Shown here: in pieces, positions 1 to 64,000 of the stretch
Layout: each line of letters opens with the position of its first letter
How positions within the stretch are numbered: position 1 is the first letter of the stretch
Source of the DNA: Acutalibacteraceae bacterium
Lineage (GTDB): Bacteria; Actinomycetota; Coriobacteriia; Coriobacteriales; QAMH01
DNA length: 64,000 nt
Direction of reading: 5' to 3'
Assembly (NCBI GenBank): GCA_963606965.1
Contig: CAVDAL010000051.1
Span: forward strand, 31,487-95,486
Position numbers and translations under genes: made by a program
The notes under the pieces: generated by a model
What the model was told of the DNA's origin: nothing
The model's database searches: none
Seen by the model: only the letters and a program-made list of their open reading frames with translations

Positions 1-344
1 TTAAAAATGAAGCAAACCTTCACTTGATTAAACGCTTAAAGCTTGCAGGCTTAAATTTTGAAGAAGATATAAGCGACCAAAAAGAACAAAGTCTTGCAGG
101 GCTTACATTTGTTTTGACAGGTTCATTGCAACAATATAAGCGCACAGAAGCTGAAGATTTGCTAAAAGAATATGGAGCAAAAACTTCATCGAGTGTAAGC
201 AAAAAAACTTCATATGTTGTAGCAGGCCCTGCTGCTGGTTCAAAATTGACAAAGGCATTAAGCTTGGGCATTCCTGTTTTGGATGAAGATGATCTTGTTC
301 AAATTATTCAGACTGGTCATGTTCCTGAAGGTACTAAAGAGTAA
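1..344 (+). CDS. ligA: NAD-dependent DNA ligase LigA, C-terminal BRCT end (5'-truncated by window edge)
   Basis: The reading frame is open from base 3. 'LAGLTFVLTGSL..SKKTSYVVAG..GSKLTKA..LGIPVLDE' is the BRCT tail typical of LigA. Stop TAA at 342-344. Confidence 0.8.
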   Translation, partial: KNEANLHLIKRLKLAGLNFEEDISDQKEQSLAGLTFVLTGSLQQYKRTEAEDLLKEYGAKTSSSVSKKTSYVVAGPAAGSKLTKALSLGIPVLDEDDLVQIIQTGHVPEGTKE

Positions 345-1512
345 CTTCTATTAAGTCTCCAACTTTTGCATTGTTTTCAACTTCAATGCTATGGAAAGAT
401 TCTGTAGTGCCAATGCAAAGTTTGCCGCGCTTTTGTTCAACAACCATTAGCTCTTTTTTGCCCTTGCGTAAAAGCAAATCTTCAGATGCTAGTTTGTCGC
501 CAATGGACGCAAGCTCTTTTGCTCTTGCAGCTTTAATGGTAGGGTCAATTTGATCTGTCCTTGCAGCAGCTGGTGTATTTTCTCTTTTTGAATATCGGAA
601 AATATGCAATTTCATAAATTGTGCTTTTTGAACAAGGCTGCATGTTTGTTTAAAGTCTTCATCGCTTTCCCCAGGAAAGCCAACAATAACATCTGTTGAA
701 ATTGCAATTTCTGGGCATGCTTTTTTTAATTTATTAATCAATTCAAGATATTGCTCTGAATTATATTTGCGCGCCATTTCTTTTAAGACTTTATTTGAGC
801 CCGATTGCAGCGGAATATGAAGATAACGGCATAACCTTCCGTCAGAATTTGCCAGCAAATCTATAAGTTCATCATTAATGCTTTGCGGCTCAATGGAAGA
901 AAGCCTTATGCGTTCGATATTTGTATTATCTAATAGTTGTTGAATTAAAGCAGACAAAGAAGGCTTGTTATATGCACCAAGATCAATTCCTGTAAGGATA
1001 ATTTCTTTTGCGCCTTCATTTATAAACTGCTTTGCTTGAGCTATCACTTCTTCACTTGGAACAGATTGCGCCTTGCCGCGAGCAACATGCACTATGCAGA
1101 ATGTGCATGCATTGTCGCAGCCATCTTGAATTTTAAGATTTCTGCGAGCTCTTTTTTCTGGTTGCAAATTTTGTTTGTTTGCATCTTTTGCTAGTGTTGC
1201 AGCAAGTTTTGCAACTTTTGTTTTGTCTTCTTCACAAATTATTCTATTGTCTATTTCTAGATACTTATCTTTTGCAATATTTACTGCACAGCCTGTCAAA
1301 ATTAAAGGACCGTCAAATTTTTTCAAAAGAGAACGAACTGTCTTTCTGTTTTTGTGTTCAGCTTCACCTGTGACAGTGCAAGAATTAACAATTACCAAAT
1401 CTGCTTCTTGAGCACTTGTAAGGATATTTCCTCTTGCAATTAATTGTGAAGCTATTGCATCTGATTCAGCTTGATTAACTCTGCAACCAAGAGTATGTAT
1501 ATAAAATTTCAT
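334..1512 (-). CDS. mtaB: tRNA methylthiotransferase, MtaB-like (radical SAM MTTase)
   Basis: 392-aa ORF. MTTase N-domain 'FYIHTLGCRVNQAESD', radical-SAM 'GCDNACTFC' and a TRAM-like C-terminus. ATGA start/stop overlap with rsmE. Confidence 0.85.
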   Translation of the reverse strand: MKFYIHTLGCRVNQAESDAIASQLIARGNILTSAQEADLVIVNSCTVTGEAEHKNRKTVRSLLKKFDGPLILTGCAVNIAKDKYLEIDNRIICEEDKTKVAKLAATLAKDANKQNLQPEKRARRNLKIQDGCDNACTFCIVHVARGKAQSVPSEEVIAQAKQFINEGAKEIILTGIDLGAYNKPSLSALIQQLLDNTNIERIRLSSIEPQSINDELIDLLANSDGRLCRYLHIPLQSGSNKVLKEMARKYNSEQYLELINKLKKACPEIAISTDVIVGFPGESDEDFKQTCSLVQKAQFMKLHIFRYSKRENTPAAARTDQIDPTIKAARAKELASIGDKLASEDLLLRKGKKELMVVEQKRGKLCIGTTESFHSIEVENNAKVGDLIEVTL

Positions 1513-2276
1513 GCGCGCCTTCCCAAAGCGCCAAGTTCATGAAGGCATAATGCGCTTGCAACAACTGCTGCTGTTTCTGTACGCAAAATTAAATCGCCCA
1601 AGCTTATAGTCTTCAGTTTATCGCCACATGAATTTATAATTTGTTCGACTTCCGCTTCACTAAATCCGCCTTCAGGACCAATTAACAAAGCGACATTTGT
1701 ATCGATATTGCAACCATTAAGAGCGCCTGTAATATCCATTCCGCTTTTTGACTTTTCTTCCCATGCCAAAATAATGCGATCAAAATCTTGCAGGATTTGT
1801 AACAGTTCTTCAATTTCAAGCGGGTCATCAATCTGCGGCAAAAAGCTCCTTCCGCATTGTTTTGCAGCTGAAAATGCAATACTTCTGAATCTGTCACCTT
1901 TTTTAGAGCGTTCATTTTTTGCAAGGCGGACGATGCAGCGTTCAGATAAAAATGGAATAATTCGTTGCACGCCAATTTCTGTGGTTTGACGAATTGTTTG
2001 CGTCATTCTTTCGCCTTTAGAAATGCCTTGCACCAATGTTAAGCGGGGCATTTTTTCAGAAGGTAGCTCTTGCAGAATTTCACCAGAGATAGAACTTTTT
2101 TCAATGCTTTGAACTGTAAATTCTAAGCTTGTGCCATATGAATCAAAAATTGCAATATGTTCGCCTTCAGAAATTCGCAAAACATGTAAGTGATGCATTT
2201 CTTCTTTAGGTAATTGCAATATTGCACTTCCAGATTTTGGAAGTTTGATTTCAGAATAAAAGCGGGGGAGTGACAC
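1509..2276 (-). CDS. rsmE: 16S rRNA (uracil1498-N3)-methyltransferase RsmE
   Basis: RsmE-like 'LPRFY..' N-terminus and 'LLIGPEGGFS..E' SPOUT motif. The ORF is open to ATG 2297, but AAAGGAG followed by 5 nt precedes the GTG at 2276, so I take the GTG as the start. Confidence 0.85.
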   Translation of the reverse strand: MSLPRFYSEIKLPKSGSAILQLPKEEMHHLHVLRISEGEHIAIFDSYGTSLEFTVQSIEKSSISGEILQELPSEKMPRLTLVQGISKGERMTQTIRQTTEIGVQRIIPFLSERCIVRLAKNERSKKGDRFRSIAFSAAKQCGRSFLPQIDDPLEIEELLQILQDFDRIILAWEEKSKSGMDITGALNGCNIDTNVALLIGPEGGFSEAEVEQIINSCGDKLKTISLGDLILRTETAAVVASALCLHELGALGRRA

Positions 2277-2313
2277 ACAAACTCCTTTTATCGTCATTGT
2301 TGGAATTAAGCTA

Positions 2314-2342
2314 TTGTACCAATTTTATACTTCTGTTATAGT
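2314..2342 (+). promoter_or_regulatory. sigma70-type promoter for tal-rho (TTGTAC-17 nt-TATAGT with TGn extension)
   Basis: Hexamers read directly: TTGTAC at 2314-2319, a 17-nt spacer ending in TGT, and TATAGT at 2337-2342. Confidence 0.5.
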
Positions 2343-2471
2343 GAATGCGCTCGAAAGCGCGAATGCTTTCAGTGTCTTAGCAAGTTCCCACCCTAAACGT
2401 CATATCGTTTGAGTTTGTGACTTACAGGGCGAGACTTATAAATCCGTATCTTTGAAAAGGAAGGACGAATC

Positions 2472-3137
2472 GTGAAGTTTTTTCTCGATACTGCAGACCT
2501 CAAAGAAATTGAGGAGATTGCATCGTGGGGTGCTTTAGCAGGCGTTACCACAAATCCAAGCTTGTATGCAAAAATTGGCGGAAAGCTGGAAGGTTTTCAA
2601 GATCATTTGAAAAAGATTTGCGAATTGTGCGACGGCCCTGTTAGTGGCGAAGTCACAGGCGAATCAAGAGAAGAAATGATTGCTGAAGGACGTGAGCTTG
2701 CTGCTTTGGCTAGCAACATGGTCGTTAAAATTCCAATGACTGTTGAAGGCTTGGCTGCATGTCGTGCTCTTTCAAATGAAGGCATCGACGTTAATATGAC
2801 GCTTATTTTTTCCGTTTCACAAGCTTTGCTTGCTGCTCGTGCTGGTGCACGTTATATCAGTCCTTTTGTTGGTAGATTCGATGATATTGCAGAAGATGGT
2901 TTAAGCCAGCTTGAAGATATTGTTGTTGCAATTCAAAATTATGATTTTGGACATGAAATTGAAATTATTGCTGCTTCAATCAGGTCAGCAAATCATGTTG
3001 CTCAAGCTGCTTTGATGGGCGCTGATATTGCAACAATTCCTTATGCTGCCATGAAAAAGTGTGTTCTTCATCCTTTAACAGATCAAGGTCTTGCAAAGTT
3101 CAAAGCTGACTGGGAGAAAGTTGTATCACATGAGTGA
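2472..3137 (+). CDS. tal: Short-type transaldolase / fructose-6-phosphate aldolase family
   Basis: 221 aa. 'MKFFLDTADLKEI..GVTTNPSL', Schiff-base Lys in 'VVKIP', 'SPFVGR.DD'. GTG start preceded by AAGGAAGGA. Confidence 0.9.
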   Translation: MKFFLDTADLKEIEEIASWGALAGVTTNPSLYAKIGGKLEGFQDHLKKICELCDGPVSGEVTGESREEMIAEGRELAALASNMVVKIPMTVEGLAACRALSNEGIDVNMTLIFSVSQALLAARAGARYISPFVGRFDDIAEDGLSQLEDIVVAIQNYDFGHEIEIIAASIRSANHVAQAALMGADIATIPYAAMKKCVLHPLTDQGLAKFKADWEKVVSHE

Positions 3138-4950
3138 TGAAGCAAGTTCAAATATTGAAGAAGCTTCTGAAGTAAAAGAAGAAGCTGCAAAAAAGCCAGC
3201 TCGCAAGACGGCTGCTAAAAAATCTTCTGCAGAGAAAAAACCTGCTGCAAAAAAGCCAGCAGCTAAGAAGACAGCAACAAAAAAGACTGCTGCAAAAAAG
3301 AAGATAGAAACAGTGGAAGAAGGAACAGCTGAAGAAAAAGCTGTAAATGGTGCAGCTGAAGCTGAAGGGCAAGATAAAGCTCCTGCAAAGAAAACTCCAG
3401 CTAAACGCGGTCGCAAAAAGAAAACTGAGGCAGTTTCAAAAGAAGAAGATTTAGCCAAGGCTGAAGATGCCAAGAAAGAAAAACCAGAAAAGCCTGAAGA
3501 ATCAGAGCAAGAACATGAAGCTTCTTCTGAAGAAGATGCGCCAGATGCTTCAAGTAAAGACAAAGAGCAGGCTGCTGGTGAAGAACAAGAAAGCAGCAAT
3601 GGAGCTCGCCGCCGCATGCGTCGCAGTCGTCGCAGCAATAATAATACAAGGCGCGAGATTGTTCCTTCCGCGACAAGAGATGAACTGGCAAATCTTGCTG
3701 ACGATGAACTTGTTGCAAAAGCTGTGCTTTTAGAAGTTGATCCAACAGAATATGGCGAACGAGATGATCTTGTTTCTGCTGTTTATGATTCATTGCTTCA
3801 AGCTGAAGGCTTTGTCATGGTTGAAGGTATCCTTGACATTTTGCCTGATGGCTATGGTTTCATTCGCACAGGTGGTTACCTTCCAGGGGATCATGATGTT
3901 TATGTTGGAGCAAGCATGGTTCGCCGCAATGGCTTGCGCAAAGGCGACTATATAAACGGACGTGTTCGTCCTCCTCGTGATAACGAAAAATATCCAGCTT
4001 TAAATATGATTGTCTTGCTTAATGGCGAGCCTTTTGAAGGTCCAACTCGCCGCGTTAAGTTTGCAAACCTTACTCCAATTTATCCAGATGAACGCTTGAT
4101 TATGGAACATGGTGCAACTGGGATTACTGCTCGCGCAATAGACTTGGTTGCTCCTATTGGTAAAGGTCAGCGCGGTTTGATTGTGTCTCCGCCAAAAGCT
4201 GGCAAGACAACTGTTTTGAAAGATATTGCAGCTGCTATCAGCGCAAATGACCCAGATGTTCATTTGATGTGCTTGTTGATTGATGAACGTCCTGAAGAAG
4301 TTACAGATATGGAACGCAGCATCGATGGGGAAGTTATTTCTTCAACATTCGACATGCCATGTGAAAATCATATTGCTGTTGCTGAACTTGTTATCGAGCG
4401 CGCAAAACGACTTGTTGAAACAGGACAAGATGTTGTTATTTTGCTTGATTCAATCACGCGTCTTGCTCGTGCTTATAACTTGGGGCAACCTGCTTCTGGC
4501 CGTATTCTTTCTGGTGGTGTTGATTCCACAGCTCTTTATCCACCAAAGCGCTTTTTGGGTGCTGCAAGAAATATTGAAGGCGGCGGCTCATTGACCATTT
4601 TGGGTACTGCTCTTATTGAAACAGGCTCAAAGATGGATGAAGTTATCTTTGAAGAATTTAAAGGCACAGGCAATATGGAACTTAAGCTCGATAGAAGCCT
4701 TGCAGACAGAAGAATATTCCCAGCAATTGACCCAATTGCTTCTGGCACACGCAAAGAAGAGCTTTTGCTTGACCCACAAGAAGCTCCTTTAATTTGGGGC
4801 TTGCGCAGATTGCTTGCTAATATGAATAATCCTGAACGAGCAATGGATATGCTTGTTAAATCATTGAAGCAAACAGATAATAATCGTGAATTTTTGATTA
4901 AATCTGCAAAGAAGGCGCAAAAGAATTCTGCGGTTGCCGAAGCATTTTAA
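3130..4950 (+). CDS. rho: Transcription termination factor Rho with a ~180-aa K/A/E-rich N-terminal extension
   Basis: Core motifs 'ILPDGYGFIR', Walker A 'PPKAGKTT', 'RIFPAID'. ATG 3130 overlaps the tal stop by 8 nt; the ORF-track start at 3091 lies inside tal. Confidence 0.95.
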   Translation: MSDEASSNIEEASEVKEEAAKKPARKTAAKKSSAEKKPAAKKPAAKKTATKKTAAKKKIETVEEGTAEEKAVNGAAEAEGQDKAPAKKTPAKRGRKKKTEAVSKEEDLAKAEDAKKEKPEKPEESEQEHEASSEEDAPDASSKDKEQAAGEEQESSNGARRRMRRSRRSNNNTRREIVPSATRDELANLADDELVAKAVLLEVDPTEYGERDDLVSAVYDSLLQAEGFVMVEGILDILPDGYGFIRTGGYLPGDHDVYVGASMVRRNGLRKGDYINGRVRPPRDNEKYPALNMIVLLNGEPFEGPTRRVKFANLTPIYPDERLIMEHGATGITARAIDLVAPIGKGQRGLIVSPPKAGKTTVLKDIAAAISANDPDVHLMCLLIDERPEEVTDMERSIDGEVISSTFDMPCENHIAVAELVIERAKRLVETGQDVVILLDSITRLARAYNLGQPASGRILSGGVDSTALYPPKRFLGAARNIEGGGSLTILGTALIETGSKMDEVIFEEFKGTGNMELKLDRSLADRRIFPAIDPIASGTRKEELLLDPQEAPLIWGLRRLLANMNNPERAMDMLVKSLKQTDNNREFLIKSAKKAQKNSAVAEAF

Positions 4951-4957
4951 ATTTTTC

Positions 4958-4986
4958 TTGGAAATTTAAAAACTTGCTGGTATTAT
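4958..4986 (+). promoter_or_regulatory. Candidate rpmE promoter (TTGGAA-17 nt-TATTAT, TGg extension)
   Basis: Hexamers read directly in the rho-rpmE spacer. Confidence 0.45.
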
Positions 4987-5043
4987 ATAGCGGTTTGATT
5001 AGCTGCTTTGGTCGGAAACCAAGGCAAGATTTAAGGAGAATTA

Positions 5044-5496
5044 ATGAAAGCTAATATCCATCCAGACTATGTGGAATGCACTGTTCGCTGCTCATGTGGC
5101 AACACTTTCCAAACTCGTTCCACAAAACCAGAGCTCACAGTTGAACTCTGCAACGAATGCCATCCATTCTTCACTGGTCAACAAAAGTTTGTTGATACAG
5201 GCGGACGTGTACAGCGCTTTGCTGATAAATTTGGTTCAGCTGCTGCACAGCTCAAAGAACAAGAAGCAGCAAAGAAGGCTGCAAAGGCTGCTGCTGCTGA
5301 AGAAGCTGCTGCTAAAAAGGCTGCTGAACGTGAAGCTAAAGCTGCTGCTAAAGCTCAACGTGCTGCTGAATATGCTGAAAAGGCTGCAAAAGCAGAAGCT
5401 GAAGCTGCTGAAAAGGCTGAAGAAGAAGCTCCTGCTGCTGAAGAAGCTCCTGAAGCAGAAGCTGAAGAAGCACAAACAGAGCAAGCCGCTGAATAA
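5044..5496 (+). CDS. rpmE: 50S ribosomal protein L31 (Zn-ribbon type) with an ~85-aa Ala/Glu/Lys C-terminal tail
   Basis: 'MKANIHPDY', 'CSCG' and '[10 protein letters not shown]' Zn motifs. TAAGGAG Shine-Dalgarno (SD). The L31 fold ends near aa 65 of 150. Confidence 0.95.
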
Positions 5497-5524
5497 GCAA
5501 TTAACGCTTTTTATATGTAGCAAG

Positions 5525-5559
5525 AGGCGCTGTCCCGTTTTGGACGGCGCCTTTCTTTT
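5525..5559 (+). terminator. Intrinsic terminator after rpmE
   Basis: 11-bp stem AGGCGCTGTCC/GGACGGCGCCT with a 6-nt loop, followed by TTCTTTT. Confidence 0.75.
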
Positions 5560-5621
5560 AAACTATTGTTGAAAAATAGTAGTCGCTTATTTAAGCGAAA
5601 TCAGACGGAAAGGAATATGCA

Positions 5622-6296
5622 ATGAATGTAGAATTGCTATATCACACTCCAGACCCGCAGCGCGCGGTCGCCACAGCTGCACGCCTTTGTTATGCACCTG
5701 TTGGCGCTTCAGAATTGATGGAAACTCTTTCTGAAGAAAAAATCCAAAAAGTTTTAAAGACAATTTTGACTGGCGGACATTTTTCAACATTAGAACACGC
5801 AAGCTATACATTTGCTATTGAGGGAGTTTCGCGAGCATTGACTCATCAGTTAGTTCGTCACCGCATGGCTTCTTATAATCAGCAATCACAGCGCTATGTC
5901 ACATTTAAGGAAGAACCCGAATTTATTCTTCCTCAATCTGTAGTGGATGCTGGCGCTAAAGAGGAATTTGATAAAGCAGCAACTGCTGCTTTTGAAGCAT
6001 ATGCAAAGCTTGTTGAACTTGGAGTTCCTGCTGAAGATGCACGCTATCTTTTGCCAAATGCTTGCGAAACAAAAATTGTTGTAACAATGAATATGCGTGA
6101 ACTTCATCACTTCTTCAGTGTGCGTTGTTGCAATAGAGCTCAGTGGGAAATTCGTGAACTTGCATGCAAAATGCTTGAACTTGTTCGTCCAACAGCACCT
6201 TATATTTTTAAAACTGCAGGCCCTGGCTGTGCAAAAGGCCATTGCCCAGAAGGCAAGATGAGCTGCGGCGAACCTTGGGAGCATGTCGAACAATAA
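5622..6296 (+). CDS. thyX: Flavin-dependent thymidylate synthase ThyX
   Basis: ThyX signature 'RHRMASYNQQSQRY' (RHR..S....S.R). Confidence 0.95.
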   Translation: MNVELLYHTPDPQRAVATAARLCYAPVGASELMETLSEEKIQKVLKTILTGGHFSTLEHASYTFAIEGVSRALTHQLVRHRMASYNQQSQRYVTFKEEPEFILPQSVVDAGAKEEFDKAATAAFEAYAKLVELGVPAEDARYLLPNACETKIVVTMNMRELHHFFSVRCCNRAQWEIRELACKMLELVRPTAPYIFKTAGPGCAKGHCPEGKMSCGEPWEHVEQ

Positions 6297-7399
6297 TGAG
6301 CGAGTCAAAAAAAGCATTTAATGCAGATACGTCTGCAACCTGCAGGACGCATGTTGGTGGTCAAGCACTTATTGAAGGAATAATGATGCGCGGACGCAAG
6401 AGCTGGGCTGTTGCTGTCCGCGAACCTTCAGGTGAAATTTATACAGAACAGCATGATTTAATCAGCGGTCGCAAGAAGAACTCGTGGCTTTTGTGGCCAA
6501 TTATTCGTGGATGCACCGCTTTTGTCGAATCTTTAGTTTTGGGTTTTAAGGCTTTAAATATTGCTTCTGAACATGCATATGACTGGGACGAAGATGACGA
6601 CGACGTAAAGAAGAATGCTGCAGAAGATGAAATAAAAGATTGCGATCAAGAAGATTATTCAGATGAAAATACGGAATTATCTTCTGAGCAAAAGAGCGAA
6701 AAAACAGCTGATAGCAAAAAAGATGAGGATGAAAAATCTTCTGGTGGCGCTGGCATCGTAATGTTGATTTCTATGATAATTGGCATTGTGCTTGGCGTTG
6801 TAATTTTTGTAGTAGCACCTGCTGCTGTTAGCAATCTTGTTTTGGGCTCAGACCAAATGAATACTGCTGCATGGAATATTTTTGATGGTATTCTGCGCGT
6901 TGTTATTTTCATTGCATATATATGGCTTATTGGCAGAATGAAAGATATAAAGCGCATGTTTTCATATCATGGCGCTGAACATAAAACAATTCACTGTTTT
7001 GAACATGGTCTTGAATTAACACCAAAAAATGCTCAGCAATTTCCAACATTGCATGTGCGCTGCGGTACTGCTTTTTTGATTATGGTAATGATTATTGCCA
7101 TCTTTATTTATACAGTTTTGGGTCATCCAATTAATTCTTTAATTGATTTAACTGGCATTACAGGCGGTCCTTTGCGCTTTTTGCTTGTAATTTTGACGCG
7201 AATTATTTTGCTGCCTATTATCGCTGGCTGTTCTTATGAAGTTACTGTTAAATGGGCTGGTTCTAGGCCTGAAAATAAACTTGTTAGAATAGTATTATGG
7301 CCTGGCATGCAAATGCAAAAATTAACAACGAATCAACCTGACGACGACATGCTTGAATGTGCAATTGTTGCAATGAAGCTAGTTTTGGAGAAGGAATAA
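6296..7399 (+). CDS. DUF1385-family membrane protein (YqhQ-like) with an acidic insertion
   Basis: 'VGGQALIEGIMMRG', 'YHGAEHK', 'HVRCGT'. ATG 6296 shares one base with the thyX stop (TAATG). Confidence 0.8.
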   Translation: MSESKKAFNADTSATCRTHVGGQALIEGIMMRGRKSWAVAVREPSGEIYTEQHDLISGRKKNSWLLWPIIRGCTAFVESLVLGFKALNIASEHAYDWDEDDDDVKKNAAEDEIKDCDQEDYSDENTELSSEQKSEKTADSKKDEDEKSSGGAGIVMLISMIIGIVLGVVIFVVAPAAVSNLVLGSDQMNTAAWNIFDGILRVVIFIAYIWLIGRMKDIKRMFSYHGAEHKTIHCFEHGLELTPKNAQQFPTLHVRCGTAFLIMVMIIAIFIYTVLGHPINSLIDLTGITGGPLRFLLVILTRIILLPIIAGCSYEVTVKWAGSRPENKLVRIVLWPGMQMQKLTTNQPDDDMLECAIVAMKLVLEKE

Positions 7400-7400
7400 T

Positions 7401-7919
7401 TTGGATTCTCCTAATCATATATTCATTATTGGATTCATGGGGGCGGGCAAGACAAGTGTTGCTCGCCGCCTTGCAATGATTACTAGTCTATCTTTAATAG
7501 ACCTTGATCAACGCATTCGAATCTTGCAGCACAGATCTGTAACTGACATATTTCGCCTTCAAGGCGAGCAGGCTTTTCGTGAAGCAGAAACTCATGCTTT
7601 AAAAACTCTTTCCTTCGAACCAAGATCTTTTGTTTCTTGCGGAGGGGGAATAATTGAAACACGCGAAAATTGGGATTTAATGCATGAAAGCGGCACAGTC
7701 TTATATTTAGATGTTGACTTTGATGAAGCTGTTGGAAGGATTTCACATCCAAAGACGCGACCTCTTCTTGCAGATTTAGATAATGCACGTGAAATTTATA
7801 ATAAGCGCAGGCCTTTATATTCAGATTGTGCAGATATAACTGTTAAGACAAAGGGCTCAAGTGTGATAAATATTGCCCAAGAATGTAAAAAAGTGCTTAT
7901 AGAAAGAGAGATTTTATGA
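7401..7919 (+). CDS. aroK: Shikimate kinase
   Basis: P-loop 'GFMGAGKTS', 'DLD', 'GE..FR..E', 'GGG', 'RPLL'. TTG start 5 nt after GGAGAAGGA. Confidence 0.85.
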   Translation: MDSPNHIFIIGFMGAGKTSVARRLAMITSLSLIDLDQRIRILQHRSVTDIFRLQGEQAFREAETHALKTLSFEPRSFVSCGGGIIETRENWDLMHESGTVLYLDVDFDEAVGRISHPKTRPLLADLDNAREIYNKRRPLYSDCADITVKTKGSSVINIAQECKKVLIEREIL

Positions 7920-9037
7920 GTTCTTATAAAGTTGTTCATTTAGCATTTCCTGATAAGGATGCAGAAGTTCACATCGGCAAAGGAGTTCTTGCAGATATTG
8001 CAAGTATGTCAAAGGATAGATTTGTTGGAACAAAGGTCCTTTTTGTTTCTGATGAAACATGCGGTCCTGTATATGGTGAGCTTTCTAAAAAGCGATTTGA
8101 AGAATTGGAATATCAAGTTTTTGAGATTCAATTTAAAGCTAATGAAGATATAAAAACGCTTGATAATATTAAAGAGATTTGGGAAAAACTAAAGTTTGAA
8201 CACTTCAGCAGGGAAGATATTATAGTTGCAATAGGTGGGTCAACAATTTTAGAGCTTGTTGGTTTTGCTGCATCAACTTATATGCATGGAATGCGTTATA
8301 TTCAAGTTCCAACAACATTAATGTCAATGGCTGATACATGTGTTGGTGGCAAGAGCAATATAGAATTTTCAAATAAACAGAATGTTCTTGGAACTTTTTA
8401 TCAGGCAGACCTTGTATGCTGCGACACTCGTTGTTTGCATACTTGCAATGATGAAGAATGGCAAAATGGTTTTGCTTCTTTAGTGCGTTGTGCTATAGTT
8501 GCTCCGCGCCGCAGTTTTTATGAATGGCTGCGTTCTCATGCGTCAAGCTTGCAAAACAAGGACGATTTCACATTGCGTGATGCAATTTATATGTCCCTTG
8601 ATTGCAAAGCGGATCTTGTGATGAAAGACTTTTCTGATACAACTGATGTTCAGGCTTGTTTCAAGATGGGAGACAGCTTTGCATCTGCACTGTTAAGCAC
8701 AGATGCCGCTAAAGACTTGTCTTGCGGTCTTGCTTTGGCTGAAGCTTTGCGTTTTTCCTCGAAACTTGCTGTTGAAGTTTTGGGGACGCCAATAGATTTC
8801 ATAACAAGATTAGAAGAGTTGCTTACGCTTTTTGATCTTAAGGAACAGGGTTTTTCTAGCACACCAGAAAATATTTTTTATGCACTGACATCTCAAGAAA
8901 ATTCAAGCGTAGAATCATTCCAGTTTATTCTGCCAAGAGACTTTAATGAATGGGATTGCGTTAAAGTTTCAGATGAACTTGTTTATGAGCATGTCGATGC
9001 TTGGTGTACATATAAAGAGCAACTGCTAAATCAGTAA
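7916..9037 (+). CDS. 3-dehydroquinate synthase homologue with substituted metal and catalytic residues
   Basis: DHQS-like 'GGS..E..GFAAS' and 'VPTTLMSMADTCVGGK'. The expected E/H/H/H positions read S188/D253/S257/C270 (see finding). Confidence 0.7.
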   Translation: MSSYKVVHLAFPDKDAEVHIGKGVLADIASMSKDRFVGTKVLFVSDETCGPVYGELSKKRFEELEYQVFEIQFKANEDIKTLDNIKEIWEKLKFEHFSREDIIVAIGGSTILELVGFAASTYMHGMRYIQVPTTLMSMADTCVGGKSNIEFSNKQNVLGTFYQADLVCCDTRCLHTCNDEEWQNGFASLVRCAIVAPRRSFYEWLRSHASSLQNKDDFTLRDAIYMSLDCKADLVMKDFSDTTDVQACFKMGDSFASALLSTDAAKDLSCGLALAEALRFSSKLAVEVLGTPIDFITRLEELLTLFDLKEQGFSSTPENIFYALTSQENSSVESFQFILPRDFNEWDCVKVSDELVYEHVDAWCTYKEQLLNQ

Positions 9038-9080
9038 ATGATGACAATTATGCATAATTTTGAAAGAAGGCAATAAGCAA

Positions 9081-10184
9081 ATGAAAGCACTATCAAGAAT
9101 AGAAAGACTTCGAAACTTGATGGATGAAGAAAATTTAGATGCAATAGTAGTTAGTGCTATAACAGATTTGATGTGGCTTACTGGCTTTGAATATGTTTTT
9201 GATTCTGAACAGGCACATGTTGCATTTATTACAAAAGACGAATGTGTTATTCATACAGATTGCAGATATTCAACAGCAATGAAAAATGCCGCTAAAAGTG
9301 AAGGACTTTGGATTGTTGATGATAAATATGAAAATCATAGTGAATTTATTGGAAGATTGGCAGATAAAAGATCATTAAGTGCATGTAATATTGCAATTGA
9401 TAAAATGACACCTCTTGTATTTTATAAAGCATTAAAAAAGCGCTTGCCGGATGCACAATTCATTGAGCGCGAAAATGACATTTTTAAATTGCGCGAACAA
9501 AAAGATTTAGCAGAAATTGAAAATATTAAGCTTGCACAAGCTTGTGCAGAAGCAGGTTTTAAAGAAATGCTTTCGGAAATTCATGAAGGTATGACTGAGC
9601 GAGAAGTATCATTAATTTTGGAATTTGCGATGCGCAAAAACGGGGCAGATGAATTATCATTTCCTAATATTGTTGCGTCTGGTCCAAATAGTGCAAACCC
9701 GCATGCTATACCAAGCAATAGAAAGTTAAAGAGCGGGGATCTTGTCGTTTTTGATTTTGGTGCGCGCATAAATGGCTATTGTTCTGATACAACAAGGACA
9801 ATTTCAATTGGCAAGCCAAGTGAAGAACAAAAGCGAATTTATAATGCTGTACGCCTTGCAAATGAAGAAGTTGAAAAATCTTTGCATGCTGGTGTCACAG
9901 GCAAACAAATGCATATACTTGCCGAAGAAGTCTTGCAAGATGCAGGCTTTGGGGGAAAAATGGGACATGCGCTTGGTCATGGTGTAGGTTTGAATGTTCA
10001 TGAAAACCCAACACTTTCGCCTAAAGCAGAGGCTGCTTTGAGAGAAGGCTCAATCGTGACAGTTGAACCAGGTGTTTATATCAGTGGGGAAAATGGTGTA
10101 AGATTAGAAGACTTCGGCTGTGTTAAAGCATCGTCTTTCGATAATTTCTGCAAGTTGCCTCACGATATGTATATTCTAGAGTAA
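9081..10184 (+). CDS. pepP: Xaa-Pro aminopeptidase/dipeptidase (M24B)
   Basis: Pita-bread fold metal ligands in 'DFGA..NGYCSD.TRT', 'HALGHGVGL.VHE', 'VTVEPG'. ATG 9081 sits behind AAGAAGG. Confidence 0.85.
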   Translation: MKALSRIERLRNLMDEENLDAIVVSAITDLMWLTGFEYVFDSEQAHVAFITKDECVIHTDCRYSTAMKNAAKSEGLWIVDDKYENHSEFIGRLADKRSLSACNIAIDKMTPLVFYKALKKRLPDAQFIERENDIFKLREQKDLAEIENIKLAQACAEAGFKEMLSEIHEGMTEREVSLILEFAMRKNGADELSFPNIVASGPNSANPHAIPSNRKLKSGDLVVFDFGARINGYCSDTTRTISIGKPSEEQKRIYNAVRLANEEVEKSLHAGVTGKQMHILAEEVLQDAGFGGKMGHALGHGVGLNVHENPTLSPKAEAALREGSIVTVEPGVYISGENGVRLEDFGCVKASSFDNFCKLPHDMYILE

Positions 10185-10217
10185 AATGAACTGTTAAAAA
10201 TAAAGAAAGGAAAGAAA

Positions 10218-10778
10218 GTGACTGTTCAACCATCTAATTTCAGAAATGGAATGTGCATTAAGTACAACAACAAACTTTGCACAATTGTAGAATTTCAACA
10301 TGTAAAGCCTGGTAAAGGCGGTGCCTTTGTTCGCACAAAACTGAAAGATATTACAACTGGTCGTGTTGTTGATTATACATTCCGCCCAACAGAAAAGTTT
10401 GACGATGTTCGTCTTGAATCAAAAGATATTACATATTCATGGACTGATGGTGAAATTTATTATTTCATGGATCCAGAAACATATGAAATGCTTGAAATTC
10501 CAGCTGACACAATTGGCGATGCTGCAAAATGGATTAAGGAAGATTTTTCTTGCAAAGCAATGTATGCAGACGGCAAATTGATTAGCGTTGAGCCTCCTAT
10601 GTTTGTAGAACTTGAGGTTAGCAATACAGAGCCTGGTTTCAAAGGCAATACTGTTCAGTCTGGCACAAAGCCTGCAACTCTTGAAACAGGAGCAGAGGTT
10701 AAGGTTCCATTGTTTATTGAGATTGGCGATAAAGTTAAAATCGACTCAAGAGATGGTCGTTTTGTAGAACGCGTTTAA
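10218..10778 (+). CDS. efp: Elongation factor P
   Basis: 'VEFQHVKPGKGGAFVRTKLK' loop, 186 aa, GTG start after AAAGGAAAG. Confidence 0.95.
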   Translation: MTVQPSNFRNGMCIKYNNKLCTIVEFQHVKPGKGGAFVRTKLKDITTGRVVDYTFRPTEKFDDVRLESKDITYSWTDGEIYYFMDPETYEMLEIPADTIGDAAKWIKEDFSCKAMYADGKLISVEPPMFVELEVSNTEPGFKGNTVQSGTKPATLETGAEVKVPLFIEIGDKVKIDSRDGRFVERV

Positions 10779-11507
<729 letters not shown>

Positions 11508-11520
11508 TAAAGGAGGAAGC

Positions 11521-12078
11521 ATGTCTGAATTCACTGATAAAGCTAAAGAGAATATGGAAAAGACATTGACGTCATTGTCAGGTTCTTTTGCGAACTTGCG
11601 CACAGGTCGTGCTTCTGCTTCCATGCTTGACGGAATTACTGTCGATTATTATGGAGCAGCAACTCCTATTACTCAAATTACTGCTGTAAAGACTCCTGAA
11701 GCATCACTTCTTACTGTTGAGCCATGGGATAAAAGTATTGTCAATGCTGTAGAAAAAGCAATTCTTGCTTCAAACCTTGGCGTTACTCCAAATAATGATG
11801 GCAGCGGCATTATTCGATTGCCTTTCCCAGCTCCTACTGAAGAACGCCGTAAAGAAATTGTTAAAGAGTGCAAGCAGGTTGCAGAAAATGCACGCATTGC
11901 TATTCGCAATGTTCGCCGTGATATTAAAAATTCTATGGAAAAAGCGCAAAAAGATGGCGAAATGAGCGAAGACGAACTTAAGCGCGCAGAAGACGAACTT
12001 CAAAAAGTTACTGATACTTATATCAAAAAAGTAGATTCAGCTTTGGCTGATAAAGAAAAAGAAGTGATGGAGATTTAA
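11521..12078 (+). CDS. frr: Ribosome recycling factor
   Basis: 'LRTGRAS..ML..I.VDYYG', 'R.A.RN.RRD', 185 aa, strong AAAGGAGG SD. Confidence 0.95.
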   Translation: MSEFTDKAKENMEKTLTSLSGSFANLRTGRASASMLDGITVDYYGAATPITQITAVKTPEASLLTVEPWDKSIVNAVEKAILASNLGVTPNNDGSGIIRLPFPAPTEERRKEIVKECKQVAENARIAIRNVRRDIKNSMEKAQKDGEMSEDELKRAEDELQKVTDTYIKKVDSALADKEKEVMEI

Positions 12079-12855
12079 GTGGATTTATCTGCTTCAACAA
12101 TTCAGAAAATCTTTCCACAACTTCCAGATGATATAAATATAAGCGAGCTTGATTTAAATAATGTGCCAAAAAGCGTTGCCATAATAATGGATGGTAATGG
12201 CAGATGGGCACAAGCTCGTGGCCTGAAAAGAGGGGAAGGGCACAAAGCAGGCATTGGCGCTGTGCGAGAAGCTATTCGCACATGCAATGACCTTGGCGTG
12301 CGTTTTTTAACTATCTATTCATTTTCTTCTGAAAATTGGAAGCGCCCAAAAGAAGAAGTTAGCGGCTTGATGGATTTATTTGCTAAAACAATGGATGCAG
12401 AAATTTCAGGCTTAATGGCTGAAGATGTTCGTATTCGTCTTCTTGGGCGCATTGAAGATTTGCCTCTGGTCACACGTACTGTATTTTCAAAAGCGCAAAA
12501 AAGGTCAGCAAATAATAGTGGCATGACTTTAGCAATTGCTGTAAATTATGGTGCTCGTCAAGAAATTTGTGACGCTGCTCGTTCAATTTTTAAAGAAATT
12601 GAAAGCGGCAAAATTAAACCTGATGACATTGATGAAGAATTGTTTTCTTCTTATTTATATGCTCCTGATGTTTCAGATCCAGATTTAGTGATTCGAACAA
12701 GCGGTGAAATGCGCATATCAAACTTCCTGCTTTGGCAATCTGCTTATTCTGAATTTTATGTCTCTGATGTTTTGTGGCCAGATTTTGATAGATATGAATT
12801 GTTGCGAGCGATATTGTCATATCAAAAACGAGTCAGAAGGTTTGGAAGCGTATAA
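12079..12855 (+). CDS. uppS: Undecaprenyl (isoprenyl) diphosphate synthase
   Basis: 'IIMDGNGRWA', 'IRTSGE.R.SNFLLWQ..Y.E'. GTG immediately follows the frr stop. Confidence 0.9.
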   Translation: MDLSASTIQKIFPQLPDDINISELDLNNVPKSVAIIMDGNGRWAQARGLKRGEGHKAGIGAVREAIRTCNDLGVRFLTIYSFSSENWKRPKEEVSGLMDLFAKTMDAEISGLMAEDVRIRLLGRIEDLPLVTRTVFSKAQKRSANNSGMTLAIAVNYGARQEICDAARSIFKEIESGKIKPDDIDEELFSSYLYAPDVSDPDLVIRTSGEMRISNFLLWQSAYSEFYVSDVLWPDFDRYELLRAILSYQKRVRRFGSV

Positions 12856-12858
12856 GTT

Positions 12859-13719
12859 ATGGCTCTTGACAGCAAAGTCTTTTTAAAGCGTACGTGTGCT
12901 GGCGCTGTTTATATTATTTTAACTGGCGGTTTGACACTGTTAAGTTATTACACATGCGTCCTTGTTATTGCTGCTACTTCAGTTATATGTTGCTATGAAT
13001 TTTTAAAAATGAGCAAAGCAAAAGAACATAAGCCATATACAGTAATTTCTTGCATTTTTGCTTGTTTGATTCCGCTCAGTTTTCTTCTTAGCATGAGTGT
13101 TACAAGTCATATTTTGCTTGCATTCAGCATTGCTTTAATTGGTGGAATCGTTATAGCTTTAGCTTATTTTAAAAAAATTGAAGATACTATTGAAGACCTT
13201 TGCATTTCAATTTTTGCATTTCTATACACAGGCCTGATGCTATCATTTTTAATTTTATTGCGCGATACACTGCCAGGTTTTGAAGGCGGCTTAATAGTTG
13301 TCTTTTTCTTGTTAAGCATTTGGATGACAGATGCTTTTGCATATGTTGGGGGCAGCGCTTGGGGCAAGCATAAATTTTGTCCAAGCATTTCCCCTAAAAA
13401 ATCATGGGAAGGCGTTTTATTCGGCTACATTGGCAGCATAATTTTTTGGTTATTGATTCCGCTTTTTATTCCAGAGTGTGGCTTTGGATATATTTGGGCG
13501 ATAATTTGTGCAATCATTTGTGCTACTGCAGGAATTATTGGCGACTTGTTTGAATCGCATATTAAGCGCGGTTTTGGTGTTAAAGATTCTGGGAATATTA
13601 TGCCAGGACATGGCGGGCTACTGGATAGGAGTGACTCACTTTTGAGTTCTTCAATTTTTGCATATTTGCTTGTTTTAGCTGCGCCTTATGTAACAGCTTT
13701 TATTGGATTTGCATTATGA
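12859..13719 (+). CDS. cdsA: Phosphatidate cytidylyltransferase
   Basis: Polytopic membrane protein with the CTP_transf_1 signature 'SHIKRGFGVKDSGNIMPGHGGLLDRSDS'. Confidence 0.9.
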   Translation: MALDSKVFLKRTCAGAVYIILTGGLTLLSYYTCVLVIAATSVICCYEFLKMSKAKEHKPYTVISCIFACLIPLSFLLSMSVTSHILLAFSIALIGGIVIALAYFKKIEDTIEDLCISIFAFLYTGLMLSFLILLRDTLPGFEGGLIVVFFLLSIWMTDAFAYVGGSAWGKHKFCPSISPKKSWEGVLFGYIGSIIFWLLIPLFIPECGFGYIWAIICAIICATAGIIGDLFESHIKRGFGVKDSGNIMPGHGGLLDRSDSLLSSSIFAYLLVLAAPYVTAFIGFAL

Positions 13720-14867
13720 AAAAATTAAATTTAGTTTTGCTTGGAGCAACAGGCTCTATTGGCACACAAACTTTAGATGTTGTGCGCATGCACAAAGATG
13801 TTATTCAAATTGTTGCTCTAGCTGCTGGTAGCCGCGTTGAAGAACTTGTATCTTATGCACAAGAATTTAATGTTAAACATATTGCATTAGGTAATGAAGA
13901 TTGCAAAAATTCCAATGCTTTAAATTCTTTGGATGAAAGTGTTGAATGTAGCTTTGGCTTAGATGCTGTTACAGATCTTGTTCATCTTGAAAATGCTGAT
14001 ATTGTCTTAAATGCTCTTTCAGGGGCGGCAGGCTTGCGAGCTAGTTATGAAACTCTAAAAAGCGGCAAAATTTTAGCGCTTGCAAATAAAGAATCTCTTG
14101 TTGTTGGCGGCGACTTAATTATGCCTCTTGCAACTCATGAAACACTGCTCCCAGTAGACTCAGAACATTCAGCAATTTATCAATGTTATCTTGGCGAATA
14201 TGCAAAAGAAGCAAGAAAGATTTGGCTTACAGCTTCTGGTGGTCCTTTCCGCGGGTTTAGTCGCACGCAGCTTTCTGAAGTTACATCAAAGCAGGCGCTT
14301 GCTCATCCAACATGGAATATGGGGCCAAAAATTACAATAGATTCTGCTAGCCTTATGAATAAAGGTCTTGAAGTTTTAGAGGCCCACCATTTATTCGATG
14401 TTGCAATAGATGATATTCGTGTTGTTGTTCATCCACAATCATGTGTTCATTCTATGGTCGAATATGTTGATGGATCTGTAAAAGCTCACCTTGGCGTTGC
14501 TGATATGCGGATTCCTATTCAATTTGCTTTAAGCTATCCACACAGGTGGGAAAGTCCAGCAGCAGAAATTGATTTCACAAAGCTTCATTCTTTAGAATTC
14601 TTTGATCCAGATTATGAAACTTTTCGCTGCTTAAGCTTGGCACTAGATGCTGGCAGGGAAGGTGGTACTCTTCCATGTGTAATGAATGCTGCCAATGAAG
14701 TCGCAGTTGCGACATTCTTGAAAGATGCTTGCAGCTTGACAGACATAGACATCTGTGTTGAAAAATGCATGAATCATTTTGGCTCACAAAAAGTAGAGAG
14801 CATTGATCAACTTGTTGAAGTTGATGCTCTTGCAAGATCTTATGCAAGGAACTGTTTAAACGCATGA
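13716..14867 (+). CDS. dxr: 1-deoxy-D-xylulose-5-phosphate reductoisomerase
   Basis: 'LGATGSIG', 'LANKESLV', 'PVDSEHSA', 'HPTWNMG.KITIDSA.L.NKGLE'. Confidence 0.95.
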   Translation: MKKLNLVLLGATGSIGTQTLDVVRMHKDVIQIVALAAGSRVEELVSYAQEFNVKHIALGNEDCKNSNALNSLDESVECSFGLDAVTDLVHLENADIVLNALSGAAGLRASYETLKSGKILALANKESLVVGGDLIMPLATHETLLPVDSEHSAIYQCYLGEYAKEARKIWLTASGGPFRGFSRTQLSEVTSKQALAHPTWNMGPKITIDSASLMNKGLEVLEAHHLFDVAIDDIRVVVHPQSCVHSMVEYVDGSVKAHLGVADMRIPIQFALSYPHRWESPAAEIDFTKLHSLEFFDPDYETFRCLSLALDAGREGGTLPCVMNAANEVAVATFLKDACSLTDIDICVEKCMNHFGSQKVESIDQLVEVDALARSYARNCLNA

Positions 14868-16141
14868 ATGCTCTTTTAACAATTTTTTGGGGAATAGTTG
14901 TTCTTTTAGTGCTCGTATTTATTCATGAGCTTGGACATTTTATTGCTGCAAGATGTTTTAAAGTCCGCGTTACAGAATTCATGATTGGAATGCCAGGGCC
15001 TAATATTAGTTTTGAGCATAATGGCTGCAGATATGGCATCACTTGCATTCCATTGGGTGGATATAATCGCATTACCGGTATGGAAGGCGGTATCGAAAAC
15101 CCCAATTTAAGCAAAGTTTTGGAATATGTTTATAAACAAGGGAAGGTAGATACTGAACATACAGCTTTAGCCTGTGGCTTAAGTGAAGAAGATGCATTGG
15201 AAGCTTTAATCATTTTGGATGGTTGGGGCAGCATCAAAAAAGAAAAGCAAAAAAGCTCGCAAGACATTTATCTTGCTCCAAAAACACAAGAATTTGAACT
15301 GGGACAAGCTCGCATTGTTGAAGATTCAAAAGCACTACTTGATTCTGAACGAAAACAAACTTATAGAGGTTTAAATTTTTGGCGCAGGCTTGTTGTTCTT
15401 TTTGCTGGACCGCTAACTAATATCATTGCTGCTCTTTTAATTTTTGTGATTTTATTTTCTTGTATCGGCATTACATATGCAACAAATACAGTTGATTATG
15501 TTACAGATGGAAGCCCAGCTGCTCAATATTTGCAACACGGCGATGTAATCACAAAAGCAAACGGGCAAGAAATTTCTTCTTCACAAGATTTAGCAACTGT
15601 TCTTTCTTCATTAAAAGAAGACGAAGATGTCACTTTGACTGTGCAGCGCAATGGTGAAGAAAAACAATTCACAATGACTCCAAAAAAGGATGAAAATGGC
15701 TCGTACAAGCTTGGCTTTTATGCAATGGCTGATAAATATAAATTAAGTGTTGGGCAGTCTATTAAAGTTTCTTGGACGCTAACAGTTGAAACTGTAAAAT
15801 CATATGCTCAGCTTTTCAATCCTTTAACAATGGCTGATACAGTATCTGAATCAAGTTCTGTAGTTGGCATATCTGTCATGGCAAAACAAGCAGCAGACGC
15901 TGGCGCATTTAATCTCTTTTACTTACTTGCTGTTATTTCGCTTTCATTAGGAGTTGTAAATTTAGTTCCTGTTCCGCCTTTGGATGGTGGAAGAATTCTT
16001 ATTGAAGTTATTCAAGTCATAGCAAGACGTGAAATTTCCGCAAAAGTTGTTAATGCAATTTCATATATCGTCATAATTTTACTTTTGCTTTTATTTGTTG
16101 TTTTATTGCGGCAAGATATTATTAATTTCATTTTAAAATAA
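14864..16141 (+). CDS. rseP: Site-2 (M50) zinc metalloprotease, RseP-like
   Basis: 'HELGHF', an internal PDZ-like segment, 'NLVPVPPLDGG'. Confidence 0.9.
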   Translation: MNALLTIFWGIVVLLVLVFIHELGHFIAARCFKVRVTEFMIGMPGPNISFEHNGCRYGITCIPLGGYNRITGMEGGIENPNLSKVLEYVYKQGKVDTEHTALACGLSEEDALEALIILDGWGSIKKEKQKSSQDIYLAPKTQEFELGQARIVEDSKALLDSERKQTYRGLNFWRRLVVLFAGPLTNIIAALLIFVILFSCIGITYATNTVDYVTDGSPAAQYLQHGDVITKANGQEISSSQDLATVLSSLKEDEDVTLTVQRNGEEKQFTMTPKKDENGSYKLGFYAMADKYKLSVGQSIKVSWTLTVETVKSYAQLFNPLTMADTVSESSSVVGISVMAKQAADAGAFNLFYLLAVISLSLGVVNLVPVPPLDGGRILIEVIQVIARREISAKVVNAISYIVIILLLLLFVVLLRQDIINFILK

Positions 16142-16237
16142 ATGCATAATTGTTAAAGGCGAAATAAATACACCGCATGCACAAAGTTTGTGCAGTAAAG
16201 CGTATATGCAGACTTTATCGTGGTAACATATTCAAAA

Positions 16238-16270
16238 CCTTTAAGTAAGGTCCAGAGAGGCCAACAAGGG
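16238..16270 (+). promoter_or_regulatory. PyrR-binding RNA hairpin overlapping the pyrR Shine-Dalgarno
   Basis: GGUCCAGAGAGGCC (16248-16262) matches the PyrR box RUCCAGAGAGGYU. The flanking CCUU (16238-41) can pair with AAGG (16267-70) of the SD AAGGGAG. Confidence 0.75.
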
Positions 16271-16276
16271 AGATGA

Positions 16277-17821
<1,545 letters not shown>

Positions 17822-17838
<17 letters not shown>

Positions 17839-19123
17839 AAATGTTCATGCAATTGACCCACAGGTAAATCTTGATAGTGAAATTGATATCTTGATTGAAG
17901 ATGGGCTAATCAAAAACATTGCAAAATCAATAGAAGAAAATAATATTGATGAAGTATGTGACATGCAAAACAAAATTGCAATTCCTGGCATGATTGATAT
18001 GCATGTTCACTTCCGTGACCCTGGCTTTGAATATAAAGAAACAATTGAATCTGGGATGCGCGCTGCTGCACATGGTGGTTTTGTTGGCGTTGTTCCAATG
18101 GCTAATACAAAGCCTGTTTGCGATGATGGCTCAAAGGTTAGATATATCATCGAAAAAAATGCTTATAAGCCTGGCCGCACTCGAATTTATCCACTTGGTG
18201 CATGTACAAAAGAGCTAAAAGGTAAAGAGCTTGCCGAAATTGGAGATATGTATTCATGCGGAATAAAGGCCTTAAGCGATGATGGCAAAGGAATTCAAGA
18301 TAGCGGCGTTGCGCGCCGTGTGATGGATTATGCAAAAGCATTTGATTTGCCAGTTTTAAGTCATTGCCAAATGGAAGACTTGGCAGGACAGGGTGTTGTT
18401 AATGAAGGCGTAGCTTCAACGCGCTTAGGTATGGCAGGATGGCCTGGTGCTGCTGAAGAAATTCAAATTTCGCGCGACATTCAATTAGCAAAGCTTACTG
18501 GTTGCCACATTCATATTCAGCATGTTACAACAGCAGCTGGCATTGAAATTATTAAAGCTGCAAAAAATGAAGGCATCCCTGTTAGTTGCGAAGTCACTCC
18601 ACATCATTTGTTCTTGTGTGAAGATGACATATCCGACTTGGAATATAACACAAACTTAAAAATGAACCCGCCGCTGCGAACGCGCGAAGACTGTGCAGCG
18701 CTGCAAGAAGCATTAGCTCAAGGAATTATTGATGTAATTGCAACAGATCATGCTCCACATGCAAAACATGAAAAAGCTTTGGAATTTGAAATTGCTCCAT
18801 TTGGCACAACAGGTTTAGAAACAGCATTTGCTCTTGTTTATACAAACTTAATAAGCAAAGGCAAACTGTCTTGGAATCGTTTTATTGATGCAAGCTCTGT
18901 TCAAGCAAGAAAGATTTTGCATCTTCAGCCTGTGTCAATCAAAGAAGGTTCAGTTGCAGATTTAACATTTATTGATACAGAGCAAAAATGGACTGTAGAA
19001 GAAGACTTTTTTGAATCAAAGTCTGTAAATAGCGCATTTTTAGGAATGAATTTGCAAGGAATACCAAGCGATGTTTATGTTGAAGGCATTCCTTCTTTGA
19101 AAAATGGAAAGGTGATGTTTTAG
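17822..19123 (+). CDS. pyrC: Dihydroorotase
   Basis: 'DMHVHFRDPG', 'ATDHAPH', 433 aa. Confidence 0.95.
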
Positions 19124-20385
19124 TGGGATTACAAAAGGGTAAAGCTGCAATTTTATTGCTTGAAGATGGAACTAGCTTTATGGGTTATTCTTGCGGTGCA
19201 GAAAAGGAAGTCTTTGGTGAAATCTGCTTCAATACATCGCTAACAGGTTATCAAGAAGTGGCAAGTGACCCGTCATATGCTGGTCAGATTATCACAATGA
19301 CATATCCGCAAATTGGCAATTATGGTGTAAATGCTGAAGATATGCAATCTCGCAATCTATTCTGTAAAGGCTTTGTTGTGCGTGATATGTGTAATAAACC
19401 AAGCAATTTCAGAAGTACGACATCACTTCCAGAATTTTTCAAGAAGAGTGGTCTTGTGGCAATTGAAGGCGTAGACACTCGCAAGCTTGTTCGCCATGTT
19501 CGCGACAACGGTGCAATGAAGGCTGTGATTTCTACAGACTTTGAAGATATGGAGGCCTTGAAGCAACGCCTGAAAGATTCTCCATCCCTTGTTGGGCAAA
19601 ATCTTGTAAAGACTGTTTCTATCGACAAAGCATATACGCTTCCTGCTATAGGAGAAAAAAAGCATCTTGTCATAGCTTATGACTGCGGAATTAAAACCGG
19701 AATTTTATCCGGCTTGTGCAGCAATGGATGTGAAGTTATTGTTGTTCCTTGGGATACTCCAGCAAAAGATGTTTTGGCATATGACCCAGATGGTATATTT
19801 TTGTCAAATGGCCCAGGCGACCCTGAACCTATCGAGCTTTTATATAAGGAAGTTCGCAAATTGATTGGCAAAAAACCTATTTTTGGAATTTGCCTTGGCC
19901 ACCAAATGCTATCTTTGGCTATTGGTGCAGAAATTGAAAAATTGAAATATGGACACCGCGGTGGCAACCAGCCTGTTATGAACCTGCGCACAGGAGCTGT
20001 TGAAATTTCAGCGCAAAATCATGGCTTTGGTCAAGTTTTCCAAAGCATTGGTGAACTTATTCCAGAACTTTCAGGCGGAGAGTCTGAACATAAAAATGAC
20101 TTGCGCTATTGGGCAGAGAAAAGAATTGCCCCTGTCGTTCAATCTAAAGAATTTGGCAGAGTGCAGCTTACGCACGTTAACTTGAATGATGGCACACCAG
20201 AAGGAATGGCTCTTTTGGATTATCCAGTCTTTTCTGTTCAATATCATCCAGAAGCTTCTCCTGGTCCTCATGATTCGTCTTATCTATTCAAGGCATTTTC
20301 ACGCTTGATGGATGGCGATGAAAATTATTTAGATATCGAAGTTCGCGAGATGCGCAACTTCATTAAAGAAGGGGGAGCTGAATAA
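19123..20385 (+). CDS. carA: Carbamoyl-phosphate synthase small (glutaminase) subunit
   Basis: 'TYPQIGNYG', 'GICLGHQ', 'QYHPE'. GTG start shares one base with the pyrC stop. Confidence 0.95.
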   Translation: MGLQKGKAAILLLEDGTSFMGYSCGAEKEVFGEICFNTSLTGYQEVASDPSYAGQIITMTYPQIGNYGVNAEDMQSRNLFCKGFVVRDMCNKPSNFRSTTSLPEFFKKSGLVAIEGVDTRKLVRHVRDNGAMKAVISTDFEDMEALKQRLKDSPSLVGQNLVKTVSIDKAYTLPAIGEKKHLVIAYDCGIKTGILSGLCSNGCEVIVVPWDTPAKDVLAYDPDGIFLSNGPGDPEPIELLYKEVRKLIGKKPIFGICLGHQMLSLAIGAEIEKLKYGHRGGNQPVMNLRTGAVEISAQNHGFGQVFQSIGELIPELSGGESEHKNDLRYWAEKRIAPVVQSKEFGRVQLTHVNLNDGTPEGMALLDYPVFSVQYHPEASPGPHDSSYLFKAFSRLMDGDENYLDIEVREMRNFIKEGGAE

Positions 20386-23300
20386 ATGCCACGCAGAAAT
20401 GATATACATAAAATTTTGCTTATAGGTTCCGGTCCAATTGTCATTGGTCAAGCTTGCGAATTTGATTATTCAGGCACACAGGCTTGCAAAGTTTTGATGG
20501 AAGATGGCTATGAAGTAATCCTAGTCAATTCAAATCCAGCAACAATTATGACTGATCCAAAGACAGCTACCCGTACATATGTTGAACCAATAACAGCAGA
20601 AGTTGTTGCTCAAATTATTGAAAAAGAAAAGCCGGATGCATTGCTTCCAAATATGGGTGGGCAAACAGGCTTGAATTGTGCTGTTGAACTTGCAGAAAAT
20701 GGCACGCTTGAAAAGTTTGGCGTTGAAATGATCGGCTGCAATTTAGAAGCCATTCAAAAAGGCGAAGACAGAAAGCTCTTTGCTGAAGCTATGAAGCGCA
20801 TTGGTTTGGAATGCGCAAGAAGCGGCTATGCATATAGCGTTGCAGATGCTGAAAATCTAGCTTCTGAATTAGGCTTTCCACTAGTCTTGCGTCCAAGCTT
20901 TACATTGGGCGGATCTGGCGGCGGTATTGCTTATAACATGAATGAGCTGCGTGATATTGTTGCTCAAGGCCTTGACCTTTCTCCAGCTGGTGAAGTTTTG
21001 GTTGAAGAATCAATCATTGGTTGGAAAGAATATGAAATGGAAGTAATGCGTGACAAAGCTGGCAATGGAATTATCATTTGTTCCATTGAAAACTTTGACG
21101 CGATGGGTGTTCATACGGGCGACTCAATTACAGTAGCTCCAGCACAGACTCTTACAGATGTTGAATATCAAATTATGCGCGACGCTTCATTAGCAATTTT
21201 GGAAGAAATTGGTGTTGAAACTGGCGGCTCTAATGTTCAATTTGCTGTAAACCCTGACGACGGGCGCTTGATTGTAATTGAAATGAATCCGCGTGTTAGC
21301 CGCTCTTCTGCTCTTGCTTCAAAAGCTACTGGTTTCCCAATTGCAAAAGCTGCTGCAAAGTTGGCTGTTGGGTACACATTGGATGAAATTTTAAATGACA
21401 TCACAAAAGCAACACCTGCTTGTTTTGAACCAAGCATAGACTATGTTGTAACAAAAGTCCCGCGCTTTGCATTTGAAAAATTCAAAGGAACAGATCCAAC
21501 ACTTTCAACTCGCATGAAAGCAGTTGGCGAAGTCATGGCAATCGGCCGCACTTTTGAAGAATCTTTAGGCAAAGCTATGCGTTCTTTGGAAAATGGACGT
21601 TTTGGTCTTGGCAGAGATGGCAAAGATAATTTCAATGAAAATAAATTTGAAAGCTTGCTTTCAACTCCAACGCAAGACAGGATTTATTATATGGCAGAAG
21701 CTTTGCGCCGCGGCTATTCTAGCGAAGATGTTGCAGAGCGCACAGGCATTGACATCTGGTTTGTTGATCGCATGTTCGACATGATTACTGTCGAAAAGAT
21801 GATTGAAGAAAAGCAACTTGATGAAATTGATGCTGACTTAATGCGCACTGCAAAGCGTTATGGTTTGTCTGATGTTCAAATTGCATTTTTAACTGGCGCT
21901 GATGAAAAACAAGTTCGCGCTCGCAGAAAAGAACTTGGTGTGATTGGCGTCTTTAAAACAGTTGATACTTGCGCTGCAGAATTTGAAAGTCAAACAAGTT
22001 ATCATTACAAGACATATGATGAAGAAGATGAAATTCGTCCATGTAACAAAAAGAAAGCAATGATTATTGGAGCAGGTCCAAACAGAATTGGACAGGGCAT
22101 CGAGTTTGATTATTGTTGTGTTCATGCATCTTATGCTCTTGCAGACATGGGCTATGAGACAATCATGGTTAATTGCAACCCTGAAACAGTTTCAACAGAC
22201 TATGACACATCTGACAGGCTTTATTTTGAGCCAATTACATATGAAGATGTAATGGATATTATTGATGTTGAAAAACCAGATGGTGTTGTTGTTACACTTG
22301 GTGGACAAACTCCTTTGAAGCTTGCGCAAGCTTTGCAAGATGAAGGCGTTCATATTATGGGAACAAAACCGCAAGCAATTGATCTTGCAGAAGACAGGGA
22401 ACGCTTTAGCGCATTGCTCGATGAAATGCAGATTGATTATCCTTCTGCAGGCACTGCTAATTCATATGAAGAAGCTGTTGAAGTTGCACAGAGTGTTGGT
22501 TATCCACTGCTTGTTCGTCCAAGCTATGTTTTGGGTGGGCGCGGCATGGTTATTGCTTATGATTCTCATTATTTACAAAAATATATGGGCGAAGCTGCAC
22601 GCGTTAGCCCTGACCATCCTGTTTATTTGGATGCATTTTTGGAATCTGCAACAGAATGTGACGTCGATGCTTTATGCGATGGGGAAGATGTATATATTGG
22701 CGCAATCCTTGAGCATATTGAAGAGGCAGGTATCCATTCAGGGGATTCTGCTTGTTGCACACCGCCATTTAGCTTGAGTGAAAATATTTTGAAAACTTTG
22801 CGTGACTACACTCGTCGCCTTGCTTTGGCTGTTCAAACAAGAGGCCTTGTCAATATTCAATATGCTGTTAAAGATGGCAAAGTTTATGTTATTGAAGTTA
22901 ATCCCCGCGCAAGTCGTACTGTTCCATTTGTTTCAAAAGCGACTGGTGTTCCTTTAGCAAAGTGCGCAGCACGAATTATGGCAGGGGATACAATTAAAAA
23001 TTTGCAGCTTGAAGAACATTTAGATTCTATGGATCATTTTGCTGTAAAAGAAGCTGTCATGCCATTTGGAAGATTCCCTGGCGCAGATGTTGTCTTAGGC
23101 CCTGAAATGAAATCAACAGGTGAAGTCATGGGTATTGCTCAAGATTTCCCTGCAGCATTTGCAAAAACTCAACTTGCAATTGATTATTCAATGCCAGATG
23201 GTGGCAAAGCTTTTGTTTCAATTTGCGACAAAGAAAAGCGCAATATGCTGCCTATTGTTAAAGCACTTTCAGAACTCGGATTTGAAATTGTAAGCACAGG

Positions 23301-23604
23301 CGGCACAGCAAGAATGCTTCAAGCAAATGGTTTTGATGTTCAAAAAGTTCGCAAGATGAAAGAACAACGTCCGAACATTGGCGACATGATGGCAGATGGT
23401 GAAATTAAATTAGTCATCAATATTCCATTTGGGCAAGGTTCTCGCGGGGATGCATTTTTGCTCCGCAGTGCTGCTGTTAGATATGGAATCTGTTATGTAA
23501 CAACAACAGCTGCAGCAAGCGCTCTAGCTCAAGCAATTGATGCAAAGCGTCAAGGCAGATTGCAGCCTGTTGCATTGCAAGACTTGCCACAGAAAGAAGT
23601 TTAA
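20386..23604 (+). CDS. carB: Carbamoyl-phosphate synthase large subunit
   Basis: 1072 aa with duplicated ATP-grasp halves ('[18 protein letters not shown]' / '[17 protein letters not shown]') and an MGS-like C-terminus. Confidence 0.97.
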
Positions 23605-24393
23605 ATGCAAAAGCATCAAATTAAAGCTTCAATTCTTTCAAATGAAGAAGTTGCAAAAGGCACATTTTGCGCAACAATTACAGCACCATTAATTGCAGAT
23701 GTTGCAAAAGCTGGTCAATTTGTAAATGTTCGAGTTGAACAAAATTCATGTCAGCTTTTGCGAATGCCATTTTGCATTTATGATTTGGATAAAGAATTTC
23801 AAACAATATCAATTTGTTATCAAGTTGTAGGCGAAGGCACTTCACAATTAAGTAAGCTTTCAATAGGTGATGTTTTGGATGTGATAGGCCCGCTTGGAAA
23901 TGGCTGGGAAGTTCCTGAAAATACAAAACGTGCATTGCTCATTTGTGGTGGCTTAGGTGCTGCTCCAATGAATTTGTTAGCCAAGAATCTTGTGGAACGC
24001 GGAATCTGCTTTGATATATGCATTGGTGCAGCAAATATTGAACGCATGATTTGCAAAGATGAATTTGAATCAATGACTCAAAGTGTTGGTGGCATTTTGC
24101 AAATTTGCACAGACGATGGAAGCTTTGGATTTCATGGATTTTGCACGCAGCCAGCTGCAGAACTTTTAGATGAAAATAAATATGATTATTGTGCAATTTG
24201 TGGCCCATATATGATGGAAAAGGTTGCTGTTCAATCGCCTTTGAAGCATCTTGTCCATACACAAGTTTCACTTGAAAAATTAATGGCTTGCGGCATCGGC
24301 GCTTGTCTTTCTTGTGTCGTTGAAACTAAGAATGGCAAAAGACGCTGCTGTGCAGACGGCCCAGTTTTTAATGCAGGTGATTTAATATGGTAA
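23605..24393 (+). CDS. pyrK: Dihydroorotate dehydrogenase electron-transfer subunit
   Basis: FNR-like fold and a C-terminal 2Fe-2S motif 'CGIGACLSC..........CCADGP'. Confidence 0.9.
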
Positions 24394-25304
24394 ATCTCAA
24401 TATAAACTTGGGTGGTTTGCAAATGAAGAACCCTGTTACAACTTGTTCAGGGACATTTGCTGCTGGCAAAGAATTTTCTGATTTTTATGATTTATCTTCT
24501 TTGGGCGCTGTGACTACTAAGGGTGTTTCACTGCAAGCTTGGATGGGCAATGGCACTCCAAGAATTGCAGAATGTGCAAGTGGAATGCTAAATTCAATTG
24601 GACTTCAAAACCCTGGTGTCGAAGCTTTTCGTGCAGATACTTTGCCATGGCTTTCAAAACAAAATGTTCCTGTAATTGTTAATGTTTCAGGGCATAGCGT
24701 CGATGAATATAAAAAGGTTATTGAACGCTTAGAAGATGAACCATCTGTAAATGCATATGAAATTAATATTTCTTGCCCAAATGTCAAACAAGGCGGAATG
24801 GCATTTGGCACAGACCCACAAAAAGCTGCAGAAGTTACATCTGCATGCAGAGAAGCTACAAAAAAGCCTTTAATTGTTAAGCTTTCGCCAAATGTTACAG
24901 ACATAGCTTGCATAGCTAAATCTGTTGAAGATGCTGGCGCAGATGCAGTTAGCCTTATCAATACTGTTCTTGGAATGGCAATAGATGCAAAGAGTCAAAA
25001 GCCTAAGCTTGCTAATATTTTTGGCGGCTTATCAGGACCTGCTATTAAGCCAATTGCTCTTAGGATGGTTTGGCAAGTTTATGAAGCTATCAAAATTCCA
25101 ATTCTTGGAATGGGTGGCATTATGAACGCTCAAGATGCTATTGAATTTATATTGGCTGGTGCGCAAGCTGTTGCAATAGGGACAGCAAATTTTGTTAATC
25201 CAAATGTTTGCATAGATGTAATCAGCGGAATTAATAAATATTGTGAAGAACATGAAATATTAGATATCAACACTCTTGTTGGTCTTGCGCACAAAAATGA
25301 CTAA
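24387..25304 (+). CDS. pyrD: Dihydroorotate dehydrogenase, class 1B catalytic subunit
   Basis: 'MKNPV...SGTF', 'NISCPNV', '[10 protein letters not shown]'. Paired with pyrK. Confidence 0.95.
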
Positions 25305-25320
25305 TAGGAGGGTGTAAGAC

Positions 25321-26058
25321 ATGCTTAAAGTTCAAACAGATTGGAAAAATCAAAGCTATAAAGACAGAATAATGGTCGCTTTAGATTGCGATAAAAATAG
25401 AGCTTATGAATTAGCAAATATTCTTAAAGGCGAAGCTAAATGGCTTAAAGTTGGAATGACGCTTTTTTATTCATGCGGCCCTGCAATTGTTAAAGATTTC
25501 AAAGATATGGGCTTTAATATTTTTGTTGATTTAAAATTGCATGATATTCCTCATCAAGTTCAAGGCGCAGCATATTCTATAACTCAAGCTGGTGCAGACT
25601 TATTCACTATTCATGCATCTGGCGGCTTTGATATGATGCAAGCAGCTGCAAATGGCGCTTTGAATGCAGCGCAAGATTGCAATTGCAATATTCCTGATAT
25701 TTGCGCTGTTACTGTCCTTACAAGCATGAATGATGAAAACCTGCATTCAATTGGCGTTGAGCGCAAAGCAAGTGATCAAGTTAAGCTTTTAGCAAGATTG
25801 GTACGCGAAGCATCTTTAAGCGGAATTATCTGTTCGCCGCAGGAAGCTAAAGATATGCGCAATCTTCTTGGTGAAGACGCTTTGATTGTGACACCTGGTG
25901 TCCGTCCAAAAAATGCTGAACTTGGGGACCAATCAAGAGTTGCAAGTCCTGCGCAAGCTTTTGAAGCTGGCGCATCACATATTGTTGTTGGTCGCCCAAT
26001 TACACAAAATGAAGACCCACTTAAAGCTTTTAAAAATATCGTAGAGGAGATTAATTAA
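25321..26058 (+). CDS. pyrF: Orotidine-5'-phosphate decarboxylase
   Basis: 'VALD', 'DLKLHDIP', 'IVVGRPI'. Confidence 0.95.
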   Translation: MLKVQTDWKNQSYKDRIMVALDCDKNRAYELANILKGEAKWLKVGMTLFYSCGPAIVKDFKDMGFNIFVDLKLHDIPHQVQGAAYSITQAGADLFTIHASGGFDMMQAAANGALNAAQDCNCNIPDICAVTVLTSMNDENLHSIGVERKASDQVKLLARLVREASLSGIICSPQEAKDMRNLLGEDALIVTPGVRPKNAELGDQSRVASPAQAFEAGASHIVVGRPITQNEDPLKAFKNIVEEIN

Positions 26059-26642
26059 TGCAAAAAGAAGAAATTGTTAAGCTATTTGAAGATGCTGGTG
26101 CAATACAGCACGGTCATTTTGTTTTGACATCAGGCAGACATGCTCAAACATATATTCAATGTCAACGTGTTATGGAAAATCCAGACCTTACATTTAAACT
26201 TGCACAAGAAGCAATATCACGTCTTCCACAAAGTTTAATTGATTCGATTGATGTTGTTGTAAGCCCTGCAGTCGGTGGAATAACATGGGGTTTTGCAGTA
26301 GCCTTAGCTTTAAAAAAGCGTTTCATTTTTGCCGAACGTGTTGATGGCAAAATGACTTTCCGCCGCTCTTTTGAATTAAATGATGATGAAAAAGCATTAA
26401 TTTGCGAAGACGTTGTTACAACTGGCGGTTCAGTAAAAGAAGTTTGTGATCTTGTTGAAGCAAATGGCGCAAAAGCATTAGCTGTTGTATCAATGATAGA
26501 TAGAAAATCTGGCAGAGCATTTGACCAAGATTTTTATCCGCTTCTTGAATTTGAAACAAAATCGTGGAGTGCAGATGAATGTGAATTATGCGCCGAAGGG
26601 GTTGATTTTGTTTCTCCAGGCAGCCGCAGGATTAATCACTAA
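26058..26642 (+). CDS. pyrE: Orotate phosphoribosyltransferase
   Basis: 'GHFVLTSGRH', PRPP motif 'LICEDVVTTGGS'. Confidence 0.95.
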   Translation: MQKEEIVKLFEDAGAIQHGHFVLTSGRHAQTYIQCQRVMENPDLTFKLAQEAISRLPQSLIDSIDVVVSPAVGGITWGFAVALALKKRFIFAERVDGKMTFRRSFELNDDEKALICEDVVTTGGSVKEVCDLVEANGAKALAVVSMIDRKSGRAFDQDFYPLLEFETKSWSADECELCAEGVDFVSPGSRRINH

Positions 26643-26753
26643 GTCCTATGTGCCCATAATTAAGCAACTTAACACATTTGTCATTATTTTTGGGATGTTT
26701 TCCTGTTACAATCTTTTGTAGTGTATGGTTACTGATTAGCAAGGAGACAAAAG

Positions 26754-27068
26754 ATGGCCTTACCACAACTTTCTGATGAGCAACGTGCTCAAGCTTTAGC
26801 AAAGGCAGCAGAAATGCGCCAAAAGCGCGCAAGGCTGAAGGAAGATCTTAAAAACAGAGAAAAGACTCTTGCTGATGTCTTCAAAAATGCAGAAGATGCT
26901 GTAGTTGCAAGAATGAAAGTTTCTGCTCTTCTCGAATCTTTGCCTGGCTTTGGTAAAGCAAAGGCAGCTAAGTTAATGGCAGAACTTGGCATTTCAGAAA
27001 CTCGCCGCGTTAAAGGCCTTGGAGTTCGCCAACGCACTGAACTTTTGGAGCGTCTTGGTGCAAACTAA
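26754..27068 (+). CDS. mihF: Actinobacterial integration host factor mIHF
   Basis: 'MKVSALLESLPG.GK..A..LM.ELGISETRRV.GLG.RQR..LLE', as in mycobacterial mIHF. Sits directly upstream of gmk-rpoZ. Confidence 0.9.
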   Translation: MALPQLSDEQRAQALAKAAEMRQKRARLKEDLKNREKTLADVFKNAEDAVVARMKVSALLESLPGFGKAKAAKLMAELGISETRRVKGLGVRQRTELLERLGAN

Positions 27069-27630
27069 ATGCTGCGGCAATCTGTTTGTTATCTCTGGTC
27101 CATCAGGTGCAGGTAAAGGCACCTTGGTGGACCGCTTGCGTTATTTGTTCCCGGATGCTTGGGTTTCAATTTCTGCAACATCGCGTGACCCGCGTCCAGG
27201 GGATGTTGAAGGTGAAACTTATTTCTTCTTGTCAAAAGAAGAATTTGAAAATTTGATAGCTCAAAATGGGCTTATTGAATATGCGAATGTTTATGGCAAT
27301 TATTATGGCACTCCAATAAAGCCTATTCAACAACATCTTGATGCAGGAGATATTGTAATTTTGGAAATTGATATCCAAGGCGGATTCCAAGTACGTGAAA
27401 AATTCCCTCAAGCTCATTTGATTTTTATTGCTCCGCCTTCTATGGAAGTTTTGGAACAGCGCTTGCGTGCAAGAGCCACAGATTCTGAAGAGGCAATAAC
27501 TAAAAGATTGCAGGTAGCGGCAGAAGAATTAAGTGCGTCCACCAAATATGATGTTATTATCGTGAATGATGAGCTTGAAAAGACTACCAAAGAACTCGAA
27601 GAGGTGATACAATCTCGCCTCGGTCAATAA
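27058..27630 (+). CDS. gmk: Guanylate kinase
   Basis: 'LFVISGPSGAGKGT', 'TSR.PR.GE..G..Y.F'. There is no in-frame ATG; the GTG at 27058 lies 8 nt after GGAG and inside the mihF 3' end. Confidence 0.9.
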   Translation: MQTKCCGNLFVISGPSGAGKGTLVDRLRYLFPDAWVSISATSRDPRPGDVEGETYFFLSKEEFENLIAQNGLIEYANVYGNYYGTPIKPIQQHLDAGDIVILEIDIQGGFQVREKFPQAHLIFIAPPSMEVLEQRLRARATDSEEAITKRLQVAAEELSASTKYDVIIVNDELEKTTKELEEVIQSRLGQ

Positions 27631-27658
27631 ATAGGGCCTAGATTTAAGGAGATTATAC

Positions 27659-27910
27659 ATGTCAATTGTTGAACCAAGAATTGATGAATTGCTTGAAAAA
27701 ACTAATGAAGACAAATATTTGCTTTGCGCTGTTGCTTCAAAGCGCAGCCGCGACATTAATGAAATGATGCGTGGGCAGCATGACCGTGCTGTTGCTTTGC
27801 AGTCCACAAGTGAAATTGCAGAATATGCAGGTCGCAAGCCACTTTCTTTAGCGATGGAAGAAATTGCACGCGGAGAAGTTGGCTATGATGAAGCAAGTTT
27901 TGAAAACTAA
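27659..27910 (+). CDS. rpoZ: RNA polymerase omega subunit
   Basis: 83 aa, 'NKY.L...ASKR.R.I', position after gmk. Confidence 0.9.
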   Translation: MSIVEPRIDELLEKTNEDKYLLCAVASKRSRDINEMMRGQHDRAVALQSTSEIAEYAGRKPLSLAMEEIARGEVGYDEASFEN

Positions 27911-27928
27911 TTAATTAAAGGACTAAAT

Positions 27929-29131
27929 TTGTTTGAACGAATTTGTCTTGTTCATTATCATGAAATAGGCCTTAAAGGCCGCAATAGGTCAACATTCGAG
28001 CACCGCCTTCTTCAAAATATCGAGGCGGCGCTTTCTTTTTGTCCATCAGCTCATATCAAACGAATTTCTGGACGAATGCTTGTAACAGTCGATGATGCTT
28101 CCAAGCTTGAAGAAGTTGCATCTGTTATTAAGAGCATTCCAGGAGTTGTACGTGTTAGTCAAGGCTGGAAAACTGACCGAAACCCAGATGAATATAACAA
28201 GGCTGCAGAATTAGCGCTTCTTGATTGCGGAGAGTTTGAAACATTTAAAGTTAAAGCAAGGCGCAGTAATACAGATTACCCAATTGATTCAATGCAACTA
28301 AACCAACTTGTTGGTGCTCACTTGTGTCAATTTGCTCCAGATAAAAAAGTAAAAATGAAAGACCCTGATGTTACTGTTCATGTTGAAATTATTCAGGGTT
28401 TTTGTGTTGTTTTTTCAAAGAGTGAAAGAGCAATTGGTGGCTTGCCTGTTGGCAGTGCTGGCAAAGTTGTTGCTTTGATGTCTAGCGGAATAGACAGCCC
28501 TGTTGCTGCATGGAAAATCATGAAGCGCGGTGCTGTTGTGGTTGGCGTTCATTTTTCAGGCCGCCCGCAAACAGCAGATACAAGCGAATATCTTATTGAT
28601 GACATTGCTCATGTTTTGGAACGTGTTGGTGGCATTGCTCGCATATATATAGTTCCATTAGGCGACTACCAAAAAGAAATTGCATTAAGTTGCCCGCAAA
28701 ACCTTCGCATTGTTTTATATAGGCGTTTGATGTTTAGAATTGCTCAGCGTGTAGCTTTGCTTGAAGGCGCAAAAGCTCTTGTAACAGGGGAATCTTTAGG
28801 GCAAGTTGCAAGTCAAACTCTAGATAACATAAATGCTACAAATTCTGTTGTTGATATTCCAGTTTTGCGTCCATTGATTGGTTCTGATAAACAAGAAATT
28901 ATAGATAGAGCACAAAATATTGGAACGCTTGAAATTTCGAAGCAACCAGCAGAAGATTGCTGCACTTTATTTATGCCTCGCAGTCCAGAAACACATGCAA
29001 AAATCAAAGATTGCATTGAAGCAGAAGCAAAATATCCGATAGATGAATGGATTGATGAAATCATGGAATCTATTGAATATAAAGATTATATTTGCCCTGC
29101 ATATAAAACTCCGCGCCAAAAGAAGAAATAA
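27929..29131 (+). CDS. thiI: tRNA 4-thiouridine synthase ThiI (no rhodanese domain)
   Basis: 'EIGLKGRNR', THUMP region, PP-loop 'SSGIDSPVA', 'TGESLGQVASQT'. TTG start after AAAGGA. Confidence 0.9.
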   Translation: MFERICLVHYHEIGLKGRNRSTFEHRLLQNIEAALSFCPSAHIKRISGRMLVTVDDASKLEEVASVIKSIPGVVRVSQGWKTDRNPDEYNKAAELALLDCGEFETFKVKARRSNTDYPIDSMQLNQLVGAHLCQFAPDKKVKMKDPDVTVHVEIIQGFCVVFSKSERAIGGLPVGSAGKVVALMSSGIDSPVAAWKIMKRGAVVVGVHFSGRPQTADTSEYLIDDIAHVLERVGGIARIYIVPLGDYQKEIALSCPQNLRIVLYRRLMFRIAQRVALLEGAKALVTGESLGQVASQTLDNINATNSVVDIPVLRPLIGSDKQEIIDRAQNIGTLEISKQPAEDCCTLFMPRSPETHAKIKDCIEAEAKYPIDEWIDEIMESIEYKDYICPAYKTPRQKKK

Positions 29132-29146
29132 ATTAATAGGAATGTT

Positions 29147-30118
29147 ATGGATTCAAGCCAAGTTGAAATAGATATACCAGATGGTTTTGATATTGCTCTG
29201 TTGTGTGGTCCAAGTGATTCAATTTTGCGCAGCATTGAAGAAGAATTTAAAATTCGAATCTCAATAGCTTCTAATAAAATTATTGCTTCAGGAAGCACAG
29301 ATGATATTCCTTATGCTTCAGCTTTAATTTCAGATTTGATGACATTGGTCAATAAAGGAATAAACCCAAAACGCGAGGATGTAACACGCTCTGCAGAATT
29401 GCTGCGTTCAAGCAATCTTGTTCCAGCAATGCTGCGTGAAGATGTTCTTTTGACATATCGCGGAAGAGCTATTCGTCCAAAAACAGCAGGTCAAAAATAT
29501 TATTGCGATGCTATTCGAAATAATACAATCACATTTGGGATTGGACCTGCTGGCACAGGAAAAACATATTTAGCAATGGCTATGGCAATAGCCGCGCTTA
29601 AAAGGAAAGAAATTGGTCGCATTATTTTGACTCGCCCTGTTGTTGAAGCGGGGGAAAATTTAGGATTTTTGCCTGGCACATTAACAGAAAAAGTCGACCC
29701 ATATATTCGCCCTTTATATGATGCTTTATTCGACTTAACAGATATGGAAAAAGGCAACAACTTAATAGAGCAGGGAGTTATTGAAATTGCTCCGCTTGCA
29801 TTTATGCGCGGGCGCACTTTTAATGATGCTTTTTTAATTTTGGATGAAGCACAAAATACATCTTCTGAGCAAATGAAGATGTTTTTAACTCGCCTTGGTT
29901 TTGGATCAAAAATGATTATCACTGGCGACTTAACACAGGTTGACGTTCATGGCAGAATTTCTGGTTTGCAAGAAGTTAAAGAAATTTTGCGCGACATGAA
30001 AGACATCGCATTTTGCGAATTTAATGACAGTGATGTTGTGCGTCACAACCTTGTTGCACGCATTGTAAAAGCATATGATAAAGCAAGCCATTTGCAGGAA
30101 GAACTGGACTTGAAATGA
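29147..30118 (+). CDS. phoH: PhoH-like ATPase (YbeZ)
   Basis: Walker A 'GPAGTGKTYLA', 'ILDEAQN', 'TGD.TQ.D'. Confidence 0.9.
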   Translation: MDSSQVEIDIPDGFDIALLCGPSDSILRSIEEEFKIRISIASNKIIASGSTDDIPYASALISDLMTLVNKGINPKREDVTRSAELLRSSNLVPAMLREDVLLTYRGRAIRPKTAGQKYYCDAIRNNTITFGIGPAGTGKTYLAMAMAIAALKRKEIGRIILTRPVVEAGENLGFLPGTLTEKVDPYIRPLYDALFDLTDMEKGNNLIEQGVIEIAPLAFMRGRTFNDAFLILDEAQNTSSEQMKMFLTRLGFGSKMIITGDLTQVDVHGRISGLQEVKEILRDMKDIAFCEFNDSDVVRHNLVARIVKAYDKASHLQEELDLK

Positions 30119-30570
30119 TAATTAATATTGATATTCGTGGCGGCAGCAAAACTTGGGATATTGAAAAAATTCAAGATCTTGCATCATTTGCTTTAAATTA
30201 TGCGCATGCTCCACAGAATAGTGAACTTTCAGTTAGCCTTGTTGATATAGATGAAATTCACTCTTTGAATAAGGAATATCGTGGAATAGATAGACCAACA
30301 GATGTTTTATCTTTTGAATGCGACTCTATTGATGAAGAATTGCCTGAAGATGAAACTTTGACCTTAGGCGACATAATTATTGCATGCGATATTGTTGATT
30401 CACAGCGCGAACAGTTTGGTACAAGCTTTGATGAAGAAATGTCTTTGATGCTTGTTCATGGCTGTTTGCATGTTTTAGGCTATGACCATATTGAAGAAGA
30501 TGAAGCTGAAATTATGGAAGGCTTAGAAAAAGAAATTTTAGAAGCTTATGGGGTTTGTGGTGTGAGGTAA
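30115..30570 (+). CDS. ybeY: rRNA maturation endoribonuclease YbeY
   Basis: 'HGCLHVLGYDH' zinc motif. Confidence 0.95.
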   Translation: MIINIDIRGGSKTWDIEKIQDLASFALNYAHAPQNSELSVSLVDIDEIHSLNKEYRGIDRPTDVLSFECDSIDEELPEDETLTLGDIIIACDIVDSQREQFGTSFDEEMSLMLVHGCLHVLGYDHIEEDEAEIMEGLEKEILEAYGVCGVR

Positions 30571-30572
30571 AA

Positions 30573-31487
30573 ATGGCAAATTCTGAAGATAAAGAATTCA
30601 AAAGTGGGTTTGTTGCTTTAGTTGGCAGGCCGAATGCTGGCAAGTCAACTCTTATTAATGCGATTGTTAAAGACAAAGTTGCAATAACTTCAAACACTCC
30701 GCAAACAACGCGCCATCGCTTCCGCGCTATATTTACAGATGAGCGCATGCAAATGATAATGGTCGACACTCCTGGCTTGCACAGACCTCATGATGCTTTG
30801 GGCGAAGAATTAAATGTTTCTGCATTAAAAGCTTTAGAAGATGTTGATGTTATTGCCATGCTAATTGATGCATCTGCAAAGGTTGGGCGCGGGGACGAAT
30901 GGGTTGCTAATCAAGTTGCTCAATCAAAAGCTAAAAAAATCCTTGTTATTTCAAAAGCCGATTTGTCTTCACAAGAACAAACTGTTAAACAAATTGAAGC
31001 TGCCCAAAATTTAGCAAAATGGGACGATGTTGTTGTTTTGTCTTCTGTGGAAGACTTTAACATAGATGGTTTCAAAGAAGCTGTTTATAAATATTTGCCG
31101 CAAGGTCCAAAATGGTTCCCGCAGGATATGCATGTCGACCAAGCAGAAGAAGTTTTAATAGCAGAATTTATTCGTGAAAAAATTTTAACAAGCATGCGCG
31201 ATGAAATCCCTCATGCAATTGGTGTTTGCGTCGATTCAATTGAACGCAATGATTATGGAACATTTGCAAAAATCTTTGCGACAATTTATGTTGAACGTAA
31301 TAGTCAAAAAGGAATTATTATTGGACATAAAGGTCAAGCAATTAAACAGATTGGAACAGAAGCTAGAGTTGATCTTGAACGATTGCTATCTTGCAAAGTT
31401 CACTTAGATTTAAATGTTAAAGTTCGCAAAAATTGGCGCAAAGATGCTACACAGGTTAAGCGTTTTGGATATGGTGAAGGCCTATAA
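30573..31487 (+). CDS. era: GTPase Era
   Basis: 'GRPNAGKSTL', 'DTPG', 'SKAD', C-terminal KH 'IIGHKGQ.IK.IG'. ATG 30573 follows the ybeY stop. Confidence 0.95.
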   Translation: MANSEDKEFKSGFVALVGRPNAGKSTLINAIVKDKVAITSNTPQTTRHRFRAIFTDERMQMIMVDTPGLHRPHDALGEELNVSALKALEDVDVIAMLIDASAKVGRGDEWVANQVAQSKAKKILVISKADLSSQEQTVKQIEAAQNLAKWDDVVVLSSVEDFNIDGFKEAVYKYLPQGPKWFPQDMHVDQAEEVLIAEFIREKILTSMRDEIPHAIGVCVDSIERNDYGTFAKIFATIYVERNSQKGIIIGHKGQAIKQIGTEARVDLERLLSCKVHLDLNVKVRKNWRKDATQVKRFGYGEGL

Positions 31488-32230
31488 TGGCTAATCCTTA
31501 TAATGAAAATTGCATCGTTTTAAAGAAAACAAAACTGGGCGAAAGCGATCTTATCGTTACGCTTTTGAGTGAAAAGGGCAAGCAAATCCGCGCTGTTGCC
31601 AAAGGAGCTCGTAAACCTGGAAACAAGCGTTTTGGGGCTAGAGTTGAACCTTTTTCATTTGTGAGCTTGCAACTTTATCCTGGAAAAAGCCTTGAAAATA
31701 TAACTGAGCTCAAACTCATTGATTCTCATTCTGCCTGCAGAGAAGTTTATGAAAAAGCTTCATCTTGCACACTTGTAGCGGAATTTTTAGATAAATTTTC
31801 CAGAGATGGCGATGTTGGCGATGTTGTTTTTCAGCTTACAAATTCTTATTTTGCAAAGATATCCAAATCAAGCGCTGAAGAATCTTTGGTATTAACTGCT
31901 GCATACTTTATTAAAGTCTTTGCATTTCTTGGCTTCAAACCTGCGCTTAGAGAATGTGCCATTTGTTCAAAGGAACTTGATGGTGCGCAATATTTTGACA
32001 TATCACTAGGTGGAACATTATGCTTTGATTGCGCTTCAAAGCATGCAATCACAAACAATCAAAAAGAATTAATTGCATGGCTTGTCTTTTTTATGTATTC
32101 AACTTTTGATGAAATTTCTGAAATTGAATCATGTCCACTTAAAGAGATAATGCATTTTATTGAACTTTGGATGAATGAACATATTGGCTTGCACTTAAAA
32201 AGCGCAACACTCTTCAAAACTTTATTCTAA
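31487..32230 (+). CDS. recO: DNA repair protein RecO
   Basis: OB N-terminus, Zn finger 'CAIC....(n)..CFDC', position after era. Confidence 0.85.
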   Translation: MANPYNENCIVLKKTKLGESDLIVTLLSEKGKQIRAVAKGARKPGNKRFGARVEPFSFVSLQLYPGKSLENITELKLIDSHSACREVYEKASSCTLVAEFLDKFSRDGDVGDVVFQLTNSYFAKISKSSAEESLVLTAAYFIKVFAFLGFKPALRECAICSKELDGAQYFDISLGGTLCFDCASKHAITNNQKELIAWLVFFMYSTFDEISEIESCPLKEIMHFIELWMNEHIGLHLKSATLFKTLF

Positions 32231-32263
32231 TTAACCGCTCACCATTGCATTCTGAAATTCTTC

Positions 32264-32292
32264 TTGCTTTATCTTTATATGCCTCGTATACT
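32264..32292 (+). promoter_or_regulatory. Candidate promoter of the first ABC operon (TTGCTT-17 nt-TATACT)
   Basis: Hexamers read directly in the recO-SBP spacer. Confidence 0.45.
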
Positions 32293-32345
32293 TTACCGCG
32301 TTAAAGCACTAAACTACTAAAGTAAACACGAAAAAAGGGGTTTCA

Positions 32346-33161
32346 ATGAAGAAGGTTTTAGCACTTATTTTGTCAGTTTGCATGGCAGCATTTGGCGTTA
32401 CAGCTTTAAGCGGCTGTGGCAGTTCTAACAGCTTGGAAGGCCAAGATTTTGTTGTTGGCTTCGATGCTGAATATCCTCCATATGGCTATATGGATACAGA
32501 TGGCAGCTATACAGGTTTCGATCTTGACTTAGCTCAAGAAGTTTGTGAACGCAATGGCTGGAATTATTCAGCAACACCAATCGATTGGGATTCAAAAGAT
32601 CAAATGCTTGAATCAGGCAGCATTACATGCATTTGGAATGGCTTTACTATGGAAGGGCGCGAAGGTCAATATACTTTCTCTGACCCATATATGGTCAACA
32701 AACAAGTCATAGTTACAAAGGCAGATAGCGATATCAATTCTTTGGCTGATTTGTCAGGAAAAGCTGTTATCACTCAAAAAGGTTCCGCTGCAGCAAGCTT
32801 GTTTGATGAAGGCGGAGACCAAGTCGACCTTGGCAAGACATTTAAGCAGCTTGATACTGTCGCAGATTATAACAGCGCGTTTATGCAGCTTGAAAGTGGC
32901 GCAGTAGACGCTGTAGCTTGTGATTTATCAATTGCAGCTTATCAAATTTCAGCAAATCCAGATGCATATAAGCAACTTGATGAAGCATTGAGTGAAGAAA
33001 GCTATGCTGTTGGCTTCTTGCTTGATGGTGAAAATTCAGAAGAAATGGCAAGCGCAGTTTCTTCAACATTAAAAGAAATGTATGAGGACGGAACAGTTGA
33101 AGAGCTCATCAATAAATATGCTGATCAAGGCATGAGCATCGAAAACTGGCTTATCAAATAA
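32346..33161 (+). CDS. Polar amino-acid ABC transporter substrate-binding lipoprotein (system 1)
   Basis: Lipobox 'LSGC', family-3 SBP features ('GFD.EYPPY', 'GFDLDLA', 'D.V..D'). Confidence 0.85.
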   Translation: MKKVLALILSVCMAAFGVTALSGCGSSNSLEGQDFVVGFDAEYPPYGYMDTDGSYTGFDLDLAQEVCERNGWNYSATPIDWDSKDQMLESGSITCIWNGFTMEGREGQYTFSDPYMVNKQVIVTKADSDINSLADLSGKAVITQKGSAAASLFDEGGDQVDLGKTFKQLDTVADYNSAFMQLESGAVDAVACDLSIAAYQISANPDAYKQLDEALSEESYAVGFLLDGENSEEMASAVSSTLKEMYEDGTVEELINKYADQGMSIENWLIK

Positions 33162-33185
33162 TCTGTAATTTATATTAGTTCTTTG

Positions 33186-33217
33186 GATGAAGGGGAGTGC
33201 AAAAGCTCTCCTTCATC
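33186..33217 (+). other. Intercistronic stem-loop after the SBP gene
   Basis: 12-bp stem GATGAAGGGGAG/CTCTCCTTCATC (one G-U) with an 8-nt loop and no clear T-tract. Confidence 0.5.
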
Positions 33218-33239
33218 TTGTGTCGTGATAGGGGAAACA

Positions 33240-33941
33240 TTGTTTTCATTTCTTAGTGGCATAATGGTTGGCTCAGGTGCTCATGCCATGCCGCTTTCTA
33301 CAATATTGAGTACAATGCTCGGCGGTCTTGGGACTGCAGGCATTATTTTTGTCGTTGCGCTAGTGGGCTCTTTGCCTCTTGGCATTATTGTTGCATTATG
33401 CAGAATGTCCAAGTTCAAGCCATTAGCATTCTTGGCGCGAATTTATATCTCTTTTCTTCGTGGAACACCTTTAGTTTTGCAATTAATGTTTATATTCTTT
33501 GCTCCTTATTATATTTTTGGAGTAAAAATTACTATTGCCTGGCGCATGGGCGCATGCTTAATTGGCTTTATACTAAATTATGCTGCATATTTTGCAGAAA
33601 TTTATAGAAGCGGCATTCAGTCAATTCCACCTGGACAATATGAAGCAGCTCAAGTTTTAGGCTATTCAAAGAGTCAAACTTTCTTAAAGATTGTTTTACC
33701 ACAAGTTATTAAACGCATAACTCCTGCAATGGGAAATGAAATCATCACATTAGTAAAAGATACATCTCTTGCATTTGTTTTAAGCATTGCAGAAATGTTT
33801 ACACAAGCAGAAACTTTAGCAGCGGCAATGGTTAGCATGATTCCATATGTAATAGCTGCTGCTCTGTATTGGTTCTTCACACTAATCATTGAATTTTTGC
33901 TTGGTAAATTTGAAAAGAAATTGGATTATTATCATGACTAG
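33240..33941 (+). CDS. Polar amino-acid ABC transporter permease (system 1)
   Basis: HisMQ-type TMD with 'RGTPL.LQL' and 'YEAAQVLG.S..QTF..IVLPQ'. The start is uncertain: TTG 33240 (5 nt after AGGGG) is preferred over ORF-track 33183, which runs through the hairpin; ATG 33264 is also possible. Confidence 0.8.
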   Translation: MFSFLSGIMVGSGAHAMPLSTILSTMLGGLGTAGIIFVVALVGSLPLGIIVALCRMSKFKPLAFLARIYISFLRGTPLVLQLMFIFFAPYYIFGVKITIAWRMGACLIGFILNYAAYFAEIYRSGIQSIPPGQYEAAQVLGYSKSQTFLKIVLPQVIKRITPAMGNEIITLVKDTSLAFVLSIAEMFTQAETLAAAMVSMIPYVIAAALYWFFTLIIEFLLGKFEKKLDYYHD

Positions 33942-34710
33942 TTCTAAAGATATAATTTTCAGCTTAAGACATGTCAAGAAATCATTTTCTGGCATTGAAG
34001 TTTTAAAAGATATCTCGCTTGAAGTCAGCCGCGGGGAAGTTGTAGCTGTTATCGGCCCTTCAGGTTCTGGCAAGTCAACTTTCTTGCGATGCGCAACATT
34101 GCTTGAAACTATGGATGCTGGTGAACTTAAATATGGAGATATTGAAGTTACAAAAAATGATGACGCTGGCAAAGCTATTTATGCGGATAAAAACACATTA
34201 AAGCTTGCACGCATGCATTTTGGTCTTGTATTCCAAAACTTTAATCTTTTCCCGCATTACAGCATTTTGAAAAATGTAAGCGACGCTCCAATCTCTGTTC
34301 AAAAGCGCAATGTGGATGATGCTATAGAAGATGCCAAAAGCCTTATTAAAAAGATGGGGCTTGAAGGCAAAGAAGATATGGTGCCTTGCGAGCTTTCAGG
34401 TGGACAACAACAGCGAGTCGCGATTGCAAGAGCTCTAGCAATGCATCCTGACATTCTATTTTTTGATGAACCAACATCTGCTCTTGACCCAGAACTTACA
34501 CGTGAAGTCTTAAAAGTTATTCGTGATTTAGCAGCTGAACAAATGACAATGGTTATCGTCACGCATGAAATGTCATTTGCGCGTGATGTTGCTGACAGAA
34601 TTATTTTTATGGAAGGCGGCATTATTGTTGAGCAAGGACCTGCGCAAGAACTCATCAATAATCCGAAACAAGAACGAACTAAAGAATTTCTGCAGCAATA
34701 TTCGAAATAA
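33934..34710 (+). CDS. Polar amino-acid ABC transporter ATP-binding protein (system 1)
   Basis: 'GPSGSGKST', '[15 protein letters not shown]', 'ILFFDEPTSALD'. ATG 33934 overlaps the permease stop. Confidence 0.95.
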   Translation: MTSSKDIIFSLRHVKKSFSGIEVLKDISLEVSRGEVVAVIGPSGSGKSTFLRCATLLETMDAGELKYGDIEVTKNDDAGKAIYADKNTLKLARMHFGLVFQNFNLFPHYSILKNVSDAPISVQKRNVDDAIEDAKSLIKKMGLEGKEDMVPCELSGGQQQRVAIARALAMHPDILFFDEPTSALDPELTREVLKVIRDLAAEQMTMVIVTHEMSFARDVADRIIFMEGGIIVEQGPAQELINNPKQERTKEFLQQYSK

Positions 34711-34868
34711 GAATTTGTAAATTGCAAGCTTTTATTATTGTTTTAATATGCCGTTTACAGTTTTTTTCAATAAAAATGAATAAAATGCAAAAAAATTGAT
34801 AAAAAAGTGCATATAATGACGAAGTCGTTTTAAAAGTACTGCAAAAAATATCTATGAAAGGGAAGGCT

Positions 34869-35645
34869 ATGAAAAACTTAAAGAAAATATTAGTAGTTTT
34901 TATGGCAGCATGTTTGGCTGTTTGCATGCTTGCTGCAATGACAGGCTGTGGTGAAGAAAAGACAACAGAAAAATTAACAGTTGCAACATCTCCAGATTAT
35001 CCACCATTTGAAAATTTAGTTGATGGTGAAATTGTTGGTTTTGAAGCAGATCTTTGGCAAGCAGTTGCAGAAGAAATGGGCGTTGAATTTGAATGGAAGC
35101 AGATGCAATTTGATGCAATTGAACCAGCAATTACTGCAGGTGAAGTTGACCTTGGCATCTCCGGTTTTTCCATCACTCCAGACCGCGAAAAGAGCTATCT
35201 CTTCAGTGATTCTTACTTCACAGATGATATTGCTGTTGCTGCTTTAACAGATAACAAAGAAATCACAAAAGACAATGCAAAAGAAGCGCTCGACAAAGAA
35301 GGCGTTGTAATTGCTGTTCAAACTGGTACTACTGGTGAAACATTTGCAAAAGAAAACTTCTCTAATGCAACTGTTAAGGGTTATGGCAACTCAACTGATT
35401 GCTTTGCAGCTGTTCAAGCTGGTAAAGCAGATGCAGTTTGCACAAATCTTTCTGTTGTAAGCGACATGCTCAGCGAATCTTATACAAATGAACAGGTTGT
35501 TTATAAAGAAGCTTCAGATGAACAATATGGCTTCTTATTGCCACAAGACAGCACTGATCTTCAAGAACAGATCAATACTGCTCTTTCAACTTTGAAAGAC
35601 AATGGCAAGCTTGATGAAATCACAAATAAGTGGTTCGCTGAATAA
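34869..35645 (+). CDS. Polar amino-acid ABC transporter substrate-binding lipoprotein (system 2)
   Basis: Lipobox 'MTGC', 'SPDYPPFE', 'GFEADL'. ATG 34869 sits behind AGGGAAGG (34854 is also possible). Confidence 0.85.
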   Translation: MKNLKKILVVFMAACLAVCMLAAMTGCGEEKTTEKLTVATSPDYPPFENLVDGEIVGFEADLWQAVAEEMGVEFEWKQMQFDAIEPAITAGEVDLGISGFSITPDREKSYLFSDSYFTDDIAVAALTDNKEITKDNAKEALDKEGVVIAVQTGTTGETFAKENFSNATVKGYGNSTDCFAAVQAGKADAVCTNLSVVSDMLSESYTNEQVVYKEASDEQYGFLLPQDSTDLQEQINTALSTLKDNGKLDEITNKWFAE

Positions 35646-35661
35646 TATTGCAAATATTTAT

Positions 35662-35698
35662 GCGGGCCTAATCTGAAAAAGATTGGGTCCGCTTTTTT
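35662..35698 (+). terminator. Intra-operon intrinsic terminator between the SBP and permease genes
   Basis: 12-bp stem GCGGGCCTAATC/GATTGGGTCCGC, 7-nt loop, then TTTTTT. The permease SD begins 3 nt later. Confidence 0.75.
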
Positions 35699-35709
35699 GT
35701 GAGGGAAAA

Positions 35710-37107
35710 ATGGCAGAAAGATATTCCAAAAAAATAAATATTGCCTTTTTGTTTATTGCAGCTCTTGTGAGCTTTTTTGCATTTTGTATTGTTGCTTCAA
35801 ATAGTGCATTTGCTTTAGAAACTTCAAAATGCACAGCAATGCCAAATGTTGATAATGCAAATGAAGTTATGGGCGCAACTGAAACACGCATTACATGGGA
35901 AGGGCAGCTTGAAGGCGGCGAAAGCATAAAAGAAGTCACATTAAATTTACCTGAGGGCACAACATATGATTCAAGCGATACTCGTGTTACTGTGCTTTCT
36001 GGTGAAGATAATATGGACAGAGAAAAGCCAGAATTCAATATTGATGCAAATGATGAAACTTTGCATTTGAGTTTTGATAAAGATATTGAAGGCGAATGTC
36101 TTTTACGTGTAAATGTTTGTGGCGTTTTCTTCCCAGCTCACGGTGGACAGCTTCAAATGACTGCGACTGCCATTTCTGCAGATGGAAGCACTATTCAAAT
36201 CAATGACATTCCAAATATCGAAGTTCAAAAAATTAAAACAAGTGAACGCATAGCAAATTGGCTTGATTCAAAAAGCTTTGTGCAAGAATGGAATAGTGTT
36301 CGCATCTTGCATCTCTTTTTAGATCCAGGTTTAATCGTCACAAGTTTCCCTCAAGTCTTTAAAGGCTTTTTAATGGCTCTAGCTTTGGTGGCTGTTGCAT
36401 TTCCATTAGCTATTCCATGGGGTTTTGTTTTAAGCTTAATGCGTATGTCTCGCTTTAAAGTTTTACGTGGAATTGCTACTGTTTATGTAAATGTTGTTCG
36501 TGGCACTCCACTATTTTTGCAAATTTATATTGCATTCTTTGGTTTGCCTTTGGCAGGCATTGACCCGCCGGACTACATTATGGGCTTTATAGTCTTGGCA
36601 CTGAACTCTGGTGCATATCTTTGCGAAATTTTCCGTGCTGGCATTCAGTCAATTCCAAAGGGGCAATTTGAAGCCGCTCGTTCATTAGGTATGACTGGCG
36701 CTCAAACAATGATGCATGTTATTGTTCCGCAAACTGTGCGCCGTGTTATGCCAACAATGACAAGTGAATTTATTTTGCTTTATAAAGACACATCACTTCT
36801 TGCATCTATCGGCATTATGGAAGTTGTAATGTATGCAAAGACTATTGTTGCAGCTACTGGTTCAATTACTCCATATATTGTTGCAGCTATTTTCTATCTT
36901 GTCATCACATTGCCTCTTGCAAGATTTGTTGGCAAACTCGAACGCAAATTGGCATTGCTTGACGGCGGACATGTTGTTGAAGCTACAGATAAGAAAAAGC
37001 ACAAGAGCCGCGCATTTAGCACAGTAAAAGATGGCGATGTAACACTTGCATCTTATGAGGCAACGAGCTTTGTTCCAGACGATTCAGCTGATGAAGGTGG
37101 AAAGTAA
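35710..37107 (+). CDS. Amino-acid ABC permease fused to an unassigned ~155-aa extracytoplasmic N-terminal domain
   Basis: N-terminal signal/anchor ending 'SAFA'. The C-terminal half is a HisMQ-type TMD ('RGTPLFLQ', '[14 protein letters not shown]...VPQ'). ATG 35710 follows GAGGGA. Confidence 0.85.
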
Positions 37108-37108
37108 A

Positions 37109-37846
37109 ATGGCACAAGAAAATATGATTAGCATTCAACACCTTTCAAAAAGCTTTGGTGAAAATGAAGTTTTAAAAGATGTAAATATTGATGTTAAACG
37201 CGGTGAAGTCGTTGTTGTTTTGGGTCCTTCTGGCTCTGGCAAGTCCACGATGCTCAGGTGCATCAATAAGCTCGAAGAACCAAGCGGCGGTCATATCTTT
37301 ATTGAAGGGACTGACATTTGTGACCCAAAAACAAATGTCGATAAATTACGTGAACATGTCGGGATGGTTTTCCAGTCGTTTAACTTATTCCCGCATCTTA
37401 CTGCAAAAAAGAATATTATGCTTGCACAGATTAAAGTTTTAAAGCGTTCAAAAGAAGAAGCTGAAAAAATAGCTCTTGAACAGCTTGAACGCGTTGGTCT
37501 GGCAGACAGAGCTGACTTTTTGCCAGCCCAGCTTTCTGGTGGACAGCAGCAGCGTGTTGCAATTGCTCGCGCTCTGGCAATGGATCCACATGTTATGCTT
37601 TTTGATGAAGCAACATCTGCTCTTGACCCAGAACTTGTTCGTGGAGTTTTAGATGTAATGCGTAAACTTGCACAAGGAGGTATGACAATGGTTGTTGTTA
37701 CGCATGAAATGGGTTTTGCGCGCGAAGTAGCAGACAGAGTAATTTTTATGGAAGAGGGCGTTGTTGTTGAAGATGGCACACCAACAGAAGTGTTTGATCA
37801 TCCAAAATCAGAACGCACAAAAGACTTTTTAGGGCATATATCATAA
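37109..37846 (+). CDS. Polar amino-acid ABC transporter ATP-binding protein (system 2)
   Basis: 'GPSGSGKST', '[15 protein letters not shown]', '[11 protein letters not shown]'. Confidence 0.95.
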
Positions 37847-38719
37847 GTGAAATATAAAGGTTATATTTTATTAGCAACATTAATTTGGGGCAGCTCCTTT
37901 GTAATTGTTAAGGATGTTACAAGCGAACTTGCTGTTTTATGGCTTTTGTCAATTAGATTTTTAACAGCATCAATTTTGCTTGCTCTTATCTTTATAAAAA
38001 AGCGCAAGCTGTTTTTCAAAAAGGAATATATTATCTGTGGCGCATGCTTTGGATGTGCGCTATTTATTGCTTATTATTTCCAAACTATTGGCATTACAGA
38101 TACAACACCGGGTAAAAATGCCTTCCTTAGTGCGCCATATAATATCTTAGTTCCATTTTTTGCTTGGTTTATTGGAATGCGCAAGCCAACAATTTTTAAT
38201 GTTTTAGCTGCTGTTTTGGCAATCTTTGGTGTTGGATTAATTGCTTTGGATAGCGATTTATCTTTCAGGTGGGGAGACGCTATGACACTTATTGGGGCAG
38301 TATTTTTTGCTGTTCATATTGTTTTAGTGTCACGTCTTTCTGAAAATAAAGACATATATGTTTTAACAATATGGCAGTTTTTTGTAGCAGGTATTATCCC
38401 TTTTATAGGCGCACTTATTTTTAAAGATGGCATACAAATAAGCTCATGGGGAATGGATATGTGGGGAAGTATTGCATACTTAACAATAGGTTGCACTGCC
38501 GCTGCATTATTATTGCAAAATATGGGTTTAAAGAAAATCCCGCCAGCAACCGGCGCATTGCTTTTGTCATTTGAATCTGTATTCGGAGCAATATTTAGCA
38601 TTGCAATGGGGGCAGAAGTTTTGACTGCAAAAATTATCATTGGATTTTTTGTTATGTTCTTTGCTGTTTTGGTTTCAGAATATCTTCCACAACGTTTGCA
38701 AAAACGAAAGACCGCTTAA
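37847..38719 (+). CDS. EamA/DMT-family transporter
   Basis: 290 aa, about 10 predicted TM helices in two EamA-like halves. GTG directly follows the ATPase stop. Confidence 0.75.
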   Translation: MKYKGYILLATLIWGSSFVIVKDVTSELAVLWLLSIRFLTASILLALIFIKKRKLFFKKEYIICGACFGCALFIAYYFQTIGITDTTPGKNAFLSAPYNILVPFFAWFIGMRKPTIFNVLAAVLAIFGVGLIALDSDLSFRWGDAMTLIGAVFFAVHIVLVSRLSENKDIYVLTIWQFFVAGIIPFIGALIFKDGIQISSWGMDMWGSIAYLTIGCTAAALLLQNMGLKKIPPATGALLLSFESVFGAIFSIAMGAEVLTAKIIIGFFVMFFAVLVSEYLPQRLQKRKTA

Positions 38720-38879
38720 GAATTACAGACTAGTAATGATATGTAAGCTTTGCTAAAATTCGCTTTTGTTTGTACCTGATGCTTAGTTTGCATCTTCACT
38801 CAGATGCTTAACTCAGCTTCAGGCGTATTGTAAGTTGCTTAGCCGCAATGGCTAGCATGATTTATTAGGGTGGTTAATC

Positions 38880-39155
38880 ATGACTATTTCTAAAGAACGT
38901 AAGGCTGAACTTATTAAAGAGTTCGGCAAAAATGAACATGACTCTGGTTCAGCAGAAGTTCAAGTTGCAATTATGACTGAACGCATTCGTGAACTCACCG
39001 AACATGTTAAAGTTCATAAGAAGGATCATCACACACGTCGTGGTCTTTTGAAATTGGTTGGTCAACGTCGTCGTTTGTTGGCTTATATCAAAGAACGCGA
39101 TATTGTTAAATATCGTGAACTTATCGCAAAACTTGGTATTCGCGATAACGTCTAA
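38880..39155 (+). CDS. rpsO: 30S ribosomal protein S15
   Basis: '[16 protein letters not shown]...HKKDHH.RRGLL..VG.RR.LL.Y'. Confidence 0.97.
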
Positions 39156-39160
39156 AAGTG

Positions 39161-39188
39161 AAGCGGGCGAATATCGCCCGCTTTTTTA
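39161..39188 (+). terminator. rpsO intrinsic terminator / pnp leader hairpin 1
   Basis: 9-bp GC-rich stem AGCGGGCGA/TCGCCCGCT followed by TTTTTT. Confidence 0.8.
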
Positions 39189-39232
39189 TGAGGTCTGCAT
39201 TGCACGGGGTAATGCAGTTGGAAAGAGGAAAA

Positions 39233-41383
39233 ATGAAAAAAGTTACACATGAATTTGATCTTTATGGCAAGCATTATGAATTCGAAACAGGAGAGCTTGC
39301 AAAACAAGCAACCGGCTCAGTTTTAGTCAAACAAGGCGACACAACTTTACTTGTTACAGCCGTTGTTTCAAAAGAACGCAAAAACCTTGATTTCTTCCCA
39401 TTAACAGTAGATTTTATTGAAAAAATGTATGCTGTTGGACGCATTCCAGGTGGCTATTTAAAGCGTGAATCAAAACCATCAGATAAGGGTACATTAACAG
39501 CTAGAATGGTTGATAGACCAATTCGTCCTGGTTTTCCTGATGGATTCAGAAATGAAGTACATATTGTTGTTACAACATTTTGCTGCGACCAAGTTAATCA
39601 ACCAGATGTCATATCAATTATGGGCGCTTCTGCTGCTTTGATGGTTGGCGGTGTTCCATTTGATGGTCCATGTGCTGGCGTTCGTATTGCTCGCAATATA
39701 GAAACTGGCGAATATATCGTTAATCCTACATTTGAAGAAGAAAAAGCTTCAGATTTAAGCTTGACTGTTGCTGGCACAAAAGAATATATCAGCATGGTTG
39801 AAGCTGGTGGCGATGAAGTTCCTGAAGAAGAAATGCTTGACGCTTTGGAATTTGCACAAAAAGTTATTGGCGAATTTTGCGATGCTCAACAGGCTTTCTT
39901 GGATAAGGTTGATATTGAGCCAAAAGAATATGAACTTGATGAACCAATTCCAGAAATTGTTGACAAAGTCAATACATATTACGATCGCATGTATGCCGAC
40001 TTGCAGGATGCTGACAAGCAATCAAGACTTGATAAAGTTGAGGCCCTAAAGGCTGAAATCAAAGAAAGCTTTACAGAAGAAGAGCAAGAAGAATATGCTA
40101 TTCAAATTGCTGCAGCTTGCAAAGCTTTAGAGAAAAAGGCAATGCGTACAATGGTTTTGACAACAGGCGAGCGTGTTGATGGTCGTGCTGTTAATGAAGT
40201 TCGCCCGCTATATATCAAGCCTGGATATCTTCCACGTGCTCATGGTTCTGGTCTTTTCCAGCGCGGACAAACTCAAGTTTTGTCTGTTCTTACTCTTGGT
40301 ATGCTTAATGAATGGCAGCGCCTTGATACAATCGATCCATCTGAAGGCAATAGATATATTCATCATTACAACTTCCCACCATATTGCACAGGCGAAGTTG
40401 GCCGCCTTGGCGCACCAAAGCGCCGCGAACTTGGCCATGGCGCCCTTGCTTGCAGAGCATTAGAGCCAATGATTCCAAGCGAAGATGAATTCCCTTATAC
40501 AATTCGCATTGTTAGTGAAGTTTTGGAGTCAAATGGTTCTTCATCAATGGCTTCTACTTGCGGTTCTACACTTGCATTGATGGATGCTGGTGTTCCAATA
40601 AAGCGCCCTGTTTCTGGTGTTGCAATGGGTCTTATCAAAGAAGGCGATGAAACTGTAATCCTTACAGACATTCAAGGTCTTGAAGACTTTTTGGGCGACA
40701 TGGACTTCAAAGTTTGTGGTACTGAAAAAGGTATCACGGCTTTGCAGATGGACAACAAAGCAAAGGGTCTTTCAACTGAAATTCTTGGCAAAGCTTTGCA
40801 GCAAGCTAAAGAAGGACGTGCTTTCATTTTGAATGCAATGCTTGAAACAATAGACAAGCCTCGTGAAGAGCTTTCTGAATTTGCTCCAAGAATTATTTCT
40901 ATGCAAATTCCAGTGGACAAAATCCGTGACGTTATTGGTTCTGGCGGTAAAGTTATTCGTGGCATTCAAGAAGAAACAGGTGCAACAATCGAAATCCAAG
41001 AAGATGGCACCGTTCATATTGCTTCTACTGACCTTGGTGGAGAAGAAGCTCGCAAGCAGATTGAACTTATTGTTAAAGTCCCAGAAGTTGGGGAAGAATT
41101 TGAAGGTGAAGTCGTCAATATCCAATCATTTGGCGCTTTTGTAAAAATTACTCCATCAAAGGATGGCTTGCTTCATATAAGCAAAGTTGCTCGCGGCAGA
41201 GTAGCAAGCGTTGAAGACGTTTTGCAAATTGGCGATAAAGTTAAAGTCAAAGTAATTGAAATTGATGAAAAATCAGGAAAAATCAGCCTTGATAGAATTG
41301 ATAAACCAGAGGTCACAGGCTCAGCTTTCCCTTCAGAAAATAAAGAAAAACGCGATAATCGTAAGCCTCGCCGCCGCAATTAA
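39233..41383 (+). CDS. pnp: Polyribonucleotide nucleotidyltransferase (PNPase)
   Basis: Two RNase PH domains, KH ('IGSGGK.IR.I') and S1 ('G.V....FGAFV'). ATG 39233 follows AGAGGA; the upstream ORF extension contains the terminator. Confidence 0.97.
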   Translation: MKKVTHEFDLYGKHYEFETGELAKQATGSVLVKQGDTTLLVTAVVSKERKNLDFFPLTVDFIEKMYAVGRIPGGYLKRESKPSDKGTLTARMVDRPIRPGFPDGFRNEVHIVVTTFCCDQVNQPDVISIMGASAALMVGGVPFDGPCAGVRIARNIETGEYIVNPTFEEEKASDLSLTVAGTKEYISMVEAGGDEVPEEEMLDALEFAQKVIGEFCDAQQAFLDKVDIEPKEYELDEPIPEIVDKVNTYYDRMYADLQDADKQSRLDKVEALKAEIKESFTEEEQEEYAIQIAAACKALEKKAMRTMVLTTGERVDGRAVNEVRPLYIKPGYLPRAHGSGLFQRGQTQVLSVLTLGMLNEWQRLDTIDPSEGNRYIHHYNFPPYCTGEVGRLGAPKRRELGHGALACRALEPMIPSEDEFPYTIRIVSEVLESNGSSSMASTCGSTLALMDAGVPIKRPVSGVAMGLIKEGDETVILTDIQGLEDFLGDMDFKVCGTEKGITALQMDNKAKGLSTEILGKALQQAKEGRAFILNAMLETIDKPREELSEFAPRIISMQIPVDKIRDVIGSGGKVIRGIQEETGATIEIQEDGTVHIASTDLGGEEARKQIELIVKVPEVGEEFEGEVVNIQSFGAFVKITPSKDGLLHISKVARGRVASVEDVLQIGDKVKVKVIEIDEKSGKISLDRIDKPEVTGSAFPSENKEKRDNRKPRRRN

Positions 41384-41403
41384 CGCGCAATTCATATCTA
41401 TTG

Positions 41404-41436
41404 AAAAGCCCTGTTCAAATGAACGGGGCTTTTTGT
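41404..41436 (+). terminator. Intrinsic terminator after pnp
   Basis: 10-bp stem AGCCCTGTTC/GAACGGGGCT, 4-nt loop, then TTTTT. Confidence 0.8.
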
Positions 41437-41482
41437 TAAAATCTAGGGCAAACAAAAATAACTAGGAACAAGGTTTATTTTT

Positions 41483-42802
41483 ATGTCTACAGGCACAACT
41501 TATATTCAAGGAATTTATGGCGGAAATTCCAAAGGTCTTTATTCTGGCAGCAGAGGCTATGGTCGCGGTTCTATGATTTATAGAAAGCCTCCAAAAAAGT
41601 GGCCCAAAATACTTATTGCTGTTTTAATTTTAATTCTTATTATTTTGCTCTTATGGCAATTTGCTTGTGGCGGTTTGCCATTTTTGAAATCAAATAATGC
41701 TGAAGAACAAAATGATACAAAGCAAGTAGCAGCTATTACGTCGCTTAAAAATTATATAAATGATATGGATAATGGCGCTACTGCAACAATTGTTGTTAGC
41801 GGCGTTGGTGACTGCACACTTGGTACAGATGAAAATTTTGACATGGATACTAGTTTTGTAAACATGTATAAAAAAGTTGGCAACGCAAGCTACTTTTTCT
41901 CGAATGTTTTAGCTTATCTTCGCAATGATAATTTAACAATTTGTAATTTTGAAGGAACACTTTCTTCACAAGGTGAGCGTGCCGACAAAGAATTTGCATT
42001 CCGCGGCCCTGCTAAATATTCAAAAATTTTAACTGCTGGCTCCGTTGAAGCAGCAAATCTTGCAAATAATCACTCATATGATTATGGAAATGATGCATAT
42101 GAAGATACAAAGAAAAATTTGACAAATGCTAATATCACAAATTTTGGCTTTGACCGCGTGAATACATATACAGTAAATAATATTAAAGTTGGGCTTTTTG
42201 GTATTAATTGCATAAGTGGGTATGAAGATAAAGAAGACCTTGTGAAGCAAGATATTGAAGCTTTGCAGCAAGAAAATTGCAATTTGATTATAGGCTGCTT
42301 CCATTGGGGCATTGAAGGCGATCATAAATTAGAAAGCAATCAAGTAAAACTTGCTCATTCAGCTATTGATGCAGGTTGTGACCTTGTATTAGGTACTCAT
42401 CCTCATGTTTTGCAAGGCGTTGAAAAATATAATGATCGCTATATTTGCTATTCGCTTGGAAACTTCTGTTTTGGCGGCAATGACAATCCACAAGAATATG
42501 AAACAATGATCTTCCAACAAGCTTTTGTATTCAGGAATGGTGAACTTGTCATGGACGATGAAACAATAAACAATATTGATATCATTCCATGTTCTGTAAG
42601 TTCAAGCAATAGCATAAATGATTATCAGCCAACTCCTTTAAAAGGTAAGAAAGCTAAAACTTTGATTAATAATCTTAATAGCTATTCCAAAAAGATTGAA
42701 GGAAGCGGCATTTCATTTGCTAAATCATTCAATGATGATGGAACAATTTCAATTTCAGGGAGCAAAGCTAGCGCTATAACTCCTGCTGGTTCTACTGGTT
42801 AA
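41483..42802 (+). CDS. CapA-family (PGA_cap, metallophosphatase-like) membrane-anchored protein
   Basis: Single TM segment 'ILIAVLILILIILLLW' followed by 'GD..LG', 'NLANNHS.D.G', 'HWG.E', 'G.HPH..Q' CapA-type motifs. Confidence 0.75.
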   Translation: MSTGTTYIQGIYGGNSKGLYSGSRGYGRGSMIYRKPPKKWPKILIAVLILILIILLLWQFACGGLPFLKSNNAEEQNDTKQVAAITSLKNYINDMDNGATATIVVSGVGDCTLGTDENFDMDTSFVNMYKKVGNASYFFSNVLAYLRNDNLTICNFEGTLSSQGERADKEFAFRGPAKYSKILTAGSVEAANLANNHSYDYGNDAYEDTKKNLTNANITNFGFDRVNTYTVNNIKVGLFGINCISGYEDKEDLVKQDIEALQQENCNLIIGCFHWGIEGDHKLESNQVKLAHSAIDAGCDLVLGTHPHVLQGVEKYNDRYICYSLGNFCFGGNDNPQEYETMIFQQAFVFRNGELVMDDETINNIDIIPCSVSSSNSINDYQPTPLKGKKAKTLINNLNSYSKKIEGSGISFAKSFNDDGTISISGSKASAITPAGSTG

Positions 42803-42820
42803 AAACAAAAGAGGGTATTC

Positions 42821-43885
42821 ATGGCATTATCTATTGGTATCGTTGGCTTGCCCAACGTAGGGAAGTCGACGCTTTTTAATTCGCTTACAAAGCAAAATAT
42901 TCTTGCTGCAAACTATCCATTTGCAACAATTGAGCCAAATCAAGGCATTGTTTCTGTGCCAGATGAGCGCTTGCAAGTTTTAGCAGACATTGTAAATCCA
43001 GGCCGCATTGTTCCTGCAACTGTTGAATTTGTTGATATTGCTGGTCTTGTAAAGGGCGCAAGTGAAGGCGAAGGTCTTGGCAATCAATTTTTGGCTAATA
43101 TTCGTGAAACAAATGCAATTTGTGAAGTTGTTCGATATTTCGAAGACCCAGAAATTGTGCGTTCAGAATGTTGTACTGACCCAATTTCAGACGTTGAAAC
43201 AATTCGCACAGAATTAATTTTGGCAGATTTAGCAACGCTTGAAAAAGCAATTCCAAGAATTGAAAAAGATGTAAAGCGCGATAAAAGTTTTGCTGCAAAG
43301 CTTGAACTTGTAAAGCGCGTTTTTGAATTTTTGAATGAAGGCAAGCCTGCAAGAATGATGGATATGAATGAGGAAGAACAAGAACTCATTTATGACCTTC
43401 ATCTTTTAACAATGAAGCCAGTTTTATATCTTGCAAATGTTGATGAAGCTGATTTAACATCTGAGCTTACTCCAATTGATGGAGAACAGCCATTAGCAAT
43501 TTGTGCAAAGGTTGAAGCTGAGCTTGCAGAACTTGATGATGCAGATGCAAAAGAATATCTTGAATCTATGGGATTGGAAGAATCAGGTTTAAGCAGACTT
43601 GCAAAAGCTGCATATAAATTGCTTGGTCTTCAATCTTTCTTCACAGCAGGAGAGATGGAAGTAAAAGCTTGGACAATTCCAATTGGTTGCAAGGCTCCAC
43701 AAGCTGCTGGCGTTATTCATACAGACTTTGAACGCGGCTTTATCAAAGCAGAAACAGCAAGCTATAGCGATTATGTTGAATATAATGGTGAACAAGGCTG
43801 CAGAGCAGCAGGCAAGTTGCGCCAAGAAGGCAAGGAATATGTTGTGCAAGATGGTGACATTATGCACTTCAAGTTTAACGTTTAA
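42821..43885 (+). CDS. ychF: Ribosome-binding ATPase YchF
   Basis: 'GIVGLPNVGKSTLFN', 'FVDIAGLV.GAS.GEGLGN.FL', C-terminal TGS-like 'DGDI..F.FNV'. Confidence 0.95.
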   Translation: MALSIGIVGLPNVGKSTLFNSLTKQNILAANYPFATIEPNQGIVSVPDERLQVLADIVNPGRIVPATVEFVDIAGLVKGASEGEGLGNQFLANIRETNAICEVVRYFEDPEIVRSECCTDPISDVETIRTELILADLATLEKAIPRIEKDVKRDKSFAAKLELVKRVFEFLNEGKPARMMDMNEEEQELIYDLHLLTMKPVLYLANVDEADLTSELTPIDGEQPLAICAKVEAELAELDDADAKEYLESMGLEESGLSRLAKAAYKLLGLQSFFTAGEMEVKAWTIPIGCKAPQAAGVIHTDFERGFIKAETASYSDYVEYNGEQGCRAAGKLRQEGKEYVVQDGDIMHFKFNV

Positions 43886-43988
43886 ATAATTCACTTCGCG
43901 CACTTGCGGGTGTTAAATAGGATGTTTTCTTCTGCTTGCGCGCTATTATAAATTTGTAATGTTTGGTTTTTTACAGAAGGTAAGTTAA

Positions 43989-45626
43989 ATGTCTTTAGTT
44001 GATTTTTTACGAAATAATGCAAAAGAACATGGCAATGAAATTGCATTAGTAGAGATTAATCCAGAAATCCAAGAAGATCGTCATGTTACATGGCGTGATT
44101 ATGATCTTATTCAAACAACTAAAAAAGAAGCTTATCGTCGTGAAATTACATGGAAAGTTTTTGATGAAAAAGCTAATCGCTTTGCAAATTTGCTGATTGA
44201 TCGCGGTGTTAAAAAAGGTGACAAAGTTGCAATTTTATTTATGAATTGTTTGGAATGGCTGCCTGTTTATTTTGGCATTCTGAAGACTGGTGCAATTGTT
44301 GTGCCGCTTAATTATCGCTATACAAGTGAAGAAATTGAATATTGTCTTGATTTAGCTGAAGTTGATGTTTTAATTTTTGGTCCAGAATTTCTTGGCCGTG
44401 TTGAAGAAATTGCAACAAGCATCCAAGCTCATAGGCTTTTATATTATTTTGGCAATGACTGCCCAACTTTCGCTGAAAATTATTTAGAAGATACAGCAAA
44501 TTCATCAAGTGCAGACCCGAATATCGAACTTGCAGATGATGATTATGCAGCTATATATTTCAGTAGTGGCACAACAGGCTTTCCAAAGGCTATTTTGCAT
44601 AAGCATTCAAGCTTGGTTCATGCTGCAAAAGCAGAGCAAAATCATCATGGACAAATTCATGATGATACATTTTTATGCATTCCACCTTTGTATCATACAG
44701 GCGCAAAAATGCATTGGTTTGGCAGTCTTATTTCATGTTCAAAAGCTGTCCTTTTGCGCGGCGTTAAACCAAAAACAATTTTTGAAGCGATAAGCAATGA
44801 ACATTGCACAATTGTTTGGCTTCTTGTTCCTTGGGTTCAAGATATTTTGCTAGCAATTGAACAGGGTGACATAAAGCTTGAAGATTATGAACTTGATCAG
44901 TGGAGATTGATGCATATCGGTGCTCAGCCTGTCCCACAAAGTTTGATTCATAAATGGAAGAAGCTCTTCCCACATCATCAATATGATACAAATTATGGTC
45001 TTTCTGAATCTTTAGGGCCTGGATGTGTACATCTTGGTGTTGACAATATAGACCATGTTGGAGCTATTGGTGTTCCAGGCTATGGTTGGCAAGCCAAGAT
45101 TGTAAACGAAGATAATACACTCGTTAAGCAGGGCGAAGTTGGCGAACTTTGTGTAAAAGGTCCAGCTTTGATGATTTGCTATTACAGAAATGAAAAAGCA
45201 ACACAAGAAACTTTGATTGATGGATGGTTGCATACAGGCGACATGGCGAAGCAAGACGACGAAGGTTTTTACTGGCTCGTTGATCGTAAAAAAGATGTTG
45301 TTATTTCTGGTGGAGAAAATATCTATCCTGTTCAGGTCGAGGACTTCTTAAGTGCGAACCCTGCCATCAAAGATGTAGCTGTTATTGGTTTGCCAGATGA
45401 ACGACTTGGTGAAATTGCAGCAGCAATTATTGAGCTTAAACCTGAATATTTAGAAACAACAGAAGAAGACATCAATAAATTCTGTTTGAAACTTCCGCGT
45501 TATAAACGTCCTCGCAAAATTATTTTTGCAGATGTCCCACGCAATCCAACAGGCAAAATTGAAAAGCCTCTTTTGCGTGAACGCTATGGCGCGACAAATA
45601 TCGTAAATCAAGAAAATATAAGTTAA
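43989..45626 (+). CDS. AMP-forming acyl-CoA synthetase/ligase (ANL family), substrate unknown
   Basis: 'YFSSGTTGFPKA', 'YGLSE', 'GWLHTGD', 'VDRKKDV.ISGGENIYP', terminal 'PRN..GKI.K'. Confidence 0.85.
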   Translation: MSLVDFLRNNAKEHGNEIALVEINPEIQEDRHVTWRDYDLIQTTKKEAYRREITWKVFDEKANRFANLLIDRGVKKGDKVAILFMNCLEWLPVYFGILKTGAIVVPLNYRYTSEEIEYCLDLAEVDVLIFGPEFLGRVEEIATSIQAHRLLYYFGNDCPTFAENYLEDTANSSSADPNIELADDDYAAIYFSSGTTGFPKAILHKHSSLVHAAKAEQNHHGQIHDDTFLCIPPLYHTGAKMHWFGSLISCSKAVLLRGVKPKTIFEAISNEHCTIVWLLVPWVQDILLAIEQGDIKLEDYELDQWRLMHIGAQPVPQSLIHKWKKLFPHHQYDTNYGLSESLGPGCVHLGVDNIDHVGAIGVPGYGWQAKIVNEDNTLVKQGEVGELCVKGPALMICYYRNEKATQETLIDGWLHTGDMAKQDDEGFYWLVDRKKDVVISGGENIYPVQVEDFLSANPAIKDVAVIGLPDERLGEIAAAIIELKPEYLETTEEDINKFCLKLPRYKRPRKIIFADVPRNPTGKIEKPLLRERYGATNIVNQENIS

Positions 45627-45636
45627 AGGGGAGTCT

Positions 45637-47415
45637 ATGGATAATAAGAAACTTTTATCAGGCAATGAAGCTATAGCACAAGCAGCTTGGGAATGCGGCG
45701 TCGAGCTTGGTGTTGGATATCCTGGCACTCCTTCAACAGAGACTTTGGAAAATTTGTCAAAATTAGGGCAGGTTTATTGCGAGTGGTCACCAAATGAAAA
45801 AGTCGCATTAGAAGTTGGTGCCGGTGCTGCAATTGGTGGAGTCAGAGCTCTTGTAACAATGAAGCATGTCGGCGTGAATGTTGCGGCAGACCCGCTGCTT
45901 TCTGTTTGCAATACAGGTATTAATGCAGGCCTTGTTATTTTAGCTGCAGATGATCCATCAATGTATTCTTCGCAAAATGAACAAGACAGTCGCAACTATG
46001 CTGCTTTTGCAAGAATTCCTTGTTTTGAACCAGCTGATTCTTCAGAGGCGTTTGAATTTACAAAACTTGCATTTGATATTTCAGAAAAATTTGATACGCC
46101 TTGCATGATTCGTGAAACTGTTCGAATTGCTCATACAAAAACAAATGTTGAAATTAGCGGCAAACGTAACAATCTTGAACCGCGTGACTATGAAAATAAT
46201 GTTTCAAAATATGTGATGATGCCCGCTTTTGCAAAAGGCCGCAGACTTTTTGTTGATGAACGTGAACAAAAACTTATTGAATTTGCAGATTCAACAGACA
46301 TTAACCGCATTGAATTAAATGATACAAAGCGCGGCTTTATTTGCAGCGGAGCTGTTTATCAGCAAGTCAAAGAAGCATTCCCAGAAAGTTCATTTTTGAA
46401 GCTTGGAATGTCTTGGCCTCTTCCTGAAAGGAAAATTAAAGAATTTGCAAGCAAAGTTGATGAATGTTATGTCATTGAAGAAACATGCAACTTCTTCAAA
46501 ATGCGCGTTGAAGCTTTGGGCGTTAAGCTTTCAAGTCCTAAAGCTTGTGACATTCCTAAAGATGGCGAACTTACACCAGCAAGAATTTTGCATGCTTTTG
46601 GAGAAGACACAGCTTTGGCTTATGAGCAAGTTCAAGATTTGCCAGCACGTCCACCAGCGCTTTGCCCAGGGTGTCCACACAGGCTAGTTTTTACAGAGTT
46701 ACGCAGGTTAAAAGCAATCGTGACAGGCGATATTGGTTGTTATACGCTCGGGGCAATTGCGCCGCTTAATGCTGTGCATAGCACAGTAGACATGGGCGCT
46801 TCAATTTCAATGGCTCATGGCATGGAATTAGCTCATGTTAGCGAGCGCAAGGGTCGTCCTGTTGTTGGAATAATCGGGGATAGTACTTTTGCTCATTCTG
46901 GCATTACCTCTTTACTTGGAACTGTTTATAACCTTGGGTCTGGCACAATCTGCATTCTGGATAATCGTACTACTGCAATGACAGGCACTCAGGGCAATCC
47001 ATGTAATGGTGAACGTCTTGCTCAAAAATCTCCAGATTTAGATATTGCTAAACGCCAAAATAAAGAACTAAATATTGAGCTTTTGGTCAAAGCTTTAGGT
47101 GTTGAAAATGTTGAATGTGTAAATTCACAAGACTTAAATGCTGTTCGTAAAGCTTTAACAAATGCTTGCAAAGCAACAGATGAATTAGATGTCATTATAT
47201 TCAGATCTCCATGCAGATTAATTGATAGAACTCGCAAGCCAGCTCCAGAAATCAAAGATTGTCATGCTTGTGGAGTCTGCGTTCAAATTGGCTGTCCAGC
47301 TTTAGGCAAGGATGAAAACGGATGTGCAGTGATTGACGCATCTCAATGTGTTGGCTGCGGGCAATGCAGCCAAGTTTGTCCTTTTGAATGCATTATGGAA
47401 AGGCAGGAAATCTAA
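45637..47415 (+). CDS. iorA: Indolepyruvate:ferredoxin oxidoreductase alpha subunit
   Basis: 'L.GNEA.AQ.A.E.G......YPGTPS', 'CPGCPH', 'GD.GCY', two ferredoxin motifs 'CHACGVCVQIGCP' and 'CVGCGQCSQVCP'. Confidence 0.85.
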   Translation: MDNKKLLSGNEAIAQAAWECGVELGVGYPGTPSTETLENLSKLGQVYCEWSPNEKVALEVGAGAAIGGVRALVTMKHVGVNVAADPLLSVCNTGINAGLVILAADDPSMYSSQNEQDSRNYAAFARIPCFEPADSSEAFEFTKLAFDISEKFDTPCMIRETVRIAHTKTNVEISGKRNNLEPRDYENNVSKYVMMPAFAKGRRLFVDEREQKLIEFADSTDINRIELNDTKRGFICSGAVYQQVKEAFPESSFLKLGMSWPLPERKIKEFASKVDECYVIEETCNFFKMRVEALGVKLSSPKACDIPKDGELTPARILHAFGEDTALAYEQVQDLPARPPALCPGCPHRLVFTELRRLKAIVTGDIGCYTLGAIAPLNAVHSTVDMGASISMAHGMELAHVSERKGRPVVGIIGDSTFAHSGITSLLGTVYNLGSGTICILDNRTTAMTGTQGNPCNGERLAQKSPDLDIAKRQNKELNIELLVKALGVENVECVNSQDLNAVRKALTNACKATDELDVIIFRSPCRLIDRTRKPAPEIKDCHACGVCVQIGCPALGKDENGCAVIDASQCVGCGQCSQVCPFECIMERQEI

Positions 47416-47987
47416 TGACTACTACAATTTTGCTTGTTGGAGTTGGTGGACAAGGCACAATTTTAGCAGGCGATTTGCTTGCTAAAACAGCTGCTAAAAG
47501 CGGATATGATGTAAAAATTTCAGAGATTCATGGAATGTCACAGCGCGGAGGCTCTGTAAGTACAGTCGTCCGTTTTGGCGAGTCTGTATCTTCAATGGTA
47601 GTTGATCCAGGATGTGCAGATATTATTATTTCTTTTGAAGAAATTGAAGCTTTGCGCTATCTGCATTATTTGAAAAAAGACGGCACTTTATTTGTGAATG
47701 CTACACAAATCACACCCGTAAGCGTCCACATTGGGAATTTTGAAATGCCACAGGACGCACATGAACGTCTTGATAAATTAGGTGCGCACTTGTTGGATGC
47801 TCAAGAGCTTGCAAATAGTGTTAATTCTCCAAAATCTGCAAATGTTGTTTTGATGGGTGCACTTTCAACAAAGCTTCCATTTGATGCAGCAGTTTGGCGC
47901 GAAGTAATAAAAGAGCGCGTTCCTCAAAAAACAATTGAAAAGAATTTAGAGGCTTTTGACTGTGGCGTTGCAGCAGCTTCAAAGTAA
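47415..47987 (+). CDS. iorB: Indolepyruvate:ferredoxin oxidoreductase beta subunit
   Basis: 'LLVGVGGQGT', 'EIHGMSQRGGSV'. TAATG junction with iorA. Confidence 0.85.
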   Translation: MTTTILLVGVGGQGTILAGDLLAKTAAKSGYDVKISEIHGMSQRGGSVSTVVRFGESVSSMVVDPGCADIIISFEEIEALRYLHYLKKDGTLFVNATQITPVSVHIGNFEMPQDAHERLDKLGAHLLDAQELANSVNSPKSANVVLMGALSTKLPFDAAVWREVIKERVPQKTIEKNLEAFDCGVAAASK

Positions 47988-49020
47988 AAAAGTTTTTTTT
48001 AAGTTTCTTGCAATCTTTCTTGCTTTGTGCCTTTGCGGCTCTTTGACAGGTTGCTTTGGCATGAAGCAAGAAAAGAAAGTAGCTGCATATGTTAATGGGC
48101 AAAAAATTTATGAAAAAACAATCACAAATTATATTGAAGGTTTCAGAAAACAAGAAGGCAGCTATGAAACAAATTCAAGCTGGGCTCAATATTTAGCCTC
48201 ATGTGGATATACAGCTGAATCACTACGACTTTACGTTTTGAATAGCTTGCTAATTCCTCAAGCACTCATAAAACAAGAATGCGCAAAAAGAGATATTAGC
48301 ATTACAGAAAATGAATTGAATAATTCTTTAGAAGCTGAAAAAACACATTATGAATTGAAATATGGGGAAGACACATGGGAAAGCATTCTTTCATCATATG
48401 GATATGATGAAAAGTCATGGGCCAATAATGAAGAACAAAGAATGCTTGAAGAGCGCTTAAAAAATGAACTTTTTACAAAGACAAGTCCAAGTAATTCTGC
48501 AATGCAAGAAGAGTTAAATAGCAACTATTCAGAATATAGCGGCAAACATTCATATTATGTTAAATTTGATACTGAACATGAAGCGAATTCATTTTTTAAG
48601 CTTTTATCAACTACAAAAAATCTCAAACTTAAAAAATCAAGCAAAGTTTTTTTCAAACAATATAATAGTTCTATTAATTCAGGTTGGAATTGTGTTAGTA
48701 GTGACAAACAAAATATGACTAATGATTATATAACCCAGCTTAACAAGCTTGATAAAAATCAGATTTCTGAGCCTTTTGTGTCTAATGGATATTACTATAT
48801 TATCTGGTGCGACAAGACATTTTCTGCTGATAAAGAAACAAAATTAGGAAATGTTCCCAAGCCTATTAAAGATGAAATTTCTAAAAATACAGCAAATAAT
48901 AAGCAAGATGTAAAATTTGAAAAATGGCTAAAAAAGTTGCAAAATTCTGCAACAATCATAATTGCTGATATGCCACAAGACTTGCCTTATGATGTAGATA
49001 TTCCTTTGGAAAATAAATGA
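47956..49020 (+). CDS. PrsA/SurA-like lipoprotein with a degenerate parvulin domain
   Basis: Signal peptide plus lipobox 'SLTGC', SurA-N-like 'VAAYVNGQKI', a parvulin-like C-terminal part. The only usable starts (TTG 47956, GTG 47962, TTG 47968) lie inside iorB. Confidence 0.65.
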   Translation: MTVALQQLQSKKVFFKFLAIFLALCLCGSLTGCFGMKQEKKVAAYVNGQKIYEKTITNYIEGFRKQEGSYETNSSWAQYLASCGYTAESLRLYVLNSLLIPQALIKQECAKRDISITENELNNSLEAEKTHYELKYGEDTWESILSSYGYDEKSWANNEEQRMLEERLKNELFTKTSPSNSAMQEELNSNYSEYSGKHSYYVKFDTEHEANSFFKLLSTTKNLKLKKSSKVFFKQYNSSINSGWNCVSSDKQNMTNDYITQLNKLDKNQISEPFVSNGYYYIIWCDKTFSADKETKLGNVPKPIKDEISKNTANNKQDVKFEKWLKKLQNSATIIIADMPQDLPYDVDIPLENK

Positions 49021-49967
49021 TCGATAACAATTCAAAATGCGTGCGTTTTGCTCCGTCTCCAAGTGGCAGAATGCACTTTGGCAACATTTATTCCGCTATT
49101 TTATCTTGGCTTATTGCTCGCAAAGAAAATGCAAAATTTATAATCAGGATGGAAGATATTGATGAACGCTCCAAAAATAAGCAATATCAGAATTTAATTT
49201 TAGAAGATTTGTCATGGCTTGGACTTGATTGGGACGAAGAACCAATCATTCAGTCTGCTCGCAGCAACTATTATGAAGAAATCTTTAATGCACTTTCAAC
49301 TCAAGCGCACATTTATCCATGTTTTTGCAAACGTGCAGATTTGCATGCAGCAAGTGCGCCTCATGCAAGCGATGGCACGCCAATATATGCTGGAACTTGC
49401 AAAAATTTATCTGATGCCGATGTGGCAGAAAAATTAAAAACTAGGCAGCCTGCATATCGAATCGAAGTCCCCAATAAGGAAATTTCATTCCATGATGAAA
49501 TTCAAGGGACATACAGTCAAAATCTTGCAGGTGAGTGCGGCGATTTTGTCTTAAAAAGAAGCGATGGCATTTTTGCATACCAACTTTGCGTTGTTGCAGA
49601 TGATATTGCTCAAGGTGTAACAGATGTTGTTCGTGGCGCAGATCTTTTATCTTCAACACCAAGACAAATTTATCTATATGAACTTCTTGACAAAAATCAT
49701 CCGCGCTATTTTCATCATCCAGTTTTATTAAGCATGGACGGTAAGCGTCTTTCAAAACGTGATAAATCTTGTGATATGTCTTATCTGCTTAAGAATTTTA
49801 GTCCCCATGATCTGCTTGGTTGGGTTGCATTTTATTTAGGACAAATTGATAGTGCGCAACCTCTCACCCTGCAAGAATTGCTTGATTTATTCACCTTAAA
49901 TAATGTTCCGAATAAGTCTGCTATAATTGCTGACGCGTTTTTAAACGCTACTGCTTTGGGGGTATAG
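49017..49967 (+). CDS. gluQ: Glutamyl-Q tRNA(Asp) synthetase (truncated GluRS paralogue)
   Basis: 'RFAPSPSGRMHFGN' (HIGH-type), Zn motif 'CFC...(n)..Y.GTC', 'RLSKRD'. About 315 aa with no anticodon-binding domain. The stop TAG lies inside the tRNA. Confidence 0.85.
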   Translation: MIDNNSKCVRFAPSPSGRMHFGNIYSAILSWLIARKENAKFIIRMEDIDERSKNKQYQNLILEDLSWLGLDWDEEPIIQSARSNYYEEIFNALSTQAHIYPCFCKRADLHAASAPHASDGTPIYAGTCKNLSDADVAEKLKTRQPAYRIEVPNKEISFHDEIQGTYSQNLAGECGDFVLKRSDGIFAYQLCVVADDIAQGVTDVVRGADLLSSTPRQIYLYELLDKNHPRYFHHPVLLSMDGKRLSKRDKSCDMSYLLKNFSPHDLLGWVAFYLGQIDSAQPLTLQELLDLFTLNNVPNKSAIIADAFLNATALGV

Positions 49968-50033
49968 CTCAGCTGGGAGAGCGCATGACTGGCAGTCATG
50001 AGGTCACGGGTTCGAGCCCCGTTATCTCCACCA
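49958..50033 (+). tRNA. tRNA-Ala (anticodon GGC), CCA encoded
   Basis: Hand-folded cloverleaf: acceptor GGGGGUA/UAUCUCC with G3:U70, D arm GCUC/GAGC, anticodon stem CAUGA/UCAUG with loop CUGGCAG, T arm ACGGG-UUCGAGC-CCCGU, A73-CCA. Confidence 0.95.
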
Positions 50034-50040
50034 CTTAACA

Positions 50041-50072
50041 AAGGCTCCATTCTTTGGAGCCTTTTTTGTTTT
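50041..50072 (+). terminator. Intrinsic terminator after tRNA-Ala
   Basis: 9-bp stem AAGGCTCCA/TGGAGCCTT, 5-nt loop, then TTTTTTGTTTT. Confidence 0.8.
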
Positions 50073-50106
50073 ATCATATTAAAAAACACAAACAAAAGGA
50101 GTATAA

Positions 50107-51624
50107 ATGGCTTATTTCTATGATGAACCCTCACATACCTTTAATGAATATTTGCTTGTTCCAGGATATTCTTCAAGCAAATGCATTCCAGATGATGTTA
50201 ATTTAACAACGCCGCTTGTTAAATATAAAAAAGGCGAAGAGCCACGTTTATCATTAAATATCCCTATGGTTTCTGCAATTATGCAATCAGTTTCTGGGCC
50301 AAAGCTTGCTGTTGCTTTAGCAAAAGAAGGCGGATGTTCATTTATTTATGGCTCACAAACTCCAGAAAATGAAGCTGCAATGGTTGCACAGGTTAAAGCA
50401 TACAAAGCTGGCTTTGTTCCAAGCGACAGCACTGTCCGTCCGGACACACAACTCAGCGAAGTTATGGGCTTAAAAGAACTTTCTGGTCATTCAACAATGC
50501 CTGTTACAGAAGATGGTTCCCCAACAGGCAAGTTAATTGGCATTGTTACAAGTCGCGATTATAGGCCTAGCCGCATGGAGCCAGATACTCCTGTTTCTGA
50601 ATTTATGACTCCACGTGAAAATTTAATTGTTGGCTATGACGGAATGTCTTTGTCTGAAGCAAATGATCTTATCTGGGAACATAAATTAAATGCTTTGCCA
50701 ATTGTTGATAAAGATAACAATCTTGTTTCTATAGTATTTAGAAAAGACTACGACTCACACAAACAAAATCCACATGAACTTCTTGATGCAAACAAGCGCT
50801 TTATTGTTGGCGCTGGCATCAACACTCGTGATTATGAAACTCGTGTTCCACTTCTTTTGGAAGCTGGCGCAGATGTTTTATGCATCGATTCATCAGAAGG
50901 CTTTAGTGATTGGCAAAAGTTCACTCTTGAATGGATTCGTGAAAATTATGGCGATTCTGTCATGGTTGGCGCTGGTAATGTTGTTGACAGGGAAGGCTTT
51001 AGATTCCTTGCTGAAAACGGTGCTGACTTCATAAAGATTGGCATCGGCGGCGGTTCAATCTGTATTACTCGTGAACAAAAAGGCATTGGCCGTGGTCAAG
51101 CAACAGCAGTTATTGAAGTTGCTAAAGCTCGCGATGAATATTTTGAAGAAACTGGCATTTATATCCCAATCTGTGCTGATGGCGGCATTGTTCAGGATTA
51201 CCACATGACGCTTGCTCTAGCTATGGGTGCAGACTTCATGATGCTTGGGCGCTACTTTGCAAGGTTCGATGAAAGCCCAACAAACAGAGTCAATGTCAAT
51301 GGTTCATATATGAAGGAATATTGGGGAGAAGGCTCTGCACGCGCTCGCAACTGGCAGCGTTATGACATGGGCGGTTCTAAAGGTCTTTCATTTGAAGAAG
51401 GCGTGGATTCTTATGTTCCTTACGCAGGCTCTTTGCATGACAATGTATCATTGAGCCTTTCTAAAGTTCGCCATACAATGTGCAACTGCGGCGCTTTATC
51501 AATTAATGAACTTCGTGAAAAAGCAAAAATTACTCTTGTTTCTTCAACATCAATTATTGAAGGCGGCGCGCACGATGTTGTTTTGAAAGACAGTGCACAG
51601 GGCTCTGGCGTACGCTTTAAATAA
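50107..51624 (+). CDS. guaB: IMP dehydrogenase
   Basis: Catalytic loop '[12 protein letters not shown]', CBS pair in aa ~95-215, 'GEGS', 505 aa. Confidence 0.95.
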
Positions 51625-52444
51625 ATTCAATTTCTTTTGTTTGAATAAGTTGCACAGCAATAGTTAATGGTGCAACAACATCATTTGAAACAGGGGAATA
51701 TTCTTCATAAAAATATTCCCCTGGTATTTCATAAAATTCTTCCATAGACTTTTTCAACCTGCCATATGTATCAGCTGGAGTCTCTCCTGACATTTGCGCA
51801 GTAACACCATAAATTCCAGCAGGGCGCACAAATTCAACCAATCCAAGCTCTTTCGCTTTAGCTTCATTTATTTTAGGGGTCTTTAAAATAAGAAGCTGCT
51901 TTTGAATGTCCAAAATGTCATTCATTACATCTTCACTTTTAAGCGTGACGGCATAAAGCTCAACTTCTTTAACAAGTTTTGCAACACCTTCAACAAGCTC
52001 TTGGTCATTCATTTCATCCAAAGCTTTTGTTGCCCACATTTTAATTTCTGGTCGTTCTTCAAGTCGAATGATCTCGCGCTTTGAATCAAAATCACCAAAG
52101 CGCAAACCGCTTGCTCCAAAAGAAGAGCTCAAAATTTTACGAACATGAATCAAATGATTGATTTTGTCATCCAAAGCTTCTAGCTTCCTTGAAACCAACT
52201 GTGATTTTTCTTCTTCATCTTCTAAAAAAAGATAATCTTTAATTTCTTGTAAAGACATCCCAGCCTCTTTCAAACAAGATATCAAAAGGAAATCTTGATA
52301 TTGTTCAAATGAATACTTGCGATAAGAATTTTCTTCAACCAGTTTTGGCTTCAGCAAGCCAATATCATCATAGTGATAAAGCGTTTGTTTCTTCACACCG
52401 CATAAATCTGCGAACTCTTTTGTGCTATATAACAAATTTTTCAT
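51617..52444 (-). CDS. MerR-family transcriptional regulator with a GyrI-like effector-binding domain
   Basis: N-terminal HTH '[28 protein letters not shown]', a coiled-coil linker and a ~150-aa C-terminal domain of BmrR/GyrI type. Confidence 0.85.
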
Positions 52445-52454
52445 AAAAAACCTC

Positions 52455-52485
52455 TTGACTCTATGGTTACCGTATACTTTACCTT
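52455..52485 (+). promoter_or_regulatory. MerR-type promoter: TTGACT, 19-nt spacer with dyad, TACCTT; overlaps the divergent merR promoter
   Basis: TTGACT at 52455-60. The 19-nt spacer CTATGGTTACCGTATACTT contains an imperfect dyad centred on GGTTACC. TACCTT at 52480-85. On the minus strand, TTGCTC (52504-52499), 17 nt, then TAAAGT (52481-52476). Confidence 0.6.
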
Positions 52486-52491
52486 GTAAAC

Positions 52492-52616
52492 AGTTTCAGA
52501 GCAAGGCTATGCCTATAAAAGGGGACAGCACATAGTTTTAACTCTGATGGAAAGTACAAACTCGATCCCTGCAAAAATTGAGTACAAGAAAAGCACTTTT
52601 AAGAGTGCTTTTTTTG
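52492..52616 (+). ncRNA. Candidate small transcript (sRNA or terminated leader) between the MerR-type promoter and an orphan terminator
   Basis: Bounded by the promoter above and the terminator at 52588-52616. Only 8-aa and 28-aa ORFs are present, without a usable SD. An internal 9-bp helix AAGGCTATG/CATAGTTTT can form. Confidence 0.3.
52588..52616 (+). terminator. Orphan intrinsic terminator upstream of the HD gene
   Basis: AAAAGCACT-TTTAAG-AGTGCTTTT hairpin followed by a T-run. No annotated plus-strand gene ends here. Confidence 0.65.
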
Positions 52617-52708
52617 TATGCTTTTACAGATAGAACGCAGCTAAAACTATAAAGAATGCTGCTTTTAAACTATAATATCCATCTAAAAAATTTTAATTGC
52701 GAGGTTTT

Positions 52709-53935
52709 ATGACTTCTAATTCAGACTTATTCCAATTCAATGAAGATGAACTTGAATTTTTGCGAATAAATGAACAAAAACAGCAAAGTCTTCTTAGCGA
52801 ATATGCTTGCAAAAATAGTGAAGGCTTGCGCGAATTTAATAAAAATTATGAAGATAAAGATTGCTATTTAGGACGCCCTTGCTTTGTTGTTGATATTGAA
52901 AAAATTCTTCATAATCCATTTTTCTCAAGATGCGCAGACAAGACGCAAGTTTTCAGTCTTGTAAAAAATGATGATGTAACGCGTCGTTCATTTCATTTGC
53001 AGCTTGTCAGCCGCGTTGGAAGAACAATAGGCCAAGCTCTTGGCTTAAATCTTGACTTGATTGAAGCAATAGCAATTGGCCATGACTTGGGACATACTCC
53101 ATTTGGCCACAAAGGCGAAGAATATTTATCCAAACTTTATTATTCACATACAAAAAGATATTTCAATCACAATGTGCAAAGCGTGCGTCTTTTAAAAACT
53201 ATGGCCCGCACTAATTTATGTCTTCAAACATATAGCGGAATTCTTGCTCATTGCGGTGAAAAAGCATTTGCAAAATACAAGCCCAAACAAATTTCTGGCT
53301 TTGATGAATTTAATGAAATTATAGAAGGCTGCTATAAAGACCAAAGCGAAATTCGCAATCTTTTGCCAAATACTTTAGAAGGTTGCGTTGTTCGAATTTC
53401 AGATATTGTTGCTTATCTTGGCAAGGACAGGCAGGATGCTGCGCGTGTCAAGCTTACAAACTTTGATATTTATGATGAATCAAACATAATTGGCCCGCTT
53501 AATCATCAAATTATTCAAAATGTAACACATAATATTATCAAACGTTCTATTGGCAAAGATTATCTTGCAATGGATGAAGAAGTTTTTGATGCATTGCAAG
53601 CATTAACAAATGAAAATTGGGAATATATTTATTCATCTGAAGAAATTAAAAACCGCATAAAATTCGTTGAACCTATGATGGAAATTTTATATGAAACTTT
53701 CTTACAAGATTTAAAAGATGGGAAGGAAGAATCGCCAATTTTTTCTCATTATGTATTGCATCCAATGCTGCATTGCGACTATACATGGGAGCTTAAAAAT
53801 CGCCCTGATGATATAGTCGTAGACTATATTGCTTCTATGACAGATGATTATTTTGTCGATTTATTTAAGCATATGTTTCCAGAAAGCAAGCTTAATGATG
53901 AAGTTTGCTATGTTCCATATTTCAAGGAAAATTAA
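52709..53935 (+). CDS. HD-domain dNTP triphosphohydrolase-like protein (Dgt family)
   Basis: 'DKTQVF', 'RRSFHLQLVSRV', 'IGHDLGHTPFGH.GE', 'FNHN.QS.R'. ATG 52709 lies 4 nt after GAGG. Confidence 0.8.
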   Translation: MTSNSDLFQFNEDELEFLRINEQKQQSLLSEYACKNSEGLREFNKNYEDKDCYLGRPCFVVDIEKILHNPFFSRCADKTQVFSLVKNDDVTRRSFHLQLVSRVGRTIGQALGLNLDLIEAIAIGHDLGHTPFGHKGEEYLSKLYYSHTKRYFNHNVQSVRLLKTMARTNLCLQTYSGILAHCGEKAFAKYKPKQISGFDEFNEIIEGCYKDQSEIRNLLPNTLEGCVVRISDIVAYLGKDRQDAARVKLTNFDIYDESNIIGPLNHQIIQNVTHNIIKRSIGKDYLAMDEEVFDALQALTNENWEYIYSSEEIKNRIKFVEPMMEILYETFLQDLKDGKEESPIFSHYVLHPMLHCDYTWELKNRPDDIVVDYIASMTDDYFVDLFKHMFPESKLNDEVCYVPYFKEN

Positions 53936-54087
53936 AAAATGTTCACAAATCCTACTGAAAATAAAGAAATTAATTGCGTTCGCGAACTTGTCTGCAGTCA
54001 TTACGTGCTTGCTATGGAGTTGCCGCGCAATCAAGCATCAATACTAGGTAAAATGATATTAAAATCCACAATCGAGGGGATGTTAAA

Positions 54088-54870
54088 ATGATTTCAGTTT
54101 TAGTTAGCGGCGCAAAAGGTCGCATGGGAACAACAATTATTTCAATGGTTGAAGACGCTGAAGATATGCAGCTTATCGCTGGAGTAGACCCAGTTGCAAA
54201 AGATAATGATACATGCGGCAATGGTGCACCAGTTTTCAAAAGTTTAGAAGAAGCTCTTAACAATGTTAAGCCAGATGTCATGGTTGACTTTACAAGACCT
54301 GACGTAGCTGAACAAAATCTTCGACTTGCTTTGAGTAAAGGAGTTAATTGCGTTTTGGGAACAACAGGCGTTTCTGAGGAACGTCTTGCAGAAATTTATG
54401 ATGAATGTGCCACGGATGGTGCAGCATTATTCTGCGCTCCAAATTTCACAACAGGAGCAGTTCTTATGATGCTATTTTCTAAGATGGCTGCAAAATATTT
54501 CCCAGATGCAGAAGTCATTGAACTTCATCACAATGGGAAAAAGGATGCTCCATCTGGCACTGCTGTTCGTACAGCGCGTTTGATTGCTGGCGCCAGAACA
54601 CAAGAGCCTCAAGCTCCTGGTAAAGAAACTGAACTTGATGGAATGGACGGCGCTCGCGGCGCGCTCGTCGATGGTGTTCCTGTTCATTCTGTTCGCACGG
54701 CTGGATATATGGCTCATCAAGAAGTTATTTTTGGAGGAATGGGTCAGACGTTAACCATTCGTCATGACTCTATTGATAGATCTTGTTACATGCCTGGTGT
54801 TGCATTAGCAATCAGGTCAATTGTTAAACAAGATGGCCTTGTAATTGGCCTTGAAAATTTGATGGATTAA
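54088..54870 (+). CDS. dapB: 4-hydroxy-tetrahydrodipicolinate reductase
   Basis: 'V.VSGAKGRMG', 'ELHHNGKKDAPSGTA', 'HS.R..G'. Confidence 0.95.
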   Translation: MISVLVSGAKGRMGTTIISMVEDAEDMQLIAGVDPVAKDNDTCGNGAPVFKSLEEALNNVKPDVMVDFTRPDVAEQNLRLALSKGVNCVLGTTGVSEERLAEIYDECATDGAALFCAPNFTTGAVLMMLFSKMAAKYFPDAEVIELHHNGKKDAPSGTAVRTARLIAGARTQEPQAPGKETELDGMDGARGALVDGVPVHSVRTAGYMAHQEVIFGGMGQTLTIRHDSIDRSCYMPGVALAIRSIVKQDGLVIGLENLMD

Positions 54871-54891
54871 AAATTTAAGGTGGAGATGAAA

Positions 54892-55785
54892 ATGTCTAAA
54901 TTACGTTTTGGACGCACAATTGCTGCTATGGTTACTCCATTTAATGAAGATGGAGATGTTGACTTATATAGAGCACAGGAATTGGCAGTTCGCCTTTCAG
55001 ATGGCAGATGCGACGCAATCGCGGTTTGTGCAACAACGGGGGAAGGCCCAACAATCTTTTACCCACAAAAGCTTGATTTGATCAGCGCGGTTGTTAATGC
55101 TGTTGGAAGCAATTGCAAAGTAATTGCAAATGTTGGCACTAATTCAACAGCAGATAGCATTTCTTTTGCTCAAGATGTTGCACCTTTAGGTGTTGACGGA
55201 TTCATGACTGTTGTTCCTTATTATAATAAGCCTCCTCAAGAAGGTTTATATAAGCACTTTAGCGCAATTGCTAATTCAGTTGATTTGCCAGTTATTTTGT
55301 ATAACATCCCAGGCAGAAGCGTCATAAATTTGGAAGCAAAAACAACAATTGCTCTTGCGAATGATGTTGAAAATATTCTAGGCATTAAAGAAGCAAGCAG
55401 CAAAATGGATCAAATCCAAGAAATTATTGATAATGTAGATGATGAATTTGCTATTTATTCAGGCGAAGATTCAGATACTGTTGAAATTATGAAGCGCGGC
55501 GGCACTGGCGTAATTTCAACAATTGCAAATATTGCCCCAGGCAGAATGAATGAAATTACAACATTATGCGCCGAAGGCAAATTTGATGAAGCACAAGCTA
55601 AAAGCGATGCTTTGCTTCCATTAATGAAAGAATTATTTGTTACAACAAATCCAATTATGGTAAAAGAAGCTCTAAAGATTCTTGACTTCGGCGTGGGGGG
55701 CTTGCATCTTCCACTTGTTGATGCAACTCAACGACAACATGATGAACTTGCAGAAGTCATGAAGAAGGTAGGGGAAATTTATTAG
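54892..55785 (+). CDS. dapA: 4-hydroxy-tetrahydrodipicolinate synthase
   Basis: 'AMVTPF..DG.VD', 'TTGE', 'YYNKP.QEGLY.HF', 'YN.PGR'. ATG 54892 lies 6 nt after AAGGTGGAG. Confidence 0.9.
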   Translation: MSKLRFGRTIAAMVTPFNEDGDVDLYRAQELAVRLSDGRCDAIAVCATTGEGPTIFYPQKLDLISAVVNAVGSNCKVIANVGTNSTADSISFAQDVAPLGVDGFMTVVPYYNKPPQEGLYKHFSAIANSVDLPVILYNIPGRSVINLEAKTTIALANDVENILGIKEASSKMDQIQEIIDNVDDEFAIYSGEDSDTVEIMKRGGTGVISTIANIAPGRMNEITTLCAEGKFDEAQAKSDALLPLMKELFVTTNPIMVKEALKILDFGVGGLHLPLVDATQRQHDELAEVMKKVGEIY

Positions 55786-55809
55786 ACCAAAAGGTCTTTC
55801 GGAGAAAAT

Positions 55810-57582
55810 ATGACACAAGAACAGAAAGTGCGCCCCGCAGCAGCTGGGGCGCCTTCACGTAATAAAAACAAGAAAAAGACATATACAAAATCGTATAAAA
55901 AACACAGCGCAAGCAACAAACAAGCTCCATCTTTGCGCATAATTCCGCTTGGCGGCCTTGATGCTATTGGCAAAAACATGACCGTTTTGGAATGTGGCCA
56001 AGACATGATAATGGTTGACGCAGGTTTGATGTTTCCAGATGATGAACACGTTGGCGTCGACTTAATTCTTCCAGACTATACATATGTTTTGGAACATGCA
56101 GATAAGCTCCGCGGCATCGTGATTACTCATGGTCATGAAGATCATACAGGTGCTTTGCCATATCTTTTAAAGGATTTAGATATAGACGTTCCTGTTTTAG
56201 GAACAAAATTAACATTGGGGCTTATCAAAGGCAAGCTTTCTGAATTTAAACTTGCTAATACTACAAACTTGCAAGAAGTCCATCGTGGTGGACATGCAAG
56301 CTTGGGCAGTTTTGAATTGGACTTTTTTACAGTTAATCATTCAATTCCAGGCGCTATGGGCATTTTTATTAAGTCACCTGCAGGCAGCGTCTTGCATATG
56401 GGCGACTTTAAACTTGATGAAACGCCCATAGATGGCGAATTGACAGACTTTGCAGCATTAGCTCGTTTTGCACAAGAAGGCGTTGATCTTTTAATTTCAG
56501 ATTCAACAAATGCAAACCAAAAGCAATTCACTCCTAGTGAAGCTGAAGTCGGCGTTGCATTGCGACAGATAATCAATCAAGCAAAACGCAAAGTTATTGT
56601 TGCAGCATTTTCTTCACATATTCATAGGGTTCAACAAATTTGCGATGCAGCAATGCTTGCAAAACGTTCTGTTGCTGTAACGGGCAGGTCAATGCTTACA
56701 AATACTCGCATTGCAAGAGAGCTTGGATATCTTAATGTTCCAGACAATTTGATTGTTGATGCATATGAATGTAATGACATTCCACCACATAAGTTAGTAA
56801 TCTTATGTACAGGCAGTCAAGGTGAACCTTTATCGGCACTTGCTAGAATGGCAGTAGGCGAGCACAAAACTGTTTCCATTGAAAGAGGCGACACAGTTAT
56901 AATGTCTGCTACTCCTGTTCCTGGGAATGAAAAGTCAGTAACGCGCGTTATTAATCACTTGTCAAAAATTGGTGCAGATGTTTATGATAAAAAACGCGCT
57001 ATGGTTCATGTTTCTGGCCATGCTGGAGCTGAAGAATTAAAAATAATTCTTTCTATCGTTAAGCCAAAGTATTTTTTGCCAGCTCATGGTGAAGCTGTGC
57101 ATTTGCGTGCTCATGCAAAACTTGCTCAAGCCGTTGGAGTGAAAGAAAAGAATATCTTCATTCTTGATAATGGCGATTCACTATTGATGAAAAATGGCAA
57201 AGTCACACGCGGTGAACATGTCGATAGCGGAATTGTTTATGTTGATGGTTCATCTGTTGGTGACATTGGGCAAGACGTTTTGCGCGACAGACAAATGCTT
57301 TCTAATGAAGGTGTTGTTAGCCTTGTAATTGTTGCAAATGCAATCACGCATTCACTCGCTGCAGACCCTGAGATTTCAATGCGTGGCTTGCCAGGATTTG
57401 ATGATGAAGATTTCATTGCGCAAGCAATTGAACAAGTTGCTAAATGTTACAATGATTCACTCAAAGCTTATAGAAGTGACAAAGCGCGTTTGAAGAAGTC
57501 ATGCCGCGAATCGCTTTCTAAATTTATATGGTCAAAGTGCCACAGGCATCCATTAATCATTACAACATTGATGGACGTATAG
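55810..57582 (+). CDS. rnj: Ribonuclease J
   Basis: 'LRIIPLGGL..IGKNM', metallo-beta-lactamase 'THGHEDH', beta-CASP 'HVSGHA'. Basic ~40-aa N-terminal extension. Confidence 0.95.
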   Translation: MTQEQKVRPAAAGAPSRNKNKKKTYTKSYKKHSASNKQAPSLRIIPLGGLDAIGKNMTVLECGQDMIMVDAGLMFPDDEHVGVDLILPDYTYVLEHADKLRGIVITHGHEDHTGALPYLLKDLDIDVPVLGTKLTLGLIKGKLSEFKLANTTNLQEVHRGGHASLGSFELDFFTVNHSIPGAMGIFIKSPAGSVLHMGDFKLDETPIDGELTDFAALARFAQEGVDLLISDSTNANQKQFTPSEAEVGVALRQIINQAKRKVIVAAFSSHIHRVQQICDAAMLAKRSVAVTGRSMLTNTRIARELGYLNVPDNLIVDAYECNDIPPHKLVILCTGSQGEPLSALARMAVGEHKTVSIERGDTVIMSATPVPGNEKSVTRVINHLSKIGADVYDKKRAMVHVSGHAGAEELKIILSIVKPKYFLPAHGEAVHLRAHAKLAQAVGVKEKNIFILDNGDSLLMKNGKVTRGEHVDSGIVYVDGSSVGDIGQDVLRDRQMLSNEGVVSLVIVANAITHSLAADPEISMRGLPGFDDEDFIAQAIEQVAKCYNDSLKAYRSDKARLKKSCRESLSKFIWSKCHRHPLIITTLMDV

Positions 57583-57604
57583 TTAGTTTTTTTTGGAGGT
57601 TAAT

Positions 57605-60010
57605 TTGAGCGCAAAACGCTCACAAGTAAATAATAAAAACAATCGCAAACCAGCAGGTAACAAAGGTAATAAAAGAGCTCAACAAAGCAGGCAAGAACCT
57701 GAGCCAATTTTGGACGCAAGAACAAAAGATGACATTATTGGTGTTGCTTTAATTGTTTTAGGCATTGTGCTTTTTATTGCTGTTGTCGCCCCTGGCACAG
57801 CCTTGCTTTCTGCTTTAATTTCAGAAGCTTTACTGAATGCTTTTGGTGTTGGTGCTTATATATTCCCATTTGCATTTGTTATCTGGGGCGCTGTTCATTT
57901 TGTCAGAAGCCCATCTACAAAAATGATGCGCCTTGTAATAGGCATATGCATGATTGTATGGGGAATAATGGCGCTGTTTTCCTTATTCAATGGTAGCGTC
58001 GATCTGAATTATCCAAATTCGCTTTTCGCTGATTATGTATTAATTAATGGCGGAGGCTATGCAGGTTCTGCTTTAGCTTGGGTTTTCATGAGCCTGCTTG
58101 GAAAAGTAATTGCATGTGTAATTATCTGCGCAATCATTTTAATCGGTTTTATTTTGGCAGGATTTTCAATATCTGCTCTTGTAAGCTTTGTTCGCAATTA
58201 TATTGCATTGAGCAAAGAAGAAAAAGCATTGCGCAAACAAGAACGTTCAAACAATGTTGAAGAAGTTTCATTAGCTCCACGCGATAAATATAGCGACGAG
58301 GATCAAATTGAATGTATTCCTCAAAAAGACGAAACATTGCTGATTGGTCAGCCAAAGCGCAGAAATAAGACTAAGCGCAAAAAAGATATAGGCAATAGCG
58401 AAGACGAAACAATAAACTTAAAAGATGCTGCATATGATGAAACTATAGTTTTGGACTCAAGTAAAAAGGGCTCAAAAACAACTCGCAAGCCAAAAAGCGA
58501 AGCTAAGACAGTTAGCTTTGGTTTGGACGTTCCAACAACAGAAGGCTTTAGTATTCCACCTGCTGGAATAATCAAAACATCAGGCAAGCGTTCGCAAAAA
58601 AGTAATACTCAAGAATGTGAACAAGTTGCTGCGCATCTTCAACAAACATTGGAAGAATTTAGCTTGCCCGCACAGGTTGTGGGTTGGTTGTCTGGCCCTA
58701 CGGTAACGATGTATAAAGTTGATTTACCAACTGGCGTCAAACTTTCGAAACTTACAGGTTTAGCAGATGATATTGCACTGGCTTTGGCAGCAAGCTCTGT
58801 AAGAATTGCTCAAATTCCTTCTACATCTTTAGTGGGCGTTGAAATTCCAAACAAAAACAGGTCAACTGTTTTATTTGGCGATATTTTAAGCACTGCAAAA
58901 TCTGCTCCACTTGAATTAGCAATTGGCGAAGATGTTGACGGAAATAAAATTTGCGTTGACTTGGCAAAGATGCCTCACTTGCTTATTGGCGGCACAACAG
59001 GTTCTGGCAAATCTGTAGCAATGAATGCAATGATTATGTCATTATTAATGCGCACAACACCAGCAGATGTTCGCTTGATTATTGTTGACCCTAAGCGCGT
59101 TGAAATGTCTGGATATAATGGAATTCCTCATCTTTATATTCCAGTTGTAACTGAGCCGAAAGAAGCTGCTGCAGCTTTGCGGTGGGGCGTTGTTGAAATG
59201 GAACGTCGCCTTAAAGTTTTTGAAAACGCAGGCGCAAGAAATATTTCAATTTATAACCAAATGATTGCTGATGGCAAACTTAATAAAGAAGATGAAGAGC
59301 CTCCAACAAAAATGCCATATATAGTCATTGTTATTGACGAATTGTCGGACTTGATGATGGCAGCAGGCAAAGATATTGAAGATTCAATTGTGCGCATTTC
59401 GCAGCTTGCTCGCGCGGCTGGCATTCATTTAATTATTGCAACTCAACGACCATCTAGCAATATTGTTACAGGCATGATTAAAGCAAATATCACAAACAGA
59501 ATTGCTTTACTTGTGGCAACTGGTGTTGACTCTCGTGTTATTTTGGACCAAACTGGCGCAGAAAAATTAATTGGCAATGGCGACATGCTTTTCAGCAAAC
59601 CTGAGTGGGGAAAGCCAAAGCGTGTTCAAGGATGCTATGTTTCAGATGCTGAAATAAATGCAGTTGTTGAACATTTGAAAAGCCAAGGTTCACCCGAATA
59701 TCATCCGGAGATCTTGCAGGTTGGAAGTTCGGCAAACTCAAATTCTGGTAGCACAGCTGCCGCTTCAAATGACGACCCACTAATCTGGGATGCTGCCGAT
59801 GCTGTTGTAAGCTCGGGAATTGGGTCAACATCAATGTTGCAAAGAAGATTAAGCGTTGGTTATGCCCGTGCAGGACGCATTATGGATACATTAGAAGCAA
59901 AAGGAATTGTTGGACCACCAGATGGCTCGCACCCGCGTGAGGTTTTAATTGATAGTGTTGAAGACCTTGAAGCAATTAAAGCTTTCGAGGCAAATGATAT
60001 GGAAAATTAA
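57605..60010 (+). CDS. ftsK: DNA translocase FtsK
   Basis: N-terminal TM helices, motor 'GGTTGSGKS', 'VIDELSDLMM', C-terminal gamma wHTH 'S.LQRR..VGY.RA.R..D.LE..G.VGP'. TTG 57605 lies 5 nt after GGAGG. Confidence 0.95.
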   Translation: MSAKRSQVNNKNNRKPAGNKGNKRAQQSRQEPEPILDARTKDDIIGVALIVLGIVLFIAVVAPGTALLSALISEALLNAFGVGAYIFPFAFVIWGAVHFVRSPSTKMMRLVIGICMIVWGIMALFSLFNGSVDLNYPNSLFADYVLINGGGYAGSALAWVFMSLLGKVIACVIICAIILIGFILAGFSISALVSFVRNYIALSKEEKALRKQERSNNVEEVSLAPRDKYSDEDQIECIPQKDETLLIGQPKRRNKTKRKKDIGNSEDETINLKDAAYDETIVLDSSKKGSKTTRKPKSEAKTVSFGLDVPTTEGFSIPPAGIIKTSGKRSQKSNTQECEQVAAHLQQTLEEFSLPAQVVGWLSGPTVTMYKVDLPTGVKLSKLTGLADDIALALAASSVRIAQIPSTSLVGVEIPNKNRSTVLFGDILSTAKSAPLELAIGEDVDGNKICVDLAKMPHLLIGGTTGSGKSVAMNAMIMSLLMRTTPADVRLIIVDPKRVEMSGYNGIPHLYIPVVTEPKEAAAALRWGVVEMERRLKVFENAGARNISIYNQMIADGKLNKEDEEPPTKMPYIVIVIDELSDLMMAAGKDIEDSIVRISQLARAAGIHLIIATQRPSSNIVTGMIKANITNRIALLVATGVDSRVILDQTGAEKLIGNGDMLFSKPEWGKPKRVQGCYVSDAEINAVVEHLKSQGSPEYHPEILQVGSSANSNSGSTAAASNDDPLIWDAADAVVSSGIGSTSMLQRRLSVGYARAGRIMDTLEAKGIVGPPDGSHPREVLIDSVEDLEAIKAFEANDMEN

Positions 60011-60024
60011 TAGAAAGTTTTAAT

Positions 60025-61443
60025 GTGAACGAAAGTATAGGGGACATACTTAGAAATAAGCGCAAAGAACTTGGCTATTCTTTAGATGATGCTGCTGATG
60101 CAACAAATATAAGAAGGCGCGTTCTTGAAACATTTGAAACTGGGGATTTTGCATATTTTCCACCAGATGGCTATGCGCGCAATATGATTTTGTCTTATGC
60201 GCGTTTTCTTAATATGAATGTCGATGATGTTTCGCGAACATATGATATTCAGCGTAATGAATTCGAATCAAGAAATACACCTGAATTCGCTGCTTCAAAT
60301 GACATTGAACGCATGAAAAGACGTGCTAATGCAGCAAATGACAGAGCTGCAAAGGCAGAAGGTAAAGAACAAGAAGAACAAGACTCTTCTAAACAGATGG
60401 CAAGCAGTATTAAAGTTATCCCGCGTTCTTCACGCAACGCAACATCTTATTCTCGTCGTGCAGGGCGCCAGATAGCTAGCGATTTCCAAACTGATAGTTT
60501 TAGTCCTGTTGAATTTGCCAACGATAGCTCGCGACAAAAAACAAATAGGCACAGAAGACATATTAGTGCCAGCGATTTACATGCTGCGGATAATTATTCA
60601 AATTCGAGCTCGCGTTCATCAAGGTTAAGCAAATCTGAAAGCACAGATAGAAACAGGCGTTTCAATTCTAGAAGTGCTGCGCAAACAACAACAGAAAAAG
60701 ATCCATATACGACAGGAAGATTGTCTGATATTACAGCAGGATTTCACAAAGTCGATTTTAATAAAGAAAGTGAAAGCGCGCAAGTTGAACAAGATTTTGA
60801 AGAATCTTCGAATTATGAATTGCGTGAGCGCAACCGCAAAACAAAACCAACAGCAAGAGGAAGCAGATCAAATTCATCTTCTTCAATCCCACATAACCAC
60901 GATGTTGTTGTTCAAGGGCCTGTCCATCGCATAATCAATGCAATTATTTCGATTTTCAAAGATAGAAGAACGCGTTTGATAGCTATAGCTGTTATATTTA
61001 TTGTTCTGGCTATTGTTGTTGCTGCAAGTTTGCTGATTTCTTCGGCATCGAATAATGAAAATAGCAATGATGTAATTGAAGTTCAAGGCGGCGCAGAAGG
61101 TGATTCTTCAACATCGACAACTTCAGATGAAGCAGGAAATACAACAGCAACAGTAACTACAGCAAATGGCAACCCAGTTGTAATTACTTTAGAAGTTGAA
61201 GAAGGCAAGACTTCTCTTATAAATGTGACTTATGATGATGATATTGCATACAACGGAACAGCTGTAGGACCTTGGAAGCGTGAATTCAATGTAACAAAGT
61301 CATTTAATGCATCTTTTGGCACACCAGATTCAGTTAAAGTCACAGAAAATGGAAAAGAAATTGCTATTACATCGAATGAAGATGGAACTGGCACATTAAC
61401 AGTAAATATCCAAGCGGCAGGCTTGGCGGAAAGCAGCAAATAA
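60025..61443 (+). CDS. RodZ-like HTH membrane protein (N-terminal XRE-type HTH, disordered linker, TM, DUF4115-like C-terminus)
   Basis: 'IGDILRNKRKELGYSLDDAADATNIR...LE..E.GDF', TM segment 'LIAIAVIFIVLAIVVAASLLI', beta-rich C-terminal ~90 aa. GTG start. Confidence 0.7.
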   Translation: MNESIGDILRNKRKELGYSLDDAADATNIRRRVLETFETGDFAYFPPDGYARNMILSYARFLNMNVDDVSRTYDIQRNEFESRNTPEFAASNDIERMKRRANAANDRAAKAEGKEQEEQDSSKQMASSIKVIPRSSRNATSYSRRAGRQIASDFQTDSFSPVEFANDSSRQKTNRHRRHISASDLHAADNYSNSSSRSSRLSKSESTDRNRRFNSRSAAQTTTEKDPYTTGRLSDITAGFHKVDFNKESESAQVEQDFEESSNYELRERNRKTKPTARGSRSNSSSSIPHNHDVVVQGPVHRIINAIISIFKDRRTRLIAIAVIFIVLAIVVAASLLISSASNNENSNDVIEVQGGAEGDSSTSTTSDEAGNTTATVTTANGNPVVITLEVEEGKTSLINVTYDDDIAYNGTAVGPWKREFNVTKSFNASFGTPDSVKVTENGKEIAITSNEDGTGTLTVNIQAAGLAESSK

Positions 61444-61458
61444 AACAGGGAGAATAAC

Positions 61459-61956
61459 ATGGCTAAAGACAACAGTTTTGATATTGTATCTGAATGCGAT
61501 TTGCAAGAAGTAGATAATGCATTTCAGCAATCGTTAAAAGCTTTAAAGCAGCGCTATGATTTAAAAGATTCTGGTGCAAGCATTGACTTTGACAAAACAA
61601 AGCAAAGTTTTACTGTTTTAGCACCAAGTGACTTTGTTTGTGGACAAGTTATAGATTTACTAAACACGCATCTTGTAAGGCGCAAAATTGATTTACAAGC
61701 TGTAAGCTGGGGGAATGCAGAAGATGCATCTGGTGGCAATGTTCGCAAAGTTGGAACAATTGTGCAAGGCATTGAACAAGAAATAGCAAAGAAAATCAAT
61801 AAAGATATCAAAGCAGAAAAATTCAAAGTTAAAGTCCAAATTGAAGGAACAAAGCTTCGTGTTTGCGCGCCAAAACGCGATGAGCTTCAAGCTGTTATAG
61901 CTTTTTTGCGTGAAAAAGATTATGGTCTTCCTTTGCAATTTACAAATTATAGATAA
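61459..61956 (+). CDS. yajQ: YajQ-family (UPF0234) nucleotide-binding protein
   Basis: 'SFDIVSE.DLQEV.NA..Q..K....RYD.K', 165 aa. Confidence 0.9.
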   Translation: MAKDNSFDIVSECDLQEVDNAFQQSLKALKQRYDLKDSGASIDFDKTKQSFTVLAPSDFVCGQVIDLLNTHLVRRKIDLQAVSWGNAEDASGGNVRKVGTIVQGIEQEIAKKINKDIKAEKFKVKVQIEGTKLRVCAPKRDELQAVIAFLREKDYGLPLQFTNYR

Positions 61957-61963
61957 GGTTTAA

Positions 61964-63280
61964 ATGATGCATGAATCTTTTTCATTCATAACATTAGGCT
62001 GTCCAAAAAATGAAGTAGACAGCAATAAAATGAAGACAAAGCTGCTGAATGCTGGCTATATTTTTGCTGAAGACCAAGACAAAGCAGATGCTGTTATTGT
62101 TAATACATGTTCTTTTTTGACTAGTGCTGTGGAAGAAAGCCTTGATGTTATCTTGAGCCTTGTTGACGCAGAAAATTTTCCTGACAGGAAAATAATTGTT
62201 GCTGGCTGCATGCCTTCAAGATATGGCGAAAGTTTAAATGATGAACTTCCAGAGGTTGCTGCTTTTGTATCAACACATGACGAAAATGCAATTGTCGATA
62301 TTTTCAATAAGCTCTTTAATGAAGGAGCTCAAGAACAAGAAAACTCCATTAGAACAGATGAACAGCAACCATATGCTTATGTAAAAATTTCTGATGGATG
62401 CGACAGATTTTGTTCTTATTGCATGATTCCATTCATTCGTGGAAGATATCATTCTTTTGCCTTGCAAGACATTTTGGATGAAGTTGCAGAACTTGTTGCT
62501 GGCGGTATACAAGAAATTATTTTCATAGGGCAAGACACAGGAATTTGGGGCAGCGATTTTGAAGAAAAGCAAACAATTGTTGACCTTTTAGCTGCCGCTT
62601 CACGAAAATTCCCTGAAACATGGTTCAGGTTGCTATATATCCAACCTGAAGGCATTACAGATGAATTGTTAACACTGATGTCTGAACAGGAAAACATTTG
62701 TGCATATCTTGATATTCCATTCCAACATGTGGATTCTGATTTGCTAAAGTCAATGAATAGGTGTGGTAGCAGGGATGAATATTCCAATTTGTTGAAACAT
62801 ATTCGTTCCTTCGATTCAAAATTTTCAATTCGCACAACATTCATGTCAGGTTTCCCTGGGGAAAGCCAAGAACAACATGATGAACTAATTTCATTTATTG
62901 ATGAAAACCCATTTGATTTTTCTGGCGTATTTATTTTTTCTCCTGAAGATGGAACAAAAGCAGCAAAAATGGATTGCCAAATTGATGAAGATGTAAAAGT
63001 TAAACGCGCACAAGAAGTACAAGACGCATGTGAAGCTGGCGGATTTGCACTTGCATCTTCACATTGTGGTGAACGTATTGAAGTTATTATAGAAGCAAGT
63101 GAAGAAACTTCATGTGGAATCGAACTTTTGGCAAGAGCTCAATTCCAAGCACCAGATATTGACGGTCAAGTTCATATCCCTGTTGAAAATCCTCAAGATT
63201 ACATGGTGGGGGAACATTTATTTGTCACAATAACTGATTCTTTTTGCTTTGAATTAATAGGAGAAATTATAGATGACTAG
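61964..63280 (+). CDS. rimO: Ribosomal protein S12 methylthiotransferase RimO
   Basis: 'ITLGCPKNEVDS', radical-SAM 'GCDRFCSYC', C-terminal TRAM domain. Confidence 0.9.
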   Translation: MMHESFSFITLGCPKNEVDSNKMKTKLLNAGYIFAEDQDKADAVIVNTCSFLTSAVEESLDVILSLVDAENFPDRKIIVAGCMPSRYGESLNDELPEVAAFVSTHDENAIVDIFNKLFNEGAQEQENSIRTDEQQPYAYVKISDGCDRFCSYCMIPFIRGRYHSFALQDILDEVAELVAGGIQEIIFIGQDTGIWGSDFEEKQTIVDLLAAASRKFPETWFRLLYIQPEGITDELLTLMSEQENICAYLDIPFQHVDSDLLKSMNRCGSRDEYSNLLKHIRSFDSKFSIRTTFMSGFPGESQEQHDELISFIDENPFDFSGVFIFSPEDGTKAAKMDCQIDEDVKVKRAQEVQDACEAGGFALASSHCGERIEVIIEASEETSCGIELLARAQFQAPDIDGQVHIPVENPQDYMVGEHLFVTITDSFCFELIGEIIDD

Positions 63281-63911
63281 CAATTTAAAAGAAGAAATTT
63301 TAACGCCAGCTAATATTGTAACAATGGTCAGGATAATTTTAATTCCTGTTTTTGTTGTTGTGATACTTTCACCATTACCGCAGTGGTTTCCTGGGCACAT
63401 GCTTTTGGCTGTTTTTCAGCCTTGGATTGCTGCTATTGTTTTTGCAATTTTAGCAGCGACAGATGGCATAGATGGATATCTTGCTCGTTCAAGAAATCAA
63501 GTCACAGATTTTGGAAAATTCATTGATCCACTAGCAGATAAAATTTTAGTTTGCGCAGCACTGCTTGCATTGATTGAGCTTGATTCATTGCCATCATGGA
63601 TTGCATTAATAATCCTTGCTCGCGAATTCATTGTTTCTGGTTTGCGTATGTTGGCAGCTAGTAAGGGAGTTGTAGTTGCTGCAGCTTGGCCCGGGAAGGT
63701 TAAAACAGTTTTGCAAATTTTGGCAATTATTTGTTTCATTGTTAAAAATTCATTCTTTATTCAAGTTAAAAGCGGTTGGTTTGCAACAGCATTTTTCTAT
63801 TTTTCATGGACTTTAATGATTGCGGCTGTTGTTATGACAATCATTTCCATGCTTGATTATTTCTGGAAGACAAAAGAAGTTTTTAAGTCAAATTCAGGCT
63901 CAAATGAATAA
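63273..63911 (+). CDS. pgsA: CDP-diacylglycerol--glycerol-3-phosphate 3-phosphatidyltransferase
   Basis: CDP-alcohol motif 'DGIDGYLAR......FGKFIDPLADK'. Confidence 0.9.
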   Translation: MTSNLKEEILTPANIVTMVRIILIPVFVVVILSPLPQWFPGHMLLAVFQPWIAAIVFAILAATDGIDGYLARSRNQVTDFGKFIDPLADKILVCAALLALIELDSLPSWIALIILAREFIVSGLRMLAASKGVVVAAAWPGKVKTVLQILAIICFIVKNSFFIQVKSGWFATAFFYFSWTLMIAAVVMTIISMLDYFWKTKEVFKSNSGSNE

Positions 63912-64000
63912 GCAATATTTATTAGCAGAAAAAATTATCCGAAAATGTTCGGAAAAAAGTCTGACAATCTCCTGTGCTGAATCTTGCACCGGTGGACTTA
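63904..64000 (+). CDS. cinA: CinA/PncC-type nicotinamide-nucleotide amidohydrolase, 5' end (truncated by window edge)
   Basis: 'LTISCAESCTGGL' is the CinA C-domain signature. The ATG overlaps the pgsA stop by 8 nt, and pgsA-cinA is a conserved pair. Confidence 0.75.
   Translation, partial: MNKQYLLAEKIIRKCSEKSLTISCAESCTGGL

Follow-up and report, generated by a model that had tools for sequence, protein, structure and literature searches.

Genes and features at the locus

The window, a 64 kb stretch of DNA from an uncultured, gut-type Coriobacteriia bacterium of low GC, carries on its plus strand a tightly packed, co-directional housekeeping array (5622..16141) in the order thyX-DUF1385-aroK-aroB-pepQ-efp-pyrH-frr-uppS-cdsA-dxr-rseP. 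Within it lies an ORF of 373 amino acids (7916..9037, +), placed exactly as in the first-pass annotation, which Pfam and NCBIfam profiles, alignment to solved 3-dehydroquinate synthase (DHQS) structures, synteny and dN/dS together mark as a full-length, apparently catalytically degenerate DHQS orthologue (hereafter the ‘window aroB’). Candidate sigma-70 promoter sites are no more frequent here than in shuffled sequence.

The upstream gene, aroK (7401..7919, +), encodes a shikimate kinase that matches Pfam SKI at 1e-41 and aligns to E. coli AroK (1kag), with every motif for catalysis and shikimate binding intact (Walker A GFMGAGKT, DLD, GE..FR..E, GGG, TRPLL and RRPLY), as had been proposed on first reading; the same motifs are kept in all of the lineages compared below, with dN/dS values for aroK of 0.07-0.12. 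Its stop codon overlaps the start of aroB by 4 nt (ATGA, 7916..7919, +), here, in every degenerate lineage and in canonical relatives, an arrangement suggestive of translational coupling; because it is ancestral, however, the overlap cannot be taken as pointing specifically to a newly formed partnership between the two proteins.

In canonical relatives the gene order is thyX-DUF1385-aroC-aroK-aroB-aroQ-pepQ. The aroC slot is occupied here by the junction between the DUF1385 stop and the TTG start of aroK, with a 1-nt spacer (7397..7403, +), and the aroQ slot by a 43-nt spacer (9038..9080, +) ahead of pepQ, an M24 Xaa-Pro peptidase gene (9081..10184, +) that lies directly 3' of aroB in every lineage with a degenerate AroB and also in L035, where aroB is intact. 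We found no aroC remnant at the first junction, nor any match to AroC by tblastn across the 64 kb window, and no aroQ remnant in the second; further aro, trp, phe or tyr genes are absent from the rest of the window. Judged by gene order, then, the aroC-aroK-aroB-aroQ cluster has been dismantled in this lineage, with aroC and aroQ cleanly gone, in agreement with the first-pass annotation. The absence of nusB, which it had counted as part of the same loss, is real at this locus but falls outside the cluster-loss event, since in canonical relatives too efp is followed by pyrH and nusB is not beside it.

Absence from the cluster does not equate to absence from the genome, as L035 carries an intact aroB, with pepQ immediately downstream, and has no adjoining aro genes. 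One alternative is therefore that the window aroB is a redundant ancestral copy, rendered dispensable either by an aro operon elsewhere, relocated or horizontally acquired, that includes another DHQS, or by shikimate salvage through aroA and aroC alone, with aroK still serving the pathway. A truncated ‘As’ variant of chorismate synthesis, comprising only AroK-AroA-AroC and dependent on shikimate salvage, is known from gut Lactobacillus and Anaerotruncus (PMC9026213), and resembles the present case in involving a gut-associated bacterium with an intact shikimate kinase and lost upstream steps. The retention in aroK of all catalytic and shikimate-binding residues, under purifying selection, would fit such an arrangement, as would three further contigs (L030-L032) in which a dead aroB sits beside aroK and an aroC that is itself intact (403 bits, cut-off 321), again with no aroQ. 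Unlike the ‘As’ variant, however, the window cluster also lacks aroC, and the published variant includes no retained dead AroB; nor does the window hold any other gene of the pathway. Redundancy would moreover account for the loss of catalysis and not for retention under selection, such that it is compatible with the pseudoenzyme reading developed below; as an explanation in its own right we consider it improbable. A literature search returned nothing on shikimate-pathway auxotrophy in the Coriobacteriia.

Homology and predicted fold

The window AroB matches the Pfam DHQ_synthase N-domain strongly (PF01761, 4e-35) and the DHQS_C domain weakly (PF24621, 1e-7), and aligns by phmmer to 16 PDB chains of DHQS or sugar phosphate cyclases (including 3okf, 6lk2 and 3zok). 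On the NCBIfam equivalog TIGR01357 it reaches 205 bits, below the cut-off of 305; other degenerate lineages score 192, 173, 111 and 219, against 350 for a canonical relative, L005. It also has family-specific, non-catalytic motifs, such as VAPRRSFYEW, in common with canonical Coriobacteriia AroB. Full-length alignment and the slot between aroK and pepQ identify it, at the level of sequence and synteny, as an AroB orthologue. One cluster member (P0121) is already named ‘3-dehydroquinate synthase’ in one source.

Two other assignments were rejected. Scores against Fe-ADH (27.0 bits, cut-off 28) and Fe-ADH_2 (17.8 bits, cut-off 31.3), confined to the N-terminal part, lie under the Pfam gathering scores, which excludes a group III iron-containing alcohol dehydrogenase. 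The other sugar phosphate cyclases (EEVS, EVS, DDGS, DOIS and aminoDHQS) have their fold in common with the window AroB; membership among them is excluded by the missing metal-ligand columns and NAD loop, and by a weak match to TIGR04425, the AroB-related cyclase model (133 bits; cut-off 400).

AlphaFold2, given a deep alignment, predicts the two-domain architecture of a DHQS (a Rossmann-like N-domain and a helical C-domain) with pLDDT 92 and pTM 0.90, and Foldseek places this model at TM 0.87-0.92 to 3okf and 6lla. With only the three degenerate sequences aligned, pLDDT drops to 50, and to below 50 in the C-domain; the high confidence of the first model thus depends on canonical sequences.

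Loss of active-site, substrate and cofactor residues

The metal ligands of DHQS are Glu194, His271 and His287 in A. nidulans numbering. In a 60-sequence alignment, the columns corresponding to E188, H253, H257, E260 and H270 are invariant in 57 of the 57 canonical homologues, and the window AroB has Ser188, Asp253, Ser257, Leu260 and Cys270 in their place; given that invariance, the substitutions are real and far beyond chance. Alignment by phmmer to solved structures pairs the motifs (canonical/window) as GMAEVIK/GFASLVR, LNLGHTFGHAIE/FKMGDSFASALL and LHGEAV/SCGLAL, reproducing exactly the hand alignment from which the first-pass annotation had argued that all metal ligands and the catalytic His are replaced; that claim is upheld, as no His or Glu occupies a ligand column in the profile alignments. 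The affected codons were also correctly placed, and span 8477..8731 (+), where canonical E, K, R, N, H, H, E and H are invariant in the 57 homologues and the window AroB has S188 (8477-8479), R191, Q246 (8651-8653), K250, D253 (8672-8674), S257 (8684-8686), L260 (8693-8695) and C270 (8723-8725).

Decay extends to the substrate and cofactor sites. Eight residues that contact the phosphate or carboxylate of DAHP are invariant in canonical DHQS (R124, K146, K155, N156, K191, R246, N250 and K328); the window AroB has H124, Q155, R191, Q246, K250 and E328, keeping K146 and N156 alone, and these two are missing from other lineages of the degenerate clade. T254 is also lost, as is the whole of the former phosphate-binding D327-K328-K329 (8894..8902, +), which the alignment columns show as Q-E-N. 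Two motifs that had been thought to persist do not: KQN is the canonical G-K-N with its invariant Lys changed to Gln, and the NAD glycine-rich loop GGSTILELVGF (aa 107-117; 8234..8266, +) departs from canonical GGGVxGDxxGF at four positions (G109S, V110T, G112L and D113E); among canonical DHQS their conservation is 95-100%, and every degenerate lineage has lost them. E77 and K80 are kept here, and read I/E and E/G in two sister lineages. Of the 79 columns with 90% conservation or more in canonical DHQS, the window AroB keeps only 42, so that about half are gone.

DHQS is an obligate metalloenzyme in which mutation of a metal-binding His abolishes activity (PMC7144000, PMC9074039), and in which His275 (A. 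nidulans) acts as the proton-shuttle catalytic residue (PMC7144000); three conserved metal-ligand positions and NAD dependence characterise the sugar phosphate cyclase superfamily as a whole (PMC4426668). With its metal ligands, shuttle His and adjacent Glu, most DAHP contacts and NAD loop gone, and an equivalog score below cut-off, the window AroB lacks all catalytic determinants of the family and, on this evidence, cannot be expected to make dehydroquinate. That it might nonetheless be a working DHQS, its substitutions arising from misalignment or from sequencing or assembly error, is barely credible: no evidence was found in favour, three independent profile and pairwise methods agree on the substitutions, and the same sequence recurs in independent assemblies from different samples, namely L007, at 99.9% nucleotide identity, and cluster members P0121-P0126.

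Selection on the window aroB

The clean dN/dS estimate rests on one suitably diverged pair, the window and L010, for which dN is 0.032, dS 0.328 and omega 0.097, with neutrality rejected (Fisher p = 9e-25); omega falls to 0.038 in the C-domain, and is 0.014-0.076 for active canonical aroB in relatives at similar dS. Deeper pairs are saturated (omega 0.19-0.36), L001 against L008 gives 0.59 on too few substitutions and with only 4x coverage of the L001 contig, and the pairs L008/L009, L031/L032 and L033/L034 are identical in nucleotide sequence and hold no dN/dS information. No frameshift or stop interrupts the degenerate aroB in six independent contigs, and at 39% GC a frame like this would be open by chance with a probability of ~1e-11. 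Purifying selection acts on this gene. Together with the intact ORFs, this leaves the relic of the first-pass annotation without support, if by that a pseudogene in decay is meant.

A different kind of relic deserves more attention, namely one whose protein does nothing but whose frame is held open by operon polarity and the cost of misfolding. A nonsense or frameshift mutation in aroB would cause Rho-dependent polarity, because efp, pyrH, frr, uppS and cdsA are essential and lie downstream, and, on the supposition of appreciable co-translation with aroK, destabilising substitutions in the protein would be purged. The array is indeed tightly packed, with no intergenic terminator-like site found on the plus strand by a consensus scan from thyX to rseP, and rho itself lies in the window (3091-4950). 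Degraded AroB is always found directly 5' of pepQ-efp in independent Coriobacteriia lineages, with or without aroK; conservation is confined to structural or ancestral positions, no surface residue having become newly conserved; the window aroB evolves faster than any other gene of the array; and dN/dS between the degenerate genes of L030 and L031 is ~0.6. Set against this, the clean excision of aroC and aroQ shows that genes of this operon can be removed in frame, and yet aroB has survived in three deeply diverged lineages. Its omega between the window and L010 (0.097, and 0.04 in the C-domain) is, moreover, close to that of active aroB and lower than foldability alone would predict. We regard a functionless relic as unlikely, albeit the most serious of the competing readings.

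Related lineages and the origin of the degenerate state

The degenerate state seen in the window is common only to three related low-GC lineages (38-40% GC), whose ORFs of 371-375 amino acids align almost without gaps at 47-58% identity. The window AroB has evolved at about twice the rate of canonical AroB at matched species divergence (36-40% as against 63-68% identity). Scans of GTDB representative genomes returned no member of the clade, all matches being to Coriobacteriia MAGs with a canonical AroB, at 33-44% identity. Since G112L, S142C, E241D, R246Q and L249F are shared by all three, inactivation would have preceded their split. On the present evidence degenerate AroB arose at least twice independently, in the window clade and in L030-L032, and L033/L034, in which a partly degenerate AroB is kept and aroK is absent nearby, may represent a third origin.

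Within the clade, the former ligand columns are occupied by S/A/S (188), D/N/L (253), S/D/R (257), L/C/Y (260) and C/Y/W (270). Only one of the 15 key positions is invariant, against 136 of 358 elsewhere (p = 0.013) and 33 of 64 structural columns; of the clade-invariant positions, 76 are common to close canonical relatives and 14 are clade-specific and conservative, with no conserved polar residue gained. The old site is therefore unconstrained while the fold is kept.

These patterns also bear on the suggestion, made in the first-pass annotation, of a sugar-phosphate-cyclase-like enzyme with a new Ser/Asp/Cys site, that is, of a DHQS fold acting on another sugar phosphate through a metal-independent or differently liganded centre. 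Retention under purifying selection would be expected of such an enzyme, and some pocket residues persist (D140 in all three lineages; K146, N156 and K231 in two of the three). Each lineage differs at the old ligand positions, however, so that D253, S257 and C270 fail the conservation check that had been proposed for them; the replacements are conserved less than the protein average, E77/K80 and the NAD loop are degraded or vary by lineage, and there is no clade-specific polar residue from which a new site might be built. We consider a new enzyme very improbable.

Discussion

Synthesising these observations, we favour on balance, and with modest confidence, the view that the window AroB is a catalytically dead, folded pseudoenzyme that has probably been kept for an ancestral, non-catalytic role. 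It is homologous to an enzyme family whose essential residues it has lost, in an intact ORF under purifying selection; it is because metal, substrate and cofactor residues are gone while selection persists that we read it as non-catalytic. Of the possibilities raised in the first-pass annotation, loss of DHQS function, dismantling of the cluster and a pseudoenzyme survive, and a decaying relic and a new site do not.

We propose the following sequence of events. The window aroB derives from the aroC-aroK-aroB-aroQ shikimate cluster of an ancestor; DHQS catalysis would have been lost in the common ancestor of the three low-GC lineages, with clean excision of aroC and aroQ. The protein would still be produced, its translation coupled to that of the intact aroK, and purifying selection would maintain a folded, DHQS-shaped protein, preserving the ancestral non-catalytic architecture and neither the old pocket nor a new one. 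As it is this architecture that is preserved, a structural or partner-binding role inherited from the ancestral enzyme seems most likely, with AroK as leading candidate partner. The data show orthology, the loss of every catalytic determinant, the dismantling of the cluster and purifying selection; we infer both that selection reflects a non-catalytic function and the identity of the partner. The 4-nt overlap in all lineages hints at AroK, as do AroK-AroB fusions within the class (P0052, from a Coriobacteriia bacterium; NF010627/NF010556), in which the two are physically linked rather than, as here, putatively coupled in translation as separate polypeptides with a dead AroB part. An obligate AroK partnership fits poorly, however, with L033/L034, where aroK is not nearby, and with the high dN/dS of L030/L031. 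According to a citing paper, Vinella et al. (1996) suggested that AroK of E. coli has a ‘second activity’.

Literature searches found no description of a catalytically dead DHQS. The window AroB is like bacterial AroB (EC 4.2.3.4; TIGR01357; PDB 3okf, 6lk2/6lla, 5eks and 3qbe) in its predicted two-domain fold, its position after aroK and the 4-nt overlap, and unlike it in having neither the metal ligands nor the catalytic His, in the replacement of most substrate contacts and of the glycine loop for NAD, and in the deletion of aroC and aroQ around it. A parallel is offered by Aro1 of Candida albicans, whose type I DHQase domain, though inactive, is still folded and mediates homodimerisation (PMC9074039); both are shikimate-pathway modules kept despite active-site substitutions. 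The Aro1 domain belongs to a eukaryotic pentafunctional protein, its step is covered by Dqd1 and its inactivity was shown experimentally (PMC9074039), whereas the window AroB is a free-standing bacterial protein, belongs by descent to a different pathway step, and is judged inactive from its residues. The L030-L032 contigs, with aroC, aroK and dead aroB, and no aroQ, resemble instead the ‘As’ variant.

Annotation pipelines would still call such proteins enzymes, which would lead genome-scale models to count a working AroB, and hence to mis-score aromatic amino acid prototrophy or glyphosate sensitivity in these gut bacteria. The locus also offers a datable natural case in which the dismantling of a pathway has left one enzyme with decayed sites for catalysis, substrate and cofactor and with a fold constrained almost as strongly as in the active enzyme, an outcome that apparently recurs in the Coriobacteriia. 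Should a non-catalytic role really underlie this constraint, a moonlighting activity of AroB would be indicated, and possibly one of the orphan-looking AroK as well. More tentatively, and as a possibility we would hold below even chances, Coriobacteriia AroB may have a second, non-catalytic function, structural or regulatory, with AroK, PepQ or another partner, which outlasts its enzymatic role and owing to which dead DHQS is repeatedly retained. If so, these proteins would form a bacterial pseudoenzyme family not recognised before, with its origin in an enzyme of core biosynthesis, a DHQS ‘ghost’ that is kept when lineages abandon de novo shikimate synthesis.

Loss of the DHQS active site

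The 373-aa open reading frame at 7916–9037 (+) encodes a full-length homologue, and an orthologue, of 3-dehydroquinate synthase (DHQS, AroB); it matches the Pfam DHQ_synthase N-domain at 4e-35 but the C-terminal catalytic domain at only 1e-7, and scores 205 bits against the NCBIfam aroB equivalog (cut-off 305). The first-pass annotation had proposed, from a hand alignment, that its metal ligands and catalytic His are replaced, and phmmer comparison with solved DHQS structures (3okf, 6lk2, 3zok) agrees residue for residue: columns E188, H253, H257, E260 and H270, invariant in 57/57 canonical sequences of a 60-sequence alignment, here hold S, D, S, L and C. Decay extends further, with R124, K155, K191, R246, N250, T254 and the D327-K328-K329 triplet gone, and, of 79 columns with conservation of 90% or more in canonical DHQS, just 42 kept. 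Two motifs previously read as preserved are not: ‘KQN’ is the canonical G-K-N with its Lys (K155) lost, and the NAD glycine-rich loop of the nucleotide motif is degraded from GGGVxGD to GGSTILE. The determinants for catalysis, substrate and cofactor are completely lost.

DHQS is an obligate metalloenzyme, in which His275 serves proton shuffling in C5 oxidation (PMC7144000); mutation of its metal-binding His residues abolishes activity (PMC9074039), and the three metal-ligand positions are retained throughout the characterised sugar phosphate cyclases (PMC4426668). Judged from its residues, the protein can be considered to have lost DHQS catalysis. AF2 with the 60-sequence alignment gives a confident model (pLDDT 92.1, pTM 0.90), for which Foldseek returns DHQS structures at TM 0.87–0.92, whereas the three degenerate sequences described below, used alone, yield a poor one (pLDDT 50; N-domain 70–90, C-domain below 50), such that the confident model leans on canonical homologues. 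The fold is probably retained, mainly on the strength of the gapless full-length alignment and conserved structural columns.

A degenerate clade with a drifting pocket

Among the best 120 of 537 homologues (E <= 1e-10), the degenerate state is common to only three clusters: the window’s own (P0001 and variants at >=90% identity), P0002/P0128 (58% identity) and P0003 (47% identity). The clade is isolated: when 1.84 billion representatives were scanned exhaustively with HMMER, its own representative reached 733 bits and the next-best protein 307. The former ligand columns differ between lineages (188, S/A/S; 253, D/N/L; 257, S/D/R; 260, L/C/Y; 270, C/Y/W) while G112L, S142C, E241D, R246Q and L249F are common to all three; inactivation therefore predates their split, and the ligand positions have been drifting ever since.

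Only 1/15 key functional positions is invariant over the three lineages, against 136/358 other positions (p = 0.013), with other canonical-conserved columns, mostly structural, invariant at 33/64. Clade-invariant positions also found in close canonical relatives number 76; those rare in canonical DHQS number only 14 and are conservative swaps. With key positions mostly variable and clade-specific invariants so few, we see no sign of the new Ser/Asp/Cys site envisaged earlier, nor of any other polar site; the old pocket is unconstrained and the ancestral architecture preserved. Within the Coriobacteriia, this one lineage has also shifted strongly towards AT, its GC content being 38–40% (window, L001, L002, L007-L010) versus 54–67% in loci of canonical relatives (L003-L006, L011-L029). 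Locus L035 (37.6% GC) represents another low-GC lineage, distinct from this clade.

Dismantling of the aro cluster

An Rfam L31-Coriobacteria leader (5005–5038) places the window in the Coriobacteriia. The L31 protein that follows (5005–5496 including the leader; 150 aa) bears an ~80-residue Ala/Glu/Lys-rich C-terminal extension, and a tail of the same kind is seen in the distant L035 (868–1356). The DUF1385 protein (6296–7399) carries an ~70-residue acidic low-complexity insertion at ~6600–6780 (DWDEDDDDVKKNAAEDEIKD...KDEDEKSSGG) relative to the Pfam model, 226 positions of which align with 299 residues of the protein.

All degenerate loci (window and L007, which was assembled independently and is 99.9% identical in nt sequence; L010; L001, L008 and L009; L002) share the order L31-thyX-DUF1385-aroK-aroB-pepQ-efp-pyrH-frr-uppS-cdsA-dxr-rseP, aroB being the degenerate gene, with a 4-nt aroK/aroB overlap (ATGA). 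The pepQ of L001 (3971–5094) consists of two ORFs that overlap (124 + 265 aa) on a contig at 4.3x coverage; it is intact in the near-identical L008, and faulty assembly, not decay into a pseudogene, probably accounts for the split. The closest canonical relatives, uncultured Coriobacteriia/Coriobacteriaceae MAGs from gut and rumen, have the order thyX-DUF1385-aroC-aroK-aroB-aroQ-pepQ, with aroC upstream in every locus whose contig extends far enough and aroQ downstream in all except L020, where aroB (621–1736) alone among canonical relatives has neither aroQ nor pepQ next, despite 4.7 kb of downstream sequence.

The ancestral cluster has been dismantled in the degenerate clade. As first noted, aroC and aroQ are missing from the window’s cluster: tblastn finds no remnant of either in the entire 64 kb, the junctions are tight (DUF1385/aroK, 1 nt; aroB/pepQ, 43 nt), and Pfam profiles run across all of the window yield no further aro, trp, phe or tyr genes. 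The reported absence of nusB is unrelated to this event, since efp is not followed by nusB in canonical relatives either.

The neighbouring aroK is intact, as had been thought, keeping Walker A, DxD, GE..FR..E, GGG, (T/S)RPLL and R.PLY in every lineage (residue roles as in PMC7144000), with omega 0.07–0.12. Its identity between the degenerate clade and canonical relatives is 44–47%, versus 56–61% for canonical pairs at matched EF-P/PepQ divergence; like AroB, it has diverged beyond expectation. An intact aroK suggests either shikimate salvage, as in the AroK-AroA-AroC variant described from gut bacteria (PMC9026213), or that AroK has a second role.

Elsewhere in the window, an AMP-forming acyl-CoA ligase (43989–45626) precedes an indolepyruvate:ferredoxin oxidoreductase-like pair (45637–47415, TPP_enzyme_C/POR_N/Fer4; 47388–47987, POR). 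These genes (43989–47987) could support the fermentation of aromatic amino acids or, alternatively, their formation from aryl acids by reductive carboxylation; the latter, if true, would be relevant to an organism with a dismantled shikimate cluster. At 49017–50033, the ORF of a truncated class-I Glu/Gln tRNA-synthetase-like protein (316 aa, GluQ-RS-like) terminates at 49967, within the first part of a tRNA-Ala(GGC) gene (49958–50033).

Selection on the degenerate gene

Between the window and L010 (94% aa identity, dS 0.33), the degenerate aroB shows dN 0.032 and omega 0.097, beside 0.074 for aroK, 0.080 for pepQ and 0.127 for DUF1385; omega = 1 is rejected (Fisher p = 9e-25), and regional values are 0.17 (N-domain), 0.038 (C-domain) and 0.045 (residues 180–280). 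Active canonical aroB in sister lineages gives 0.014–0.076 at dS 0.26–0.53, and the dead protein is therefore just slightly less constrained than the live enzyme. ORF length (371–375 aa) and near-gapless alignment are kept across the degenerate lineages, and the chance of a 373-codon open frame at 39% GC is about 1e-11: the intact ORF is under strong purifying selection. Between lineages it evolves faster than any other gene of the array (dN 0.33–0.56; 58/47/46% identity; omega 0.19–0.36, with dS saturated), and at matched housekeeping divergence canonical AroB proteins share 63–68% identity, against 36–40% between degenerate and canonical proteins, a pattern that indicates rapid change along the stem and a later return of constraint. 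An omega near enzyme level sits poorly with the main rival reading, a functionless relic held open by operon polarity and misfolding costs, as does the fact that aroC and aroQ were cut cleanly out of that operon.

Degraded AroB in other lineages

The relic reading gains from other lineages, where a check of ligand columns in the best 150 representatives flagged further degraded homologues (P0146, P0138 and P0152). P0146 and P0138 (L030, 8001–9080; L031/L032, 8001–9098; 65% GC) lie in the order alaS-ruvX-mltG-...-aroC-aroK-aroB-pepQ-efp, without aroQ; AroC is intact (403 bits, cut-off 321) and AroB scores 111 and 219 bits versus 305. AroB is again fastest (38% identity between the two, versus 71% for AroC and 88% for EF-P), and its near-neutral dN/dS of about 0.6 favours a relic. 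The AroK of L031 seems to be missing the equivalents of R58 and R136 (GQERFSEME, NRELLPYY); that of L030 is intact. Slightly upstream of aroC in L030, after mltG and a hydrolase, a 286-aa ORF (5289–6149) without a family match has weak Rossmann-type similarity only; it is possibly a degenerate shikimate dehydrogenase, in what we take to be roughly the aroE slot of the classical actinobacterial cluster (M. tuberculosis locus).

P0152 (L033, 8001–9104; L034, 7292–8395; 57% GC; ruvX-mltG-hydrolase-aroB-pepQ) is partly degenerate (E188A, H253Q, R246G, N250A, K328N), and its persistence although aroK, aroC and aroQ are all absent within 8 kb also favours a relic. PepQ and EF-P identities place the canonical L005/L003 nearer to the window clade than either L030 or L033, so inactivation in the window clade was independent of both. 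L035 (thyX-DUF1385-aroB-pepQ; aroB at 3576–4700) keeps every catalytic residue with no aroK, aroC or aroQ on its 6.2-kb contig; absence from the cluster is thus no proof of absence from the genome. A very large multidomain protein, P0142 (2653 aa), contains a DHQS-like domain (residues ~1178–1511) with Asn at the His257 equivalent and E/D at R246/N250.

Discussion

Pseudoenzymes in general are well known; our literature search found no description of a dead DHQS. We favour a pseudoenzyme that may have inherited a non-catalytic role from the ancestral enzyme, with AroK as the first candidate partner, a suggestion supported by the translational coupling of the two genes and by AroK-AroB fusions that occur naturally in the class (P0052; NF010627). 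An analogy is the dead DHQase domain retained in C. albicans Aro1 (PMC9074039), and partial shikimate pathways are well known in host-associated bacteria (PMC3018139; PMC9026213). The case matters for annotation, and provides an unusually clean example of post-catalytic retention.

Follow-up and report, generated by a model that had tools for sequence, protein, structure and literature searches.

A conserved structured RNA behind a MerR-type promoter in gut Coriobacteriia: candidate output of a BmrR-like regulator

The regulator gene and its divergent promoters

The window, by which is meant the whole 64-kb stretch of DNA considered here, is represented by identical or nearly identical contigs that come from uncultured Coriobacteriales. 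The block of interest within it begins with guaB (50107-51624, plus strand). Next, on the minus strand (51617-52444), is the gene of a BmrR-like regulator of the MerR family, 275 amino acids long, whose N-terminal part has a winged helix and a coiled coil and whose C-terminal part has a GyrI-like fold. An intergenic region of 264 nt separates it from a plus-strand gene (52709-53935, beginning with the ATG at 52709) for an HD-domain protein of 408 amino acids that resembles dGTP triphosphohydrolases. The latter is recognized by Pfam (HD and HD_assoc) and matches the NCBIfam dGTPase models under their cut-offs. Beyond it lie dapB, dapA, and the gene for RNase J.

Some details of the neighborhood may be recorded here. 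The 3' ends of guaB and the regulator gene converge and overlap by 8 nt (51617-51624). A tRNA gene (49958-50030, plus strand; 64.7 bits) lies between a GluQ-RS-like gene and guaB. In the gap between the HD gene and dapB, an open reading frame of 50 amino acids (53939-54091, plus strand) is the deletion remnant of an M16 peptidase gene of about 415 amino acids. The M16 gene holds the same position in six related loci (L083, L084, L166, L169, L170, and L172), and tblastn aligns the remnant with residues 334-380 of the L084 peptidase at 45% identity (E = 1.7e-10).

What kind of regulator is this? Judged by sequence, only half of it can be named: Pfam finds MerR_1, MerR, and MerR-DNA-bind within residues 6-105 and does not recognize a GyrI-like domain in the protein, and neither NCBIfam nor a profile search of PDB sequences reaches beyond the N-terminal MerR domain. 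Judged by predicted fold, the rest is familiar as well. With 27 homologues as input, AlphaFold2 gives a model (pLDDT 82) whose best PDB matches in Foldseek are full-length BmrR (E = 1e-11), EcmrR, and BrlR; the model also matches isolated GyrI-like drug-binding domains, those of SAV2435 and CTR107 and the C-terminal domains of BmrR and EcmrR. Relatives with 33-36% identity to the window's protein carry the Pfam GyrI-like domain PF06445. The predicted structure thus supports a regulator of the BmrR/EcmrR type, with a MerR N-terminal domain, a coiled coil, and a GyrI-like effector domain. A preliminary description of this DNA had called the protein MerR/GyrI-like, a label that the predicted fold upholds for both halves and Pfam for the first half only.

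MerR regulators such as BmrR, EcmrR, and CueR are described as activating, in the form of effector-bound dimers, suboptimal promoters with spacers of 19-20 bp (PMC8113463). The intergenic region contains what may be such a promoter, facing away from the regulator gene. On the plus strand TTGACT (-35, 52455-52460) is followed by a spacer of 19 nt (52461-52479), within the range given, and by TACCTT (-10, 52480-52485), from which transcription is predicted to start near 52492. The spacer contains the imperfect dyad TATGGT-T-ACCGTA(TA) (52462-52476), the putative operator. On the minus strand lies what reads as the regulator's own promoter, TTGCTC (-35, 52504-52499) and TAAAGT (-10, 52481-52476) separated by 17 nt, so that the two promoters overlap back-to-back. 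All of these elements were named in the preliminary description, and all are where it put them. On the plus strand the regulator's promoter appears as the reverse complements ACTTTA and GCAAG, which are conserved in relatives, and its overlap explains why the 5' end of the predicted transcript keeps GCAAG.

How much weight can such a promoter bear? The bare pattern of -35 box, 19-nt spacer, and -10 box is no rarer than chance, with 0.75 occurrences expected per 64 kb. The dyad is a different matter: a search for the pattern TATRGTWACCRTATA turns up one occurrence in the window against 0 expected. The window's dyad departs from the family consensus, TATACGGT(T/A)ACCGTATA, its left half being degenerate in the window's lineage; the operator is a perfect palindrome in L010, L013, and L086 and in many loci of Bacillota.

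The surroundings of regulator homologues, taken from species-representative genomes, metagenomes, and assembly indices, provide the comparison. The layout TTGA(C/G)T-19-TAnnnT is present in all related loci, the -10 box taking the form TAYnnT in Coriobacteriia. Operator and promoter together stand upstream of about 30 homologues from Coriobacteriia and 25 from Bacillota, and they are kept across regulators that range from 87% down to about 30% identity. At the level of sequence it is this conservation, along with covariation in the RNA discussed below, that raises the finding above chance, not the bare promoter pattern.

A conserved structure behind the promoter

The sequence downstream of the promoter has a strong tendency to fold. 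The window's predicted transcript has a minimum free energy of -40.1 kcal/mol (z = -4.17), and none of 200 shuffled sequences reached so low a value. Two hairpins dominate the conserved core (52493-52590, plus strand). The first, P1 (52503-52539), is closed by nine pairs between AAGGCUAUG (52503-52511) and CAUAGUUUU (52531-52539), and its loop includes GGGACAGC (52522-52529). Around it an outer helix, P0 (52496-52547), pairs UCAGAG (52496-52501) with CUCUGA (52542-52547) in both the minimum free energy and the centroid folds of RNAfold; similar outer pairing is found in L083, L084, and L086. A linker leads to the second hairpin, P2 (52560-52583), in which ACUCGAU (52560-52566) pairs with AUUGAGU (52577-52583) around the loop CCCUGCAAAA, of which the family consensus is UUCCCUGCAAAG.

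The core is followed by a predicted intrinsic terminator (52584-52617, plus strand), a hairpin of 15 bp with the loop UUAA and a run of U as its 3' arm. It and the nine-pair helix of P1 are both part of the minimum free energy fold. A simple scan of the window for terminators did not list this hairpin. The preliminary description had noted a hairpin with a T-run ahead of the HD gene, and it would have counted against its own proposal had that hairpin not been conserved. In sequence the hairpin is not conserved. Its structure is kept in all 20 members of the family compared: each has, starting 0-12 nt beyond P2, a hairpin with 13-22 pairs and an energy of -12 to -40 kcal/mol. Most have a U-rich tail, which is poor in L006, L166, L169, and L170.

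Every Coriobacteriia locus with a regulator of 40-87% identity to that of the window shows the same plan downstream of the promoter, over a range of G+C from 35% to 63%. The region is present in every relative that retains the regulator; its absence from close ones was another outcome by which the preliminary description could have failed. GGGACA begins 31-37 nt past the -10 box. The stems of P1 differ completely from one lineage to another (GGCUAUG, GGGAGG, GGAGGGCA, GGCAUGU, GCAGGCGC, CUGCGGCG, GCGACCAA, and GCGGCCGC), while pairing is always retained. The P1 loop closes with an invariant (U)GGGACAGC, in which GGGACAG is unchanged in 20 distinct sequences. The linker varies from 20 to 80 nt. 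P2 takes the form GGCACUCG(A/G)-UUCCCUGCAAAG-...UGAGUGC.

Pairing that survives changes of sequence can be counted. Over the 20 distinct sequences, standard pairs occupy 92.3% of the cells, compared with 30-46% when the partners are slid out of place, in an alignment that was fitted to the covariance model and so favors the structure. An ungapped MAFFT alignment with GGGACAGC as its anchor shows the pairing equally well. Each of the nine P1 pairs has changed in both strands, and a single position may have as many as five pair types; this is the 9-bp helix that the preliminary description had noticed. P2 is paired in 96.6% of cells, three of its pairs are compensated, and its G-U pairs are compatible with the plus strand only. 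None of 500 shuffles attained the observed covariation score.

Covariance models tell how far the family can be recognized. A first model (R1), trained on 10 GC-rich members with long linkers, recovers six members on which it was not trained (L010, L166, L086, L169, L170, and L083); in the window, with its short AT-rich version, it makes only a local match to P2 (E = 0.35). A second model (R2) was built from 15 sequences. It matches the window at 52493-52590 with 26.8 bits and E = 1.1e-5 (whole window, filters off; the runner-up has E = 0.19), a score that is partly by construction, since the close relative L083 was among the 15. It also finds L012, L084, and L171-L173. As for L171, which lies on a contig of 1.58 Mb, the regulator is there broken into open reading frames of 156 and 102 amino acids and the M16 gene is fragmented, breaks that probably reflect frameshift errors in long-read assembly and not pseudogenes; its RNA is intact (83.5 bits).

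Might the interval instead encode a small protein, or be the functionless, decaying remnant of what was once the leader of a pump gene? Two open reading frames, of 8 amino acids (beginning at 52509) and 28 amino acids (52547-52633), are where the preliminary description reported them, and the same operator does drive protein-coding genes in Bacillota. Neither frame is conserved, however, which agrees with the claim of that description that there is no credible coding sequence here. Within the most conserved stretch of the RNA, moreover, the window, L083, and L084 have GAU-CCCUGC where other members have GAUUCCCUGC, a difference of 1 nt, and the adjoining segments differ by lengths other than multiples of three. 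An indel of 1 nt at that place rules out a coding sequence. Decay fares no better: compensatory changes in the stems imply selection on RNA structure, and the element is kept across regulators down to about 40% identity. It is hard to give this alternative, in whatever reading frame, any real credence.

What lies behind the promoter is very probably a conserved, structured, non-coding RNA. It does not match any family in Rfam 15, searched with E up to 10 for the window and up to 1 for 10 relatives; the miRNA-like matches that fell on the terminator hairpin are due to chance. A survey of the literature found no RNA of this sort described, which is absence of evidence only, given its incomplete coverage; the one appearance of "MerR" in a paper on yjdF was the author name Merritt. 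Viral contigs contain six matches to a 17-mer from the P2 loop, none of them with the RNA, and the best (L181), lacking both the operator and GGGACAGC, is a chance match. I take the RNA to represent a new family, and the module to be one of MerR type whose output is a structured non-coding RNA.

One feature is peculiar to part of the family. In L003, L005-L009, L013, L166, and L010, the linker contains a segment complementary to the 3' strand of P2. The predicted energies are -18 to -24 kcal/mol in L003 and L005-L009 (z from -2.4 to -5.9 relative to shuffled linkers); L013, L166, and L010 reach only about -14 to -16 kcal/mol. Such an alternative helix could free the conserved loop of P2, a hint of a switch within the GC-rich subgroup. 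The helix is lacking in the window's lineage as well as in L086, L012, L169, L170, and L172.

Independent RNA or leader of the HD gene

The terminator stands between the RNA and the HD gene, and the preliminary description had left two choices: a small RNA or a conditional leader of the gene downstream. If the second is correct, then transcripts begun at the MerR-type promoter would stop at the terminator unless some signal sensed by the loops permitted read-through. There are facts to recommend this. In the core group of loci, the HD gene is always next, within 110-520 nt. The four members with poor U-tracts (L006, L166, L169, and L170) might allow read-through, and the pairing of the linker with the 3' strand of P2 makes a structural switch conceivable in one subgroup.

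Several points speak against it. The block guaB-merR-HD-M16-dapB is syntenic as a whole in the core group, and for this reason the adjacency of RNA and HD gene is weak evidence of a connection between them. The alternative linker helix leaves the terminator untouched and is missing from several lineages besides the window's own. The HD gene, furthermore, appears to have a promoter of its own. The preliminary description had pointed to TATAAT at 52671-52676 (plus strand) as its -10 box; the sequence is there, and even GC-rich relatives retain an AT-rich box of this kind (TAAAGT, TATAAT, or TATCTT) in the space that separates the HD gene from the terminator.

More decisive are distant loci in which no HD gene follows the RNA. 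Their regulators are 33-36% identical to that of the window and 42-50% identical to each other. In six of them (L017, L018, L174, and L178-180), the same operator and promoter precede a hairpin like P1 with UGGGACA(G/C)C in its loop, and the RNA ends in a hairpin with the loop (U)UCCCUGCA or GAACCCUGC(A/G), which is itself terminator-like. Directly after comes a convergent gene of the HTH_3 (XRE/HigA-like) type. In the compact forms (L018, reverse complement of 4783-4975, and L178/L180), the CCCUGCA hairpin doubles as the terminator. L016 and L175 represent a long form of about 330 nt that shares both loops; the long variants have insertions of 100-250 nt. As a side observation, guaB, merR, and the RNA remain together as a trio in L017, L174, and L178-180.

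With the core family these variants share only the promoter and the two loop motifs, and R2 fails to detect L016-L018. Their proposed homology relies on the shared operator and on two short loop motifs, a combination that recurs in several independent contigs.

Because the loci without an HD gene retain the promoter and both loops, the RNA should be considered independent of that gene and not its obligatory leader. The consistent placement within a 5' untranslated region that marks riboswitches and leaders is not seen, as only in the core group is the RNA followed by the HD gene. By its distribution, the RNA appears to travel with the regulator and not with the HD gene, which is probably a neighbor outside the RNA unit. 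Of the two choices offered by the preliminary description, then, the independent RNA is favored, by the HD-less loci and by the HD gene's own -10 box, and the leader becomes unlikely, its best refuge being the core group.

A probable drug-sensing module with an RNA as its proposed output

The partners of the same operator in other bacteria offer a clue as to its origin. The operator and promoter (TTGACTATACGGTWACCGTATAC-TTTA...) are found upstream of 25 MerR/GyrI homologues in Bacillota, where they are followed, in most loci after 11-100 nt, by a MATE, MFS, small multidrug exporter, GNAT, or ABC-type gene. (Loci of Bacillota with the operator include L029, L047, L053, L054, L062, L075, L082, L115, L131, and L150.) An exporter or detoxification gene of this kind is thus found with the homologues in Bacillota; in the window its place is taken by a non-coding RNA and a terminator. 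The comparison points to a single operator specificity widely common to the MerR/GyrI subfamily, and the arrangement in Coriobacteriia looks like a multidrug-sensor module in which the output has been replaced by an RNA. RNA and regulator are conserved as a pair among uncultured Coriobacteriia of the gut.

I propose that 52492-52617 encodes a structured non-coding RNA of about 125 nt that serves as the dedicated output of the divergent BmrR-like regulator, induced by the regulator's effector and acting in trans. Taken as a whole, this proposal has a reasonable, though not commanding, probability. A dimer of the regulator would occupy the dyad of the over-long 19-bp spacer. If no effector is present, the RNA promoter would be poor, and the overlapping promoter of the regulator would be autoregulated. 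Binding of a drug-like effector to the GyrI-like domain would untwist the spacer so that the -35 and -10 boxes are aligned, allowing transcription of the RNA from a start presumed to be near 52492. The intrinsic terminator that belongs to the RNA would then halt transcription ahead of the HD gene, which would have a separate promoter.

The RNA so made would display two invariant single-stranded loops, GGGACAGC on P1 and (U)UCCCUGCA on P2, held on covarying stems. The C-rich loop of P2 seems the likeliest seed for pairing with purine-rich sites in mRNA, resembling Shine-Dalgarno sequences, while GGGA of P1 could pair with the P2 loop of the same molecule. The case for action in trans, as a small RNA, stands in even balance. 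Sequences complementary to the two loops occur in the 64-kb window at the level of chance, with no target among them, and predicted duplexes between the RNA and the translation start region of the HD gene are no better than those of shuffled sequences (z from -1.5 to +1.1).

An alternative view is that the RNA itself binds a ligand, its two loops forming a kissing pocket that senses or sequesters the same class of toxic compound as does the regulator. Aptamers typically have invariant unpaired nucleotides carried by covarying stems, as is the case here, and pairing of GGG(A) in one loop with (U)CCC in the other would be possible. Guanidine-IV (mepA) riboswitches combine a kissing loop and a terminator, and they come to mind in connection with the variants L018 and L178, where the CCCUGCA hairpin doubles as terminator. 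The likeness extends to two hairpins with conserved loops that could kiss, the second serving as terminator in some variants, and to an evolutionary link with regulators of MATE-type exporters.

It is unlikely, nonetheless, that this is a riboswitch. No riboswitch family in Rfam matches the RNA, which in the core group has a separate terminator after P2 and throughout has a promoter regulated by a protein; in the variant-B loci, where the gene next to the RNA is convergent, there is no downstream gene for a riboswitch to regulate. Both loop motifs are invariant apart from a lone change of UCCC to ACCC (L016, L017, L174, and L175). That change is not compensated in GGGA, leaving the fourth pair between the loops unsupported. 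A ligand-binding RNA is a poorer prospect even than a leader of the HD gene, and an effector-induced RNA acting in trans is the reading I prefer.

It may be useful to set this preferred reading beside systems that are better known. In textbooks, MerR/BmrR-type regulators appear as switches of a single gene, serving efflux and detoxification. The bmr promoter of Bacillus subtilis, with BmrR, and EcmrR of E. coli share with the window the predicted fold of the regulator, a spacing of 19 bp between -35 and -10 boxes, a dyad in the spacer, and an adjoining regulator gene. They differ in what is transcribed, an efflux pump or detoxification gene in their case and a short structured RNA with its own terminator in this one, and in that Pfam does not recognize the C-terminal domain of the window's protein. 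In the mer operon, merR and merT likewise have overlapping promoters, back-to-back, and from the sequence one might suppose that here too a single dimer could both activate and autoregulate. Unlike MerR, the window's regulator has a coiled coil that does not end in metal-binding cysteines; its predicted sensor is GyrI-like and its output an RNA.

On the side of the RNA, the nearest comparison is with RsaE and 6C RNA, small RNAs of Gram-positive bacteria and actinobacteria with C-rich loops. They too are short, with their own promoter and terminator, and the C-rich loop, here UUCCCUGC, could pair with G-rich ribosome-binding sites. The present RNA differs from them in having no match in Rfam, in having a single C-rich loop together with the G-rich loop GGGACAGC, and in its MerR-type activator. 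No MerR-family regulator with a small RNA as its dedicated target was found in the literature, a result that, with coverage incomplete, amounts to absence of evidence only.

The broadest form of the idea is that an undescribed family of RNA has become the dedicated output of a BmrR-like multidrug sensor, that an exporter module has been rewired in a lineage of Coriobacteriia, and that the loops of the RNA either mount a post-transcriptional response to drugs or toxins or bind a ligand. In so full a form it is a tentative idea, a little short of an even chance. Coriobacteriia of the gut are noted for their metabolism of drugs and bile acids and are genetically almost untouched. If the idea is true, then the sole adjacent target of a MerR regulator in this clade is a structured RNA, which would add a post-transcriptional layer to the sensing of xenobiotics. 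The family would then offer an orphan of unusual tractability: an RNA with a defined input, through a known operator and a regulator of known fold, with two loops open to mutation and a set of variants already provided by nature.
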